Below, one piece after another: positions 1 to 64,000 of a stretch of DNA of 64,000 bases (the first letter of the stretch is position 1; every line of letters begins with the position of its first letter). Location: assembly GCA_041395665.1 (NCBI GenBank), contig JAWLAB010000004.1, forward strand, positions 106,227 to 170,226, read 5' to 3'. The stretch comes from Pseudomonadales bacterium. GTDB lineage: Bacteria > Pseudomonadota > Gammaproteobacteria > Pseudomonadales > UBA7239. The position numbers and the translations under genes are program-made. Under the pieces are notes generated by a model. That model did no database searches, had not been told where the DNA came from, and worked only from the letters and a program-made list of their open reading frames with translations.

Positions 1-819
1 TCTGTCGATACACAGCTACCCGATGTGCACTTTCCTGCGCATGCCAATCCCGCGCAGATAGCTGCGCGCGCATTGCGTTGTGCAGCGAGTGATTTGGCGG
101 CGATGGGCGCAACGCCTTTAGGTTTTACGCTGGCGCTCACACTGCCTGCGGTTGAAGAATCGTGGCTGTCTGCATTTTCTGCGGGTTTGTTAGAAGCAGC
201 GCAACAATTGCATTGCCCTTTGATCGGCGGCGATACCACGCGCGGCGCGCTGTGCATCAGCATACAAGTGCACGGCAGCGTGCCGGCTGAAAAAATGTTG
301 CGCCGCAGTGGTGCAAAAGTAGGTGATGAGGTGTGGGTGTCTGGCTCGTTGGGTGATGGCGCAGCGGCTTTGGCGTTATTGCAAAATCAGCACGCATTTT
401 CTGAACCGGCTGCGAGTTATTTGGAGCGGCGCTTTTATCATCCAAATATTGATTTTGATTTGGTTGTCACATTACGGCAGTACGCCAGTGCGTGCATTGA
501 TGTGTCAGATGGTTTGCTGGCCGACCTTTCGCATATTTGTGCGGCAAGTTTAGTGGGTGCAAAGGTTTTTTGTGATGCTCTGCCTATTTCTGCGTTGTGG
601 TGTGACAGTGTGACGCAGCAGCAGAGAGAGCAATGGGCGCTGTGCGGCGGTGATGATTACCGCTTATGTTTTACTGCGTCAACTCAACACAAGACGGCCC
701 TGAACAAGTTGCCTAATTTGTTTTGTGTTGGTGAAATTGTTGTAGGTAAAGGTGTTGTGATTTTGGATGAAAGTCAGCAAGCCATGACAATACCTGATCA
801 CAGTTATAAACATTTTTAG
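1..819 (+). CDS. thiL: thiamine-monophosphate kinase ThiL, 5' end cut by the window edge
   Basis: The frame is open from the window edge. AIR-synthase-fold motifs are present (GGDTTRG, CIDVSDGLLADL, GGDDYRLCF). It has the conserved thiL-pgpA adjacency. Confidence 0.85.
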   Translation, partial: SVDTQLPDVHFPAHANPAQIAARALRCAASDLAAMGATPLGFTLALTLPAVEESWLSAFSAGLLEAAQQLHCPLIGGDTTRGALCISIQVHGSVPAEKMLRRSGAKVGDEVWVSGSLGDGAAALALLQNQHAFSEPAASYLERRFYHPNIDFDLVVTLRQYASACIDVSDGLLADLSHICAASLVGAKVFCDALPISALWCDSVTQQQREQWALCGGDDYRLCFTASTQHKTALNKLPNLFCVGEIVVGKGVVILDESQQAMTIPDHSYKHF

Positions 820-825
820 TTTTAT

Positions 826-1317
826 ATGATGATTTTTGATCGCACCATCAACCCGAAAGTTTTTACGCGCTGGCAACACTGCTTGGCGTTTGGCTTGGGC
901 AGTGGTTTGGCGCGCAAAGCGCCTGGCACTTGGGGGACGCTAGCTGCTGTGCCCTTTTGTTGTGCGGCGTGGTGGTTTTTACCTGCATGGCTATTTGCCT
1001 TATTGCTGCTGGTGATGATGATTTTTGGTGTGAAATTGTGCGGTGATGTGGCGCATGATCTTGGCGTGCACGATCACGGCGGCATTGTGTGGGATGAATG
1101 GGTGGGCTACGGCATTGCACTGTTCGCTTTGCCATTGCAATGGTACTGGCCGGTGCTGGCTTTTGTAGTTTTTCGTTTATTGGATATTTTGAAACCTTGG
1201 CCAATTTCGTGGTGCGACAAAAACCTGCACGGTGGTTTGGGAATCATGATGGATGATGTGCTGGCGGGTGCTTTTTCCTGTTTGGTATTGCACGGTATCA
1301 GGGTGTTTTTCGCATGA
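826..1317 (+). CDS. pgpA: phosphatidylglycerophosphatase A
   Basis: 163 aa membrane protein with FGLGSGLARKAPGTWGTLAAVP, GIVWDEWVGY and LDILKPWPI, all typical of PgpA. It lies directly after thiL. Confidence 0.9.
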   Translation: MMIFDRTINPKVFTRWQHCLAFGLGSGLARKAPGTWGTLAAVPFCCAAWWFLPAWLFALLLLVMMIFGVKLCGDVAHDLGVHDHGGIVWDEWVGYGIALFALPLQWYWPVLAFVVFRLLDILKPWPISWCDKNLHGGLGIMMDDVLAGAFSCLVLHGIRVFFA

Positions 1318-2810
1318 AGGCAATGAAAAAATTGCCCGCTGTTTTATTCGTATTGGCTGGATTGATTGTCAGCGCCGTAGTTTTTGCGTCTGAAAAAAAT
1401 GCACCTGAAAAAAAACCGATGAATTTTATTGTCATCTTATTGGATGACTTGGGGTTGCATGACACTGGCTTCATGGGTAATGATTTTATTGAAACGCCGG
1501 CAATGGATCGGTTGGCAAAAGACGGCGTGATGTTTACGCAGGCTTATGCCAATGCGCCGAACTGTGCGCCAAGCCGTGCTGCAATCCTCTCTGGACAATA
1601 CGCGCCGCGCACGGGTGTTTACACCATGGCTACGGGTGACATGGGTAATGCTACGCAGCGTAAATTGCTAACGCCAAAAAATAATATGAATTTACCGCCA
1701 GAGGTTTATACGCTGGCGGAATTGCTGCGTGATCACGGTTATGCCACAGCGAGTATCGGCAAATGGAATCTCGGGCATGGTGCAGTCAGGGGGCCAGAAG
1801 GGCAGGGTTTTGATATAAATATTGCTGGCCATCGCGGTGGTGTTGAGCAGTCGTACTTTGCACCGTATTCACCTTTACTGCCCAATGTGCAAAACGCGCC
1901 GCAAGGTGAATATCTGACGGATCGCTTGAATGCAGAAGCATTGAAATTTATCGATCAAAATAAAACCAAGCCATTTTTTATTTATCTGTCGCACTACGCA
2001 CCGCATTTTCCTATCCATGCGCCACAGGATATAAAGCAAAAATATTTGAATAAACGAAAGCAGTATTGTGGAGAAAAGCCCACATTGAAATATTGTGAGA
2101 TGTCAGACTATTACCCTGAATATGCAGCAATGATTGATCGCGTTGATCATGGTGTGCAAGGTATTCGTGAAAAACTTAAGCGTGATGGGTTGGATAAAAA
2201 CACAAGCATTATTTTGATGTCAGATAACGGTGGCTATCCCTTTGTAAAAGATCCAGCGGCATGGCGTGGCTTAAAATCTGATTTGTATGAAGGCGGGCTG
2301 CGTGTGCCTATGGTGTGGTTCGTGCCAACTAATAGAGCGGGCTCTGTTATTGATACGCCAGCAATAGGTGTCGATCTATACCCGACAATCGCTGCATTGG
2401 CAGGCGTTGATACAAAAAACAATAGGCTAGATGGTAAAAACCTATTGCCGCTTTTAGTGCAATCATCAAATCAATTTCCGGCGCGGGATCTATTTTGGTA
2501 TTTGCCTGGTTATACCGTTGATGATGATATTGGTATGGAAGAAGATATATCTATGTTGCCGCGTACAGGACAAAAAAAATTCTCTCAGATTCCTGCTGTA
2601 GCCATGCGGCGCGGTGATTGGAAGTTGATTTGGTATTACGACGGTACGCCCGCTGAGTTGTATAACTTGCGTGAAGATCCATTGGAGGCGCGTAATCAAT
2701 TTGTGAATGAAAAGTCGCGTGGCCAAACGATGTTGCGAGCACTAAAACAGTGGTTGCAGGATACAGTGGCGCTGTTGTTCTGCCTAAAATCCTGCGTATC
2801 AGTCAATTGA
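1314..2810 (+). CDS. secreted sulfatase (arylsulfatase family, Cys-type formylglycine site)
   Basis: N-terminal signal peptide (MKAMKKLPAVLFVLAGLIVSAVVFA). Sulfatase signature LLDDLG...PNCAPSRAAILSGQY (C-x-P-x-R). The ATG overlaps the pgpA stop (ATGA). Confidence 0.85.
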   Translation: MKAMKKLPAVLFVLAGLIVSAVVFASEKNAPEKKPMNFIVILLDDLGLHDTGFMGNDFIETPAMDRLAKDGVMFTQAYANAPNCAPSRAAILSGQYAPRTGVYTMATGDMGNATQRKLLTPKNNMNLPPEVYTLAELLRDHGYATASIGKWNLGHGAVRGPEGQGFDINIAGHRGGVEQSYFAPYSPLLPNVQNAPQGEYLTDRLNAEALKFIDQNKTKPFFIYLSHYAPHFPIHAPQDIKQKYLNKRKQYCGEKPTLKYCEMSDYYPEYAAMIDRVDHGVQGIREKLKRDGLDKNTSIILMSDNGGYPFVKDPAAWRGLKSDLYEGGLRVPMVWFVPTNRAGSVIDTPAIGVDLYPTIAALAGVDTKNNRLDGKNLLPLLVQSSNQFPARDLFWYLPGYTVDDDIGMEEDISMLPRTGQKKFSQIPAVAMRRGDWKLIWYYDGTPAELYNLREDPLEARNQFVNEKSRGQTMLRALKQWLQDTVALLFCLKSCVSVN

Positions 2811-2837
2811 AGACCGGTATTAAGTAAAGGCCAGTGG

Positions 2838-3467
2838 TTATCGTAGAAACCAGCGTGATAAATCAGCGCGCGCGGCCCAATTTTCCTGTTCGAGCATCGG
2901 TTTGTCATAAAACTTTTCGACATGACCGATGCACAAAATAGCAACAGGGTGGCTGCCTTCTGGCATGTGTAAAAGTGACTTTAACTTTTTTGGCTCAAAT
3001 AGCGAAACCCAGCCTACGCCCAAGCCTTCTGCGCGTGCAGCCAGCCACAGGTTTTGAATGGCGCAGGAAACGGATGCGAGATCCATTTCTGGCAGTGTGC
3101 GCCTGCCAAAAATATGTTTTTCACGCCTATCCATGAGTGCGACAACCAATACTTCGCCACAATCAAGCACGCCTTCTACTTTGAGTTTCATGAACTCGTC
3201 TTCGCGTTCACCCAATGCAGTGGCAGTGGCGATGCGTTCCTCCTCCACCAGAGCGTGCAGCGATGTGCGCAAGTTACGATCTGTAATACGCACAAAACGC
3301 CAAGGTTGCATGAAGCCGACGCTGGGCGCGTGGTGCGCCGCTTGCAGTAAGCGTTGCAATACTTCGGGGCTGATGGGATCAGAGAGAAAGTGGCGCATAT
3401 CGCGTCGTTCTGCGATGGCGCGATAAACAGCCGCGCGTTCGGCATCGCTGTAGGCAAGAGGATTCAT
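2838..3467 (-). CDS. bluB: 5,6-dimethylbenzimidazole synthase (BluB-type nitroreductase fold)
   Basis: 209 aa. The blocks ERAAVYRAI..RRD.R.F, APSVGFMQPW.F and QNLWLAARAEGLGVGWVS closely match my memory of BluB rather than generic nitroreductases. Confidence 0.75.
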   Translation of the reverse strand: MNPLAYSDAERAAVYRAIAERRDMRHFLSDPISPEVLQRLLQAAHHAPSVGFMQPWRFVRITDRNLRTSLHALVEEERIATATALGEREDEFMKLKVEGVLDCGEVLVVALMDRREKHIFGRRTLPEMDLASVSCAIQNLWLAARAEGLGVGWVSLFEPKKLKSLLHMPEGSHPVAILCIGHVEKFYDKPMLEQENWAARADLSRWFLR

Positions 3468-3553
3468 CGGTCTATGTGGTTGTGAAATTTTGTGGTTGCC
3501 ATTATAACGGTGCAGTGTACGCTGTCAGAGCGGCGTGAGGATTGGAGGGAAGC

Positions 3554-4369
3554 ATGGCTGACGAATTGTTTAATGTAGTCTTTCGTGGCGATATTTTGTC
3601 TGGGCACAATCTGGGTGATGTGAAAGCACGCTTTGCTCAATTGTTCAAAATGGATGCTGCGAAAGCGGAAGGTTTTTTCAGCGGTAAACCATTGGTGTTA
3701 AAAGCAAATTGCGATCAAGCAACAGCCGCAAAATTTAAGGCCGTGCTAGAGCAAGCTGGAGCGCAAGTGGAAATTCGCTCTGCTTCTACTGCACAAGCGC
3801 CAGCGCCAGTAGCTGCTTCTGCACCGCCAGCCAAGCCTGCCGCTGCTCCGATTCCTGCTGCTGCACCTGCGGCAGCACAGACGCCCACAGCAACAGCGCC
3901 AGCAACAACAGCGTCTAGCTCAGCACAAAATCCTTGGTCTCTATCGGCGGCTGGCTCTAACTTGCTGAAACCGGAAGAGAACAAAACGGTAGCACCAGCG
4001 GAAATCGATACCAGCCATCTGAAAGTGATCAGGCCGAAGTTGTTTTCGGATGATCCGGTGGAGCCTTTAGAGCCGCCGCGTCCTGAAGTCAAAATCCATG
4101 TGGATTTGTCTGCCTACCAATTAGCAGACACGGGAGAAACGCTGGGAGAACAAGTTGATTTTGTGCCTTTAGAACTGGATCTCAGTGAATTGGTACTGGA
4201 CGCTGTCGGTGCCGATGTCCTGCGTGAGGAAGAAAAAACCGTGTTTGTACCGGCCAATATTGATACTTCTAGCATGGATATTGCACCCACAGGCAGCGAC
4301 ATGGGGCAAATCAAACAGCCAGATGCACCACCTGCGCCATCAACGGATCATATCTCTCTGCAAAAATAA
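3554..4369 (+). CDS. hypothetical protein: small N-terminal globular domain, Pro/Ala-rich linker, acidic repeat-bearing C-terminus
   Basis: GGAGGG lies 4-10 nt upstream of the ATG at 3554. There is a long low-complexity APAPVAASAPPAKPAAAP... segment. An internal repeat is present: KTVAPAEIDTSHLKV versus KTVFVPANIDTSSMDI. Confidence 0.55.
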   Translation: MADELFNVVFRGDILSGHNLGDVKARFAQLFKMDAAKAEGFFSGKPLVLKANCDQATAAKFKAVLEQAGAQVEIRSASTAQAPAPVAASAPPAKPAAAPIPAAAPAAAQTPTATAPATTASSSAQNPWSLSAAGSNLLKPEENKTVAPAEIDTSHLKVIRPKLFSDDPVEPLEPPRPEVKIHVDLSAYQLADTGETLGEQVDFVPLELDLSELVLDAVGADVLREEEKTVFVPANIDTSSMDIAPTGSDMGQIKQPDAPPAPSTDHISLQK

Positions 4370-4453
4370 GCCGATTACTGCAGTCGCGAGGCGGCAGCCT
4401 GTAGAATAGCGCCGCAATTTCTCTCCTGATTCTGCTGTCGTTGGAGTTGTCTC

Positions 4454-5815
4454 GTGCCTGTAAATCTACAACAGGAAAAGCGTGCGGTGAGTACGCTGGC
4501 GTCGTTGTATACCTTGCGTATGCTCGGTTTATTTTTGGTGCTGCCGGTGATGTCGTTGTACGGCGTCAATTACACCGAGAGTACACCGATGTTGATCGGC
4601 ATCGCTTTGGGTGCTTATGGCGCGACGCAAGCGGTACTGCAAATTCCACTGAGTGTGTTATCCGATCGTATTGGTCGTCGTTCTATCGTGATTGGCGGTT
4701 TGGCGGCATTTGTTTTGGGCAGTGTCGTAGCGGCGATGTCGACATCCATTTATGGGTTGATTCTCGGTCGCGCATTGCAGGGCGCTGGCGCTATTTCTGG
4801 CACGCTGATGGCGATGGTGTCTGATCTCACTTCTGAACAAAATCGAACCAAAGCAATGGCAACCATCGGCGCATCAATCGGTGTCTCTTTTGCGGTGGCA
4901 ATGCTGCTCGGCCCCGTATTGGCGCATTGGGGTGGTTTGTCCGGTATTTTTTGGGTAACGGCAACATTGGGTGCAGCAGGTTTTGCATTGGTGTTTTTTG
5001 TGTTACCAGAGCCGCCTGCCGAAACGGTACACGCACTGCATCGCGATACTTTGCCAGTACCTTCTTTGTTGTGGCGCGTGCTCAGCGATTCACAATTATT
5101 GCGTTTGAATGGTGGTATTTTTTGTTTGCACATGGCGCTAATGGCATCGTTCGTAGTTGTGCCACGCCTGTTGGAAAAACAGTTAGGTTTGGATCGCAGT
5201 CATCACTGGGAAGTGTATTTGCCCGTGCTGGGCGGCTCCTTCATTGCCATGATTCCGTTGATGGTCATCGCAGAAAAAAAGCGCAGGGTGAAAGAAATTT
5301 TTGTTTTAGCTGTCGCGGTATTGGTTTTCGCGTTGTTATTTTTAGGTGCTGCGTATCAGTTCAATACAGGGTTATTGATTGGTTTATTTTTATTTTTCTT
5401 CGCGTTTAATTTGTTGGAAGCACAGTTACCTTCTTTAGTAAGCAAGTTGGCTCCGGCGGGCAGCCGAGGTTCAGCGATGGGGATTTATTCCACCAGTCAA
5501 TTTATCGGCACTTTTGTTGGTGGCACGCTAGGCGGCTTGATGCTGCATTTAGGTGAACCGCGTTGGCTGTTTTGGTTATTGGCACTACCGGTGATGGGCT
5601 GGTGTTGGTTGGCTATCACCATGCAGCCGCCGCAGTATCTATTGAATATGATGCTGCGTTTTACCGGTGATGCCGATGCGGTGCGCGAGCAACTACAAAA
5701 TATGACGGGTGTCGCGCAAGTGTTAGTTGTTCCTGAAGAAAACATGGCCTATCTCAAAGTGGATGACGCCATGTTGGATCGCGCTGCGCTTGATCGTCTG
5801 CGCGCGCCAGAATAA
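4454..5815 (+). CDS. MFS transporter, YajR-like (extra C-terminal soluble domain)
   Basis: 453 aa with about 12 predicted TM helices. MFS loop motif LSDRIGRR. The roughly 70 aa C-terminal soluble tail resembles the YajR YAM domain. GTG start. Confidence 0.7.
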   Translation: MPVNLQQEKRAVSTLASLYTLRMLGLFLVLPVMSLYGVNYTESTPMLIGIALGAYGATQAVLQIPLSVLSDRIGRRSIVIGGLAAFVLGSVVAAMSTSIYGLILGRALQGAGAISGTLMAMVSDLTSEQNRTKAMATIGASIGVSFAVAMLLGPVLAHWGGLSGIFWVTATLGAAGFALVFFVLPEPPAETVHALHRDTLPVPSLLWRVLSDSQLLRLNGGIFCLHMALMASFVVVPRLLEKQLGLDRSHHWEVYLPVLGGSFIAMIPLMVIAEKKRRVKEIFVLAVAVLVFALLFLGAAYQFNTGLLIGLFLFFFAFNLLEAQLPSLVSKLAPAGSRGSAMGIYSTSQFIGTFVGGTLGGLMLHLGEPRWLFWLLALPVMGWCWLAITMQPPQYLLNMMLRFTGDADAVREQLQNMTGVAQVLVVPEENMAYLKVDDAMLDRAALDRLRAPE

Positions 5816-5920
5816 TTAGCGCAGCTTGTGATACTGATTGAATATCCAGTATAGTGCGCAAGCGCCATTCGCCAGCGTTGGGCGGTGGTATTCACTCACA
5901 GATAGGATTGGAGCGTTTTT

Positions 5921-6400
5921 ATGGCTAGAGGCATCAACAAGGTAATTTTGATAGGAAATCTGGGTAAAGATCCTGAGACCCGCGTTTCGCAGGGCGGCGG
6001 AGCCATTACCAATATCACGCTTGCCACCAGCGAGACATGGAAAGATAAACAAACCGGCGAAAACCAAGAGCGCACCGAATGGCACCGCGTGGTGTTTTTT
6101 GGTCGTTTGGGTGAGATTGCTGGCGATTACTTGAAGAAAGGCAGCAAGGTTTATATCGAAGGCTCATTGCGCACACGCAAGTGGCAAGATCAGAGCGGTC
6201 AAGACCGATACACCACAGAAATCGTGGCCAATGAAATGCAAATGTTGGATAGTCGCGGCAACGAAGGTGGTGGCTTTTCTACTGAATCGCGCCCACAAAA
6301 TATGGCTGCAAGTCGCGGCGGCAATGCCGGTGGTCGTCAACAAGAGTCGGCACCAGCTCCAAATTTTGACCAGCATTTTGACGACGATATTCCGTTCTAA
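5921..6400 (+). CDS. ssb: single-stranded DNA-binding protein
   Basis: The N-terminus [19 protein letters not shown]...TEWHRVV.FG is an OB fold. There is a Gly-rich tail and the canonical acidic C-terminus DDDIPF. Confidence 0.95.
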
Positions 6401-6420
6401 TTACTGCTCGTACAAAAAGA

Positions 6421-6447
6421 AAAGCCCACAAATTCGTGGGCTTTTTT
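6421..6447. terminator. bidirectional rho-independent terminator between ssb and tal
   Basis: Stem GCCCAC, loop aaattc, stem GTGGGC, flanked by an A-run on one side and a T-run on the other. Confidence 0.7.
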
Positions 6448-6465
6448 GTGTGCGTCGCCGGCGTT

Positions 6466-7434
6466 TTAGTTGATGTGCTGCGCCAACTGTTTTTCTAGAG
6501 CTATCTGATCCACAGTAAATAACCGAATACCTTCGGCTAACTTATCTGTTGCCATGGCATCTTCATTCATCAGCCAGCGGAAAGTTTTTTCGTCGATAGC
6601 GGTATGTTGTGTTGTTGATTTTGTATCAGCAGAGAGCTGTTTGGCTAAGTTGCCTTGCATGTTTTGTAATTCATCCAGCAGTGTTGGGCTGATGGTTAAA
6701 TTATCGCAACCAGCGAGCGCAATAATTTCACCGACATTGCGGAAGCTGGCAGCCATCACCACGGTTTTGATTTGGTGTGACTTGTAGTGGTTGTAGATTT
6801 TTGTAACCAAAGCAACGCCCGGTTCTTCAGCGGGGATAAACTGTTTGGTGTCGGTATTTTTGACGTACCAATCTAAAACGCGCCCAACAAAAGGCGAAAT
6901 CAAAAACACACCAGCGTCAGCACAAGCGCAAGCCTGTGCAAAAGAAAACAGCAGTGTGAGATTGCACTGAATATTGTCTTTTTCTAAAACACGAGCGGCT
7001 TGTATGCCTTCCCAAGTAGAGGCGATTTTAATCAAAATACGGTTGCGAGAAACGCCGTGTTCCTCGTATAACTTGATCAGTAATCGAGCGCGTTCAATCA
7101 TTGCGGCTGTGTCAAATGACAGTCGAGCATCGACTTCGGTTGATACGCGGCCTGGAACGCGTTTAGTAATTTCACAACCTACTTTGACCGCCAGAACAAT
7201 AGCTGCCAGTTGTGCCGTATTCGTTGTTGCGGTGGTTTGTTGCTGTTTGGCCCATGCGACACTTTCATCCACTAAGGGCGCATAAACAGGTAAAGCGCTG
7301 GCTTTGAGTAACAAAGAGGGATTAGTCGTTGCGCTAATAGGGCGAAATTTTGTAATGGCTTCAATATCGCCGGTGTCAGAAACAACTTCTGATAATGTGC
7401 GTAGTTGATCAAGTAATGAAGACATAGAAGCCAT
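6466..7434 (-). CDS. tal: transaldolase (type B)
   Basis: Motifs DTGDIEAI..F.P..ATTNPSLLLKA and ILIKIASTWEGI (Schiff-base Lys region). About 320 aa. Confidence 0.9.
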   Translation of the reverse strand: MASMSSLLDQLRTLSEVVSDTGDIEAITKFRPISATTNPSLLLKASALPVYAPLVDESVAWAKQQQTTATTNTAQLAAIVLAVKVGCEITKRVPGRVSTEVDARLSFDTAAMIERARLLIKLYEEHGVSRNRILIKIASTWEGIQAARVLEKDNIQCNLTLLFSFAQACACADAGVFLISPFVGRVLDWYVKNTDTKQFIPAEEPGVALVTKIYNHYKSHQIKTVVMAASFRNVGEIIALAGCDNLTISPTLLDELQNMQGNLAKQLSADTKSTTQHTAIDEKTFRWLMNEDAMATDKLAEGIRLFTVDQIALEKQLAQHIN

Positions 7435-7476
7435 CCTGAGTGAAAACGAAGTGCCGTTTATGCTATCACCCTTATT

Positions 7477-8283
7477 TCACACAACAACCAGTTTTGCGCC
7501 AACTAATACCATGATTGACGCTAATACAGGACGCAAAATTTTCTCTGGCACGGCAGCGGTTAAATGGCTGCCAATATAGATGCCGGGCAGAGAACCTATT
7601 AATAAATTGATTAACAAATCCCAGTTCACATTGCCTAAGCCTGCATGCCCAAGACCAGCAATTAAAGTGAGCGGAACAGCGTGTGCAATTTCAGTGCCCA
7701 CTAAACGCGCTACCGGCAAAATGGGGTAAACCAAAAACAGTGCAACGGTTCCCAATGCACCAGCACCAATGGAGGTAATGGTAACGGCTACGCCGAGAAT
7801 AATGCCCGTGACAACAGTGGCTTTTTCGCGCTCTGCATTACCCATGCGTGTAAAAATGGCGTTGTGATTGCGACTCCACTGCAGTAATTTTTGTTTGAAA
7901 ACGATGGTCAGCGCGGTGAATACCAGAACAACTCCTAGCGAAATTTTAATTGTGCTGTTGACATGCTCACTTTCAAAGCCGAGTTGATGCATAGCCAGCA
8001 GTGTAATAACAGCAGCAGGCAAACTGCCGGCAGCCAGGAGCATGGTGATTCGCCAATTGATGTTGCCCTTGCGTTGATGCACAAAAACGCCACCAGACTT
8101 CGTGATAGCGGCATAGAGCAAGTCCGTGCCCACGGCGGTTGTTGGGGGAATGCCGAAGAACAGTAGGATAGGAGTCATTAAGCTGCCGCCACCGACGCCT
8201 GTCATCCCGACAATAAAGCCAACGGCTAAACCAGAGAGCGCGTAGATGAGTTCAATGTGGAGGCCAAAGAGTTCAAGTTGCAT
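7477..8283 (-). CDS. TauE/SafE family sulfite/anion exporter-like membrane protein
   Basis: 268 aa polytopic protein with duplicated GxGGG-type helices (VGMTGVGGGSLMTP), typical of the TauE/SafE family (DUF81). Confidence 0.75.
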   Translation of the reverse strand: MQLELFGLHIELIYALSGLAVGFIVGMTGVGGGSLMTPILLFFGIPPTTAVGTDLLYAAITKSGGVFVHQRKGNINWRITMLLAAGSLPAAVITLLAMHQLGFESEHVNSTIKISLGVVLVFTALTIVFKQKLLQWSRNHNAIFTRMGNAEREKATVVTGIILGVAVTITSIGAGALGTVALFLVYPILPVARLVGTEIAHAVPLTLIAGLGHAGLGNVNWDLLINLLIGSLPGIYIGSHLTAAVPEKILRPVLASIMVLVGAKLVVV

Positions 8284-8382
8284 GACCGATCCTTTAGATA
8301 AGTACTGAGAAATGAGTCGCCATCATAGAGGCGGAGTGCTTATAACTAAAGGATTGATTTTGATTAAGCTTATTTCTTTTGG

Positions 8383-9981
8383 TTATTTTGAGGGCTGTGA
8401 CTGCCGTTGTGTGGCGTTGATATCTTCTGAACGAACAAAGTAGGCAAAGCGTGCAGCTTCATGCACGGTGATTAGGCTGTTGGTCGGCATATCAGCAAAG
8501 TCGCCTTCAAAGCTGGCTATTTGTACAAAGCTGTTACTGCGTAGCTTTTCTAAATAATCACGAGAGTTGTAGTCATTCAAATCTTCGGCAACATAAATGC
8601 GCGGATTGCCAGTGAGTTTCTCTGGCAGTATTTGTGCGAATAAATTTTTTCTGTCGATATTTTTTATCCAAAAATCCTTGTCGTATTTTTTACTCCACTG
8701 CTGTTTGAGCTGCTGTTGGAATGCTAAGCGGTCTTTGTTGTGATGATTGCGTAAATGATCCGTTTGTAAATGGTATTGGATTTCGATAGGTTTCCAACAA
8801 GCCATAAGGATTACAAGAGTGGATATTGCTGTAGGTAGGTGAACTTTTTTTGTGAGAAAGACAGCGCCGAAACTAATTAAAATAACGATAGGTGCAGACA
8901 AGGCGCAGAAGCTTCGATCAAAAAAAGCTGGAACACTAGAAAAATACAAAATAAAAAACACGAAAGGAATAATGATCAACAATAGTACTTCGATATATTT
9001 CTGTGTCATCAATGCGCCAATACCTGTCATGCCAAGCGCTAACAGTGGCCATCCCAATGTGGCATTGAAGTAAGCGGCGATATTGGTGAGTTGTGCAATG
9101 TAGGAGTAATGCTCCAGTATGTCGGGTGGTTTTGGATGCAAGTAATACAGTTGTACGCTGCGCACGCTGAGCCAAAAGTCGCGTACGCTCATATCACCAA
9201 TAAAAAACATCAGTTGCAGTACGGCAAAAACCAAAACGAGCAGCGCCAAACCTTGCAGCACAATCGTGGTGAATGTTTTGATATTGCGATTTTCTGCACG
9301 AAGTAAAGGCAGGCAGCAGGCAATGGCGGGAAAAATACCGAGCATCAGTTGGCTGGCTTTGCCTGCCGTGGCAGTGCCCAATACAAGCCCGTTCGCGAGC
9401 AGCCAAACACTGTTTTTCCAGCAATTTTTTTTAAGTGCGAGCCAAAAAAGAATGGATCCCATGGCTGTGAGTAGTGCATCAGGTCGGGCGTAGTGGCTGC
9501 CCTGCACAGTGAGTGGAAAAACTGTGTAGAGAATGGCGCTGCACAATGCTGTGATATTACCGCCAATTAAGTGCGCCGCTAAAATGACAAAAAGAAAGCT
9601 GATTGCATCCCAAAAAACAGCAATGTGATGCAGTAAAACAATGGTGGGTGTTGTAATGCCAAGTAGTCGCAATGGCTTGATGATGGCAGCAGAGAGCAAC
9701 ATATGCCCGCTGAAATTGTAATGATGCTCGTGTAGCGGCTCATCACGCACAATTTCAAGTTTCATACCTTTTTGTTGCGCAGCCTGTGTGCCTACGCGAT
9801 ACCAATCCGGCTGCCAGTTATTGTTGTTAACGGCATCGTCCACGGCCCAAACAACAATTTGATCATCAATTTGAAAATAAGTGCGTGAGCTGGTGTCGAT
9901 GCGCAGTGCAAAAAAAACAAAAAGTACGACTGCCCACACTGTGACTAAAAAAAAAGGCTGTAGACGCGGTGGTGTTGCCAT
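8383..9981 (-). CDS. large polytopic membrane protein, possibly a GT-C-fold (ArnT/PMT-like) glycosyltransferase
   Basis: 532 aa with more than 10 TM segments. There is an early loop with RDEPLHEHHY (DE-type motif) and a soluble C-terminal domain. AT-rich: one hand-counted 120-nt sample (8881-9000) was 33% GC. Confidence 0.4.
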   Translation of the reverse strand: MATPPRLQPFFLVTVWAVVLFVFFALRIDTSSRTYFQIDDQIVVWAVDDAVNNNNWQPDWYRVGTQAAQQKGMKLEIVRDEPLHEHHYNFSGHMLLSAAIIKPLRLLGITTPTIVLLHHIAVFWDAISFLFVILAAHLIGGNITALCSAILYTVFPLTVQGSHYARPDALLTAMGSILFWLALKKNCWKNSVWLLANGLVLGTATAGKASQLMLGIFPAIACCLPLLRAENRNIKTFTTIVLQGLALLVLVFAVLQLMFFIGDMSVRDFWLSVRSVQLYYLHPKPPDILEHYSYIAQLTNIAAYFNATLGWPLLALGMTGIGALMTQKYIEVLLLIIIPFVFFILYFSSVPAFFDRSFCALSAPIVILISFGAVFLTKKVHLPTAISTLVILMACWKPIEIQYHLQTDHLRNHHNKDRLAFQQQLKQQWSKKYDKDFWIKNIDRKNLFAQILPEKLTGNPRIYVAEDLNDYNSRDYLEKLRSNSFVQIASFEGDFADMPTNSLITVHEAARFAYFVRSEDINATQRQSQPSK

Positions 9982-9991
9982 GCCGTGCAGT

Positions 9992-10663
9992 TTATTTGTG
10001 CAGTGCGGATGCGTAGCGATAGGAGCTGAAGCCTTCGATAGCCGTGCCGTTGATTATGGCAAAAGGAATACCGCCACCACCACCGAGTTGTTTCATGCGC
10101 AGTGCGGCCTCTTGGTTGTATCCAACATCGTACTCTTGAAAAGGGATATTTTTTTCATGGAGCCATTGTTTGGCTTTTTTACAAGCGCCACACCAAACGG
10201 CTGTGTAGATTTCTACTTTATTTGTAGGGAGGGCTGCGGTTGTTGATTGGTTGTTTATGCTGTCATTGGTGATGACGGGGTTGTTTGAAGAAGCGCCACG
10301 CCAAATATTTATTTGTTCAATGATATTTTTGAGCTGGAAAAGAACATATTGTCGCGCTGTTTCAATCAGCGCCAATGCATCGCGCTGTTGATTGGGCAGG
10401 TTTTTCAGCGTCATGTTTTCTCGTGAAAAAAATTGTGCGAGATCTGGTGCTGGCGCTTGTTTAGGGTTGCTGACTTTTCCATTGCTTGTCATGTTGATAG
10501 GAGAAATTTCAACGGTGGTGACAACGGCGGTATTGCTGCCATCTGTAGAGGTGGGTGCACGATCACCGTAATGCACCACGCCTTTGTTATCTGTCCATTT
10601 ATAGATTTCTGCATAGCTGTTGTAACAAATGAGCGTTAACAAGACAGTGAGTAAAATTTTCAT
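9992..10663 (-). CDS. secreted DUF4124-glutaredoxin fusion protein
   Basis: Signal peptide, then the DUF4124 motif IYKWTDNKGVVHYGDRAP. The C-terminal glutaredoxin fold has VEIYTAVWCGACKKAKQWL (CxxC). Confidence 0.7.
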   Translation of the reverse strand: MKILLTVLLTLICYNSYAEIYKWTDNKGVVHYGDRAPTSTDGSNTAVVTTVEISPINMTSNGKVSNPKQAPAPDLAQFFSRENMTLKNLPNQQRDALALIETARQYVLFQLKNIIEQINIWRGASSNNPVITNDSINNQSTTAALPTNKVEIYTAVWCGACKKAKQWLHEKNIPFQEYDVGYNQEAALRMKQLGGGGGIPFAIINGTAIEGFSSYRYASALHK

Positions 10664-10698
10664 CGCCGTTCTTCTCCAGCCGATATTTTTTTATAAGG

Positions 10699-11469
10699 TT
10701 ATGTGGCCGATTGTGCGTCAAAACTTTGACCGGTGATACTGCCGCTGTCTGATCCCATCAAGTAGAGATACAGCGGCATCAATCTGTCTGCAGTGGGTCG
10801 GGTGTCAGGATTCTCGCCTGGGAAGGCAGCGGCGCGCATACGCGTGCGCGTGGCTCCTGGATTGATGGCGTTCACACGCACGCGCGTGACTTCTTCCAGT
10901 TCATCAGCCAGCGTTTCCATCAGGCCTTCCACCGCAAATTTGCTGACGGCATAAGCGCCCCAAAACGCGCGACCGTGACGACCAACGGAGGAGGTCGTAA
11001 ACAGGATGCTGGCATCGGGCGCTTGTGTCAGCAGCGGCAGCAGCGCCTTAGTCAGTAGGAAGGCGGCGTGGACATTGACCTGCATGACTTGTTGCCAGCG
11101 CTCTGGGCTGTAATCGACAACAGGCATGATGGAGCCGAGCAGAGCAGCGTTGTGCAGTAGGCCGTCCAATCTGCCCAATTCTTCTTCGATAGTATCGGCG
11201 ATGGCTTGGGCGCTGTCGGGCGTGAGGTACTGTAAATCCAGCGGCAGAATCATGGGTTCTGGATGGCCGGCAGCGAGAATCTCGTCGTAGACCAGTTCCA
11301 GCTTTTCTTGTGTCTTGCCAAGCAAAATGACCGTTGCACCGTGCGCTGCAAAACTGCGTGCAGCGGCGCGACCGATGCCGTCACCAGCGCCCGTCACCAA
11401 AATAACGCGCTGCGCCAGTGAGTTGTCAGTGGGTGCGTAGCCTTCAGGCAAAGTGTGAATCGTTTTCAT
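10699..11469 (-). CDS. YciK-like short-chain dehydrogenase/reductase
   Basis: Rossmann motif VTGAGDGIGRAAA and catalytic YAVSKFA (YxxxK). The 4-nt overlap with the upstream HAD gene matches the ubiG-HAD-SDR order known from pseudomonads. Confidence 0.8.
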   Translation of the reverse strand: MKTIHTLPEGYAPTDNSLAQRVILVTGAGDGIGRAAARSFAAHGATVILLGKTQEKLELVYDEILAAGHPEPMILPLDLQYLTPDSAQAIADTIEEELGRLDGLLHNAALLGSIMPVVDYSPERWQQVMQVNVHAAFLLTKALLPLLTQAPDASILFTTSSVGRHGRAFWGAYAVSKFAVEGLMETLADELEEVTRVRVNAINPGATRTRMRAAAFPGENPDTRPTADRLMPLYLYLMGSDSGSITGQSFDAQSAT

Positions 11470-12155
11470 ACGGTCTGGGTGGCGAGTTGTTGTTGCGAGA
11501 TTTGAGTGATCAGTGCAGGAATTTCATGGGCGGAGGCAAGGCGGAAATCAGCTGCCCAGTGATCAATGTTTTCTGATGGGGCGATGTAGCCCCACTCGCA
11601 GGCGACAGTCAGCATGCCGGCGGCGCGACCGGCTTCGATGTCGCGCGCATGATCGCCGAAGTAAATAGCTTCGGTGGGCGAGCAGCCGCACTGTTGGCAA
11701 GCCAGCAACATGGGTTCTGGATCCGGCTTGCTGCGCGAAACATGATCGGGGCAGACCACGGTGCTGGGTGCGGATGGCACATCCAGTTGCTCGACCAGCG
11801 GCAGCGTAAAGCGGCTAGGCTTGTTGGTGATGACGCCCCAAGCTAGCCCCTGTTCTGCGATCCAGCGCAGGCTGGCAGGGAAGCCTGGAAACAGCGTACT
11901 GTTTTGCCCCAGCACTTCTTGGTAGATGGCGAGTAGCTGGCAGTTGAGCGCGTCGATGGCGGGGTCGCCTTCAGTGAGATCGCCTACAAGGCGCGTCATC
12001 GCGCGCGCGCCATTGGAGACTTGAGCGCGTATCGCACCCTCTGACAAAGCGGGTTTGCCCAACTGCTGGCGCAACTGATTGGCACAGAAAATGAAGTCAG
12101 GAGCGGTATCGAGCAATGTACCGTCTAAATCAAACAAAATTGCTTTTAATTTCAT
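11466..12155 (-). CDS. HAD-superfamily phosphatase (phosphoglycolate phosphatase / MupP-like)
   Basis: HAD motif I FDLDGTLLDT, motif II VITNK, motif IV GD..RDIEAG. It lies directly downstream of ubiG. Confidence 0.75.
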   Translation of the reverse strand: MKLKAILFDLDGTLLDTAPDFIFCANQLRQQLGKPALSEGAIRAQVSNGARAMTRLVGDLTEGDPAIDALNCQLLAIYQEVLGQNSTLFPGFPASLRWIAEQGLAWGVITNKPSRFTLPLVEQLDVPSAPSTVVCPDHVSRSKPDPEPMLLACQQCGCSPTEAIYFGDHARDIEAGRAAGMLTVACEWGYIAPSENIDHWAADFRLASAHEIPALITQISQQQLATQTV

Positions 12156-12159
12156 GGGG

Positions 12160-12876
12160 TTATTCCGGTTTTCTCGTGTGAACTATGTAATTCACATCGA
12201 TGTCGCTGCTGGTTATGGAATACTTTTTAATCAATGGGTTATAAGTCATTCCTGTGATATTTTCGAGGATGAGCCCAGCGTCGCGAATCCAGTTAGCGAG
12301 CTCAGCGGGGCGGATAAATTTGCCGTATTCGTGCGTGCCTTTTGGCAACATCTTCAGCAGGTATTCGGCACCGACAATGGCAAAAGCGTAGGCCTTGGGG
12401 TTGCGGTTGATGGTGGAGAAAAACAAGTGAGCGCCGGGCTTGGCCAAATCGGCACAGGCGCGGATGATAGAGGCGGGATCCGGCACATGCTCCAGCATTT
12501 CGAGGCAGGTCACGATGTCGTAGTGCGCGGGTTGCTCCGCTGCCAACTGCTCGGCAGGAATCTGGCGATATTCGATACTGACACCGCTTTCCAATGCGTG
12601 TAGGCGAGCGACAGACAGCGGCGCTTCACCCATGTCGATACCGGTGACGGTGGCTCCGCGCTGCGCCATCGCCTCTGACAAGATGCCGCCGCCGCAGCCG
12701 ATATCGACCACCACTTTGCCAGCGAGTGGCGCGCGCTCGTCGATGTAATTGCAGCGCAGTGGGTTGATGTCGTGTAGCGGTTTGAATTCACTGGTGGGGT
12801 CCCACCAACGATCAGCCAAGGCTTCAAATTTGGCGATTTCGCTGAGGTCGATATTCGTGGTGGTGGCAGTGGCCAT
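12160..12876 (-). CDS. ubiG: bifunctional 3-demethylubiquinone / 2-polyprenyl-6-hydroxyphenol O-methyltransferase
   Basis: Motifs [18 protein letters not shown], and the SAM motif [13 protein letters not shown]. The start is taken at the second Met (MATATTT). Confidence 0.9.
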
Positions 12877-12965
12877 GCGGCAGATTCCGATCAAACAAAG
12901 CAATGGCGGCCATTATAGCGGCGTGATAGCAGAGGATTTGCAGAGTTGAGTGCTACAGCAATGTA

Positions 12966-13877
12966 CTACAGCGTCTGCTGGCGCAAATCCGCTGGCGTAG
13001 TGGCGCGAGACCACAGTTGTTTGAATTCTTCGAGCAGGGGTTTTACGCGCGCGCGATAGTCGTGATAGCCGATGCCCTGCGTCTCTTGTGGATCTGGGCG
13101 GAACAGCAATCCGTTGTCATCGGTAATTAGATAGTTGGGAAACTTTTCCGCGATGGTGGTCGGCAATTTGCGAATTTGTATGTATTCAGCAGCGCGATGA
13201 CTGAGGCGCAATAAACGATGTCCACGCTCGATTAATGGTTTGGTATCACGCACCAAAATACGCACACTGGTGTTGCGCTGTTTTTGCACCAGCGCCATCA
13301 CGGCATCGGCGAAGGCGTCGTTGTCGTACAGCCAGTCTTCTAAATCTTCACTAAAAATAATTAAACCGTAACGCGCATTTTTTACTAATTCTAAAGACAG
13401 CGCGCGAAACTCATCCGTAGTTTGTAAGCGAACCAGACCGGATCCACTCGTGATAAAACTGCGGTTAGGCGGCAAAAATAATGCGAGCAACTGATCGCTG
13501 TGACTATTTTCTGTGGAGAAACCCAAAGTCAAAAAAATGCTTGCCCAAGGATGCGCGGCGGGTACCGATAACTGCGACAAGCCACGGCGCGGTGCGTCCA
13601 TCACGGCGTTGCGTAAGAGGGCTTCGGCGATGTCTTGGGCGTGTGCTGCTTGTGTGATGGCGTAACTGATGTGTCCGTCACGATCAATGCAAAGATAGCC
13701 CACAAAGTTTTCGTTAATTTGTGCAAGAAAGTGCAGAGAGCTGATATCAAAAACTTGTTCGCTAGCTAATTCAGGGAGGAATAATGAGCGGCAAGTGAGT
13801 ATGGTTTCGTGTTCATCGGACCAGCTAGCGCGAGTGACGCTGACGGGTGTGTAATCCACGGTGTCATCGTCGCTCAT
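12966..13877 (-). CDS. hypothetical protein (possible GNAT-like N-terminal half)
   Basis: 303 aa clean ORF between ubiG and fabB. I recognise no diagnostic motif. Confidence 0.45.
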   Translation of the reverse strand: MSDDDTVDYTPVSVTRASWSDEHETILTCRSLFLPELASEQVFDISSLHFLAQINENFVGYLCIDRDGHISYAITQAAHAQDIAEALLRNAVMDAPRRGLSQLSVPAAHPWASIFLTLGFSTENSHSDQLLALFLPPNRSFITSGSGLVRLQTTDEFRALSLELVKNARYGLIIFSEDLEDWLYDNDAFADAVMALVQKQRNTSVRILVRDTKPLIERGHRLLRLSHRAAEYIQIRKLPTTIAEKFPNYLITDDNGLLFRPDPQETQGIGYHDYRARVKPLLEEFKQLWSRATTPADLRQQTL

Positions 13878-13888
13878 CGCGGCATCCC

Positions 13889-15100
13889 TCAGAGTTTTTG
13901 GAAAACCAGTGTGGCGTTAGTGCCGCCAAAACCGAAGCTGTTGGACATCACGCGCTGCAAATCCACGCCGTCAATGCGTTGACGCACGACAGGCATGTTT
14001 TCCGCTTCGGCATCGATGGTTTCGATATTGGCAGAAGCGGCAATAAAGCCGTGTTGTTGCATCAACAGTGAATAAATGGCTTCTTGCACGCCAGCCGCGC
14101 CGAGTGAGTGACCAGATAAAGATTTGGTTGAGCTAATCGGCGGAATGGCATCACCAAACGCCGCTTTCACTGCTTTCAATTCGGCGAGATCGCCAACGGG
14201 TGTGCTGGTGCCGTGCGCATTGATGTAATCAATTTTGCCGTTCACGGTAGACAGTGCTTGTTGCATGCAGCGGGTTGCGCCTTCACCAGAAGGGGCGACC
14301 ATATCGTAGCCATCACTGGTTGCGCCATAGCCCACCAATTCTGCGTAAATTTTTGCGCCGCGCGCTTTGGCGTGTTCGTATTCTTCCAACACCAAACAGC
14401 CGCCGCCGCCGGCGATAACAAAGCCATCGCGGTTGGCATCGTAAGCGCGTGAAGCTTTTTGCGGTGTGTCGTTGTATTGCGTGGACAGTGCTCCCATCGC
14501 ATCAAACAAGCAAGACAGCGACCAATGCTCTTCTTCACCGCCGCCAGCAAAAATGATGTCTTGTTTGCCGAGCTGAATCAGTTCCATCGCATTGCCGATG
14601 CAGTGCGCGCTAGTGGCGCAAGCAGAGGAGATGGAGTAGTTCACGCCTTTAATTTGGAAAGGAGTCGCCAAGCAAGCAGAAACGGTGGAGCCCATGGTTT
14701 GCGTGACGCGGTAAGGGCCGACGCGCTTGATGCCTTTCTCACGCATGATGTCAGCGGCTTCTACTTGATTGGAAGAAGACGCGCCGCCGGAACCCATAAT
14801 CAAACCAGTGCGTGGGTTGGACACTTCTTCGGGTTTTAAGCCAGCATCTTCAATCGCTTGCTGCATGGAGAGAAAGGCAAATGCGGCGGCATCACCCATA
14901 AAACGCAGAATTTTGCGATCAATCAGTTCGTTTAAGTTGAGTTGGATAGAGCCAGAGACATGGCTGCGAAAACCCATATCGCGATAGGTTTCGTTCAATC
15001 GAATGCCAGAAAGCCCTTCGCGCAGAGAGTGGGTGACATCAGCGGCGTTGCTGCCTAGGCAAGATGTGATACCCATGCCAGTGACGACGACTCGTCTCAT
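13889..15100 (-). CDS. fabB: beta-ketoacyl-ACP synthase I
   Basis: KAS fold with active-site Cys ([12 protein letters not shown]) and the His pair ([22 protein letters not shown]). Adjacency to fabA supports FabB rather than FabF. Confidence 0.9.
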
Positions 15101-15164
15101 GCGTTAAACCTCATATCTAATCGTTGCTCGCCATTATATAGGCTATCGCAAAACAGTCTTTGAT

Positions 15165-15680
15165 TTAGAAATTGTCGGTGGAAGTGAACAGACCTACTTT
15201 GAGGTCTTTGGTGTGATAAATCTCTTTACCGTCGACCGACATGATGCCATCGGCAATACCCATGATGAGTTTGCGTTCAATCACGCGGCTCAAATGAATG
15301 TGGTACGAGACTTTTTTTGCCGTCGGCAACACTTGTCCTGTGAACTTCACTTCGCCTGATCCCAAAGCGCGTCCTCGCCCTGGGTTGCCTTTCCAGCCCA
15401 AATAAAAGCCAACTAACTGCCACATGGCATCGAGTCCAAGGCAGCCGGGCATCACGGGGTCAGAAATAAAATGGCAATCAAAAAACCAGAGGTCGGGATT
15501 GATATCCAGTTCAGCGATGATTTCGCCTTTGCCGTATTTGCCGCCTGTTTCCGAAATATGTGTGACGCGATCCATCATCAACATATTGCCAACAGGAAGG
15601 CGCGCGTTGCCAGGGCCAAATAATTCGCCATTTCCGCAGGCTAGCAGTTCGTCGCGAGTGAATGAGCTTTTTCTGGTCAT
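15165..15680 (-). CDS. fabA: 3-hydroxydecanoyl-ACP dehydratase/isomerase
   Basis: FabA active-site block [24 protein letters not shown]. The start is taken at MTRKSSF. Confidence 0.92.
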
Positions 15681-15904
15681 GCTGAAGTTCCCGATCCCTG
15701 TCGGCAAAAGTCCGTCAGTTTAACGGCAGATATAGCGTTGTCCAGCAAAACGCAGTGGAAAAATACTTTATGTGGCAGGAACTTGCGTGAATTTCTTGCT
15801 GTCTTGCTCGATTGTCGATACGCCATAATCCTGTATGCTTATGCCCCGCGAAATACCCACTCGTTTTATATCGTTTCCACCCACTTTTCTTTGCAGGACA
15901 TCTC

Positions 15905-16740
15905 ATGATTAACAAATGTTTGTTCCCTGTTGCCGGTTATGGCACACGCTTTTTGCCCGCTACAAAATCTATGCCAAAAGAAATGTTACCGGTGGTGAAT
16001 AAACCTCTTGTGCAATACGGCGTTGAAGAAGCTTTGGATGCGGGCTTGGATGATATTTGTTTTGTGACTGGCCGCAGTAAGCGCGCGATTGAAGATCATT
16101 TTGATCTTAACTTTGAGTTGGAACATCAAATTGCTGGTACTGGTAAGGAAAAATATTTGGAAAGTATTCAACGCGTGATGGATAGCGCATCTTTTTCTTT
16201 TACGCGCCAGCGCGAAATGAAAGGTTTAGGTCACGCGATTCTCACTGGTCGTCGCTTGGTGGGTGATCAAGCTTTTGGCGTTATTTTGTCTGACGATTTG
16301 TGTATGCCTCCAGAAGGTGGTGTGGGCGTTATGGCGCAAATGGTGAAGCTCTACAAACAATTTCGTTGCAGTATCGTGGCGATTCAAGAAGTGGCGCAGA
16401 TATCGAGAAAAGTTTGGTGTGGTCGATGGCAGAAATTAAAAGACGGTATTTACCGTGTTTCTAACATGGTGGAAAAGCTAAAACAAGCAGATGCGCCGAG
16501 CAATATGGCGATTATCGGTCGCTATATTTTGACGCCAGATATTTTGATATTTTGGAAAAAACACCGCCAGGTAAAGGTGGCGAAATTCAGTTGACGGATG
16601 CGCTGTTGCAGCAAGCGCAAGAAGGTGCGGTGCTGGCGTATCGCTTTAAAGGCACGCGTTATGACTGTGGCAGCGTTGAAGGGTTTATTGAAGCCACCAA
16701 CTATGTTTACGAAAATCTTTATCATCAGCCAAAAAATTGA
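15905..16740 (+). pseudogene. galU: UTP-glucose-1-phosphate uridylyltransferase, interrupted by at least 3 indels as sequenced
   Basis: The N-terminus is typical GalU (FPVAGYGTRFLPATKSMPKEMLPVV). The conserved EKFGVVDG is readable only in another frame at about 16404-16430. The C-terminus EKTPPGKGGEIQLTDA continues in the frame of the 16552..16740 ORF. Confidence 0.85.
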
Positions 16741-16751
16741 GATTGATTGTA

Positions 16752-18104
16752 ATGAGTGCTATCCAAATCAATTGCTTTAAAGCCTACGATGTTCGCGGCC
16801 GCGTACCTGATCAGTTAAATGAAGATATCGCGTATCGCATTGGTCGCGCTTTTGTGCAGTTTCTCGGTGCAAAAAGTGTGGTTGTTGGTCACGACATTCG
16901 CCTCTCTAGCCCTGCGTTGTCTGCGGCTTTAGTGCGCGGTTTGCCGACGAACGCAGATGTGATTGATATTGGTTTGTGTGGCACAGAAGAAGTGTATTTC
17001 GCTACTTTTCATCTCGGTGTGGATGGCGGTATTGCAGTTACTGCGAGCCACAACCCGATGGATTACAACGGCATGAAATTTGTGCGCGAAGGTTCGCGCC
17101 CGATCAGCGGCGACACGGGTTTGAAAGATATTCAAGCCTTGGCGGAAAGTGGCAATTTTGCTGCGCCACAACGCGCAGGTAGCTATCGCGAAGAAGCCAC
17201 GCGCGAAGCCTATGTGCAACATTTGTTGGGCTATGTGGATCGCGCTGCATTGAAACCTTTGAAATTGGTGATTAACGCGGGCAATGGTGGCGCAGGCTTG
17301 GTGATGGATGCGCTAGAAAAATACCTGCCGTTTCAATTGACCAAAGTGCATCATCAACCGGATGGCTCGTTTCCTAACGGCGTGCCCAATCCACTGCTGG
17401 AAGAAAATCGCGGTTCAACGATTGATGCGCTGAAAGCGTCGGGCGCGGATATGGGTATCGCGTGGGACGGTGATTTTGATCGCTGCTTTTTCTTCGATGA
17501 AAAAGGTAATTTTATCGAAGGCTATTATGTAGTTGGTTTATTGGCGGAGGCGTTCTTGGCGCGCAATAAAGGCGCAGCCATCGTCCACGACCCGCGTTTA
17601 ACTTGGAACACACTGGCGATTTGCGAACAGTTTGGCGGTCGCGCCGTGCAGAGCAAAACCGGTCACGCTTTCATCAAAGAGCGCATGCGCAAAGAAGATG
17701 CGGTGTACGGCGGCGAAATGAGCGCGCACCACTATTTCCGCGATTTTGCTTACTGTGACTCCGGCATGATCCCTTGGCTGCTGGTGGCAGGTTTAGTGTG
17801 CAGCAGCGACAAATCCTTGTCGCAATTGGTGGAAGAGCGTATGCGCGCTTATCCCGTCAGCGGTGAAATCAACCGCGAAATTGCGGACCCGAAAGCGGCT
17901 ATTGCGCGCGCGCGTGATCGCTATGTCGGTGAAGCCCTGCATGAAGACAACACCGACGGTTTGAGCTTGGAGTTTGCTGATTGGCGCTTCAATTTGCGTA
18001 TGTCCAACACCGAACCGGTAGTGCGTTTGAATGTGGAAACGCGTGGCGATCAGGCCTTGATGGAGCAGCGTCGCGACGAATTGGTGGCCTTGCTCGACGG
18101 CTGA
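16752..18104 (+). CDS. algC: phosphomannomutase/phosphoglucomutase
   Basis: Motifs FKAYDVRG, phosphoserine loop [13 protein letters not shown], Mg site [11 protein letters not shown] and [10 protein letters not shown]. Confidence 0.9.
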
Positions 18105-18251
18105 CAGTTTGCGCCGACAATTTTTGTCAGTGATGGCGACTTTTTCTGCGCAGCGGTAGGTATAAATCAGTATCTCACTGATTTAAAAAGAAAACTCAGG
18201 TTGGCACGCTTCTCGCTTATCAATAAATAAAGATGGCGAGGAGTGGTAGTC

Positions 18252-18467
18252 ATGAAACAGAGTAACGACAAGGTAGCGCAGCTTCGTGCAACGCGTGAGC
18301 AAGATGAGCTACAGCGTATCAACCGCCTGACAGGCTTGGAATTTACAGCGGTACCGGTTTCGCTGCTCGGTATGCCGGAGGAAGATAAAAGCCTCGCTGA
18401 GTCTCTACTCAACGAGGCGATCAATTTATGGAAAGAAGAACCGCAGACTGTTAGCGGGAGAGGATAA
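18252..18467 (+). CDS. small hypothetical protein (71 aa)
   Basis: GAGGAG lies upstream of the ATG at 18252. No recognisable motif. Confidence 0.35.
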   Translation: MKQSNDKVAQLRATREQDELQRINRLTGLEFTAVPVSLLGMPEEDKSLAESLLNEAINLWKEEPQTVSGRG

Positions 18468-18468
18468 A

Positions 18469-18858
18469 TTAAACGACGGCGACCAATTTAGGCATTTTTG
18501 CAGCCGTTTTGTCTGCGCTTTGCACGAACAACTCATCGACTATATACGACGGACCTTGATCCGGCACTTCTAAATACACGCCCATATCGATGATTTTTCC
18601 CACGGCGTGCACCGTGACTAATCCCGACAGCAACATACTGCCTCCCAGCTCGTTAGAGGCAGTGTCCACTTTTATTTCTTTGCTGATATTGTCTTGGTCG
18701 ATGTATTTCAGCACCAAGCTGATTTTGCAAGGGCGAGGTTGCAGCAAGCGCACCCAGCATGCTGCATTAAAGCTGCAGTCCCATTGCGTACGGGCAGACA
18801 GCGTTTGTGGATGTGGAATATAAGTTTCTGGCACCTTGGCGATGAACTTGTCTTTCAT
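18469..18858 (-). CDS. hypothetical protein (129 aa)
   Basis: Clean ORF convergent with the 71-aa ORF. No recognisable motif. Confidence 0.4.
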   Translation of the reverse strand: MKDKFIAKVPETYIPHPQTLSARTQWDCSFNAACWVRLLQPRPCKISLVLKYIDQDNISKEIKVDTASNELGGSMLLSGLVTVHAVGKIIDMGVYLEVPDQGPSYIVDELFVQSADKTAAKMPKLVAVV

Positions 18859-18958
18859 ACGGCATACTCCGACGAGTTTTCGTAGTTACACCCTACGCGC
18901 TTGGCGCAGGAATTTCAGTGTGATGGTTGGCGTTTAAACTGTGCGTTTCTTCACCAAA

Positions 18959-20590
18959 TTAACAAATTGTTTGGCGATAACGGGCAATGGTGGCTTGGGT
19001 GGAACTGTCCAGCGATACATCTTCGGTACCAGACAGCGCTGCGAAAATAGGCCCAGATAATTGTTTGCCCAATTCCACGCCCCATTGATCAAATGAATTG
19101 ATATCCCACAACACACCCTGCACATAAACCTTGTGTTCGTACAGCGCAACGAGCGCGCCCAATGTTGCCGGTGTTAATTGTTCGATGGTGATGAGGTTGC
19201 TGGGGCGATTGCCGCTAATCACTTTATGCGGCGCGAGTTCTGCAATTGCTGCATCATCTAAACCTTGTTTTTGCAATTCTGCTTCAACAACAGTGAGCGA
19301 TTTACCACACATCAGAGCTTGGCTTTGTGCTAAGCCATTCGCAAGTAAATGGCGGTGTTGTTCGCGACATTCTGTGTGATGTGGTTGCAGCGTCAGCACA
19401 AAATCCGCAGGAATAAAATGCGTGCCTTGATGCAATAGCTGGTGAAAAGAATGTTGACCGTTTGTGCCAACCGATCCCCATAAAACAGAGCCCGTTTCAT
19501 ACGGCACATCTTCGCCAGCGTGATTGACATGCTTGCCGTTACTTTCCATATCCAGTTGTTGCAGATAATCAGGAAAGAAACGCAAATAGTGATCGTAGGG
19601 CAACACCGCATGTGTGCTGGCTTGCCAAAAATGGCGATACCAAAAGCCGAGCAGCGCCATCATCACCGGCATATTGTGTGCGAGATGCGCTTGCTGAAAA
19701 TGTTCGTCCATTGCATTCGCACCAGACAACATAGCGCGAAAATTTTCCATACCGACAGCGAGAGCAATCGGCAAACCAATTGCAGACCATAGTGAGTAGC
19801 GACCGCCCACCCAATCCCACATCGGCAAAATATTGTCGGCGTTGATACCAAAATCTGCCGCTTTTTTTACAGCACTCGACACGGCAACAAAATGGCGCGC
19901 AGTCGCACTGCTGTCCGGTGCGGCAGCCAGCAGCCAGCGGCGAGCTGCTTCTGCGTTTTGTAAAGTTTCCAGCGTAGTAAATGATTTAGACGCGACGATA
20001 AATAAAGTGCGTGAAGGTGCGAGATGCTGCAATAAATCTTGCAAGCAAGAGGGATCGACATTCGAAACAAAATGTAAACGCACATGACCGGTGTGAAACG
20101 GCTTGAGTGCATGCGTTGCCATTTGCGGGCCGAGATCAGAACCACCGATGCCGATATTGACGACATCGGTGATGGTTTCATCGCTGTAGCCACGCCATTT
20201 CCCATTGTGAATGGCGTGTACCAGTGTTTCCATTTTTGCAAAGGCTTGAGCGATGGCATCCGCTTCAATCACGGGTTTGGGCGAGCGCAAAGCGGTGTGT
20301 AGTGCGGGGCGTTTTTCTGTGTTGTTGACCATGCCGCCCGACAATAATTGCGTGATGGCGTTCTGCAAATTGACTTGGCGCGTGAGTTGCATCAAAGAAT
20401 GAATCAGTGCGCCGTCGATAAAATTTTTGGAATAATCCAAACGCAAGCCAGCCGCTTCAATGGTGTGTTGCACGGTGCGATCAGGATTGTTATCGAATAA
20501 CTGTGTGAGTGATTGTGCGTACAAGCGTTGTTGATGCGCTTGCAAATCGGACCAGCATGCGAAGCGTTGTGCTAAATGCGGTGCAGTCAC
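18959..20590 (-). CDS. pgi: glucose-6-phosphate isomerase
   Basis: PGI blocks (IGIGGSDLGP, SKSFTT.ET, GGRYSLWSAIG). A GTG start at 20590 is preceded by GGAG; the longer ORF would overlap ispB. Confidence 0.9.
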   Translation of the reverse strand: MTAPHLAQRFACWSDLQAHQQRLYAQSLTQLFDNNPDRTVQHTIEAAGLRLDYSKNFIDGALIHSLMQLTRQVNLQNAITQLLSGGMVNNTEKRPALHTALRSPKPVIEADAIAQAFAKMETLVHAIHNGKWRGYSDETITDVVNIGIGGSDLGPQMATHALKPFHTGHVRLHFVSNVDPSCLQDLLQHLAPSRTLFIVASKSFTTLETLQNAEAARRWLLAAAPDSSATARHFVAVSSAVKKAADFGINADNILPMWDWVGGRYSLWSAIGLPIALAVGMENFRAMLSGANAMDEHFQQAHLAHNMPVMMALLGFWYRHFWQASTHAVLPYDHYLRFFPDYLQQLDMESNGKHVNHAGEDVPYETGSVLWGSVGTNGQHSFHQLLHQGTHFIPADFVLTLQPHHTECREQHRHLLANGLAQSQALMCGKSLTVVEAELQKQGLDDAAIAELAPHKVISGNRPSNLITIEQLTPATLGALVALYEHKVYVQGVLWDINSFDQWGVELGKQLSGPIFAALSGTEDVSLDSSTQATIARYRQTIC

Positions 20591-20618
20591 AGAAAACTCC
20601 TTTTTTGAAGTCGTTAAA

Positions 20619-21581
20619 TCAAACGCGGCGTTTGACCGCAAAGTGTGCCAGCGCTGCCAGCTCATCGCGATAGCGCGACCCAGGTAGGCGGTGTAAGCAA
20701 CCCAATGCTGATTCTACCTCGCGCTGTGCCGCCTGTTCGGTATATTGCAGTGCGCCATTGTTTTGCACGATGGTAATGATGTCTTGTAAACGCGCGGAGC
20801 TTTTATTGGTAATCGCTTCACGAATGCAACTCACTTCATCCGCCGCGCCAAATTGCAGGGTGTAAATCAGTGGCAGGGTGAGTTTGCCTTCGGCTAAATC
20901 ATCACCCACATTTTTGCCCATTTCTTCGCTGCTGCCGGTGTAGTCCAGCATATCGTCCACCAGCTGAAATGCCATACCGAGGTGGTGACCGTATTGCGCC
21001 AGCTCTTGCTGTGTGTCGTCGCCCGCGTTGGCAAGAATTGCCGCACAGTGTGCGGCTGCTTCGAACAGTTGCGCGGTTTTGTTGGCAATAACGCGACGAT
21101 AGCGTTCTTCATTGGTGGTGATATCACCCGCATTCACCAGTTGCAGCACTTCGCCTTCAGCAATCGTGTTGGTGGTGTTTGCCATGATGTTCATGACGGA
21201 CATATCGCCCAGTTGCACCAGCATTTGAAATGCACGCGAATACAAAAAGTCGCCGACCAACACGCTAGGCGCATTGCCCCATTCTGCGTTGGCGGTAGCG
21301 CGTCCACGGCGCAGTGCAGATACATCAACCACATCATCGTGCAGCAAAGTGGCGGTGTGAATAAATTCAATCACGGCTGCCATATCGATATGGCTTGTGC
21401 CGTTGTAACCGAGACTGCGTGCAATAAGTAGCACCAACAATGGACGCAAGCGTTTGCCGCCGGCATCGACAATGTAGTGACCAATGTTTTCTACCAGTGC
21501 AACACGAGAGTGCAGTTGTTCGATGATGAGCGCGTTAACAGCGGCAAAATCTTCTGCGACGGCTTGGTGAAATGAGAGCAC
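20619..21581 (-). CDS. ispB: octaprenyl-diphosphate synthase
   Basis: Two Asp-rich motifs (LLHDDVVD and LVDDMLD) and typical IspB length and N-terminus. Confidence 0.9.
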   Translation of the reverse strand: MLSFHQAVAEDFAAVNALIIEQLHSRVALVENIGHYIVDAGGKRLRPLLVLLIARSLGYNGTSHIDMAAVIEFIHTATLLHDDVVDVSALRRGRATANAEWGNAPSVLVGDFLYSRAFQMLVQLGDMSVMNIMANTTNTIAEGEVLQLVNAGDITTNEERYRRVIANKTAQLFEAAAHCAAILANAGDDTQQELAQYGHHLGMAFQLVDDMLDYTGSSEEMGKNVGDDLAEGKLTLPLIYTLQFGAADEVSCIREAITNKSSARLQDIITIVQNNGALQYTEQAAQREVESALGCLHRLPGSRYRDELAALAHFAVKRRV

Positions 21582-21745
21582 AAAAAGCCTGCTGAATGAG
21601 GGTTAAAAAGCAGGCTGCATGCTAGGCGTGGCACTAGGGAGTGTCAAGGAATGAGGCGCTGCTTCGATGGGCTTGTGATAGCATGACGGCGGCAAAAAAC
21701 AGGTAGTTTTTGCACGAATTTTCTGTGGGTGGGGCGATACATTCG

Positions 21746-22780
21746 ATGATCGAAATAGACGAGTTTCCCGATGCGCGCCAGTTGGTGTCGCCCGCTGCGC
21801 AGGAGCGTGAAGATCAGCAAGATCGTGCGATTCGCCCTCGGCGTTTAGCGGATTATGTCGGGCAGCCACAAGTGCGCGAGCAAATGGAAATTTTTATCCA
21901 AGCGGCACGGCAGCGCAGTGCGCCGCTAGACCATACGCTGATCTTTGGTCCCCCCGGCTTAGGCAAAACTACGCTCGCCAACATCATCGCCGCAGAAATG
22001 GGTGTGGCGCTGAAAACTACTTCAGGACCTGTGCTGGAAAAAGCGGGTGATTTAGCGGCACTGATGACGAGCTTGGAGCCGGGCGATGTGTTGTTTATCG
22101 ATGAAATCCACCGTTTGAGTCCCGTGGTGGAAGAAATTCTCTATCCAGCGATGGAAGACTATCAACTCGATATCATGATCGGTGAAGGCCCCGCCGCACG
22201 CTCCATCAAATTGGATTTGCCGCCGTTTACTTTGGTGGGCGCAACCACAAGGGCGGGCTTACTGACATCGCCACTGCGTGATCGCTTCGGCATCGTGCAG
22301 CGATTGGAGTTTTACAACCATGCGGATTTAACCTCGATTGTTTCGCGTTCGGCGCAGTTGCTAGGCATGACCATGGAAACAGAAGGTGCGGTGGAAATTG
22401 CACGCCGCGCGCGCGGTACGCCGCGTATCGCCAACCGTTTACTGCGTCGTGTGCGCGATGTGGCTGATGTCAAAAATCAGGGCAATGTCAGTGCTGAAAT
22501 TGCTGATATCGCGCTGCGTATGCTAGGTGTCGATCACTTGGGTTGTGACAACATGGATCGCCGTTTGTTGTCGACGATTATTGAAAAATTTGATGGCGGT
22601 CCTGTCGGTGTCGATAGTTTGGCAACTGCTATCGGAGAGGAGCGCGACACCATCGAAGAAGTATTAGAGCCATATTTAATTCAGTGCGGCTATTTAATTC
22701 GCACGGCGCGCGGCCGTATGGCAACCAAACTTGCGTACGAACATCTGGGCGTACCTGCGCCGCAGCGGAGTGATGCGTGA
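21746..22780 (+). CDS. ruvB: Holliday junction branch-migration helicase RuvB
   Basis: Motifs [11 protein letters not shown], Walker [12 protein letters not shown] and Walker B LFIDEIHR. The start is taken at MIEIDEF. Confidence 0.95.
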
Positions 22781-23181
22781 ACTTTTCCATCGCGGTGCGT
22801 GTCTACATTGAGGACACCGATGCCGGCGGCATTGTGTATTACGTCAATTATTTGAAATTTATGGAGCGTGCGCGTACCGAGTTCATGCGCGCTCAAGGTT
22901 ACGGCAAAACCGCTATTTTTTCCGAGGAGAAAATGTTTGTGGTGCATACTGCCAATGTGCAGTATCTTGGCGCTGCGCGGCTGGATGATGAGCTGATCGT
23001 GACGGCAACGCCGTTGAAAGTAGCGCGCAGCAATATCATCTTTGAACAGTTAGTTTCTCGTGGGGGGGAGCTGCTGTGTCGCGGTGAAGTGCGTATCGCT
23101 TGTGTTGATCGTGCCACGCAAAAACCTTGTGCAATGCCCGAGGTGATGTTTGAGCAAGTGAAACAAAGTTTGAATCAGTGA
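22777..23181 (+). CDS. ybgC: tol-pal-associated acyl-CoA thioesterase
   Basis: Hotdog-fold 4HBT motif [25 protein letters not shown]. The GTG overlaps the ruvB stop. It precedes tolQ. Confidence 0.85.
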
Positions 23182-23245
23182 TTTTGTATCAGTGATACTG
23201 GGATTTGAGCAGTAATATTTTGGCGCTGAATGCCAGCGCGTTTGT

Positions 23246-23971
23246 TTGGGGGAAATCGTTGTGGAAACAGCTAATCAATCGCTGTCGTTATTTGGATTAT
23301 TCATGCACGCGGCTCTGCCGATTAAGTTAGTGATTCTGACTTTATTGGGTGGCTCTTTAGTGTCTTGGGCGATGATTATTCGTCGCTGGCTCGATTACCG
23401 CGATGCCGAAATCAGCTTTCATCAGTTTGAGCACGCTTTTTGGTCCGGCATTGATCTCAGTCGTTTGTACCGTGAAGGCAACGATCGCGCGCACCATGGT
23501 GAAGTGAACGGTTTGGAAAGTATTTTTCGTGCCGGTTTCAAAGAGTTCACGCGCTTGCGCAAACAGCCAGGTATCGAAGCAGATGCGGTAATGGAAGGCA
23601 CGCAGCGCGCGATGCGTGTTGCCTTGGCGCGTGAAGAAGAATTTTTGGAAAAGCATTTGCCGTTTTTGGCGAATGTGGCATCGGCAAGTCCGTACATCGG
23701 TTTGTTCGGCACGGTGTTGGGCATCATGGATTCGTTTCATGGATTGGCAGCGATGAAACAAGCAACTTTAGCGGTTGTTGCGCCTGGTATTTCTGAAGCA
23801 TTGTTTGCTACCGGCATCGGTTTATTTGCAGCAATTCCTGCTGTTATTGCGTACAACCGTTATACCGCGCGTTTGAACAGACAGCTGGCGCGTTATGAAA
23901 CTTTTGCCGATGAATTTTCCAGTATTTTGCATCGTCAAGCGCACTCAGTCATGCGCGGAGGCGGCGAGTGA
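23246..23971 (+). CDS. tolQ: Tol-Pal system protein TolQ
   Basis: MotA/TolQ/ExbB motifs (ASASPYIGLFGTVLGIM, PGISEALFATGIGLFAAIPAVIAYN). The true start may be the GTG at about 23261. Confidence 0.9.
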   Translation: MGEIVVETANQSLSLFGLFMHAALPIKLVILTLLGGSLVSWAMIIRRWLDYRDAEISFHQFEHAFWSGIDLSRLYREGNDRAHHGEVNGLESIFRAGFKEFTRLRKQPGIEADAVMEGTQRAMRVALAREEEFLEKHLPFLANVASASPYIGLFGTVLGIMDSFHGLAAMKQATLAVVAPGISEALFATGIGLFAAIPAVIAYNRYTARLNRQLARYETFADEFSSILHRQAHSVMRGGGE

Positions 23972-24399
23972 GACGGCGCAAAAAACACGAACAGAAAGCG
24001 GAGATTAATGTCGTTCCGTGGATCGATGTCTGTCTGGTTTTGCTGATTGTTTTTATGGTGACAGCACCTCTATTGATGCAGGGTGTAGAAGTGCAATTGC
24101 CGCAAGCCAGCACGGAGCCGATGGATACACAGGAAGAGCCGCTGATTGTGTCGGTGAAGCAGGACAAAACTTTCTACATCAATTTAGGTTCTGATCAAAA
24201 CGCTGCTGTACCTTTGGCGGATATTGCGGAACAAGTACGCAAGGTGCGCACCACTAAACCCAAAACCCCGGTGTTGGTGTGGGGTGATGCGCGCGTGGAT
24301 TACGGCACGGTGGTTGAAGTGATGGGCGCACTGCAAGCGGTGGGTGTTGACAATGTGGGGTTGGTGACGGAGCCGCCATCTACCCCTGTGAAGAAGTGA
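23968..24399 (+). CDS. tolR: Tol-Pal system protein TolR
   Basis: ExbD/TolR motif INVVPWIDVCLVLLIVFMVTAP. It overlaps the tolQ stop. Confidence 0.9.
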   Translation: MRRRKKHEQKAEINVVPWIDVCLVLLIVFMVTAPLLMQGVEVQLPQASTEPMDTQEEPLIVSVKQDKTFYINLGSDQNAAVPLADIAEQVRKVRTTKPKTPVLVWGDARVDYGTVVEVMGALQAVGVDNVGLVTEPPSTPVKK

Positions 24400-24409
24400 G
24401 TTTGCCCTC

Positions 24410-25354
24410 GTGTCTGATGTGCGCAATGAAGGCTTAGCTCGCCCTTTGGGGATGAGCGTCGGCCTGCACATTATTTTGGTTTTTCTGTTGATGGGCGGCT
24501 GGTTCTTGCACAAAGAACAAAAGGCGATGGCGCCGCCTGCCATGATGAAAGCCGCCTTGGTGTATGCACCAAAATCCACCATGCCGCAGCAGCGCACGCA
24601 GACGCAAAGGCAAGAAAAAAGTAAGCCGCAGCCCGAGCCGCCTAAACCAGAACCACCTAAACCTGAGCCGCCTAAGCCCGAGCCACCCAAGCCTGAAGTG
24701 GTAAAACCCAAAGAAAAACCGCCAGAAGTGAAGCCGGTAGATAAACCATCGCCTGTGGTGGTGAAGCCTGAGCCGCCGAAGCCAGAACCTAAAAAAGCGG
24801 AGCCTAAAAAAACGGAACCTAAAAAAGTTGAGACTAAAAAAGCAGAACCTAAGAAAGTCGAACCCAAGAAAGTAGAGACAAAAAAGCAGCCAGAAAAGAA
24901 ACCTGAGCCACCGAAACAAGATGCAAAACAAGCAGCTAAGAAACAGGCAGCGCAGTCCGCTATTCAGAAAGAAAAGCTCAGTAAAGAGGCTGACATGGCA
25001 TTGCAAGCCATGCTTAATGATGAAGACATTACGCGCACCGGTGAACTGAGTGCAGAACAGCTGGGTAAATGGGTGGGCTTGATTGCTGATCGCATTGAAA
25101 GTAATTGGAATCGCCCGCCCAATGCACGCCCTGGCATGGTGGTCATTTTGCGTATTCAACTGTCGGGTACAGGTTTGGTTGAAAATGTCACGGTTGTGCA
25201 AAGCAGTGGCGACCGAGCATTTGATTTGGCTGCTGAAGCGGCTGTGCGAAAAGTTGAGACATTCAAAGATATAACCGACAAAATGAAGCCAGAAGAACTT
25301 AAAATGTTCCGCGATTTCGATCTCAAATTTGATCCTCAAGATCTTCTTATGTAA
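24410..25354 (+). CDS. tolA: Tol-Pal system protein TolA
   Basis: N-terminal TM anchor, long Lys/Pro/Glu-rich repeat domain and a C-terminal TolA-III-like domain. GTG start. Position is between tolR and tolB. Confidence 0.85.
   Translation: MSDVRNEGLARPLGMSVGLHIILVFLLMGGWFLHKEQKAMAPPAMMKAALVYAPKSTMPQQRTQTQRQEKSKPQPEPPKPEPPKPEPPKPEPPKPEVVKPKEKPPEVKPVDKPSPVVVKPEPPKPEPKKAEPKKTEPKKVETKKAEPKKVEPKKVETKKQPEKKPEPPKQDAKQAAKKQAAQSAIQKEKLSKEADMALQAMLNDEDITRTGELSAEQLGKWVGLIADRIESNWNRPPNARPGMVVILRIQLSGTGLVENVTVVQSSGDRAFDLAAEAAVRKVETFKDITDKMKPEELKMFRDFDLKFDPQDLLM
24635..24694 (+). repeat. four tandem 15-nt coding repeats (EPPKP units) inside tolA
   Basis: The units are gagccgcctaaacca, gaaccacctaaacct, gagccgcctaagccc and gagccacccaagcct. 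Confidence 0.85.
24785..24889 (+). repeat. seven tandem 15-nt coding repeats (E-P/T-K-K-x units) inside tolA
   Basis: The units gaacctaaaaaagcg, gagcctaaaaaaacg, gaacctaaaaaagtt, gagactaaaaaagca, gaacctaagaaagtc, gaacccaagaaagta and gagacaaaaaagcag were read directly. Confidence 0.85.
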
Positions 25355-25383
25355 GAGGCTGTGCCGATATGAATAAAATTACT

Positions 25384-26663
25384 ATGAAAAAATTGCTGCC
25401 GGTTTTTTATTTTTATTGGCTTGCAGCGTAGTCAATGCACAGCGCTTGACCATCAATATTGATAAAGGCGGTCGCAATCCAACGCCGATTGCTGTTATTC
25501 CTTTTTCTTGGAGTGGTGCAGGTTTTAGCGGTGATCAAGTGGCAGAAATTGTTTCCAGTGATTTGTATCGCAGCGGCCAATTTAAGCCTATCGAAAAACA
25601 AAATATGTTGTCGTTCCCACATTCGGAATCGGAAGTGGTGTACCGCGATTGGCGCATGACAGGTGCGGAGTATTTGGTAACGGGTCAGTTGTCGCCACTG
25701 GGTAATGGAGGTTTTGCGGCCAACTTTATTTTGTGTGATGTGAATGGTCAGAAAGTGATGTTCAGCAAGACCATTCAGGGTGGACCGAATAACTTGCGTG
25801 ATCTCTCGCATTACATCAGCGATCAAGTGTATGAAACGCTGACCGGTTTTCGTGGAGTTTTCCAAACACGCGTTGTTTATGTGGGCGGTGGTGTTGGCAA
25901 TGTAAAACTGTATATGGCGGATCAAGACGGTGCGCGTGAGCAAGTGTTGATGACCAGTACAGAGCCTGTGTTGTCGCCGGATTGGTCGCCCGATGGTAAG
26001 CAAATTGTGTATGTGTCTTTTGAAGGCGGTCGTCCTGGCATTTATATGCAAACACTGGCAACAGGCCGCCGTGAACGCTTGACTAGCTTCCCTGGGTTGA
26101 ACGGTGCGCCTTCATTTTCACCGGATGGCCGCAGCTTGGCGATTTGCTTATCCAAAGGCGGTAACCCCGATATCTATGTCATGGATATTGCCAGCCGGCA
26201 GCTGCGCCAGATGACGAACCACCCTGGCATTGATACCGAACCTAGCTGGACTGCTGATGGCAGTGCCATCATTTTTACCTCCAGTCGCGGCGGTAAACCG
26301 CAGTTGTACAAGGTTTCTGTGGGTGGAGGTCAGACGGAGCGCGTGACCTACGAGGGTGATTACAACGCACATGGCCGCATGAGTAAGGATGGTAAGTTGT
26401 ATTCGTTTATCCATCGCCGTGACGGTGTGTTTCACACGGCCGTACAGGATGTGAAATCAGGCCGTGTCACTGTATTAACGCAAACCAGTTTGGATGAGTC
26501 ACCAGCGTTGGCACCTAACGGTCGCATGATCATGTATGCCACCAAGCGCGGTGGCCGCTCGGTGTTGTCTACCGTATCGGTTGATGGTGGTGTACAAGTG
26601 ACTGTGCCGGTAAACAATGCCGATGTGCGCGAGCCGGCTTGGGGGCCATTTCGCACACCTTAA
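25384..26663 (+). CDS. tolB: Tol-Pal system beta-propeller protein TolB (signal-peptide region frameshifted as sequenced)
   Basis: The mature part is typical TolB (repeated PDG/SPDG propeller blades). The only plausible start, ATG 25384 (MKKLLPVF...), is in a different frame from LACSVVNAQ. One extra T in the T-run at 25403-25408 restores MKKLLPVFLFLLACSVVNAQ. Confidence 0.85.
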
Positions 26664-26752
26664 TTTTTAGAAGCGCGATTCAAATTTGAGATGCTATAAT
26701 CGCGCCCGTTGTAATTTTTCTTATTTTTCACTCGCTTACGAAGGAAATAGTT

Positions 26753-27262
26753 ATGTCAATTATGCAAAAAATTCTCGGTGTAGTTTTCGCCGTTCTTTTA
26801 GTGGCTGGTTGCTCTAGCCAACAGAGCAGTGAAGAAGGTGACGGTTCTGCGAATGGCAGCAGTGGCATGGATGGTTTGAGCGGTGCGGATACTCGCGGTA
26901 TTGGTTCTGGTAGTGGTGATTGGGGTTCTGTTTCTGATCAATACGGCAATGTGGTGTATTTCGAATTCGATAGTGCCAACATTCAACCAGCTTCTGAAGA
27001 AATGTTGAACGCATACAGCGAATTACTGAAAAGCTCTGGTCAACATGCCGTATTGCAAGGCAATACCGACGAGCGCGGTACTCGTGAGTACAACATGGCA
27101 CTCGGTGAGCGCCGTGGCAAATCAGTGGCCGACTATCTGTCTATGCGTGGCGTAAGCTCTAGCCAATTGGAAGTGGTGAGCTTTGGCGAAGAGCGTCCTG
27201 CTGTTGAAGGCAGTGATGAATTTGCGTACAGCAAAAATCGTCGCGTAGAAATCGTTAAATAA
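26753..27262 (+). CDS. pal: peptidoglycan-associated lipoprotein
   Basis: Lipobox LVAGC and OmpA-like domain (VYFEFDS..., GNTDERGTREYNMALGERR). Confidence 0.92.
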   Translation: MSIMQKILGVVFAVLLVAGCSSQQSSEEGDGSANGSSGMDGLSGADTRGIGSGSGDWGSVSDQYGNVVYFEFDSANIQPASEEMLNAYSELLKSSGQHAVLQGNTDERGTREYNMALGERRGKSVADYLSMRGVSSSQLEVVSFGEERPAVEGSDEFAYSKNRRVEIVK

Positions 27263-27306
27263 AAACGCCAATTTTTTTGGTGGTCAGTGTAAAAGCTGAC
27301 AAAAAG

Positions 27307-27331
27307 GGTCAGCGTCAGGCTGGCCTTTTTT
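27307..27331 (+). terminator. hairpin plus T-run between pal and cpoB (terminator/attenuator)
   Basis: Stem GGTCAGC, loop gtcag, stem GCTGGCC (one G-U pair), followed by TTTTTT. Confidence 0.45.
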
Positions 27332-27387
27332 GTTTTTTAGCAACGCAATTTGTTTCGATATTGATTTATATCCTTGGAGATAAATCC

Positions 27388-28203
27388 ATGAGCAAGATAA
27401 AAAAAATAGCAGTGATGGTTAGTGTTTTGTCGTTCTGCCAAGTTGCATTGGCTGCACCAGCACAAGTGGTTGACCTCAGTACGCAGCAACAACGAGCAAC
27501 GGTAAGCAACGGTAATAGCTCTGCAATCAGTGCAACGACTGATGCGCAAACGTATGGCACAGAACAAAATGTTTCGAGTTCCAGCGTTTCTAGCGGCACT
27601 GTCAATAATGGCGGTGACGCGAGTAGTGGCAGTTTGTTTATGCAAGTACAGCAACTGCGTGATGAAGTGGCTAATTTGCGCGGGCAGTTGGAAGAGCAGC
27701 AGCACGCGATTGATAACTTGAGCAAACAGCAAATGGCGATGGCACAAGGTGCGGCAAATGCAGCTTCTACAAGCAATGACGCGAGTGTCGGTGCCAGCAC
27801 GGCAACCACAATGAATAGCAACGCGCCTGCAGTCAATAATGATGGGCAAGCAGAATACGATGCGGCATACAGTTTGTTGAAAAACAAAGAAAATGATAAA
27901 GCAGGTGCCGCTTTTCAAGGAATTACTCAGCAATATCCCAACAGTAATTACGCGGGTAGCTCACTGTTTTGGTTGGGTTTTATTTATCAAACAAAGGGCG
28001 ATATGGATGGCTCGGCCAAAGCGTTTTCCTCACTGATTGAACGCTTTCCCAATCACAGTAAAGCTGATGATGCGCGATACAACTTGGGCAAAATTTATAA
28101 TCAGCAAGGAAAAACTGAACAGGCGAGATCTTTGCTGAAATCGGTAGCAGCGGGTAATTCTAAGTCGGCGCCTTTAGCAAAAAGTTATCTTGAATCTATG
28201 TAA
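27388..28203 (+). CDS. cpoB: cell-division coordinator CpoB (YbgF), TPR protein
   Basis: Signal peptide, coiled-coil (QVQQLRDEVANLRGQLEEQQH) and C-terminal TPR repeats. GGAGA RBS. It follows pal. Confidence 0.8.
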   Translation: MSKIKKIAVMVSVLSFCQVALAAPAQVVDLSTQQQRATVSNGNSSAISATTDAQTYGTEQNVSSSSVSSGTVNNGGDASSGSLFMQVQQLRDEVANLRGQLEEQQHAIDNLSKQQMAMAQGAANAASTSNDASVGASTATTMNSNAPAVNNDGQAEYDAAYSLLKNKENDKAGAAFQGITQQYPNSNYAGSSLFWLGFIYQTKGDMDGSAKAFSSLIERFPNHSKADDARYNLGKIYNQQGKTEQARSLLKSVAAGNSKSAPLAKSYLESM

Positions 28204-28221
28204 CTGTTTCAGATTGTTGTT

Positions 28222-28878
28222 GTGAATACCTCTGAAAAAACATTGCGTATCAGCGAGATTTTTTTCTCGCTACAAGGTGAAACACGCACCGTCGGTTTGC
28301 CAACAGTTTTTGTGCGTCTCACCGGCTGCCCGCTGCGCTGTGTGTACTGCGATACCGCTTACGCATTTGAAGGCGGGCAGTTGATGTCTCTGGATGCTAT
28401 TGTTACGGCGGTGGCAGAATATCAGCCGCATTTTGTTACCGTAACGGGCGGCGAGCCGTTAGCGCAGCCCAACGCGATTCCTTTGTTAAAAATGTTGTGC
28501 GATGCGGGTTACGCAGTTTCTTTGGAAACAGGCGGCGCGATGGTGATTGATGAAGTCGATACGCGTGTTTCGCGCGTACTGGATTTGAAAACGCCAGCAT
28601 CGGGTGAGTTGTCGCGCAATCGCTATGAAAACATCGTGCAGTTGACAAGCAATGATCAAATCAAATTTGTGTTGTGTGATCGCACTGATTACGAATGGGC
28701 GCGTATGCAAATTGATCAATACCAACTGCAAGATAAAGTGAGCGAGATTTTATTTTCGCCATCGTTTGGTCAGTTGTCGTATCGCGATTTAGCCGATTGG
28801 ATCATCGCGGATAACTTACCCGTGCGTATGCAGTTGCAGTTACACAAAATTATTTGGGGTGACGAGCGTGGTCGCTGA
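28222..28878 (+). CDS. queE: 7-carboxy-7-deazaguanine synthase (radical SAM)
   Basis: Motifs IFFSLQGE and the cluster motif [13 protein letters not shown]. Adjacent to queC. Confidence 0.9.
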
Positions 28879-29572
28879 CAATTCGCCGCAAAAAAAAGCC
28901 GTGATCTTGGTTTCCGGTGGATTGGATTCATCCACGGTATTGGCGATGGCGCGCGAGCAAGGGTATGACTGTTATACCTTGGCGTTTGATTACGGTCAGC
29001 GTCACTGCTCCGAATTGGCGGCGGCAGAAAAAGTATCAACGGCTGGTGGTGCAATCACGCACAAAGTCGTCACGCTGGATCTTTCTACGATCGGCGGCTC
29101 TGCGCTCACCGACGAAAGTATTGCTGTGCCAACGGATGCCAGTGAAGGTATTCCTGTTACTTATGTGCCGGCGCGCAACACGGTGTTTTTGTCGATTGCG
29201 CTGGGTTGGGCAGAAGTATTGGATGCGCGTGATATTTTTATCGGCGTGAACGCGGTGGATTACTCCGGTTATCCCGATTGCCGCCCTGCGTACATCGAGG
29301 CTTTTCAGAACTTGGCAAATCTTGCCACCAAGGCGGGTGTGGAAGGACGCACGATCACCATACACGCGCCGCTACTGCACATGAGCAAGGCTGCCATCAT
29401 CCAAGCAGGCAACCGCTTGGGCGTGGATTACGCGCAAACCGTGTCGTGTTATCAGGCCGATATCAGCGGCGCCGCTTGCGGTGTTTGTGATAGCTGCCGC
29501 TTGCGTCGCGAAGGGTTTCAGGATGCAGGTATTGCCGATCCAACGCGCTATCAATCGCTAATAAAAGCGTAA
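28859..29572 (+). CDS. queC: 7-cyano-7-deazaguanine synthase
   Basis: PP-loop VSGGLDSS and C-terminal Zn-Cys cluster CY......CGVCDSC. An alternative GTG start at about 28868 is possible. Confidence 0.9.
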
Positions 29573-29579
29573 AAAAAAC

Positions 29580-29607
29580 TTGTTTTTTTGTGCTCAGACA
29601 TTAAGAT
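29580..29607 (+). promoter_or_regulatory. candidate sigma70 promoter for tRNA-Lys
   Basis: TTGTTT, 16-nt spacer, TAAGAT, followed by a GC-rich discriminator (gcgcc), about 15 nt before the tRNA 5' end. Confidence 0.35.
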
Positions 29608-29622
29608 AAGCGCCTCTTTCGA

Positions 29623-29698
29623 GGGTCGTTAGCTCAGTCGGTAGAGCAGTTGGCTTTTAACCAATTGGTCGATGGTTCGAATCCATCACGACCCACCA
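29623..29698 (+). tRNA. tRNA-Lys (anticodon UUU)
   Basis: Hand-folded cloverleaf: acceptor GGGTCGT/ACGACCC, D arm GCTC-AGTCGGTA-GAGC, anticodon stem GTTGG/CCAAT with loop CTTTTAA, T arm GATGG-TTCGAAT-CCATC, encoded CCA. Confidence 0.95.
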
Positions 29699-29732
29699 TT
29701 CCCCCATATCGCAACATACCAAGAAAACCCTA

Positions 29733-29757
29733 AAGCCTGCATTTGCGGGCTTTTTTG
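29733..29757 (+). terminator. rho-independent terminator after tRNA-Lys
   Basis: The sequence AGCCTGCatttGCGGGCT is followed by TTTTTT. Confidence 0.65.
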
Positions 29758-29810
29758 TGCCTTTTTGATACCTAAACGCTCTTAGCTGTACCGTGACAGC
29801 ACAACCAAAA

Positions 29811-29882
29811 TGGGGGCACAATTGGGGGCATATTGAGGGGTTGGGGGTATCTTTGGGGGTATCCCAAAGGATTGGGGGTATC
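29811..29882 (+). repeat. array of G5-tract short direct repeats (2x TGGGGGCA, 1x TGAGGGG, 3x TTGGGGGTATC)
   Basis: TGGGGG units start at 29811, 29823, (29835 degenerate), 29842, 29854 and 29873, mostly 12 bp apart. The array lies between the tRNA-Lys terminator and the stop of the radical SAM gene. Confidence 0.9.
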
Positions 29883-29887
29883 TTGGC

Positions 29888-31396
29888 TTAAGTAACAAGA
29901 ATCCGCAGGAAAACTTTAAGGCTTCTGAGCAGTGCTTTGAAATTCCAATGGCGCAGTATTTTGATTATGCGTCGTGGTGAAAAATAAAAACGAATATTGG
30001 CAATGCGCAGTGTGTGCGCCAGGGGATAGTTATACGATTGCTGATACCAAGATTGTGAATTGCGATAAGTGCCAGAGTCAATTTGGCTTAATCTTGTGGT
30101 GACTTCTGCGTTTTCTCTCATAGCAAGATCATAAAGCGGCGTACCAAATTGCGGTACGACAGAGAAAAAGAAAGCCAGCGTGAGGTCGCTATTGATAGCA
30201 AAATCTATCGTTGCTTTTATTTCTTCTCGTGTTTCTGTGGGGAAGCCGAGCATAAAAAAGCCAGTGATTTGAATATTGCGCTTGCCAAATAGTGCGATGG
30301 CGCGGCGCGTTTTTTCAATGTCCAGATGTTTTTCAACAAGGTTTTGCAGACGCGGGGTTACAGTTTCCACAGCAATACACACGGCGTAAGTGCCGGCGTC
30401 ACACAGCGCCGTAATGACTTCTTCATCGAGAATGTCGGCGCGGAGCCCATTAGGAAAGGCGAATTTTAATTTTCCAGGCCAGCGGCGCTGCACCTCTCCC
30501 ATGATGGCTTTCAGGCGCGGTTTGTGTAGATTAAAAATATCATCAACAATTTGAAATTCATCAACGCCGTATTGCTCGTGCAGTCTTTCTATTTCAGCAA
30601 TGACATAGTCAACACTGTGATAGACAAATTTCTTGGAAAAAATATCGTGGCAGTAATTGCACAGATAGGGGCAGCCACGCGATGTAAACAACATTGCGTA
30701 GCGTTTCCCTTTTAGATTAGCAGCCATATTGGGCTCGATGGCGTAGGCGTCAAGGTTGACCATGTCCCATGCTGGCGGAGGTAGGCTATCTAAGTCATTG
30801 ATTTGATCTTGTTTTGTTGAAATATAAACGGAGCCATCTTCGCGTCGAAAAGATAGTCCCAAAATTTTCTCGTCGACGGTTCTATTTTGTGCGAGGCGCT
30901 CTAATGCTTCTGGAAAAGAGTAGTCAGCGGCACCCTCGAAAACCCAATCAATGTTCTCGTCATTGAGAATGGTTGGTGCATTTTTTAGTGCATAGGGGCC
31001 GCCAAACGCAGTGACGATAGAAGGGCGAAATTGTTTAACAATTTTTGCAATACAGTGCCCTGCATACGCTTCATAATTCAGTGCTGAAAAACCCACAATA
31101 TCCGGCTCATATTCTTCGAGAGTGCTCAGAATTTTTTCTGGTTCCATGCGGTGCAGCTTCATGTCGATCATGCGTATTTCCGCAAAATCGCCAAGCACTT
31201 CTCGGATGCTAGAGGCTATGTAAAGTAAGCCAAGTGGTGGTGCTTGCAGCGGTGCTGCAATTTGTTGATAAGGTTTTAAAAGTAGTACGCGTAGTTTACG
31301 CTGTGGTGTTGCAGCTGGCTGGTTGTATGAGTGATCGGAGCTAATGAGTTGAGCTGAATGTGCGTTCATTGGAAATATCTCATTATCCATGCACAA
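29888..31396 (-). CDS. cobalamin-binding-domain radical SAM protein (class B-like), copy 1
   Basis: The N-terminal half resembles a B12-binding Rossmann domain (LRVLLLKPYQ..., DIVGFSAL). Radical SAM motif FTSRGCPYLCNYCHD (CxxxCxxC). Basic amphipathic C-terminal tail. The start is TTG 31396 or ATG 31390. Confidence 0.8.
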   Translation of the reverse strand: MCMDNEIFPMNAHSAQLISSDHSYNQPAATPQRKLRVLLLKPYQQIAAPLQAPPLGLLYIASSIREVLGDFAEIRMIDMKLHRMEPEKILSTLEEYEPDIVGFSALNYEAYAGHCIAKIVKQFRPSIVTAFGGPYALKNAPTILNDENIDWVFEGAADYSFPEALERLAQNRTVDEKILGLSFRREDGSVYISTKQDQINDLDSLPPPAWDMVNLDAYAIEPNMAANLKGKRYAMLFTSRGCPYLCNYCHDIFSKKFVYHSVDYVIAEIERLHEQYGVDEFQIVDDIFNLHKPRLKAIMGEVQRRWPGKLKFAFPNGLRADILDEEVITALCDAGTYAVCIAVETVTPRLQNLVEKHLDIEKTRRAIALFGKRNIQITGFFMLGFPTETREEIKATIDFAINSDLTLAFFFSVVPQFGTPLYDLAMRENAEVTTRLSQIDSGTYRNSQSWYQQSYNYPLAHTLRIANIRFYFSPRRIIKILRHWNFKALLRSLKVFLRILVT

Positions 31397-32869
31397 TCAT
31401 TTTGAAAAAACCAAGGGCATTTTTCAGAACCAGCCGAAAGCTCAGGTGCTTAATCAGCAAATACATTCGCTTAGGTGACAAATAAAACCGTAAGTTTGCA
31501 CTGCGTAATAAATTGAGAGCTTGTGCCCATATGCACTTCAGTACCAAGAGTTTGTGAAATAGCGGGTGGATTCAATTTGACTCATTTGATGGGTTACATC
31601 GGCATTTTCTTGCATAGCAAGATCGTACATAGGGGTTCCTGGTTGGGGGGTGACAAAGAAGAAGTAGGCGAGAGTTAGCCTGCTGTTTATGGCAAATGCA
31701 ATGGTTTTTTTTATTTCTTCGGGTGTCTCTGTGGGAAAGCCAAGCATAAAAAAACCATTCACTTGTATATTGCGTTTACTTAATAATGTAATGGCTTGAC
31801 AGGTTTTTTCTATGTCTAGATTTTTTTCCACTAATTGTTGCAGGCGTGGGGTGACGGTTTCAATCGCTATGCAGACAAGATAGGTGCCTGCATTAGCTAA
31901 TGCGTCGATGACTTCTTTATCAAGAATGTCTGCGCGCAAGCCGTTGGGGAAGGCAAATTTTAATTTTCCTGGCCAGCGGCGAGTGACCTCTCCCATAATG
32001 GCTTTGAGTCGTGGTTTGTGGAGATTAAAAATATCATCAACAATATGAAACTCATCAACGCCATATTGTTCGTATAAACGCTCTATTTCTGCAATAACAT
32101 AATCAACGCTGTGGTAAACAAATTTTTTTGAGAATAGATCGTGACAATAGTTGCACAGGTAGGGGCAGCCACGCGATGTAAATAGCAAAGCGTAGCGTTT
32201 CCCTCGTAAGTTGTGTGCCATATTAGGAGCCTTAGCATAGGCGTCTAGCTGAATCATATTCCATGCTGGTGGCACTAAGCTATCAAGGTCGTTGATTTGG
32301 TCTTGGCGTGCTGAAAGACAAATAGAGCCATCGGGATGGCGAAATGACATGCCTAGAATGGACTCGTTAGGAGCTTGTCCTTGGGCCAAAAGCATTAAAG
32401 CTTGTGGAAGTGTTCTATCGGCAGCGCCTTCAAAAACCCAATCAATATTGGGGTCTTGTAAAATTTGTTCTGTATTTTTTAATGCATATGGTCCGCCAAA
32501 TACAGTAATGATATTGGGATTTGTTGCCTTGATGTGTTTTGCTAGCGCATGCCCAGCATAAGCCTCACAGTTAAGAGCAGAGATACCTACAACATCTGGT
32601 TGAAATTCTTGCAGTATTGAATCTATCGCGTTGTTTTCCATTTGCTGCAATTTCATATCCAAAACACGGACTTCAATGTGTTCGCCTAAGGTTGCTCGTA
32701 TATTGGATGCGAGATACAGCAGACCAATCGGTGGAGCATGAGTAGGCCCGGGAATAAGTTGGTAAGGTTTTACCAGCAGAACTTTTAATGAGCGAACAAT
32801 GGGTAAATTGGCTGTGTTCTTGCTATCAATGGTGGTGGAGTGGATGACTCTGGCGGCTAAAGCTTTCAC
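31383..32869 (-). CDS. cobalamin-binding-domain radical SAM protein, copy 2 (paralogue; C-terminal tail frameshifted as sequenced)
   Basis: Same architecture and an identical CPYLCNYC motif. The listed ORF stops at 31538 (..TNSWY*), but the next frame encodes AQALNLLRSANLRFYLSPKRMYLLIKHLSFRLVLKNALGFFKMIVHG*. This is homologous to the copy-1 tail and ends at 31383, overlapping the copy-1 start. GTG start at 32869. Confidence 0.75.
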
Positions 32870-32947
32870 AGTTGCGCTCGCATAGAAGTATTTCTTGTTG
32901 TTGCTGATAATCCTACCGCAGCGGTGGCATTTTTTCCTCTTAAATAA

Positions 32948-32971
32948 AAGCCCACTTTCAGTGGGCTTTTT
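32948..32971. terminator. bidirectional hairpin terminator between mcm and the radical SAM pair
   Basis: AAAGCCCACtttcaGTGGGCTTTTT, with A/T runs on both sides. Confidence 0.65.
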
Positions 32972-32998
32972 CTGGGGGTTGGTTTCTGATAATTGGCT

Positions 32999-35125
32999 TT
33001 AGCTCCTAATCGCCGCCAACACTTCTTTTGCCGCCACGGGGATTTGTGTGCCGGGGCCAAACACACACTTCACGCCGGCGTTGAACAGGAAGTCGTAATC
33101 CTGTTTGGGGATTACACCGCCCGCGATGACGATGATGTCATCCGCGCCGAGTTTTTTCAGTTCAGCGATCAGTTCCGGCACCAGCGTTTTGTGGCCAGCG
33201 GCTTGTGATGAACAGCCGACGATGTGCACATCGTTTTCCACGGCTTGTTTGGCGACTTCTGCCGGTGTGGAGAACATCGGTGACAGGTCGATATCGAAGC
33301 CCAAATCCGCAAACGCGGTGGCGATCACTTTCGCGCCGCGATCGTGACCATCTTGACCCATTTTGCACACCAGCATGCGCGGGCGGCGCCCGTTTTTATC
33401 GGCAAATTGTTTCACTTCTTCGACGATATTTTGCCAATCCTGATCCATTTGATATGCGCCTCCGTAAACGCCGGAAATCGTGCGGGCTTGTGCGTTGTAG
33501 CGACCGAATTCTTTTTCCAGCGCAAATGAAATTTCACCCACAGTAGCGCGTGCGCGCGTGGCTTGTACGGCTAGATCCAATAAGTTGCCGTTGCCAGTTT
33601 TTGCAGCTTCCGTCAGTTGATTGAGGATGGCTTCGACTTTGGCGTTGTCGCGCTTAGCTTTGAGATCGTTCAAGCGTTTGATTTGCGATTCGCGCACGGC
33701 GACATTGTCGATTTCTAAAATTTCAACATCGTCTTCTTTGGCGAGTTTGTATTTGTTCACGCCGACGATGACATCTTCGCCGCGATCAATACGCGCCTGT
33801 TTTTTCGCTGCGGATTCTTCGATGCGCATTTTTGGCAAACCGGATTCCACCGCTTTCGCCATGCCGCCTTTGCTTTCGATTTCTTCGATCAGCGCCCACG
33901 CTTTGTCAGCCAATTCTTGCGTCAGGCTTTCCATCATGTATGAGCCGCCCCACGGGTCAACCACATTACAGATGCCAGTTTCTTCTTGGATGATGAGCTG
34001 CGTGTTGCGCGCAATGCGGGCCGAGAATTCCGTCGGCAGGGCGATGGCTTCATCGAGCGCGTTGGTGTGCAGCGATTGTGTGCCGCCGAACACGGCTGCC
34101 ATCGCTTCGATGGTGGTGCGCACCACATTGTTGTACGGGTCTTGCTCGGTCAAAGACCAACCGGAAGTCTGGCTGTGTGTGCGCAGCATTTTCGAGCGCG
34201 CGTCTTTCGGGTTGAACTCGCTGACGATGCGCGACCACAACAAGCGGCCTGCACGCAGCTTGGCGATTTCCATGTAGAAGTTCATGGAGATGCCCCAGAA
34301 GAACGACAGACGACCAGCGAAAGCGTCGATATCCAAGCCCGCAGCGAGTGCAGTGCGGATGTATTCCTTGCCGTCAGCCAGTGTGTAAGCCAACTCCAGC
34401 GCAGCGTCGGCACCCGCTTCTTGAATGTGATAGCCGGAGATGGAAATGGTGTTGAACTTCGGCAGGTTTTTTGAACAGTAGGCGATGATGTCGCCGATGA
34501 TTTTCATGGAAGGTGCAGGCGGGTAGATGTAGGTGTTGCGCACCATGAATTCTTTCAGGATGTCGTTTTGGATCGTGCCAGCCAACTGGTCTTGCGTCAC
34601 ACCTTGTTCTTCGGCGGCGATGATGTAGCCCGCCAACACTGGCAGTACCGCGCCGTTCATGGTCATCGACACCGAGACTTTGTCGAGTGGGATGCTGTCG
34701 AACAACACTTTCATGTCTTCCACGGAATCAATCGCCACACCGGCTTTGCCGACATCGCCCGTCACACGCGGGTGATCCGAGTCATAGCCTCGGTGGGTGG
34801 CGAGGTCAAACGCCACGGAAACACCTTGCCCGCCCGCTGCCAAAGCTTTGCGGTAGAAGGCGTTGGATTCTTCAGCGGTGGAGAAGCCCGCGTACTGGCG
34901 AATTGTCCACGGCTTGCCGGCGTACATGGTGGCTTGCGGGCCGCGCAAGAACGGCTCGAAGCCGGGGAGCGTGTTGGCGTTGGGTAGGCTGGCGGTATCC
35001 GCTGCCGTGTACAGCGGCTTCAGCGTGATGCCTTCAGGAGTTTCGGTATTCAGGCTATCCAGCGGCTTACCTTTCAGTTGTTTTTCAACGGAGGCTTGCC
35101 AATCAGCGATGGTTTTGTTGCTCAT
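32999..35125 (-). CDS. scpA: methylmalonyl-CoA mutase, single-chain 708 aa form (B12-dependent)
   Basis: MCM catalytic TIM-barrel blocks ([35 protein letters not shown]). C-terminal B12-binding domain with DxHxxG ([11 protein letters not shown]). Confidence 0.92.
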
Positions 35126-35146
35126 AAGATAGGTTCCAGAAAAAAA

Positions 35147-35563
35147 TCAGTGGTGGTCGTCAGCGGGCTGGTTAATTTCAATCAGCACGCCATCGCAGCA
35201 TTTGGGGTGGATAAAAATCACTTGGCAGCCGTGTGCGCCAGGGGTCGGTGCATCAGAGAGGAATTGGTAGCCCTTGCTTTGCAGCATCGCCACATCTTCC
35301 AGAATGTTGTCGGAGCGGAAGCAGATGTGGTGAATGCCGCCTTTGCCGTTTTTCTCGAGGTATTTCGCAATCGGGCCTTCGCCGTTCAGCGGGTGCACCA
35401 ACTCAATTTGCGTGCCGGCAATGGGGAAAAACGCCGTGGTGGTTTTCGCGGCTGGCACATCTTCCGTGCCGTTAAAGGTGAGGCCGAAGTCTTCCAGAAA
35501 GCGGCTGATGGCTTTTTGCAGATCAGGAACAGCGATGGCGATATGGTCGAGATGGGTAATCAT
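35147..35563 (-). CDS. mce: methylmalonyl-CoA epimerase (VOC/glyoxalase fold)
   Basis: 138 aa. LDHIAIAVPDL... and GGIHHICF are typical of the family. It lies immediately upstream of mcm. Confidence 0.8.
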   Translation of the reverse strand: MITHLDHIAIAVPDLQKAISRFLEDFGLTFNGTEDVPAAKTTTAFFPIAGTQIELVHPLNGEGPIAKYLEKNGKGGIHHICFRSDNILEDVAMLQSKGYQFLSDAPTPGAHGCQVIFIHPKCCDGVLIEINQPADDHH

Positions 35564-35610
35564 CAGAGCCTCAGAAGAAGTGGGGGAGCCACAAAAGGAG
35601 GCGGTATTTT

Positions 35611-35640
35611 AGCGGGGTGCGGTAGGGCGGGCTAGTCGGA
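35611..35640. repeat. direct repeat copy A flanking the vapBC cassette
   Basis: The core GCGGTAGGGCGGGCTAGTCGGA (35619-35640) matches GCGGCAGGGCGG-CTAGCCGGA at 36382-36402: 19 matches, 2 transitions and 1 indel. Weaker similarity extends about 8 nt upstream. Confidence 0.7.
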
Positions 35641-35645
35641 AATAT

Positions 35646-36077
35646 TCAGGTTTGGTAAGTGCCGACAGATTCGTGCACTTGCGTTACCCAGTTTTCCACT
35701 CGCAAGTTGGGATAGCCCAGAAAATCTTGCTCATTGTTGGTGACGAGCGTGAGGTTGAGGCTCAAGGCGTGAGCTGCAATTAGGCGATCCAGCGCATTGC
35801 GCTGCCGATCGCGCACTGCAGCGCGCAGGATGCCGTAGCTCTCTGCTTCCTGATTGCCAAAAGGTAAGGCGGGAATCATCTCCAGCAAGCCTGCCAATGC
35901 CTGTTCATTCTGTTGGCGAGTGGCGGCGTGCATTTCCACGCCAGCGCGTAGCTCGGCCAGCGTCACCACAGACATCATCGCTTCGCCGCAGTAAAGGCTT
36001 TCCAGCCGGTGTAACACTTCCGGTGGGTGACGACGGATCAGGTAGATGCAGATATTGGTGTCCAGCAGGTAGCGCAT
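35646..36077 (-). CDS. vapC: PIN-domain toxin VapC
   Basis: The start MRYLLDTNICIYLIR carries the PIN acidic residue. TNN..DF lies near the C-terminus. The start is 1 nt after the vapB stop. Confidence 0.88.
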   Translation of the reverse strand: MRYLLDTNICIYLIRRHPPEVLHRLESLYCGEAMMSVVTLAELRAGVEMHAATRQQNEQALAGLLEMIPALPFGNQEAESYGILRAAVRDRQRNALDRLIAAHALSLNLTLVTNNEQDFLGYPNLRVENWVTQVHESVGTYQT

Positions 36078-36078
36078 G

Positions 36079-36318
36079 TCACCAGCCCGCACGATCGGTT
36101 TCAGGTTCGGCGGGTGGTCGCCCGTTTGCCAGAAAGTCAGCACTGAAAGCGGCGAGTTTTGCCTGTAGCCCATGCAGTTTTTGTTGGCGCAATGGGCGGA
36201 TCACCAGTTCATTGCCACGGCGTTCGATTTCCACGTCCTGCAAGGTATCTGGGAAATTCAATTCCTTAGGGATGCGCACGGCTTGAGAATTGCCGCTTTT
36301 GAAAACGCGAGTTTGCAT
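36079..36318 (-). CDS. vapB: AbrB/SpoVT-type antitoxin VapB
   Basis: MQTRVFKSGNSQAVRIPKEL is the classic SpoVT/AbrB swapped-hairpin motif. 79 aa. Confidence 0.88.
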   Translation of the reverse strand: MQTRVFKSGNSQAVRIPKELNFPDTLQDVEIERRGNELVIRPLRQQKLHGLQAKLAAFSADFLANGRPPAEPETDRAGW

Positions 36319-36335
36319 GGTGTTGCTCACTGAAT

Positions 36336-36356
36336 ATGTATATCCAGTATATACAT
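36336..36356. promoter_or_regulatory. inverted repeat upstream of vapB (candidate VapB operator overlapping a -10-like TATAT)
   Basis: ATGTATAT-ccagt-ATATACAT has perfect 8-bp arms and lies 18 nt upstream of the vapB ATG. Confidence 0.5.
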
Positions 36357-36373
36357 GATGAGATAAATATAAC

Positions 36374-36402
36374 AGCAGAGCGCGGCAGGGCGGCTAGCCG
36401 GA
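36374..36402. repeat. direct repeat copy B flanking the vapBC cassette
   Basis: See copy A. It lies between the lipoprotein gene stop (36430) and the vapB promoter. Confidence 0.7.
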
Positions 36403-36429
36403 TTGGCGTCTGATAGGTTCACTCAGCCC

Positions 36430-36945
36430 TCACTGCTTTTTAAGCTGCCACGGATATTTGTCCGCCATCACATCGCCAAAATACAGCACACCGGCGTTGC
36501 GCCACGCATCTAAGACGATGCCATTTTTCCAATCGTCACCTTTACGCGTGATGACAATAGCGTTGTGCTCTAGCAGTTGTTTTGGGCGTGCTTGCACGCG
36601 ATACATTTGCCAATACGGTGAGAGCTGCGGTTGCACGGCAACGGCGAGATCTTTTGCATAGTGAAAACACAAGCCCCGCGGTTTGATGCCAGAGTTCACT
36701 TCAATGTTGTGCAGCCAAGGCGCTAGCGTAACGCCGTATTCTGTGCGCAATTGCTCGGCGCGATTGACAGCGGTTTCTGCCAACTGTTGTGCAGCTTGTG
36801 GCGTGCTGTTGGGCGCGAGTTGCCTCAGTTCTATGGCTAAAGTTTGTATGCGCTGCTCTTTTTCTGTGTGTGTTTCTACGCGATGCGCACAGCCACAGAG
36901 AAAAACACAGAAAAGCGTCAGCGCAAACAGCTTTAACCCATTCAC
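36430..36945 (-). CDS. hypothetical lipoprotein
   Basis: The GTG start overlaps the valS stop (CTGTGAAT). Signal peptide plus lipobox ([14 protein letters not shown]). The longer ORF upstream would run inside valS. Confidence 0.6.
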
Positions 36946-39737
36946 AGTGCTTGAATAACACCCATTTGTTCGCGCAATTTTTGCAACGAGCGCTCGTTGT
37001 CTGCCAATTTTTCGCGCTCTTTGGCAATCACTTCTGGCGGTGCTTTGGTGACAAAGCTGTCGTTCGATAATTTGCCTTGCTGTCGTTCGCAATCTTTTTG
37101 CAGTTTGTCGATTTCTTTTTGCAGTCGCGCAAGCTCTGCGTTTTTATCAATCAAATCACTCATCGGAATCAAAATTTCTAGCGTGCCGACCAGTGCAGTT
37201 GCTGCCAAGGGTGCTGCCGCGTCAGCCGTCAACCATTCGATGCTGGCGATATTGGCAAGCTTCATCAAAAATAATTGGTTGTCGGCGAGGCGTGTGCGGT
37301 CTTGTGCGTCACCATTGCGCAGCAGAACTGGCAGCGGTTTGCCCGGAGCGATATTCATTTCACCGCGAATATTGCGAATGCCGAGGATGACTTGTTGCAA
37401 CCAAGCGATATCCGCTTCTGCTTGTGCATCGGTTTTCTGTTCATTGGCTTGTGGATAGCGCGCTAACATAATGCTATTGCCTGCTGCTCCAGCTAATACT
37501 TTTACGCGCTGCCAAATTTCTTCGGTGATGAAAGGCATCATTGGATGCATCAAACGCAAGCTGGCTTCTAAAACGCGAATCAGTGTGCGACGAGTGCCGC
37601 GTTTTTGTGCTTCGCTGGCGTTGGCATCATTCAAAACGGGTTTCGATAATTCCAAATACCAGTCGCAGTATTCATTCCAGAAGAAGTCGTACACCGCTTG
37701 CGTGGCGAGATCAAAACGGAATTGTGCAATCGCTGCAGCAATCGTTTTCTCAGCTTGCTGTAAGCGCGATACAATCCAGCGATCTGCTAAAGACAGCGTG
37801 TAATCCGTTGATCCGTCCTGTGCGCAATTTTGCTCTTCGCAATTCATCAACACATAGCGCGAAGCATTCCAAATTTTGTTGCAGAAGTTGCGGAAGCCTT
37901 CGATGCGACCGACATCAAATTTAATATCGCGTCCGGTAGAAGCGAGCGATAAAAAGGTGAAGCGCAGCGCGTCGGTGCCGTAGGCGTTGAGGCCGTCTGG
38001 AAATTCTTTGCGCGTGGCTTTTTCAATTTTTTCTGCCAGTTGCGGCTGCATCATGCCGGTGGTGCGTTTGGCGACCAGTGCTTCCAGCTCAATGCCGTCA
38101 ATCAAGTCGATAGGGTCTAACACATTGCCTTTCGACTTGGACATTTTTTGTCCTTGTGCGTCGCGCACCAAGCCGTGTACATATACAGTTTTGAATGGCA
38201 CTTGCGGCGTACCGTCATCATTTTTCATGAAGTGCGTCGTCATCATGATCATACGCGCAACCCAGAAGAAAATGATGTCAAAGCCGGTGACTAACACATC
38301 GGTCGGGTGGAAAGTTTTTAATTCAGGCGTGTTGTTTGGCCAGCCGAGCGTGGAGAAAGTCCACAGTGCAGAAGAAAACCAGGTGTCGAGTACATCGTCG
38401 TCTTGGCGCAGTGCAATGTCATTGCCGAGTGCGTGCTTGGCGCGCACTTCTTGTTCGTTACGGCCGACAAAAACATTGCCGTTATCGTCATACCACGCAG
38501 GAATGCGATGCCCCCACCACAGCTGGCGCGAGATACACCAATCTTGAATATCGCGCATCCAAGAAAAATACATATTTTCGTATTGCTTGGGCACGAATTG
38601 AATGCGTCCGTCTTCAACGGCGGCGATGGCTTCTTTTGCCAGTGGTTGTGTGGAGACATACCACTGATCCGTGAGCCAAGGCTCGATAACTACGCCTGAA
38701 CGATCACCGCGCGGCACTTTTAAAGTGTGCGGTTCAATTTTTTCTAACCAACCTTCGGTTTCTGCTTGTGCGACAATTTTTTTGCGTGCAGAAAAACGAT
38801 CCAACTGTTGATAGTCGTCAGGAATGCCGAGATCTGCTGCACAAACCGCAGCGTCGCGATCAAAAATATTGAACAGCGGTAAGTTGTGGCGTTTACCGAC
38901 TTCGTAATCATTAAAATCATGCGCGGGTGTAATTTTGACAACGCCGGTGCCGAATTCTTTATCGACATAATCGTCAGCGATGATGGGTACTAAGCGACCC
39001 GTAATCGGCAACTTCACTTGTTTGCCGATCAAATGTTTATAACGATCATCTTCAGGATGCACAGCGACAGCAGAATCACCCAGCATGGTTTCTGGGCGTG
39101 TGGTGGCGACAACCAGTACATCGTTAGTGCCATCGACGGGATAACGCAAATGCCACAGCGAACCTTTTTCTTCTTCGCTGATCACTTCCAAATCAGAAAT
39201 CGCGGTGTGAAGTTTTGGATCCCAATTCACGAGGCGCTTGCCGCGATAAATCAAACCGTCTTCATGCAAGCGCACAAACGCTTCTTTAACGGCTTCGGAT
39301 AAACCGTCGTCCATCGTGAAGCGTTCGCGCGACCAATCAACCGATGAACCGAGACGGCGAATTTGTTGCGTGATAGTGCCGCCGCTTTGCGCTTTCCACT
39401 CCCACACTTTTTCCAAAAACTTGTCGCGGCCGAGATCGTGGCGCGTGATGTTTTGCGCAGCGAGTTGTCGCTCCACCACCATTTGCGTTGCGATGCCGGC
39501 GTGGTCCGTGCCTGGCTGCCAAAGCGTGTTGCAGCCCAGCATGCGGTGGTAGCGGGTGAGGGTGTCCATCACCGCGTTGTTGAAGCCGTGACCCATGTGC
39601 AGGCTGCCGGTGACATTCGGCGGCGGAATCATGATGGTGTAGGGCGAACCCACGCCGGAAGGCTGGAAATAGCCCTGTGTTTCCCACTCGTTGTACCAGC
39701 GGGTTTCAATGGCGTGAGGTTGGTAGGTTTTATCCAT
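36942..39737 (-). CDS. valS: valyl-tRNA synthetase
   Basis: 931 aa. HIGH motif ([10 protein letters not shown]), KMSKS ([10 protein letters not shown]) and a C-terminal coiled coil. Confidence 0.97.
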
Positions 39738-39874
39738 GGCGATAACGGCAAAAAAAGCAGAAAAATGGCCGCCGATTATACAGGGGGATGGGCGGCAGAA
39801 TGGCGCGGGTAGGTGTAGTGTGTTAGGTTTTGAGCATTCCTATGGGCTGCAGCAGTGCAGTGTGAGCCACGATT

Positions 39875-40885
39875 TTGAAAATCCTTGATCGCATCATTGA
39901 TATTGAATTGACCAACCGGTGCAACGCCACCTGTGATTTTTGCCCGCGCGAGAAAACGCCCAAGCAGGGCTTTATGAGCATGGAAATTTTCGACAAAGTG
40001 ATTGATCGTGTGTTGGAGATGGGCGGTCACACCAAAGCATCGTTGACCGGTTTAGGCGAGCCGATGTTGCACCCGCATTTTTTAGAGTTTGTGACTCACG
40101 GCATTCAGCGAGGCTTGTGTGTTGATATTGTTTCCAACGGCTCACGCCTGACGCCTGCGCTGACAGCTGGTTTATTGGATGCCGGATTAAAAACAATCGC
40201 ATTCAGTGTCAGTGATATTGGCGAAGCCTATGACCGTGTTTACGGTCTGCCTTTTGCGGTGACGCGCGACAATATTGTGGATTTTATTGCGCAATCGCGC
40301 GGCCGCTGTCATGTTCAAATCACCGTTGTGCGCCATGATGATAACGCACAGCAAATTGATGAGATTGTGCAGTTTTGGCAACATGCTGGTGCAGATTATG
40401 TGCATGTAACGCGCGAAGAAAACCGCGGCGGCTCACACGATAAACCGTTTCAATTTTTGGATAACCGCAAGCATTGGCGTGAAGCCGTCAATATTTTGCA
40501 CAACAAAGGTTTTACCGAGTTGTGCGCCATCGCTTTTTATTCAGTTTTTATTGGCTGGAATGGTCAGTATTACCTGTGTTGCCAAGATTGGGAAAAGAAA
40601 ACACCGTTGGGTTCAATCTATGATTTTTCTATCGAAGACATGGATGCCTTAAAGCTAGGGCACAATCGCAAGCAAAAAGGCATTTGCCAGACTTGCAGCA
40701 TGAACCCTATCAATGAATTGCGTGAAGTGTTGTTCGATATCGAGCAGGGGTTGCGCGGTCGTTTTGCGATTGCGAATAAAGTTAACAGTTTGTGTACTGG
40801 CGCACAACGATTAGAAAAATTGACGCAGGTGCTGCGAGAGCATGGCGAGTTGAATCAGCAGCTTATTGCTGTATCTGAAGATTAA
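39875..40885 (+). CDS. radical SAM protein with twitch/partial-SPASM C-terminal Cys motif, function unknown
   Basis: N-terminal CNATCDFC (CxxxCxxC). The C-terminal C-x12-G-x4-C (ELCAIAFYSVFIGWNGQYYLC) plus CQTC gives four auxiliary Cys. TTG start. Confidence 0.7.
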   Translation: MKILDRIIDIELTNRCNATCDFCPREKTPKQGFMSMEIFDKVIDRVLEMGGHTKASLTGLGEPMLHPHFLEFVTHGIQRGLCVDIVSNGSRLTPALTAGLLDAGLKTIAFSVSDIGEAYDRVYGLPFAVTRDNIVDFIAQSRGRCHVQITVVRHDDNAQQIDEIVQFWQHAGADYVHVTREENRGGSHDKPFQFLDNRKHWREAVNILHNKGFTELCAIAFYSVFIGWNGQYYLCCQDWEKKTPLGSIYDFSIEDMDALKLGHNRKQKGICQTCSMNPINELREVLFDIEQGLRGRFAIANKVNSLCTGAQRLEKLTQVLREHGELNQQLIAVSED

Positions 40886-40888
40886 AAA

Positions 40889-42889
40889 TTATCGCCCCGC
40901 ATGCGTCTGCACCAACTCGCGAATCACAAAACGCGCTGGCGCCAGCGCCTGTTGAATTTCGCGCGGCAGGGGTCGCGGCTCGTGCAGCATTTGTGCGGCT
41001 AACAATTCTGCGGCGAGAGGAATGTAGCAAAGCCCGCGCCCGCCAAATCCTGTCAAAAGCCATAAACCATCTACATAACTGCCTGCTTGATTGATCACGG
41101 CTTTCGCGTTGTGGCGCAACTTTGCATAGTGCTGCAAGAAAATATCGCGATTTGGCAGTGCGCCTACCATCGGCAAATGATCGGGTGTTGTGCAGCGCAG
41201 TGCCGCGCGACCTTGTAGTTCGATATTGTTCCAGTGCTCGTGCAATGCAGGAGAAATATCGCGCAGTAAATTCAGATTGTGTTGCTGCTCGTTGAGTCGT
41301 AACTCGGCGCTGGTATCGTCCGGCACAAAACTCGCACCGAGACAGTGTTGCTGCTGGTGTGCAGGCGTGAGATAGCCTTCATCGCAAACAACGCAGCGCA
41401 ATGTCTGGCTTATTTTCGAGGCGGGAAGTGTGGTGATTTGCCCGCGCACTGCGCGCAGTGGCAGCCATTGTGTTTGTGAAAAACGCGCAGAGGCTTGTGC
41501 GCAAGCAATAACAAGGTGCGCGCTGGCATCAATCAAGTTTTTTTGTGAGTCAAACAGTTCCCATGTCGTTTGCTCGCGCTGGATGTCGCTGATAGTGCAA
41601 TCAAAACGCGTTTCAATCATTGGATGGTCGAGTAGTTTTTTGCATAACCGTTGTGGGTCTATCCAGCCTGATTGTGGCAACCACCAGCCGCCGCGTGTGA
41701 GTGCAATACCGCTTTTTTTGGATGCTTCTTTGCCGTCAATCCAATGCGCGAACTCTGGGTTGTTGGATAAAAAATGTGCGAGGTTTTGATCGTGTTTTTC
41801 TGTAAGTTGTAGTAAGCCGCAAGCAGAAAATACATCGCGCAGTGCAGGTTGCTGATAGTGGCGCAACGCGTATTGCAAACTGCTGATGCCAAACTGCGTC
41901 AAAACAGCGTTGTTGGCAGAGAGTTTGGTGTACAGCGCGCCCTGTGGGTTACCGGAGGCTTCTTGCGCTGGGGCTGCGTGTTGATCAATCACTGTGACGC
42001 GGATATTGCGTGCAGCCAAAGTGCGTGCGATATGGCATCCCGCTAGCCCTGCGCCAATCACAATCACGCGTTCTGGTTTTGTTTGAATGTTGCTATGGCT
42101 TAGCCACGGCGTTTCTGGTTGTAAAAATAGCGTTGATTTTTTTTCGATCAATGTCGCGGTGAGCATTTCGCGTTTTCGACCGTAGCCTGCCACTTTGGCA
42201 ACAGAAAATCCAAGCGTAGTTAATTCGCGGCGCACTTGTCCTACGGCAGTGAATGTTGCGAGTGTTGTGCCTACTTTGGATAAGGCAGCTATTTGAGTGA
42301 GCAGTGTGTCTTGCCACAGTTGCGGGTTTTTTGCTGGTGCAAAGCCATCCAAAAACCACGCATCAACAGCCCAAGGATCATTTTCTATAACAGCGTTTTG
42401 TGCGTCAGCTAATTGCGGCAGTGTTTCATTGGCATCGCCCAACAACAATAAAAGCGTGATGCGACCGTTAGCAAGTTTTACGCTGTGAAAGCCAGGTGTC
42501 AGCGCGGGATAGTTCAGCAGCAACTCATCAGACAGTGGTTTTATTTCGCTCCAGTGTGAAAGTGCGTGCGATAAATCTGGCTGAGTGAGTGGATGTAATT
42601 CAGTGGAAATAAAAAAAAGCTGCGCATCTTTAGGTGCTGTTTCTAGCCAAAGTTGCCAAGCGAGTAAAAAATTTAACCCCGTGCCAAAGCCGGTTTCGCC
42701 AATCACAAAAATGGATTTTTCTGACAGTTGCTGCCAGCGTTCGCGCAACTGATTGCTTGCTAAAAAAACATGGAGCGATTCATCTAAACCGTTATCGCGC
42801 GAGAAATAAATATCGCCAAAATCCACAGCTTCGGGTGTGTCATTTTGCCAATGCAGCTTTGCAGGAATGAGCGGTTGTCGTATCGACAT
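40889..42889 (-). CDS. mnmC: bifunctional tRNA mnm5s2U34 methyltransferase / FAD-dependent cmnm5s2U34 oxidoreductase
   Basis: 666 aa. The N-terminal SAM-MTase domain (DVYFS...GFGTGLNFL) is fused to a DAO-type FAD domain (VIVIGAGLAGC). Confidence 0.85.
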   Translation of the reverse strand: MSIRQPLIPAKLHWQNDTPEAVDFGDIYFSRDNGLDESLHVFLASNQLRERWQQLSEKSIFVIGETGFGTGLNFLLAWQLWLETAPKDAQLFFISTELHPLTQPDLSHALSHWSEIKPLSDELLLNYPALTPGFHSVKLANGRITLLLLLGDANETLPQLADAQNAVIENDPWAVDAWFLDGFAPAKNPQLWQDTLLTQIAALSKVGTTLATFTAVGQVRRELTTLGFSVAKVAGYGRKREMLTATLIEKKSTLFLQPETPWLSHSNIQTKPERVIVIGAGLAGCHIARTLAARNIRVTVIDQHAAPAQEASGNPQGALYTKLSANNAVLTQFGISSLQYALRHYQQPALRDVFSACGLLQLTEKHDQNLAHFLSNNPEFAHWIDGKEASKKSGIALTRGGWWLPQSGWIDPQRLCKKLLDHPMIETRFDCTISDIQREQTTWELFDSQKNLIDASAHLVIACAQASARFSQTQWLPLRAVRGQITTLPASKISQTLRCVVCDEGYLTPAHQQQHCLGASFVPDDTSAELRLNEQQHNLNLLRDISPALHEHWNNIELQGRAALRCTTPDHLPMVGALPNRDIFLQHYAKLRHNAKAVINQAGSYVDGLWLLTGFGGRGLCYIPLAAELLAAQMLHEPRPLPREIQQALAPARFVIRELVQTHAGR

Positions 42890-42913
42890 GTTTCGGTAAG
42901 GAGAAATAATTTG

Positions 42914-43924
42914 TTACAGCGGCGTTGCTGTTTGCCCACAGACAAGTAGACACAGCGACTCCATGACATCCCATGGGTCGCGGCCAGTCATGCCCTTAAC
43001 AGACTGATCAACCTGTGCCATGCACTGTACGATTTGGCGTGTATGTGCAGGCTTTAAGCGTTGTAGTGCACGATTAAATACAGGCTGGCGTTTTTCCCAT
43101 ACACCCAATTGTCGCATCACATTGTTTGCTGATACACCGTTGGCAATCATCTCACCGGCTGTCGCCAACTGGCGCAGTTCGCGTGTTAATGCACCCAATA
43201 CTGCCAGTGCATTGCTACCTTCTTGTTTCAGTGTGTACAAGATTTTTAGGGCGTACGCAGTGTCACCATTGAGCAGCGCATCATTGAGCGTAAAAATATC
43301 GTAATGCGCGTGATCGCCCGCACTGGCTTCAACTTGTTCTACGCTGATATTGGTTGAGCCAAATTGCAGTGCTAATTTTTCAATTTCTTGTGTGGCAGCG
43401 AGTAGATTGCCTTCGGTGCGTTCGACTAACAAATTGAGTGCATCCGGCGATAAAGCAAGAGATTTTTTGCGCGCACGATCAGCGAGCCACTGTGGAAAAC
43501 GCGCTTGATCCAGCGGTGTAATGGGTACAAAAGCGCAAGCTTGTTCCATCGCTTTGAACCACTGCGTTTTTTGGCTGGCGCTCTCAACTTTGTCGGTGTA
43601 GATCAACAGCAGGCTGTCACTGCTGGGGCGTTCTAAATATTCCAAGAGCAACGCGTGGTCTAATTTGCTCACTGAAGTGCGAATATCAATCAAACAGCGA
43701 TCGGCGAACAGTGAAAGCGCGTTAGCTTCAGCAATCACTTCCTGCCACTGATCTTTTTTTTCAGGGTAAAAAACTTTGCGTTCCGTGTAGCCTTGTTTTA
43801 GTGCTGCTGCACGAACGGTGTCACAAGCTTCCTGTGCAAGTAGGGGTTCGTCGCCAGCAATCCAGTACAGAGCAGCTGGCGATTTTTCTAACTGTTGCGC
43901 CAGTCTTTCAGGGTAGATGCGCAC
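42914..43924 (-). CDS. holA: DNA polymerase III delta subunit
   Basis: 336 aa. N-terminus LYWIAGDEPLL. Conserved leuS-lptE-holA order. Confidence 0.85.
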   Translation of the reverse strand: MRIYPERLAQQLEKSPAALYWIAGDEPLLAQEACDTVRAAALKQGYTERKVFYPEKKDQWQEVIAEANALSLFADRCLIDIRTSVSKLDHALLLEYLERPSSDSLLLIYTDKVESASQKTQWFKAMEQACAFVPITPLDQARFPQWLADRARKKSLALSPDALNLLVERTEGNLLAATQEIEKLALQFGSTNISVEQVEASAGDHAHYDIFTLNDALLNGDTAYALKILYTLKQEGSNALAVLGALTRELRQLATAGEMIANGVSANNVMRQLGVWEKRQPVFNRALQRLKPAHTRQIVQCMAQVDQSVKGMTGRDPWDVMESLCLLVCGQTATPL

Positions 43925-43941
43925 AAGTTCGATTCAAAAAA

Positions 43942-44436
43942 TTACTTTTTTTCGCCAACTAAATAGTTGACGCGGCGAAGGATGTTAATGGCAAGTTCTT
44001 CATACGCTTCTTTTTTGATTAAGCTTGCCTCACGGTCCGTAGCCAGTCTGCGATTATTGCTGGGCTCGTAGGTGCGAACGACGCGTTCGGAGTTAGGCGG
44101 GATAATGGTTTCGCCTTGCGCGTTGGTGACAGTAAAACGAACAATCAATTCTATTTCGAACATGGCGGCGTTGATGTTGTCGTTGTAAGCCAACAAGTTT
44201 TGGCGCAACTCTTGGTCGATGATGGTCAGTGTTAGGCCGCTTGCATCGCCTTCTTTAATTTTTTGTCGTTGCATTTCTTTGCGTAAAGAGCGTTCCATTT
44301 CGCCGTAGGCTTGGCCTGAAAGAAGATTCAGTGATTGGATGTTGGCGACAGACTCATTGCTGCCACGCAAATGCCAGCCACAACCCGTGATGAAGAGTGA
44401 GCAGAGTGCGAGAGCGATTAAGTGACGGATTTTCAT
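43942..44436 (-). CDS. lptE: LPS-assembly lipoprotein LptE
   Basis: Lipobox ITGCGWHLRG is typical of LptE/RlpB. It lies immediately downstream of leuS. Confidence 0.85.
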   Translation of the reverse strand: MKIRHLIALALCSLFITGCGWHLRGSNESVANIQSLNLLSGQAYGEMERSLRKEMQRQKIKEGDASGLTLTIIDQELRQNLLAYNDNINAAMFEIELIVRFTVTNAQGETIIPPNSERVVRTYEPSNNRRLATDREASLIKKEAYEELAINILRRVNYLVGEKK

Positions 44437-44439
44437 GTG

Positions 44440-46883
<2,444 letters not shown>

Positions 46884-46955
46884 TTAAGAGGCGATTATAG
46901 AGGATTGTGCTCGCGAGAGCAGATGGTCGCGTTTATGCTCGGATAACAACAGGGT

Positions 46956-48720
46956 ATGGGATATGCACAATCAGCAATCGCGTTCTAGCGGCGTGTCCTG
47001 TGCAGCACGGTGCTATTTTCTTTCCGCTTCGCATTGCGTATAGGTGATATGACCGTGACATTCCGCGGATGTTTACGCCGCCACCATCATGTCGGCTTTT
47101 ATGTTGGGCATGGGGGTGGGGAGTTTGGTAGGCGGTTATTTGGCCGGTAGGCTCAGAGCCCTTTCGTTGTTTGTTGTGGTTTGCTGCGGCAAAACTGGTG
47201 ATTGGTTGTTTGCAGTGAGCGCAATGGTTATACGATGTGCTCTATCGTAAACCTTTCCATGCGCTTCGACTGTTTCACTCGGCGCAGTGTTATTCCTCAG
47301 TTTTGCTGCCAACGTTTTGCATGGGCATCATGCCGCTGATCTAAGGTGGCGCGGGTGAAGCCCCAAAATGCGCATGGCTGTACGCATTGAATACGCTGGG
47401 TGCGGGTTGGTGCGCGGTGGCTTAATTTTGGTCCAATGCATTGAATCAGCTTGCAGATTGGTGCGTTGATCAATGCGGCATGTGTGCATTATTGCTGGCT
47501 GCAGCGTTCCAGTTGATCGTAGGCGCGGTTCGCAAAATCGAACGGCAGTCAGTTTCTTTTCGCACATGATTGATTTACCCCTGTGGATTTGTCGCGGGTT
47601 TAAGCAATCGTTTTTTCGCGTGCTGTGATGCTGAAGTCCCTCGTTTATTCGTATTTTACTGCCAATTTTTTAACCGGATTGGCGTTGAACTGTGTTGGGT
47701 TTATTGTTTGCGACCCAGCCGAACAGCGGTTTTGTTGTTACAGGTGAGCATTGCCAGCTATGCCGTATTGTCTATCGCGGCGCTGATACATTTTGTAGAT
47801 CAGTGGCCATCATTGAGTATTTTGTGTTTTCACACCGATTAATTTGCTTTTGATTTGTTACCACACTTTGTGGCACTGTATTTTGTGGTGGTGCCGTTCT
47901 TGAACCGCCGACATCCAGCTTCTACAGAAAACAATCTGAATGAATAGGTCTGACGCTCGGCGCCTTCCGCCATGGGTTCAACACTGGGCGCGATTGTGGT
48001 CGGTTTGTTTTCATTACATGGCAGTGCAGGAACAAAATTTTATTGGTATGCTCGCTGTATTGGTTTTGGTAGTGAAGTGATGCGCTGTGAAAAAGCGGCA
48101 TCATTATTGCGGGTATCCATGGTGGTTTGGGTTTTTATGGTTTGCCCCAGCAGATGTGCTTGGGCAAACTGCACGTCCAATGCGATTTTTGCACGGAAAC
48201 ATTTCGCTTTATTGAGGCAATATCAGCGCGCGCGAACCGCCTTTTTGGAGTTCACACAAAGTGTGCTTATGGGATATTCGGCGCTGAGTATGGTGTGCGA
48301 TGCTGCACCGCTATCGGTTTAGGCTCAGGTAATACCTTGTGCTTCTGGCGTAGGCCAGAATAAAGCAAGTCATTTCCACGATATTGACGCGATATGCAGC
48401 AGAAAGCCGTGCAAAGACACAACGTAGGCGTTAATCTGGCGATGCGCGTGCCTGGTTGAGCGCAGTGATAAAAAATCGAATTACGAAACCGATGCCTTGC
48501 GCTTTTATGCCGTATGCAGAGCATTTGTTTCCAAAGTATTTTTCGTTGTTGCCGATCATTTTGAAGCCCGGCGGCTATGCGGTGATTTCCCTGAACATTC
48601 AAATTTCGTGAGTGCGTTTCCACACAAATTTTTTATGTTTATCGGCAGCAACGACCGATTGCAATTGATAAGGCACAGTCTGTGGGCCAGTGCAGTTTAC
48701 ACCAGTGCGCATCAATCCTG
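46956..48720 (+). pseudogene. fused MFS-like membrane domain / spermidine-synthase-like protein, multiply frameshifted as sequenced
   Basis: Fragments ATIMSAFMLGMGVGSLVGGYLAGRL (about 47080-47155), GSTLGAIVVGLF (47972...), GDARAWLSAV (48440-48469) and LKPGGYAVISLN (48562-48598) lie in different frames. The ends are approximate. Confidence 0.55.
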
Positions 48721-48776
48721 AACATTGAAACTTCCCAAATTGTGGATCCCACGATTGGACGCACCAGATTTGGACA

Positions 48777-49850
48777 TCAATCCGCTATTTGTTTCCCAAA
48801 GCATGTTTGAAACGAGTAGTCTCCGTCCATGCCTAAGCTGCCGCGATGGACAATGCCAGCAAGGGCTTGTTCATCGAAGCGTGTGATCGGCCGGATGCCG
48901 TGACAAAGGTTTGCCCAGCGCGAGTGTGATTGAGTAACCGCCATCGTGCAGTTAGCACTGTGGATCATGCGATACGAGCCGCAGGATGATTCAAAACCAT
49001 TTTTTATTGGTAAGCGTTTTGTAAAGAAGGTTTGGTCCACTGCTTGTCAGCTGCGATGTGCTCAAGGTTGCGTGGCTCTGTCGCCAGCTCACCCAATTCC
49101 AGTGCTGTACGAATGACTTTTGATTGTTGCCACGCGGCCATCAAATTATCGACGGCGCTGCGTGTTGATGCAAAACATGCATCAATGGAGAGTATGTCGC
49201 GAAATCATCCGGCCGGTGTCCAAACTCGCACATTTCTTGGCAAAATAATGCCTCGTCGCCTATGCGGTTCCCCAGTGTGCCACGACTGCGGGCAAATACA
49301 CGTAAGCAGCTGCAGTATGTGATCTTCTCGCGTGTGAAAATCGCGCAGCAATTTAATTTTCTCATTGTTTTGCAGCGGCGTGTTTTCATCGCAGGCTTGC
49401 CCAATTTGCCAGCGGCGTTTGCCAGAAGCTTGCAATAAAAACACATCGTAATAATCAAAGTGCGGTTACGCCGTTGTGTAGCTCACCATGTGTCATCTAA
49501 ACGCCAGCGCGGTAAAAATTGAAAATGTTTCAATAGATTTTGTACATCGGGTATCCATTGATCGACGGATTGCACCAGCAGTGAATGTGTTGTGGCAGTG
49601 TGCAAAACGCTGTTCATCAAAGTATTGTTCACTGAGGTTTGCTGAGCGTCGCTGATTATCGTGCATCGCTATCGGATTCACAGGCAATGCCAGCGAGATC
49701 ATCGCCATCAATAATGCCGAGCTTCGGCAATTGCGTATCCGCGTTGTTGTTGCCAATTGTTTCAATAAATTGTGCGTTAGCGGCCGTAATGAGATGGATG
49801 GCATTTGGCCTTTAGAGATCGATGCGTGTTATTATCGAGAAAATGTCATG
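48777..49850 (-). pseudogene. cupin-4/JmjC-type protein (RoxA/YcfD-like), multiply frameshifted as sequenced
   Basis: Fragments DDLAGIACESDSDAR, WRLDDTWVSY, HFDYYDVFLLQASGKRRWQIGQ and G...IGDEAL lie in successive frames on the minus strand. Confidence 0.55.
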
Positions 49851-50384
49851 AATAACGAAGCAGATATTGCAAAAATTCTATCCAAAGGTTTATTGCATCA
49901 CTGCATGGCGGTTGCTGTCAATTGCCCGTGGAGTGCGCCTGCCTGATTTGCTGCGTATGGGTTATGATGCGTTTGAAATGGATGACCGATCAAAACGCTT
50001 AACGCGAGCGGGCATTCACAATACCGCGAAGGTGTGTTCGCAACACTCCAGCGGCGATTGCTTGTATTTGGATCGCACGACGCGCCTGCTCGGCGCCATT
50101 CGCAATCATCAGTCGAGGCTGCCCGGTTTTTTGCGCATCGCAAGGATCATTCCTGAACTCGCCGCTGTGAAAAATCCAAATAACGCACTTGGCGTAATCG
50201 GCTGGTGTTGTTGGGCTTTCCAGGGTAAATCACCAGCTCAGAGATGGCTGCCCATAACAAATAACTGCCGACTGTGTGTAGCGTGGAGTCGCTGGTGATA
50301 AGCAAACAAGCCGAACGCCATACCGATCAGCAATTTTCACGGTGCGAGATATGTGGTTTCAACATGTCCCGCGCTAGTTAAGTA

Positions 50385-50735
50385 TCTAAATTATTGTGAT
50401 GATAAAACCGTTGCCGATTAAAAATGTTCCGCGTAATCAATCCAATATTGCCGCCGCTACATCAAAACGCCCTTGTCCGACATAAATGCCAGCGTGATCG
50501 GGCTTGCTGCACGCTATAACTACGAGTGGTGAAGGTTGTGCTATCACAGTCGGATACGGCAGTGAAACTCATGCATTTACCGTACGCGGCAAATGAATAT
50601 CTGCGCTGTTGAGAAATACGTTGAATGAGCCGCTGCAATCAAAACCACCTTTGCATTCACGCCAGCCCACACTTGTTGCATGCGCCAAAGGCCACTTGCT
50701 GGCTTGCGGAGACAGTTTGAACAATAGAAAAATCC
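50385..50735 (-). pseudogene. NlpC/P60 (C40) peptidoglycan endopeptidase domain protein, frameshifted as sequenced
   Basis: Minus-strand fragments KGGFDCSG (catalytic Cys), LPRT and PDHAGIYVGQGRF (catalytic His region) are split between frames. Confidence 0.55.
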
Positions 50736-50740
50736 GTAAT

Positions 50741-50775
50741 AAAAAACCCGCAACTTCTGCGTTGCTGCGGGTTTT
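50741..50775 (-). terminator. rho-independent terminator downstream of the Sel1-repeat gene (minus strand)
   Basis: The minus-strand reading is AACCCGCAGCAAC-gcagaa-GTTGCGGGTT followed by TTTTATT. Confidence 0.55.
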
Positions 50776-50910
50776 GCGGCAATGTCACGTTATTTTTCTT
50801 GTGATTTTGTTTCCTGCTTTTTTTTGGCCTTTTAGCAGCCTTTGTTCGGCAATTTTTTAGCCATGCTCTCCTGCTGGCATTTAGCATGCTGCCCATGTTC
50901 AAATGATTTT

Positions 50911-51299
50911 TACTTAAAGTAGCGCTTTTTTGTAGTTTTGTTTGACGCCTTTGCCATTCTCATACAACAAGCCTAGTCGGATATTCTTCTTTTGTTTGCT
51001 GCGCTTTGGTGATACCAGCTGTGCCGCGGATGCATAGTTTCTGTTTACGCCCAAGCCTGCTTCGTAGATAAGCCCTAAGTTGAACTGCGGCTTCCTTTTC
51101 GCGATTTGAGAAACCAACTTCTGGCGGTTTCGTGATTTGCTGTCGATCACCGCGACCGTTAGGATACGTCAGACACGGCATTCTGTGCAGCAGCATCGCC
51201 TTTTTTGGCTTTTGCCATATTGTCGTCAAATGTTTGGTCTGCAAAAGCCAATTGGCAGGTGGCAGCGAGTAAGGCAATTAAACCGAGTTTGCGAATCAT
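50911..51299 (-). pseudogene. secreted Sel1-repeat (TPR-like) protein, frameshifted as sequenced
   Basis: Signal peptide MIRKLGLIALLAATCQLAFA from ATG 51299. Sel1 units GDAAAQN, LGLIYEAGLGVNRNYASAAQ and LGLLYENGKGVKQNYKKAL lie in different frames. Confidence 0.6.
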
Positions 51300-51426
51300 A
51301 AACATCTCCGTGTGTGGGTAGGGTAGTGCGTTGGCAAAAAAATACCTGTGTATGGGCTGGCTGTCTACTGATTTAACGAGACAGGTTATGTGTGAGAAAA
51401 ATTATTGGGAAGATAGTTCCGCTGCG

Positions 51427-52186
51427 CTATAAAAATTTCAGCAGTTGTTCTTCGCAATCAGAAAAATCGCGCACACAGCCCGCAGTGCGAACGCCTTGTT
51501 CAATGGCTGGGTAGCTGTAGGTGTAACAGGCGCCACCCATGCCTTCTTGGCTGGCGAGCAGGTTCGCCCGCTGTTTTCGACATCGAAAAAGCGCGCCAGC
51601 GAAACAAAATAGCCTTTTTGCAAATAAAGGCGGCTTCCAGTTCGTCTAGGTCAGTAAAGTGCTTGGTCGCCCATTTGCCGAAGCCGAGAATAAAACGGGG
51701 TTGCCAGCAAATTCCTGCGGTTGCGTCAGTTGCAGATCGCGCGCCTGCCACTGAAAAATCTGCACGCCATCGCGCTGTACGGTGCAGATCGCATCGCGCT
51801 GATCAGTTTGATCGGTGATGTGGATATCCCACTGCCGTACGGGGTTGGAGGCAGGAGCGTGCCGAATCGCCATGATGGTCAAATCCAACAAGTGCGTGCA
51901 GTTGGATGAAGGCGGCATGTGGAAGTTGAGAGTCGCGCAGGCTGGCGTGAATGCTGGTGCCGATGTAGCCTGATAGGCTCCACCGCGCCAGGGCAGCTGG
52001 TATAGGGGATGCGTTTGGTTTGCGCGTCGATGGCGGTGACGCTCACCATCGTGACTGACCGTGACGGTAAAGCCGTGGTTGGTGTCTTCCAACGCAAACA
52101 CAGCGCCTGCGCGCTGCTCCAGTCAATGGCGGCGGTAAGTGCCTTTGCCGTAGTTGGGATTGCGTGGGATAGTCGGGGAGTGCCAT
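51427..52186 (-). pseudogene. DUF2889-like protein, multiply frameshifted as sequenced
   Basis: Fragments FALEDTNHGFTVTVSHDGERV, TAIDAQTKRIPYTSCPGA and NCTHLLDL (compare the GCTHL motif of DUF2889) lie in different minus-strand frames. Confidence 0.45.
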
Positions 52187-52330
52187 GAGGAGTATCTGCC
52201 AGTAGCTCAAACAAAAAAGCCGCAAAAGCAGTGTATCGTACGTTAAGGCGATTACCGTGTGGTGCGACCCTCGAAAGCCTTAAAAACCCGCTACCTGGAT
52301 TTAGCGCAAAGATGCTAGTTGTTCGCAATT

Positions 52331-52354
52331 GAGATGATAATTATTATTGTTATC
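52331..52354. promoter_or_regulatory. Fur box upstream of the DUF1111/imelysin operon
   Basis: In GAGATGATAATTATTATTGTTATC, the core ATGATAATTATTATT matches the Fur consensus ATGATAATCATTATC at 13 of 15 positions. It lies about 40 nt upstream of ATG 52393. Confidence 0.7.
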
Positions 52355-52392
52355 TTGTCGTGCGATGTTCACTGACCCTCTCAGGTATCCCG

Positions 52393-53793
52393 ATGCACAC
52401 TTTTTCTCGCCCTGTTTTACTGGTCGCGCTCGCTTGGGTGTTGCCCCATTTTGCTGTCGCTGACCCTTTTCGCCCTGGTGGCGCAGCAACAGTGCTAGAA
52501 ACAGGTCCTAATGCTTACTCTTTGCCTTCCGCCAATTTACCGCCTTCGCGCAAAGTAGATTTCAGTGTCGGCAACAGCTTTTTTCGCAACCCGTGGGTGA
52601 TGGCGCCGTCGTCCACCACTGCGCGCGATGGTCTGGGTCCACTGTTCAATACCAATGCCTGCCAGAATTGCCATATCAAAGACGGGCGCGGCCATCCGCC
52701 GGCTGTGGATGATGGCAATGCGGTGTCGATGCTGGTGCGTTTGTCGATTCCCGCGAAGAAAGGGCAGGAGCAACAACTGTTGCTGGATGGCGTAATCCCT
52801 GACCCTGTTTACGGCGGTCAGTTGCAAGATATGGCTGTCCCTGGCCATCAGCCAGAAGGCAAAGTGCGCATTCATTACGCCGATCATCCAGTGACCTTGG
52901 CGGACGGCACGGTAGTCACGCTGCGCAAACCCACCATAAAAATCAGCGATCTAGCCTACGGCGCAATGCACCCACAGGTGATGTTGTCGGCGCGGGTTGC
53001 GCCGCCGATGATCGGCCTCGGTTTGTTGGAGGCGATTCCCGAAAAAGATTTGCTCGCTCATGAGGATCCGGACGATAAAAACGCGGACGGTATTTCTGGT
53101 CGCGCCAATCGTGTGTGGGACAGCGAACAGCAAAAAACCGTGATGGGGCGTTTTGGCTGGAAAGCGGGCAAGTCAACATTAAATCAACAAGACGCCGGTG
53201 CGTTTGCGGGTGATATGGGCATCACTTCGCGTGTGAATGCGACGGATGATTGCACAAAAGCGCAATTGGCTTGTCAGCAGGCGGTTACGGGTAACGATGC
53301 AGAAGGCCATGAAGTCAGCAACAAAATTTTGGCACAAGTGTTGTTTTACTCGCGCAACCTCGCCGTGCCAGCGCGCCGCAATATGCAAGATCCTGCCGTA
53401 CAGCGCGGTGAAAAATTATTTGCGCAGGCAGGGTGCCACAGTTGCCATGTGCCTTCATTTACCACGCGCAGCGATGCGGCAGAGCCAGAGTTAGCGAATC
53501 AAACCATTTACCCGTACACCGATTTGTTGTTGCACGATATGGGCGAAGGTTTAGCGGATAAACGCCCCGAATACATCGCCACTGGCAACGAATGGCGTAC
53601 GCCGCCGTTGTGGGGGCTGGGTCTCACGCAAACCGTCAACGGTCATACGCAATTTTTGCACGACGGTCGCGCGCGCAATGTGTTGGAAGCTATTTTGTGG
53701 CACGGCGGTGAAGCGGAAAAATCGGTGGATGCAGTGAAAAAAATGCCAGCCGCTGATCGCGATGCCTTGGTGAAATTTGTGGAATCACTTTGA
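52393..53793 (+). CDS. di-haem cytochrome c peroxidase-like protein (DUF1111 family)
   Basis: Signal peptide MHTFSRPVLLVALAWVLPHFAVA. Two CxxCH motifs (CQNCH, CHSCH). The context is typical of the family. Confidence 0.8.
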   Translation: MHTFSRPVLLVALAWVLPHFAVADPFRPGGAATVLETGPNAYSLPSANLPPSRKVDFSVGNSFFRNPWVMAPSSTTARDGLGPLFNTNACQNCHIKDGRGHPPAVDDGNAVSMLVRLSIPAKKGQEQQLLLDGVIPDPVYGGQLQDMAVPGHQPEGKVRIHYADHPVTLADGTVVTLRKPTIKISDLAYGAMHPQVMLSARVAPPMIGLGLLEAIPEKDLLAHEDPDDKNADGISGRANRVWDSEQQKTVMGRFGWKAGKSTLNQQDAGAFAGDMGITSRVNATDDCTKAQLACQQAVTGNDAEGHEVSNKILAQVLFYSRNLAVPARRNMQDPAVQRGEKLFAQAGCHSCHVPSFTTRSDAAEPELANQTIYPYTDLLLHDMGEGLADKRPEYIATGNEWRTPPLWGLGLTQTVNGHTQFLHDGRARNVLEAILWHGGEAEKSVDAVKKMPAADRDALVKFVESL

Positions 53794-54863
53794 TGAAAAC
53801 TGTCTTGATAAAATCGTCTCAAAAGAAATGGCTGTGTTTGAGTGCGTTTTTAATGGTGATGCCAGTGTGGGCGGATAACCCAGAAACGCAAGTTTTGAAT
53901 TATTTAGTGAAAGAAAAAGTGCTGCCTGCGCACAGCCATTGGCAACAAGCCAGTTCCGATTTTCAAAAGACTGTCGAAAGTTTCTGTAAGAAAAAAACTT
54001 CGCTCGCGGGCACGCAAGAGGCTTGGCGCAATGCACAACATGCTTGGGTGGCCTTGCAACCTTCCTTGGTGGACATCAATGCGCGCAACACCATCGGCAT
54101 GCAAGCATCTTTTTGGCCTGATAAACGCAATCTCGTAGGCAAACAAACAGAAGCTGCATTGGCAAGCGGGCAGACACTTTCGCTGGATACTTTGAAAGCA
54201 GGCAGCGTGGTGTTGCGCGGTTTAACCACCAGTGAATATCTGTTGTTTGATGCGCAACACAAAGCGGATGAATCTGCGCGTCGCGCATCGCTGTGCCCAT
54301 TGTTGCAATTGAATACGACTTACCAGAGTGAGTTGTCTTCACAAATCGTTTCGTTGCTGAAGCAAGATAAAGTTGAAGAAAATTTAACGCAATTGCCCAA
54401 TGCGCAATACGCCGACGCACACAGCGCGCTGACTGATTTGTTACGCACACATGTTACAGCGCTGGCAGTGACGAAGAAAAAAATGAGTGTGATCGCCAAT
54501 CAAGGTGATGCCGCTGCGGTGCAGTTGTTTCAAGCGGAAGCGTGGCGCGCGGGCGATACACTGAATAGCCTGCAAGCGAGTATCGTTGCCAGTCGTGCGC
54601 AATGGGATGGCAAAGGTTGGCGCAGTTTGCTTGTCGAGCGCAATGCAGAATTGGCCAATCGTGTTGATGCTGCTTACGCGGCCTTGCTGCAAAAACTTTC
54701 CGCGCAAAAGACCAAGCTGGAAACGCTGTTGAGCACAGCTGAAGGCCGTCAACAAGTGGATGCGCTGTACGCGGATCTCAACACGCTGCATCTTTTGTAT
54801 GAAAAAGAAGTGGCGAAAGCACTCGGCATACATCTCGGTTTTAATGGCACAGACGGTGATTGA
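53793..54863 (+). CDS. imelysin-like (peptidase M75 fold) protein lacking the HxxE motif
   Basis: The ATG overlaps the preceding stop. Signal peptide present. The equivalent position reads TSEYLLF instead of HxxE. It holds the second-imelysin position of the known 4-gene cluster. Confidence 0.65.
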   Translation: MKTVLIKSSQKKWLCLSAFLMVMPVWADNPETQVLNYLVKEKVLPAHSHWQQASSDFQKTVESFCKKKTSLAGTQEAWRNAQHAWVALQPSLVDINARNTIGMQASFWPDKRNLVGKQTEAALASGQTLSLDTLKAGSVVLRGLTTSEYLLFDAQHKADESARRASLCPLLQLNTTYQSELSSQIVSLLKQDKVEENLTQLPNAQYADAHSALTDLLRTHVTALAVTKKKMSVIANQGDAAAVQLFQAEAWRAGDTLNSLQASIVASRAQWDGKGWRSLLVERNAELANRVDAAYAALLQKLSAQKTKLETLLSTAEGRQQVDALYADLNTLHLLYEKEVAKALGIHLGFNGTDGD

Positions 54864-55992
54864 TTTTTCGTGCACACGGCGGCAATTGTTGCAGTGGACT
54901 GCCGCTGCAACTGCACTTAGCGCTGTACCCTTACACGCTAACGCTGCGCGGCAATCGTGTTTATTGTCCGCGCGTTCCGATGCAGAAGGGCGACACTTTT
55001 GTGTTGGCTACCATTTCGATGGCAGCGCGCAATTCACCACGCTAGTGCCGCAGCGCTGTCACGATATTGCACCGCATCCTTTTTTGCCTCGCGTTGCTTT
55101 CGTGGCACGCAGACCTGGCACGCAAGTTTATTTATTGGATAGTCGTGACGGCCGCATCGTCGCTACGCTCAACGCGCGCACGAATCGCCATTTTTATGGT
55201 CACGGTTTATTTGATGCCGCAGGTGAGCGTTTGTATTTGGTGGAAAACGATACGCGCGAACCGGGGCGCGGCGTGATGGGTGTTTATCGTTTGCAAAACG
55301 ACGCGTTTGTTTTTGAGCGTGAATTTGCCACGCACGGTATCGAGCCGCATCAATTTGTTTGGCTGCCGGATCACAGCGGTTTTGCAATTGCCAATGGCGG
55401 TGTGCGCACCGAGGCGAACAGTCGTGAAGCGATGAGCGATGTGGTGGAGTCGAGCTTAACGGTGGTGAATCTCGACGGCAGTTTGCGCAGTCGCGATACG
55501 CTGGCCGATGCGCGCAGCAGTATCCGCCATGTAGCTGTCGCCCATGACGGCACGCTGGTTGTCGGGCAGCAGTATGTATTTGAGCAGGGCAATACGCTGG
55601 AAGATGGGTTTGAACCGGCGCACGGCGGTTCGCTGATCGCTATCAAGCGCCCGCAACAATCCTTGCAGTTGTTTCCGCTGGCTGCCGCGCAAATGCAGGG
55701 CGTGAATTACTACAGCGCCAGCATCACGATTCATAACGAGCTGCGTTGGCTCGCCGCTTCTGCGCCGCGCGGTGGTCGCTTGCAAGTGTGGCATCTCGAT
55801 AGCGCCGTTAATTTACTCGATGATTTTTTGCCGGATTGCGCGGGTATCGCCGCTGTACCCGATGGTTTTGTCGCCAGTTCCGGTCAGCAGGCTTGTTTTC
55901 GTGTGTTGCATCAAGGTGAAGGCGTGGCGTTACAGCGCCTGCCTCTGCCCGCCGGTGGTTGGGATAACCACCTCGTTTTTTCGCCCGCGTAA
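54844..55992 (+). CDS. DUF1513 family periplasmic protein with twin-arginine signal
   Basis: Tat-type signal SCTRRQLLQWTAAATALSAVPLHANA. Predicted beta-propeller-like repeats. An alternative GTG start at about 54856 overlaps the upstream stop. Confidence 0.7.
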   Translation: MAQTVIDFSCTRRQLLQWTAAATALSAVPLHANAARQSCLLSARSDAEGRHFCVGYHFDGSAQFTTLVPQRCHDIAPHPFLPRVAFVARRPGTQVYLLDSRDGRIVATLNARTNRHFYGHGLFDAAGERLYLVENDTREPGRGVMGVYRLQNDAFVFEREFATHGIEPHQFVWLPDHSGFAIANGGVRTEANSREAMSDVVESSLTVVNLDGSLRSRDTLADARSSIRHVAVAHDGTLVVGQQYVFEQGNTLEDGFEPAHGGSLIAIKRPQQSLQLFPLAAAQMQGVNYYSASITIHNELRWLAASAPRGGRLQVWHLDSAVNLLDDFLPDCAGIAAVPDGFVASSGQQACFRVLHQGEGVALQRLPLPAGGWDNHLVFSPA

Positions 55993-56029
55993 TTTTTTTC
56001 AACATTTTTTCTCAACCGAGGAGATCGCC

Positions 56030-57085
56030 ATGAATTTTTCTCTGCCATTGCATCGTGCTGCACTTATGGCTGCTGTGTGTTTGCTCGCCGCTTGCGGTAA
56101 ACAGGAAGCGACAACGGCTGCTGCACCAGAAGCGGTGAAAGCTGCGCCAGAAATTGTTGTTTACTCCACGCGCAACGAGCAGTTGATCAAACCGGTTTTT
56201 GATACTTACACCGCACAAACGGGCGTAAAAATTAATTTTGTTACCGATAAAGAAGGCCCGTTGTTGGAACGCCTGAAAAATGAAGGCGCGAATACAGCGG
56301 CGGATATATTGCTGACGGTAGATGTCGGCACTTTGTGGCAAGCGACGCAGATGCATTTATTGCAGCCAGTGGAATCTGCCGCGTTGCAAAAAAATGTCGC
56401 AGAGCATTTGCGTGATCCGGGCAAACAGTGGTTCGGTCTTTCCGCGCGTGCGCGCAGTATTTTCTACAACCCAACACTGGTGAAGCCGGAAGAGTTGTCG
56501 ACTTATCAAGCATTGGCGGATGAAAAATGGGCGGGGAAACTTTGCTTGCGCACTTCGAAAAAAGTCTACAACCAATCGTTAGTGGCGATGTTGATTGCTG
56601 CTAACGGCGAAGAAGCAGCTGAAAAAATGGTGCGCGGTTGGGTGGATAACTTGGCGGTGCCGCCGTTTCCTGATGACACAAAAATGCTGGAAGCCATTGC
56701 CGCCGGTCAGTGCGCAGTGGGCATCGCCAACACTTATTACTTCGGTCGTTTGCAGCGCGATCAACCCGATATTGCCGTACGCGTGTTTTGGCCGAATCAA
56801 GGCGAAGGACAGGACGGCGTGCATATCAACATCGCCGGTGGTGGTGTGACGGCGCACGCAAAACACCGCGACGAAGCGGTGAAATTGCTGGAGTGGATGT
56901 CATCCCCGCAAGCGCAAAATCTGTTCGCCGACAGCAACATGGAATACCCCGTGAACTGGAGCGTGAAGCCTGCGCCTGCGGTGTCGGCGTGGGGCGATTT
57001 CCGCCCGAGTGCTATCAACATCAGCAAGGCGGGTGAGCTGCAAGCGCAGGCGGTGCAGTTGATGGATCGCGCCGGTTATCAGTAA
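56030..57085 (+). CDS. Fe(3+) ABC transporter substrate-binding protein (FbpA-like)
   Basis: Lipobox/signal MNFSLPLHRAALMAAVCLLAACGK. The FbpA-like blocks are VYSTRNEQLI, ADILLTVD and ANTYYFGRL. Confidence 0.8.
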   Translation: MNFSLPLHRAALMAAVCLLAACGKQEATTAAAPEAVKAAPEIVVYSTRNEQLIKPVFDTYTAQTGVKINFVTDKEGPLLERLKNEGANTAADILLTVDVGTLWQATQMHLLQPVESAALQKNVAEHLRDPGKQWFGLSARARSIFYNPTLVKPEELSTYQALADEKWAGKLCLRTSKKVYNQSLVAMLIAANGEEAAEKMVRGWVDNLAVPPFPDDTKMLEAIAAGQCAVGIANTYYFGRLQRDQPDIAVRVFWPNQGEGQDGVHINIAGGGVTAHAKHRDEAVKLLEWMSSPQAQNLFADSNMEYPVNWSVKPAPAVSAWGDFRPSAINISKAGELQAQAVQLMDRAGYQ

Positions 57086-57111
57086 TTTGTGTGCAGAGCT
57101 AACGAGCTAAG

Positions 57112-58692
57112 TTGATGGGATTGCGCTTCGCGTTATGGAGCATCGCGGCCTTGGCGATACTGCCACTGCTGGTGGTGCTGTCGTCGCTGGCGCAACCGGA
57201 CACCGAAATTTGGCGGCACCTCGCCACTTATGTGCTGCCGCGCGTGCTGCTCAATACGCTGCTGTTGTGCAGCGGGGTGCTGCTCGGTGTGTTGCTACTG
57301 GGCGTTTCGCTGGCGTGGTTGGTCACGCAGTATCGCTTTCCGGGCAGCCGCGCCTTCAGTTGGCTGTTGATGCTGCCGCTGGCCGTGCCTGCCTATGTGA
57401 TGGCGTTCGTGCAAGTCGGTTTTCTCGATTTCACCGGCCCCGTGCAAGCCATATTGCGCACTGTTTTTGGCGATGGTCTGCGCCTGCCGCCGGTGCGCAG
57501 TTTAGGCGGTGCGGTGTTGGTGCTGTCGCTCAGTTTTTATCCCTATGTGTATTTGCTGGCGCGCAACGCCTTTGCTAGCCAAGGTAGCCGCGCGTTGGAA
57601 GTCGGGCAGTCTTTGGGCTTGTCGCCTTGGCAATCGCTGTGGCGTGTGGTGCTGCCGCTGGCGCGTCCGTGGCTGGCGGCGGGTTGTCTGTTGGCAGTGA
57701 TGGAGACGCTGGCGGATTTCGGGGCGGTCTATATTCTGGGGGTCGATACATTTACCACGGCGATCTACAAAGCGTGGTTTTCTTTGTTTTCCCTACCGGC
57801 AGCTTCGCAACTGGCTTCGCTGTTGATCTTGCTGGCGCTGTTGTTGATGGCGGTTGAGCAGTGGCAGCGCGGCGCGCGGCGCTATACACCGGCGGGGCAG
57901 TCGGCTGCGCCGCGCGCGCTGAGTGGCTGGCACAAAATCGCTGCGACAGGGTTTTGTACAGCGGTGTTGCTGTCGGCATTTGTGATTCCGCTGCTGCAAT
58001 TGCTGTGGTGGGTGGTGCAGCGCGGCTGGGCCGATTTCGATGCGCGCTACGCTGGTTTTGTCTGGCACTCGCTGTATTTAGCCAGTTTGGCAGCGCTGTT
58101 GGTGGTGGCGCTGGCCTTGGTGCTCGCCTACGCGCGGCATCACTTGGCGGATCGCAGCACGCAGCTCGCGGTACAAATGGCTTCGGTGGGCTACGCCATC
58201 CCAGGCGCGGTGTTGGCGGTCGGCATGTTTATCCCCGTGGCGTGGCTCGATAATCAACTGATCGAGCTACTGGGCTTGCCAACGAACGCGCTGCTGAAAG
58301 GCTCGGTGATCGTGTTATTGCTGGCGCTGGCCTGCCGGTTTTTGTCGGTGGGTTTGTCGCCCATCACCAGTGGTTTTCAACGCATCACCCATTCGCAAGT
58401 GTTGGCGGCGCGTTCGCTCGGCGTACGCGGTTGGGCGCTGTTGCGCAGGCTGTATCTGCCACTGTTGCGCGGCGGTTTAACCACCAGTGTGTTGATGGTG
58501 TTGATCGATGTTTTAAAAGAAATGCCGATCACCTTGATGATGCGTCCTTTTGGTTGGGACACGCTGGCCATCCGTATTTTTGAGATGACTTCCGAGGGCG
58601 AGTGGCAGCGTGCGGCGCTGCCTGCCGTCATGTTGGTGCTGGCGGGGTTGTTGCCGGTGGTGATACTGATTCGTGCAGGAGAGCAGCGCTGA
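57112..58692 (+). CDS. iron ABC transporter permease, duplicated-domain (FbpB-like)
   Basis: 526 aa with two tandem permease modules, each with an EAA-like loop (QSLGLSPWQSLWRVVLPLARP, RSLGVRGWALLRRLYLPLLR). Confidence 0.85.
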   Translation: MMGLRFALWSIAALAILPLLVVLSSLAQPDTEIWRHLATYVLPRVLLNTLLLCSGVLLGVLLLGVSLAWLVTQYRFPGSRAFSWLLMLPLAVPAYVMAFVQVGFLDFTGPVQAILRTVFGDGLRLPPVRSLGGAVLVLSLSFYPYVYLLARNAFASQGSRALEVGQSLGLSPWQSLWRVVLPLARPWLAAGCLLAVMETLADFGAVYILGVDTFTTAIYKAWFSLFSLPAASQLASLLILLALLLMAVEQWQRGARRYTPAGQSAAPRALSGWHKIAATGFCTAVLLSAFVIPLLQLLWWVVQRGWADFDARYAGFVWHSLYLASLAALLVVALALVLAYARHHLADRSTQLAVQMASVGYAIPGAVLAVGMFIPVAWLDNQLIELLGLPTNALLKGSVIVLLLALACRFLSVGLSPITSGFQRITHSQVLAARSLGVRGWALLRRLYLPLLRGGLTTSVLMVLIDVLKEMPITLMMRPFGWDTLAIRIFEMTSEGEWQRAALPAVMLVLAGLLPVVILIRAGEQR

Positions 58693-58693
58693 G

Positions 58694-59752
58694 ATGAACG
58701 CGGAACAAAAAATGTGGCTGGAAATCCAGCAGGCGACGGTCTGTTACGGCGCACAAGCTGTACTGCGCGATGTGTCGCTGTCACTGGTGGCAGGGGAAAT
58801 CGGCTGTTTGTTGGGCGGCTCCGGCACAGGTAAATCCACCCTGCTGCGAGCTGTTGCCGGTTTTGAACCCTTGGCGAGTGGCAGCATCGTGCTGGCGGGG
58901 CGGCAGCTGTCTGGCACTGGCATCAATGTACCAGCGCATCAGCGCGGCGTTGGCATGGTGTTTCAGGATCACGCCTTGTTTCCGCATCTCAATGTGGCCG
59001 ACAACATCGCCTTCGGTTTGCACGCCTTATCGAAAACACAACGCGAGCAGCGCGTCGAAGAACTGTTGGCGATGATTGCATTGAGCGATTGCGCGCGCCG
59101 TTTCCCGCATGAGTTGTCCGGTGGCCAACAGCAGCGTATCGCCTTGGCTCGTGCACTCGCGCCGCAGCCGTCGTTGGTGTTGCTCGATGAACCTTTCGCC
59201 AGTCTCGACACCGAATTGCGTCAACGCTTGGCGATGGATGTGCGCGCACTGCTCAAGCGCAGCAAGACGGCGGCATTGTTGGTGACGCACGATCAGCAGG
59301 AAGCTTTTGCTATGGCGGATCGTGTCGGCCTGCTGGCCGATGGTGCGCTGCAACAGTGGGCCACGCCCTATGCGCTGTACCATGAGCCAGTCAATCGTAC
59401 GGTGGCAGATTTTGTCGGCGAAGGTGTGTTTTTACCGGCAGCCTTGCTCAGTGAGCGCTGCTTACAATTGTCTTTGGGTGAGTTCTGCCGCCTACACGAT
59501 TTGCCGATAGCCAGTTGTGGCAAGTTGGATGTGCTGGTACGGCCTGATGATGTGATGCATGACGATGCCAGCCCTGTGCAAGCGCGCGTATTGGCCAAGC
59601 AATTTCGCGGTGCAGATTTTCTCTACACCCTGCAACTAAAGGATGGCGCTGAAGTATTGTCGCTGGTGCCTAGTCACCACGATCACGCCATCGGCGAAGC
59701 AATAGGTATTCGTGTGGAGTTGGATCACCTGATTGCGTTTCCGGCGCGGTAG
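58694..59752 (+). CDS. iron ABC transporter ATP-binding protein (FbpC-like)
   Basis: Walker A GGSGTGKST, signature LSGGQQQRIALARAL and Walker B LVLLDEPF. Confidence 0.9.
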   Translation: MNAEQKMWLEIQQATVCYGAQAVLRDVSLSLVAGEIGCLLGGSGTGKSTLLRAVAGFEPLASGSIVLAGRQLSGTGINVPAHQRGVGMVFQDHALFPHLNVADNIAFGLHALSKTQREQRVEELLAMIALSDCARRFPHELSGGQQQRIALARALAPQPSLVLLDEPFASLDTELRQRLAMDVRALLKRSKTAALLVTHDQQEAFAMADRVGLLADGALQQWATPYALYHEPVNRTVADFVGEGVFLPAALLSERCLQLSLGEFCRLHDLPIASCGKLDVLVRPDDVMHDDASPVQARVLAKQFRGADFLYTLQLKDGAEVLSLVPSHHDHAIGEAIGIRVELDHLIAFPAR

Positions 59753-59783
59753 TGTTCATGCACAGCGGCGCTTACACCCACAA

Positions 59784-59798
59784 ATAAAAACCATTATC
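59784..59798. promoter_or_regulatory. weaker Fur-box-like sequence upstream of the HxxE imelysin gene
   Basis: ATAAAAACCATTATC matches the consensus ATGATAATCATTATC at 12 of 15 positions. It lies 30 nt upstream of ATG 59829. Confidence 0.4.
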
Positions 59799-59828
59799 AT
59801 TTACAAGTTCATTTTCCTAGGAGGTTTT

Positions 59829-61169
59829 ATGCAAGTTTTACGGCGTGGTTTTCCAGTGTTGGCGGTCAGTGCTCTGTCTTTGGGTCTGGCTTTGAGTGGT
59901 TGTGGCAAACAAGAGGCGGCGAAGCCTGCAGAAGCGCCTACTCCAGCAGCGTCCGCACCTGCACCTGTTCAAGCGCCAGTAGCACAAACAGTCACGGCGG
60001 AAGCTGTCATCGCGCATTACGGCGACATCGCACAGGCTGTTTTTAGCGACGCGCTGAAAGCGGCAGAAGCCTTGCAACAAGCGAGCGACAAACTGATCGC
60101 CGAGCCGACTGCTGCGAACTTGGAAGCGGCGCGTCAAGCGTGGTTTGCAGCGCGCGTGCCTTACATGCAGAGCGAAGTGTTTCGTTTTGGCAACAGCGTG
60201 GTGGATGACTGGGAAGGCCAGCTCAACGCGTGGCCACTGGACGAAGGTTTGATCGACTATGTTTCGCAAGATTACCAAGCGGCACTGGGCAATCCGGGTG
60301 CATCGGCCAATATCATCGCCAACACTTCTTTGAAAGTGGGTGAGAAAACGCTGGATCTCACCACCATCACGCCGGAATTGCTGGCGAGCTTGAACGAGTT
60401 GGGCGGCAGCGAAGCGAATGTCGCCACCGGCTATCACGCCATCGAGTTCTTGTTGTGGGGTCAGGATTTGCACGGCACAGCAGCCGGTGCGGGTGAACGA
60501 CCAGCCACCGATTATGTACAGGGTGAAGGCTGCACTGGCGGCAACTGTGATCGCCGCGCACAATTCTTGAAAGCCGCTTCTGCGCTGTTGGTAAAAGATT
60601 TGCAGGATATGGTCGCGCAGTGGCAGCCGAACGCCGACAACTACCGCGCGCAATTGCAAAAAGAAACGGGCGAGCAGGGCTTGCGCAAAATGCTGTTCGG
60701 TATGGGCAGCTTGTCGCTGGGCGAACTGGCTGGTGAGCGCATGAAAGTGGCGCTGGAAGCCAACTCCACCGAAGACGAACACGATTGCTTTAGCGATAAC
60801 ACCCACAACTCGCATTTCTACGATGCCAAAGGTATTCGCAATATCTACCTCGGCGAATACAAACGCACCGACGGCAGCGTGTTGAGCGGTCCTAGCTTGT
60901 CTGCGCTTGTGAAAGCCAAAGACGCAGCGATTGATACTGATCTGCAAGCGAAACTGGCAGCGACTGAACAGGCCATGCAAGTGTTGGTGGATAGCGCAGC
61001 GCAAGGGCAGCATTTTGACCAGCTGATCGCTGCTGACAATGCTGCGGGTAACGAGAAAGTGAAAGCTGCGATTGCTGCTTTGGTGGCTCAAACCACTGCG
61101 ATTGAATCCGCTGCAAAAGCTCTAGGTATCAGCGAATTAAATCCGGATACTGCGGATCACAAATTTTAA
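59829..61169 (+). CDS. imelysin family lipoprotein (IrpA/peptidase M75-like) with HxxE motif
   Basis: Lipobox LALSGCGK. Metal motif GYHAIEFLLWGQD (HxxE). GGAGG RBS. Confidence 0.75.
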   Translation: MQVLRRGFPVLAVSALSLGLALSGCGKQEAAKPAEAPTPAASAPAPVQAPVAQTVTAEAVIAHYGDIAQAVFSDALKAAEALQQASDKLIAEPTAANLEAARQAWFAARVPYMQSEVFRFGNSVVDDWEGQLNAWPLDEGLIDYVSQDYQAALGNPGASANIIANTSLKVGEKTLDLTTITPELLASLNELGGSEANVATGYHAIEFLLWGQDLHGTAAGAGERPATDYVQGEGCTGGNCDRRAQFLKAASALLVKDLQDMVAQWQPNADNYRAQLQKETGEQGLRKMLFGMGSLSLGELAGERMKVALEANSTEDEHDCFSDNTHNSHFYDAKGIRNIYLGEYKRTDGSVLSGPSLSALVKAKDAAIDTDLQAKLAATEQAMQVLVDSAAQGQHFDQLIAADNAAGNEKVKAAIAALVAQTTAIESAAKALGISELNPDTADHKF

Positions 61170-61184
61170 TCAAGGCTTTCATTT

Positions 61185-62600
61185 ATGGCGCTTCTCCTTC
61201 CCGTCATCATGGCTGGTGGCTCAGGCACTCGCCTGTGGCCGCTGTCACGCGAGTTGTATCCCAAGCAATTTCTCGCACTGGATGGTGATGCCGCCATGCT
61301 GCAAGCAACTATCCAACGGCTTGCTGGTATCAATAGCACAACGCCGTTGGTGATTTGCAATGAAGCGCATCGTTTTCTTGTAGCGGAGCAGTTGCGGCAA
61401 TTGGATAAATTGCAGCGCAATATCTTGCTGGAACCAGTGGGGCGCAACACCGCGCCCGCCATCGCGCTTGCTGCGTTCTATGCGCTGGCACAAGGTGAGG
61501 ATCCGCTGCTGTTGGTGCTGGCGGCTGACCATGTGATCCGTGATGTCGAGGCTTTTCACGCCAGCTTGCGTGCCGCTATCCCTTACGCAGAAGCTGGCGC
61601 GTTGGTCACTTTCGGTATCGTCGCGCGCAGCTCAGAAACGGGTTACGGCTATATTCGTCGTGGTGCGGCGGTGGGCGATGGCGCGTACAGCGTGGCACAG
61701 TTTGTCGAAAAGCCGAATGTCTCCACGGCGGAGCAATATGTCGCTTCTGGTGAGTATTACTGGAACAGCGGATTATTTCTGTTTCGCGCCAGTCGTTATT
61801 TACAAGAACTCCAACAGCATCGCCCCGATATTTTGCAAGCGTGTGAAGCGGCAATGGCGGGAGCAAAAGCGGATATGAATTTTATTCGCGTCGATGAAGT
61901 TGCGTTTCGTGCTTGCCCTGATGACTCCATTGATTACGCCGTGATGGAAAAAACGGCTGCTGCTGTTGTGGTGCCGCTCGATGCCGGTTGGAGCGATGTC
62001 GGTGCATTTTCTTCGCTGTGGGAAGTGCTGGAAAAAGATGAAAACGGCAATGTTTTACAGGGTGATGTGCTGGCACATGACAGCCGTAACAACTTAGTGA
62101 TGGCAGAAAATATGCTCGTCGCCACGGTAGGTTTAGAGGATGCTGTGGTGGTGCAAACCAAAGACGCGGTGCTCGTTGCAAAACGCGATCGCGTGCAAGA
62201 AGTGAAGCAAATTGTTACGCAGCTCAAACAATCCCATCGCAGCGAACACCAGTTGCATCGCGCCGTTTATCGCCCTTGGGGCATGTACGATTCCATTGAT
62301 AGCGGCAATCGCTATCAAGTCAAACGCATCAGCGTGCAGCCGGGCGCTAAGCTGTCATTGCAGATGCACCACCACCGCGCCGAACACTGGATTGTGGTAT
62401 CCGGCACCGCCAAAGTGACTGTGGGTGACGAAGAAAAATTGGTCGCAGAAAATGAATCGATTTTCATCCCGCTGGGTACCGTACACGCACTAGAAAATCC
62501 GGGAAAAATTCCCTTGGAATTGATTGAGGTGCAGACCGGCGCTTACTTGGGCGAAGACGATATTGTGCGGTTTGAGGATTGGTACGGGCGCGCGCAATAA
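61185..62600 (+). CDS. algA: mannose-1-phosphate guanylyltransferase / mannose-6-phosphate isomerase
   Basis: N-terminal NTP-transferase motif [14 protein letters not shown]. The C-terminal cupin PMI domain has [10 protein letters not shown]. Confidence 0.9.
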
Positions 62601-62626
62601 AAAAGCCCCTAATCAGGGGCTTTTTT
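62601..62626. terminator. bidirectional terminator between algA and tRNA-Leu
   Basis: AAAAGCCCCTaatcAGGGGCTTTTTT. Confidence 0.75.
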
Positions 62627-62653
62627 GTGTCCGTACGGTATAGGACGTGTAGA

Positions 62654-62738
62654 TGGTGCCGGAAGAGAGACTCGAACTCTCACTCCTTTCGGAACACGAG
62701 TTTGAGTCGTGCGCGTCTACCGATTCCGCCATTCCGGC
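62654..62738 (-). tRNA. tRNA-Leu (anticodon CAA)
   Basis: The reverse complement folds as acceptor GCCGGAA/TTCCGGC, anticodon stem CACGA/TCGTG with loop CTCAAAC, a long variable arm, T arm GAGAG-TTCGAGT-CTCTC, and encoded CCA. Confidence 0.92.
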
Positions 62739-62859
62739 TAGGGAGGCGCGCATTCTAGCGGCAGCTGAGCGGTAGGGCAATGCACTTTTTGATGTCGCTG
62801 TGGAATGAATATGGAACAATGCCGCCCCTTGTCGTGTTCGTTATTTGATTCCTCCTGTT

Positions 62860-63924
62860 ATGCAGCGCCAGCAATTTCACTATCACTTGCCGGAATCCCT
62901 CATCGCCTCTGCACCTAGCGCGGAGCGCACGGGTAGTCGCTTGCTGTGTTTGGATGGGGAGACTGGCGCGCTGACGCATCAGCAATTTCCTGCGCTGTTG
63001 GATTGGGTACAAGCGGGCGATTTGATGGTGTTCAACAACACGCGCGTGATTCCTGCGCGGCTACTTGGCCACAAACCGAGCGGCGGTAAAGTCGAAGTGT
63101 TGGTGGAACGCGTATTGAACACGCACGAAGTGTTGGCGCATGTGCGCGCCAGCAAAGCACCGAAAGCGGGCGAATTGTTGTTGTTTGGTGAAGGTGAAAA
63201 CCTGCTGTGCATCACGATGTTGGCGCGCGACGGCGGCAATTTATTTCGTTTGCAGTTTGATGCGGCACGCACTGTGCACGAATGGTTGGCTTTGTTGGGA
63301 CATATGCCGCTGCCGCCGTATATTCAACGCGCCGATACCGAAGTGGATCGTGAGCGTTATCAAACGGTTTATGCAGAAAAACTGGGTGCTGTTGCTGCAC
63401 CGACAGCCGGTTTGCATTTTGATGATGCGTTGATGACTGCATTGCGCGAAAAAGGCGTCGACATGGCGTTTGTGACGCTGCATGTCGGTGCGGGTACTTT
63501 TCAACCGGTGCGCAGCGAGGATATTCGCGATCATCACATGCACAGTGAATCTATCGAAGTGTCATCAGAGGTTTGTGACGCAGTGAATGCTGCAAAACAA
63601 CGCGGCGGTCGCGTGATCGCTGTCGGCACAACCAGTGTGCGCTGTTTAGAAAGCGCGGCAAAAGATGGCGCAATCAAATCTTGCGAAAAAGACACTGATA
63701 TTTTTATTTTCCCCGGCTATCAATTTCAGGTAGTGGATGCGCTGGTGACTAACTTTCATTTGCCAGAATCGACTTTGTTAATGTTGGTTTCTGCCTTTGC
63801 CGGTTATCAAAATACTATGCGCGCCTACGCAGAAGCCGTGGCGCAGCAATACCGTTTTTTTAGTTACGGTGACGCCATGTTGGTCACCAAAAATGTAAAT
63901 GCTTGTGAGGATATTCCAGCATGA
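62860..63924 (+). CDS. queA: S-adenosylmethionine:tRNA ribosyltransferase-isomerase
   Basis: The N-terminus F.Y.LPESLIA..P, plus [12 protein letters not shown] and LPPYI, are typical QueA blocks. Confidence 0.92.
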
Positions 63925-64000
63925 CGCGCGAATGCCGTATGCAATTTGACTTGTTGGCGACCGATGGCGCAGCGCGTCGCGGCGTGTTGCGCTTTCCACG
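63921..64000 (+). CDS. tgt: queuine tRNA-ribosyltransferase, 3'-truncated by window edge
   Basis: [19 protein letters not shown] matches the Tgt N-terminus. ATG 63921 overlaps the queA stop (ATGA), but the in-frame ATG at 63939 may be the real start. Confidence 0.7.

Follow-up and report, generated by a model that had tools for sequence, protein, structure and literature searches.

Class B radical SAM enzymes carry out chemically hard methylations and C–C bond formation, and the lipid-acting members HpnP/HpnR, GrsA/B and Gmm underlie much-used geochemical biomarkers. Lipid-tailoring B12 radical SAM enzymes come as sets of paralogues, among them the hopanoid C-2/C-3 methylases HpnP/HpnR, HpnJ, the GDGT ring synthases GrsA/GrsB, Gmm and the ladderane-cluster radical SAM enzymes (PMC13459092). 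For structural comparison we used the solved class B enzymes AprD4 (6fd2), MgmA (9ccb), TsrM (6wte/6wtf), CysS (9n1b-d), OxsB (5ul2-4) and TokK (7kdx/7kdy). The locus compared with these systems lies in a 64,000-nucleotide stretch of Pseudomonadales DNA (hereafter the window), in which the ORF list places two tandem genes for predicted class B radical SAM enzymes on the minus strand at 29888-32869 (Table 1). Our favoured account, to which we assign a probability of roughly 0.6, is that these genes form an ancient, vertically inherited pair, that their products would act through the lipid-type B12 mechanism proposed below, and that the break in the upstream copy is an artefact.

The original prediction described two adjacent minus-strand genes, each encoding a B12-binding-like domain, a CPYLCNYC core and a basic tail. 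This layout was borne out, as both ORFs match PF02310 and PF04055 and CPYLCNYC is present in both copies. The downstream ORF has alternative starts at TTG 31396 and ATG 31369 and, read to 31390/31396, encodes 500-502 amino acids. The predicted overlap of the two genes also held: spacing is tight or overlapping in relatives too, with a 4-nt overlap in L001 and a 1-nt overlap in L003 and L008. Because the genes abut or overlap, they are probably co-translated.

Table 1 Features of the window discussed in the text
Feature	Position	Strand	Evidence or remark
Downstream copy	29888..31390	-	Intact; 500 aa from ATG 31390; PF02310 + PF04055
Upstream copy, ORF	31538..32869	-	443 aa; span includes stop TGA; PF02310 + PF04055
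Upstream copy, codons 1-443	31541..32869	-	GTG start 32869; ends before premature TGA
In-frame TGA in upstream copy	31538..31540	-	GAA (Glu) in L009, L010 and L090; alignments
1-nt deletion in upstream copy	31514..31516	-	CTCT[C]CAAT; shifts tail frame
Displaced upstream tail	31383..31537	-	SAYGHKLS / NLLRSANLRFYLSPKRMYLLIKHLSFRLVLKNALGFFKMIVHG, then stop; three-frame translation; stop TAA 31385-31383 overlaps downstream start region
L090-like segment	30950..31535	-	100% identity over ~590 nt save missing C; sliding identity
Downstream copy, central and 3' part	30044..30943	-	Diverges: L010 74-88%, L009 72-86%, L090 71-83% (L090 contig to ~30815)
Methylmalonyl-CoA mutase (mcm)	32999..35125	-	708 aa; PF01642 794 bits + PF02310; conserved upstream neighbour
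Methylmalonyl-CoA epimerase-type glyoxalase-fold gene	35147..35563	-	PF13669, PF00903; equivalent place in L001, L003
tRNA-Lys(UUU)	29623..29698	+	ARAGORN, Rfam; convergent with downstream copy
bluB	2838-3467		TIGR02476, 271 bits (cut-off 150)

Both domains score above their Pfam gathering scores in the downstream and upstream proteins, PF02310 with 40.6 and 48.1 bits (E 2.6e-10 and 1.2e-12; gathering score 32.1) and PF04055 with 66.3 and 70.5 bits (E 4.8e-18 and 2.4e-19; gathering score 29.5). Across a 24-member family alignment the three CxxxCxxC cysteines (C240/C244/C247 in downstream numbering) are invariant, as are S102, L104, G130 and G131, which make up the SxL...GG portion of the motif for cobalamin binding. 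An AF2 model of the downstream protein (pLDDT 83.4, pTM 0.83) adopts the class B fold; its top 17 Foldseek matches in the PDB are all class B-type enzymes (E 9e-18 to 2e-13), and TM scores against the six solved enzymes range from 0.56 to 0.72. The order of a PF02310 domain ahead of a PF04055 core, the CxxxCxxC motif and the overall fold are those of the class B superfamily and, judged from sequence and predicted structure, identify both proteins as class B (B12-binding-domain) radical SAM enzymes. From the conserved motif we infer putative cobalamin binding by both.

Consistent with the expectation that no characterised orthologous family would hold either protein, every NCBIfam score for the two falls far under the curated cut-off, which places the pair, on profile evidence, in a so far uncharacterised subfamily within a known class of enzymes. 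The family occurs in uncultured Pseudomonadales-type Gammaproteobacteria, with several (three to five) paralogues per genome, and also in Deltaproteobacteria/Myxococcota, Planctomycetota and other MAGs; within the collections searched, its members come from uncultured bacteria only.

The two copies share 65% amino-acid identity with an overall pS of 0.76, and within the core pN is 0.03-0.08 and pS 0.59-0.76. In the tree, upstream and downstream genes fall into separate sister clades. Omega for the downstream copy is 0.045-0.07 against orthologues, and unsaturated comparisons give 0.08 for the upstream gene (L009 versus L090), 0.09-0.12 for the downstream gene and 0.02-0.03 for mcm. The combination of 65% identity, saturated synonymous sites and a nearly unchanged core indicates an ancient duplication followed by purifying selection on both copies, and the pS values, overall and in the core, argue that gene conversion is absent. 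These results agree with the earlier view of two copies, constrained over their history, that differ mainly at synonymous sites and are not a recent duplicate; omega among relatives is far from 1 for both genes (0.08 upstream; 0.045-0.12 downstream).

The neighbourhood of the pair is conserved. An mcm gene adjoins the radical SAM gene or genes in ten loci, and the full epimerase–mcm–upstream–downstream block is kept in L001, L002, L003, L008 and L011, where its far side is occupied by Sua5/YciO-IspA and not by tRNA-Lys; L009, L010 and L090 likewise carry the pair, and L012 and L014 are among relatives that have no upstream copy. The tRNA-Lys-side junction is common to the window and L009, whose contig stops some 20 nt inside the tRNA gene, and tRNA-Lys is missing at that junction in L001, L003 and L008. 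On this synteny the pair is best read as vertically inherited within the block. ORFs at 27000-36000 encode CpoB, QueE, QueC, the two radical SAM proteins, mcm, the epimerase and a PIN toxin; as originally noted, the surroundings of the pair show no partner gene. The earlier identification of bluB and a B12-dependent mutase in the window was likewise correct, by TIGR02476 and PF01642 respectively, and the pair may plausibly draw on this local cobalamin supply; a search for cobalamin riboswitches found none. A terminator proposed between mcm and the pair fared less well, as 32913-32927 scores on the plus strand only, and no minus-strand terminator was found 3' of the downstream copy.

The original prediction took the pair for a horizontally acquired, low-GC islet integrated beside tRNA-Lys. 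Its composition and position lend this some appeal: GC is 43.6% in the pair against 50.5% in the window and 55% in mcm, the upstream copy has the lowest GC3 among 48 ORFs, and the downstream stop lies 190 nt from tRNA-Lys. However, the deficit is modest: measured against 46 other ORFs, the two copies have GC z values of -1.5 and -2.0, those of GC3 are -1.5 and -1.9, and six other window genes are as low in GC as the downstream copy. A lower GC or GC3 marks family members at unrelated loci too, single-copy paralogues among them: at several such loci (L004, L005, L020, L035, L036 and L040) family genes lie 5-8 GC points under their neighbours, and in high-GC genomes they equal their host. In GC the pair is a mild outlier. 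Moreover, synonymous sites between orthologues are saturated, so any foreign composition should have been ameliorated long ago. We found no integrase or recombinase ORF at 27000-36000, around tRNA-Lys, and no direct repeat of the tRNA-Lys 3' end at 29500-36500. Relatives do not show a cargo-less pattern; the mcm-linked pair is present in all eight of the pair-carrying relatives named above, with or without tRNA-Lys. Synteny without the tRNA, together with the missing integrase and tRNA-end repeat, marks tRNA-Lys as a neighbour and not as an integration site. Synteny across relatives had been set beforehand as a finding that would count against an island, and the comparison of the tRNA-Lys locus agrees with it; we regard recent acquisition as very improbable. 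A second rival concerns the upstream copy, which could be a genuine, very recent pseudogene, or an active tail-less enzyme of 443 amino acids, produced by imprecise recombination between divergent alleles, with the downstream copy remaining as the only full-length enzyme. The sequence around the premature stop reads TGGTAC-T-GAA-GTGCA in the window, TGGTAC-GAA-ACTGCC in L010 and TGGTAT-GAA-AGTGCA in L090, and the ancestral tail would read ...SWY-E-SAYGHKLS-NLLRSANL.... An upstream tail reaching over the downstream start, as first predicted, does exist in another frame; the single frameshift invoked to reach it does not hold. The corresponding reading, ...KCIWAQAL..., was dropped because relatives reveal a TGA in place of ancestral GAA plus a 1-nt deletion. 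The two lesions sit within 27 nt of each other, precisely at a mosaic breakpoint: positions 31543-33242 are 99-100% identical to haplotype L010, and the switch from L010-like to L090-like sequence falls exactly at the lesions. Recombination at the locus is supported by the comparison of the window with L090, in which dS is 0.21 for mcm and 0.235 for the downstream N terminus, and the upstream gene is saturated (73% amino-acid identity), a patch of divergence in genomes that are close elsewhere. The upstream gene can also be dispensable, given its absence from L012 and L014, and its body is undecayed (1 of 1,329 nt differs from the intact 495-aa L010 gene, a divergence too small to gauge constraint on the window's own allele), as fits a very recent event. 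Yet the junction carries a doubled polymorphic base and two contracted homopolymers (AAA to AA and CC to C), which are not normal products of homologous recombination; the upstream gene is intact in both parental haplotypes, L010 and L090, and in all other pair-carrying relatives, with omega of about 0.08; and the essential leuS gene in the same window contains at least ten frameshifts within a shattered stretch of about 6.7 kb (45418-52160), which indicates local consensus errors. Because the lesions lie at the haplotype switch, both haplotypes are intact and leuS is riddled with frameshifts, we consider the TGA and the deletion a likely assembly or consensus artefact between two co-occurring haplotypes, and true loss of the upstream tail an unlikely outcome, though one to keep in view. 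The assembly of the window is a mosaic of strains in which some stretches are of low quality, and single frameshifts there deserve caution.

Returning to the account of two functional copies, each protein would bind one [4Fe-4S] cluster through CPYLCNYC and cleave SAM to give a 5'-deoxyadenosyl radical, and cobalamin bound by the Rossmann domain at the N terminus would support methylation or another functionalisation of an unactivated carbon. As SxL...GG is conserved but DxHxxG is not present, the cobalamin would be base-off/His-off. Whether the chemistry is methyl transfer we put at even odds. The upstream and downstream enzymes may differ in regio- or substrate specificity, as do HpnP/HpnR or GrsA/GrsB, and the likeliest substrates would be lipids embedded in the membrane, perhaps of isoprenoid or polyprenyl origin; we propose a lipid substrate only tentatively, at somewhat less than even odds. 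The basic amphipathic tail noted originally is real and conserved across the family: the last 55 residues of both copies hold 9-10 K+R and zero D/E, downstream tail helices have hydrophobic moments of 0.69-0.92, and a signature, SWY..Y...A...F...P.R, runs through the 24-member alignment. The displaced upstream tail matches those of the intact L009 and L090 genes exactly or almost exactly. Lipid-type gene contexts come from four distant contigs only, whose paralogues share 43-56% identity with the window proteins. In L091 three family members are interspersed among genes for UbiA, MMPL, an NTP-transferase+GT2 fusion and a protein of the geranylgeranyl-reductase family (TIGR02032, 178 bits; cut-off 158.8); in L092 and L093 three tandem members lie beside a recurrent uncharacterised polytopic membrane protein; and in L094 MMPL is followed by two members. 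These MMPL/UbiA/membrane-protein clusters weakly suggest lipid tailoring. The Pseudomonadales copies, like most homologues, stand alone among housekeeping genes, and a Pfam tally of 112 neighbours at 23 other loci showed no enrichment.

The strongly basic tail, with a net charge of +10 and no acidic residue, could bind RNA instead of membrane, and the substrate might then be an RNA or a ribosomally synthesised peptide or protein, with the C-terminal helices as the part that binds nucleic acid or peptide. Such a role would accord with NCBIfam similarity to the RiPP methylases ApyD (137-141 bits) and rSAM_ocin_1, with MiaB, MtaB and RimO as the next structural neighbours after class B enzymes, and with lone genes amid housekeeping functions that include the RNA-modification genes queC/queE, Sua5/YciO, pseudouridine synthase, DeaD and TrmO. 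However, these neighbours vary between loci, RNA-binding domains such as TRAM were not detected, no family member lies beside a precursor-peptide ORF or RiPP partner, and the sole multi-gene clusters found indicate membrane or isoprenoid functions, so a macromolecular substrate seems to us distinctly unlikely. Slightly less so, but still improbable, is a cobalamin-independent enzyme with a degenerate B12-like domain that catalyses something other than methylation, for example AprD4-like dehydration, cyclisation or C–C coupling. AprD4 is the best match by both sequence (E 5.5e-20) and fold (TM 0.66-0.72), and this closest solved structure is a non-methylating dehydratase that is not known to use cobalamin; the cyclase BchE and the ring-contracting HpnJ are also among the top NCBIfam similarities. 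Against this, the AprD4 sequence match is confined to the radical SAM core (residues 194-424), whereas PF02310 exceeds its gathering score in both copies and SxL...GG is invariant family-wide. With 84.1 and 61 bits against a cut-off of 500, neither protein belongs to the AprD4 diol dehydratase family NF033070.

If the lipid-tailoring reading is true, the divergent upstream alleles among close relatives may reflect selection for lipid or envelope diversity. That this orphan family constitutes a new lipid-tailoring set, with the pair installing two modifications on an isoprenoid or membrane lipid, is a speculative extension that we rate as doubtful at best. The features that made the locus look special fall away, as the island is unsupported, the overlap is ordinary conserved synteny and the frameshift is probably an assembly artefact, and the family is one among very many class B subfamilies that have no assigned substrate. 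Nevertheless, an orphan family of which each genome has three to five paralogues, in uncultured Gammaproteobacteria that are common in the environment, is a reasonable target for enzyme discovery.

Among described families, the downstream protein is most similar in NCBIfam to the Sden_1168/PhpK-type P-methyltransferases, which share its domain order, and the upstream protein to BchE, the anaerobic Mg-protoporphyrin IX monomethyl ester cyclase, with a match that spans profile positions 18-389 of 497. Neither belongs to these families: NF038361 gave 148.7 (downstream) and 142.9 bits (upstream) against a cut-off of 575 (for TIGR04479 the cut-off is 600), and TIGR02026 gave 136.8 and 149.8 bits against 481. 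Across about 50 loci, pepM and other phosphonate or phosphinate genes were not seen. Unlike BchE, the family has several paralogues per genome and no photosynthesis gene context, and the loci examined give no hint of phototrophy in its lineages. JGI labels several homologues as BchE. The ladderane radical SAM profile (81-90 bits; cut-off 360) and the Ta0216-type profile (34-37 bits; cut-off 500) also exclude membership, and neither hopanoid (shc/hpn) nor GDGT genes were seen among the neighbours. In common with the solved class B set, the pair has a Rossmann-like domain of B12-binding type at the N terminus, a partial TIM-barrel core carrying CxxxCxxC and helices at the C terminus, with E values of 1e-13 to 1e-17 by Foldseek and of 5.5e-20 to 4e-06 by sequence. 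Identity is only 16-22%, nor can a common substrate-binding region be deduced. The basic amphipathic tail with its signature is specific to the window family, and the genes of the solved enzymes all belong to dedicated biosynthetic clusters, in contrast to the family genes, which mostly stand alone. Profile scores set the family apart from HpnJ (TIGR03471, 136 and 119 bits; cut-off 577.6) and HpnR (TIGR04367, 54 and 56 bits; cut-off 650). The likeness to HpnP/HpnR, GrsA/GrsB and Gmm is one of analogy and not of sequence: these are lone or loosely clustered paralogues that act with differing regiospecificity on membrane lipids, and the pair may work in a similar way.

The two tandem minus-strand genes beside the methylmalonyl-CoA mutase gene mcm, here called up (upstream) and dn (downstream), are a genuine and conserved tandem pair with a history of constraint, and belong to an uncharacterised subfamily of the class B radical SAM (rSAM) enzymes. 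Both copies contain B12-binding (PF02310) and Radical_SAM (PF04055) domains above the Pfam gathering score as well as the motif CPYLCNYC, bearing out the twin layout of the original prediction, and with the tail of up put back, the two proteins can be aligned over their full length at 65% identity. An alignment of 24 family members (that is, rSAM homologues of up and dn) shows all three cluster cysteines to be invariant, as are SxL...GG (S102, L104, G130, G131), part of the classical cobalamin-binding motif as defined from MetH and mutases, and a C-terminal signature (W448, Y449, Y453, A464, F468, P472, R474). The C-terminal ~45 residues have a net charge of +10 with zero acidic residues, and the helices predicted in this tail have hydrophobic moments of 0.69–0.92. 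An AlphaFold model (pLDDT 83.4) matches AprD4, MgmA, TsrM, CysS, OxsB and TokK with TM scores of 0.56–0.72, and a sequence search of the PDB returned the same set. Together, the domains, motifs, predicted fold and PDB matches make a solid case for assigning up and dn to the class B radical SAM enzymes.

Features of the window, with the recurrent membrane protein of related contigs in the last row (contig positions)
Feature	Position	Strand	Remark
up	31538-32869	minus	ORF, 443 aa
dn	29888-31390/31396	minus	ORF, 500-502 aa
mcm	32999-35125	minus	flanks the pair on one side
tRNA-Lys(UUU)	29623-29698	plus	flanks the pair on the other side
54-aa ORF	31383-31547		other frame than up; encodes its missing tail
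In-frame TGA	31540-31538		in up
Missing C	~31515		in up
Divergence island	31541-32998		up and the mcm-up spacer
G-rich repeat cluster	29811-29885		between the tRNA-Lys terminator and the dn stop
PIN-domain (VapC-type) toxin gene	35646-36173	minus	adjoins the epimerase gene
Radical SAM/SPASM protein	39875-40885	plus	336 aa, PF04055 and PF13186
BluB	2838-3467	minus	5,6-dimethylbenzimidazole synthase
leuS, last 325 codons	44440-45417	minus	intact
Stretch devoid of long ORFs	45418-52160		about 6.7 kb
Frame-broken gene	51433-52161	minus	resembles a DUF2889-like protein of L093
Polytopic membrane protein	L091 4909-6327, 11530-12912; L092 4542-7283; L093 328-1779		445-483 aa

For neither protein did any NCBIfam model come near its cut-off, the scores being 150 bits for BchE (cut-off 481), 149 for the Sden_1168 P-methyltransferase (575), 141 for ApyD (750), 136 for HpnJ (578), 54–56 for HpnR (650), 81–90 for the ladderane rSAM (360) and 61–84 for AprD4 (500). 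Homologues number more than 3,000; those with at least 45% identity come only from uncultured bacteria, in Pseudomonadales, Cellvibrionales, Halioglobus, Alcanivoracaceae and Moraxellaceae MAGs and also in Deltaproteobacteria/Myxococcota, Planctomycetota and Spirochaetales MAGs. Single MAGs have three to five paralogues at separate loci, as in ABC1.141 (L013, L017, L020) and SRP302895_co1_220 (L014, L019, L049). Literature searches on this family or a similar cluster turned up only known lipid rSAM enzymes.

Comparison of up with dn yielded a saturated pS of 0.76 overall, with pN rising from 0.03–0.08 in the most conserved block to 0.3–0.46 at the gene ends. Gene conversion was considered as the source of the near-identical core and rejected, because pS there (0.59–0.76) is saturated as in the rest. 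These values point to an ancient duplicate under purifying selection, neither converted nor recently duplicated, in agreement with the constraint first proposed for both copies. In a neighbour-joining tree of 125 homologues, up-type and dn-type proteins form separate sister clades. Unsaturated comparisons gave an omega of 0.08 for up (L009 versus L090, two close-relative contigs; dS 0.110, dN 0.009), 0.09–0.12 for dn and 0.02–0.03 for mcm (several comparisons each); window up differs from its nearest allele at one position in 443 codons, which leaves dN/dS without power. An obligate up–dn heterodimer is unlikely, as the dn type occurs alone in two relatives (L012, where mcm is followed by one rSAM gene, and L014) and an up-clade gene occurs on its own in L004. 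A gene for a RoxA-like di-haem cytochrome c lies between mcm and the dn-type gene of L014 (1220–3037), and in L013 (7320–7931) up is only a 203-aa fragment beside a fragmented mcm.

The tail of up does lie in another frame, as the original prediction held, but two disabling changes are present and not a single frameshift: an in-frame TGA where all three independent contigs with intact up (L009, L010, L090) have GAA and, ~25 nt further on, a C missing from CTCT[C]CAAT. The window is 99–100% identical to L010 from 33242 to 31543 (one mismatch in 1,329 nt over up codons 1–443) and, the missing C excepted, 100% identical to L090 from ~31535 to 30950. At the junction L010 reads TGGTAC GAA ACT, L090 reads TGGTAT GAA AGT and the window reads TGGTAC-T-GAA-GT, with the polymorphic base doubled and two homopolymers each one base short; 30943 to 30044 is divergent from all three contigs wherever they overlap (L090 ends at ~30815). 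From these alignments and the broken frames around leuS (below) we conclude that the window is an assembly mosaic of several strains in which the consensus is locally wrong, and that the lesions in up are probably assembly artefacts. Programmed frameshifting or readthrough was rejected, as no slippery heptamer precedes the TGA and the ancestral frame runs for 8 codons past it before meeting the separate deletion.

The possible alternative is a genuine recent truncation. In its favour, the up copy is absent from L012 and L014 and recombination is real here: against L090 and L009, otherwise close genomes, up and the mcm–up spacer form a divergence island whose flanks have dS of ~0.2 (for L090, 0.21 in mcm and 0.235 in the dn N-terminus), whereas up is saturated at synonymous sites with 73% amino acid identity. 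A divergent up between such flanks implies that the allele was replaced through recombination with a more distant lineage.

Frames are also broken around the essential minus-strand gene leuS, whose N-terminal ~530 codons are recognisable but, owing to 10 or more frameshifts, spread over all three frames. The surrounding stretch devoid of long ORFs, in which no ORF fragment of 47–52 kb had a Pfam match, is probably an unpolished or low-coverage part of the assembly, with genome decay as the alternative. One frame-broken gene resembles (tblastx, summed E 1e-34) a 257-aa DUF2889-like protein of L093 (6838–7611), whose gene directly follows a tandem of three rSAM genes of the family; this similarity may be a coincidence or a distant functional link.

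Relatives were found by exact-protein look-up and a scan of GTDB genomes. A block of glyoxalase-type epimerase, mcm, up and dn is present in L001, L002, L003/L011 and L008, with intact up (492–497 aa) and gene overlaps of 4 or 1 nt; beyond dn these loci have Sua5/YciO and IspA, not tRNA-Lys; the window shares its tRNA-Lys side with its closest relative, L009. The mcm side is thus fixed and the other side rearranged, and such synteny across relatives, evidence that the original prediction had itself named, refutes the proposed tRNA-Lys island. Hallmarks of integration were missing: neither an integrase near the pair nor a direct repeat of the tRNA end was present. The claimed low GC stood (43.6% for the pair versus 50.5% for the window) but is modest, with z = −1.5 and −2.0 for the two genes against 46 other window ORFs, six of which have GC as low as dn. 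Family members at unrelated loci of related genomes (L004, L005, L020, L035, L036, L040) have the same 5–8-point deficit, and those in high-GC genomes equal their hosts, a pattern indicating a trait of the gene family in these lineages and not recent import.

The window has several further features. The G-rich repeat cluster contains four copies of TGGGGGYAT in 60 nt along with degenerate ones (TRF periods 12 and 31); the motif has one other copy in the 64 kb (0.7 expected), and the region is 98–100% conserved in L009. At the position equivalent to that of the PIN-domain gene, L001 has a MazE-type antitoxin–PIN pair. The radical SAM/SPASM protein is most similar in NCBIfam to the tungsten-cofactor oxidoreductase maturase (79 bits, cut-off 380), and a B12-rSAM–rSAM/SPASM pair also occurs in L007 (17717–20325). 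The expected bluB was confirmed (TIGR02476, 271 bits, cut-off 150), and the host probably makes the cobalamin lower ligand. Across the window, no cobalamin riboswitch or other RNA element governing the pair reached Rfam gathering thresholds.

Most family copies are isolated among unrelated housekeeping genes. When 672 ORFs from 50 loci were clustered all against all, the only synteny recovered was at lineage level (mcm, Sua5/YciO and IspA among others), with no conserved partner, and a Pfam tally of 112 neighbours at 23 diverse loci showed no enrichment; a 59% paralogue clade has recurrent but uninformative neighbours (ComM-like, aldehyde dehydrogenase and glyoxalase genes). Informative contexts were limited to four contigs (L091–L094), whose members are 43–56% identical to the window proteins. 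In L091, three members are interleaved with a UbiA prenyltransferase and a geranylgeranyl-reductase-family protein (TIGR02032, 178 versus 158.8), alongside an NTP-transferase/GT2 fusion, MMPL, a spermine-synthase-like membrane protein and two polytopic proteins of unknown type. Homologues of the L091 polytopic protein adjoin three tandem members in both L092 and L093, and in L094 MMPL is followed by two members. This polytopic protein is very rare, with two protein-database matches, both without names, and it matches neither a Pfam nor an NCBIfam model; it is a candidate for the role of partner or substrate handler. These contexts and the conserved amphipathic basic tail hint weakly at a membrane-lipid substrate, possibly an isoprenoid; the remaining rivals are that the substrate is RNA or a peptide, and that the chemistry is AprD4-like and independent of cobalamin. 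The interest of the pair is modest and would be greater if lipid tailoring were true. The paralogues might then differ in position or substrate, as HpnP/HpnR and GrsA/GrsB do (review PMC13459092), a likeness by analogy; tested for membership of those families, up and dn fall short.
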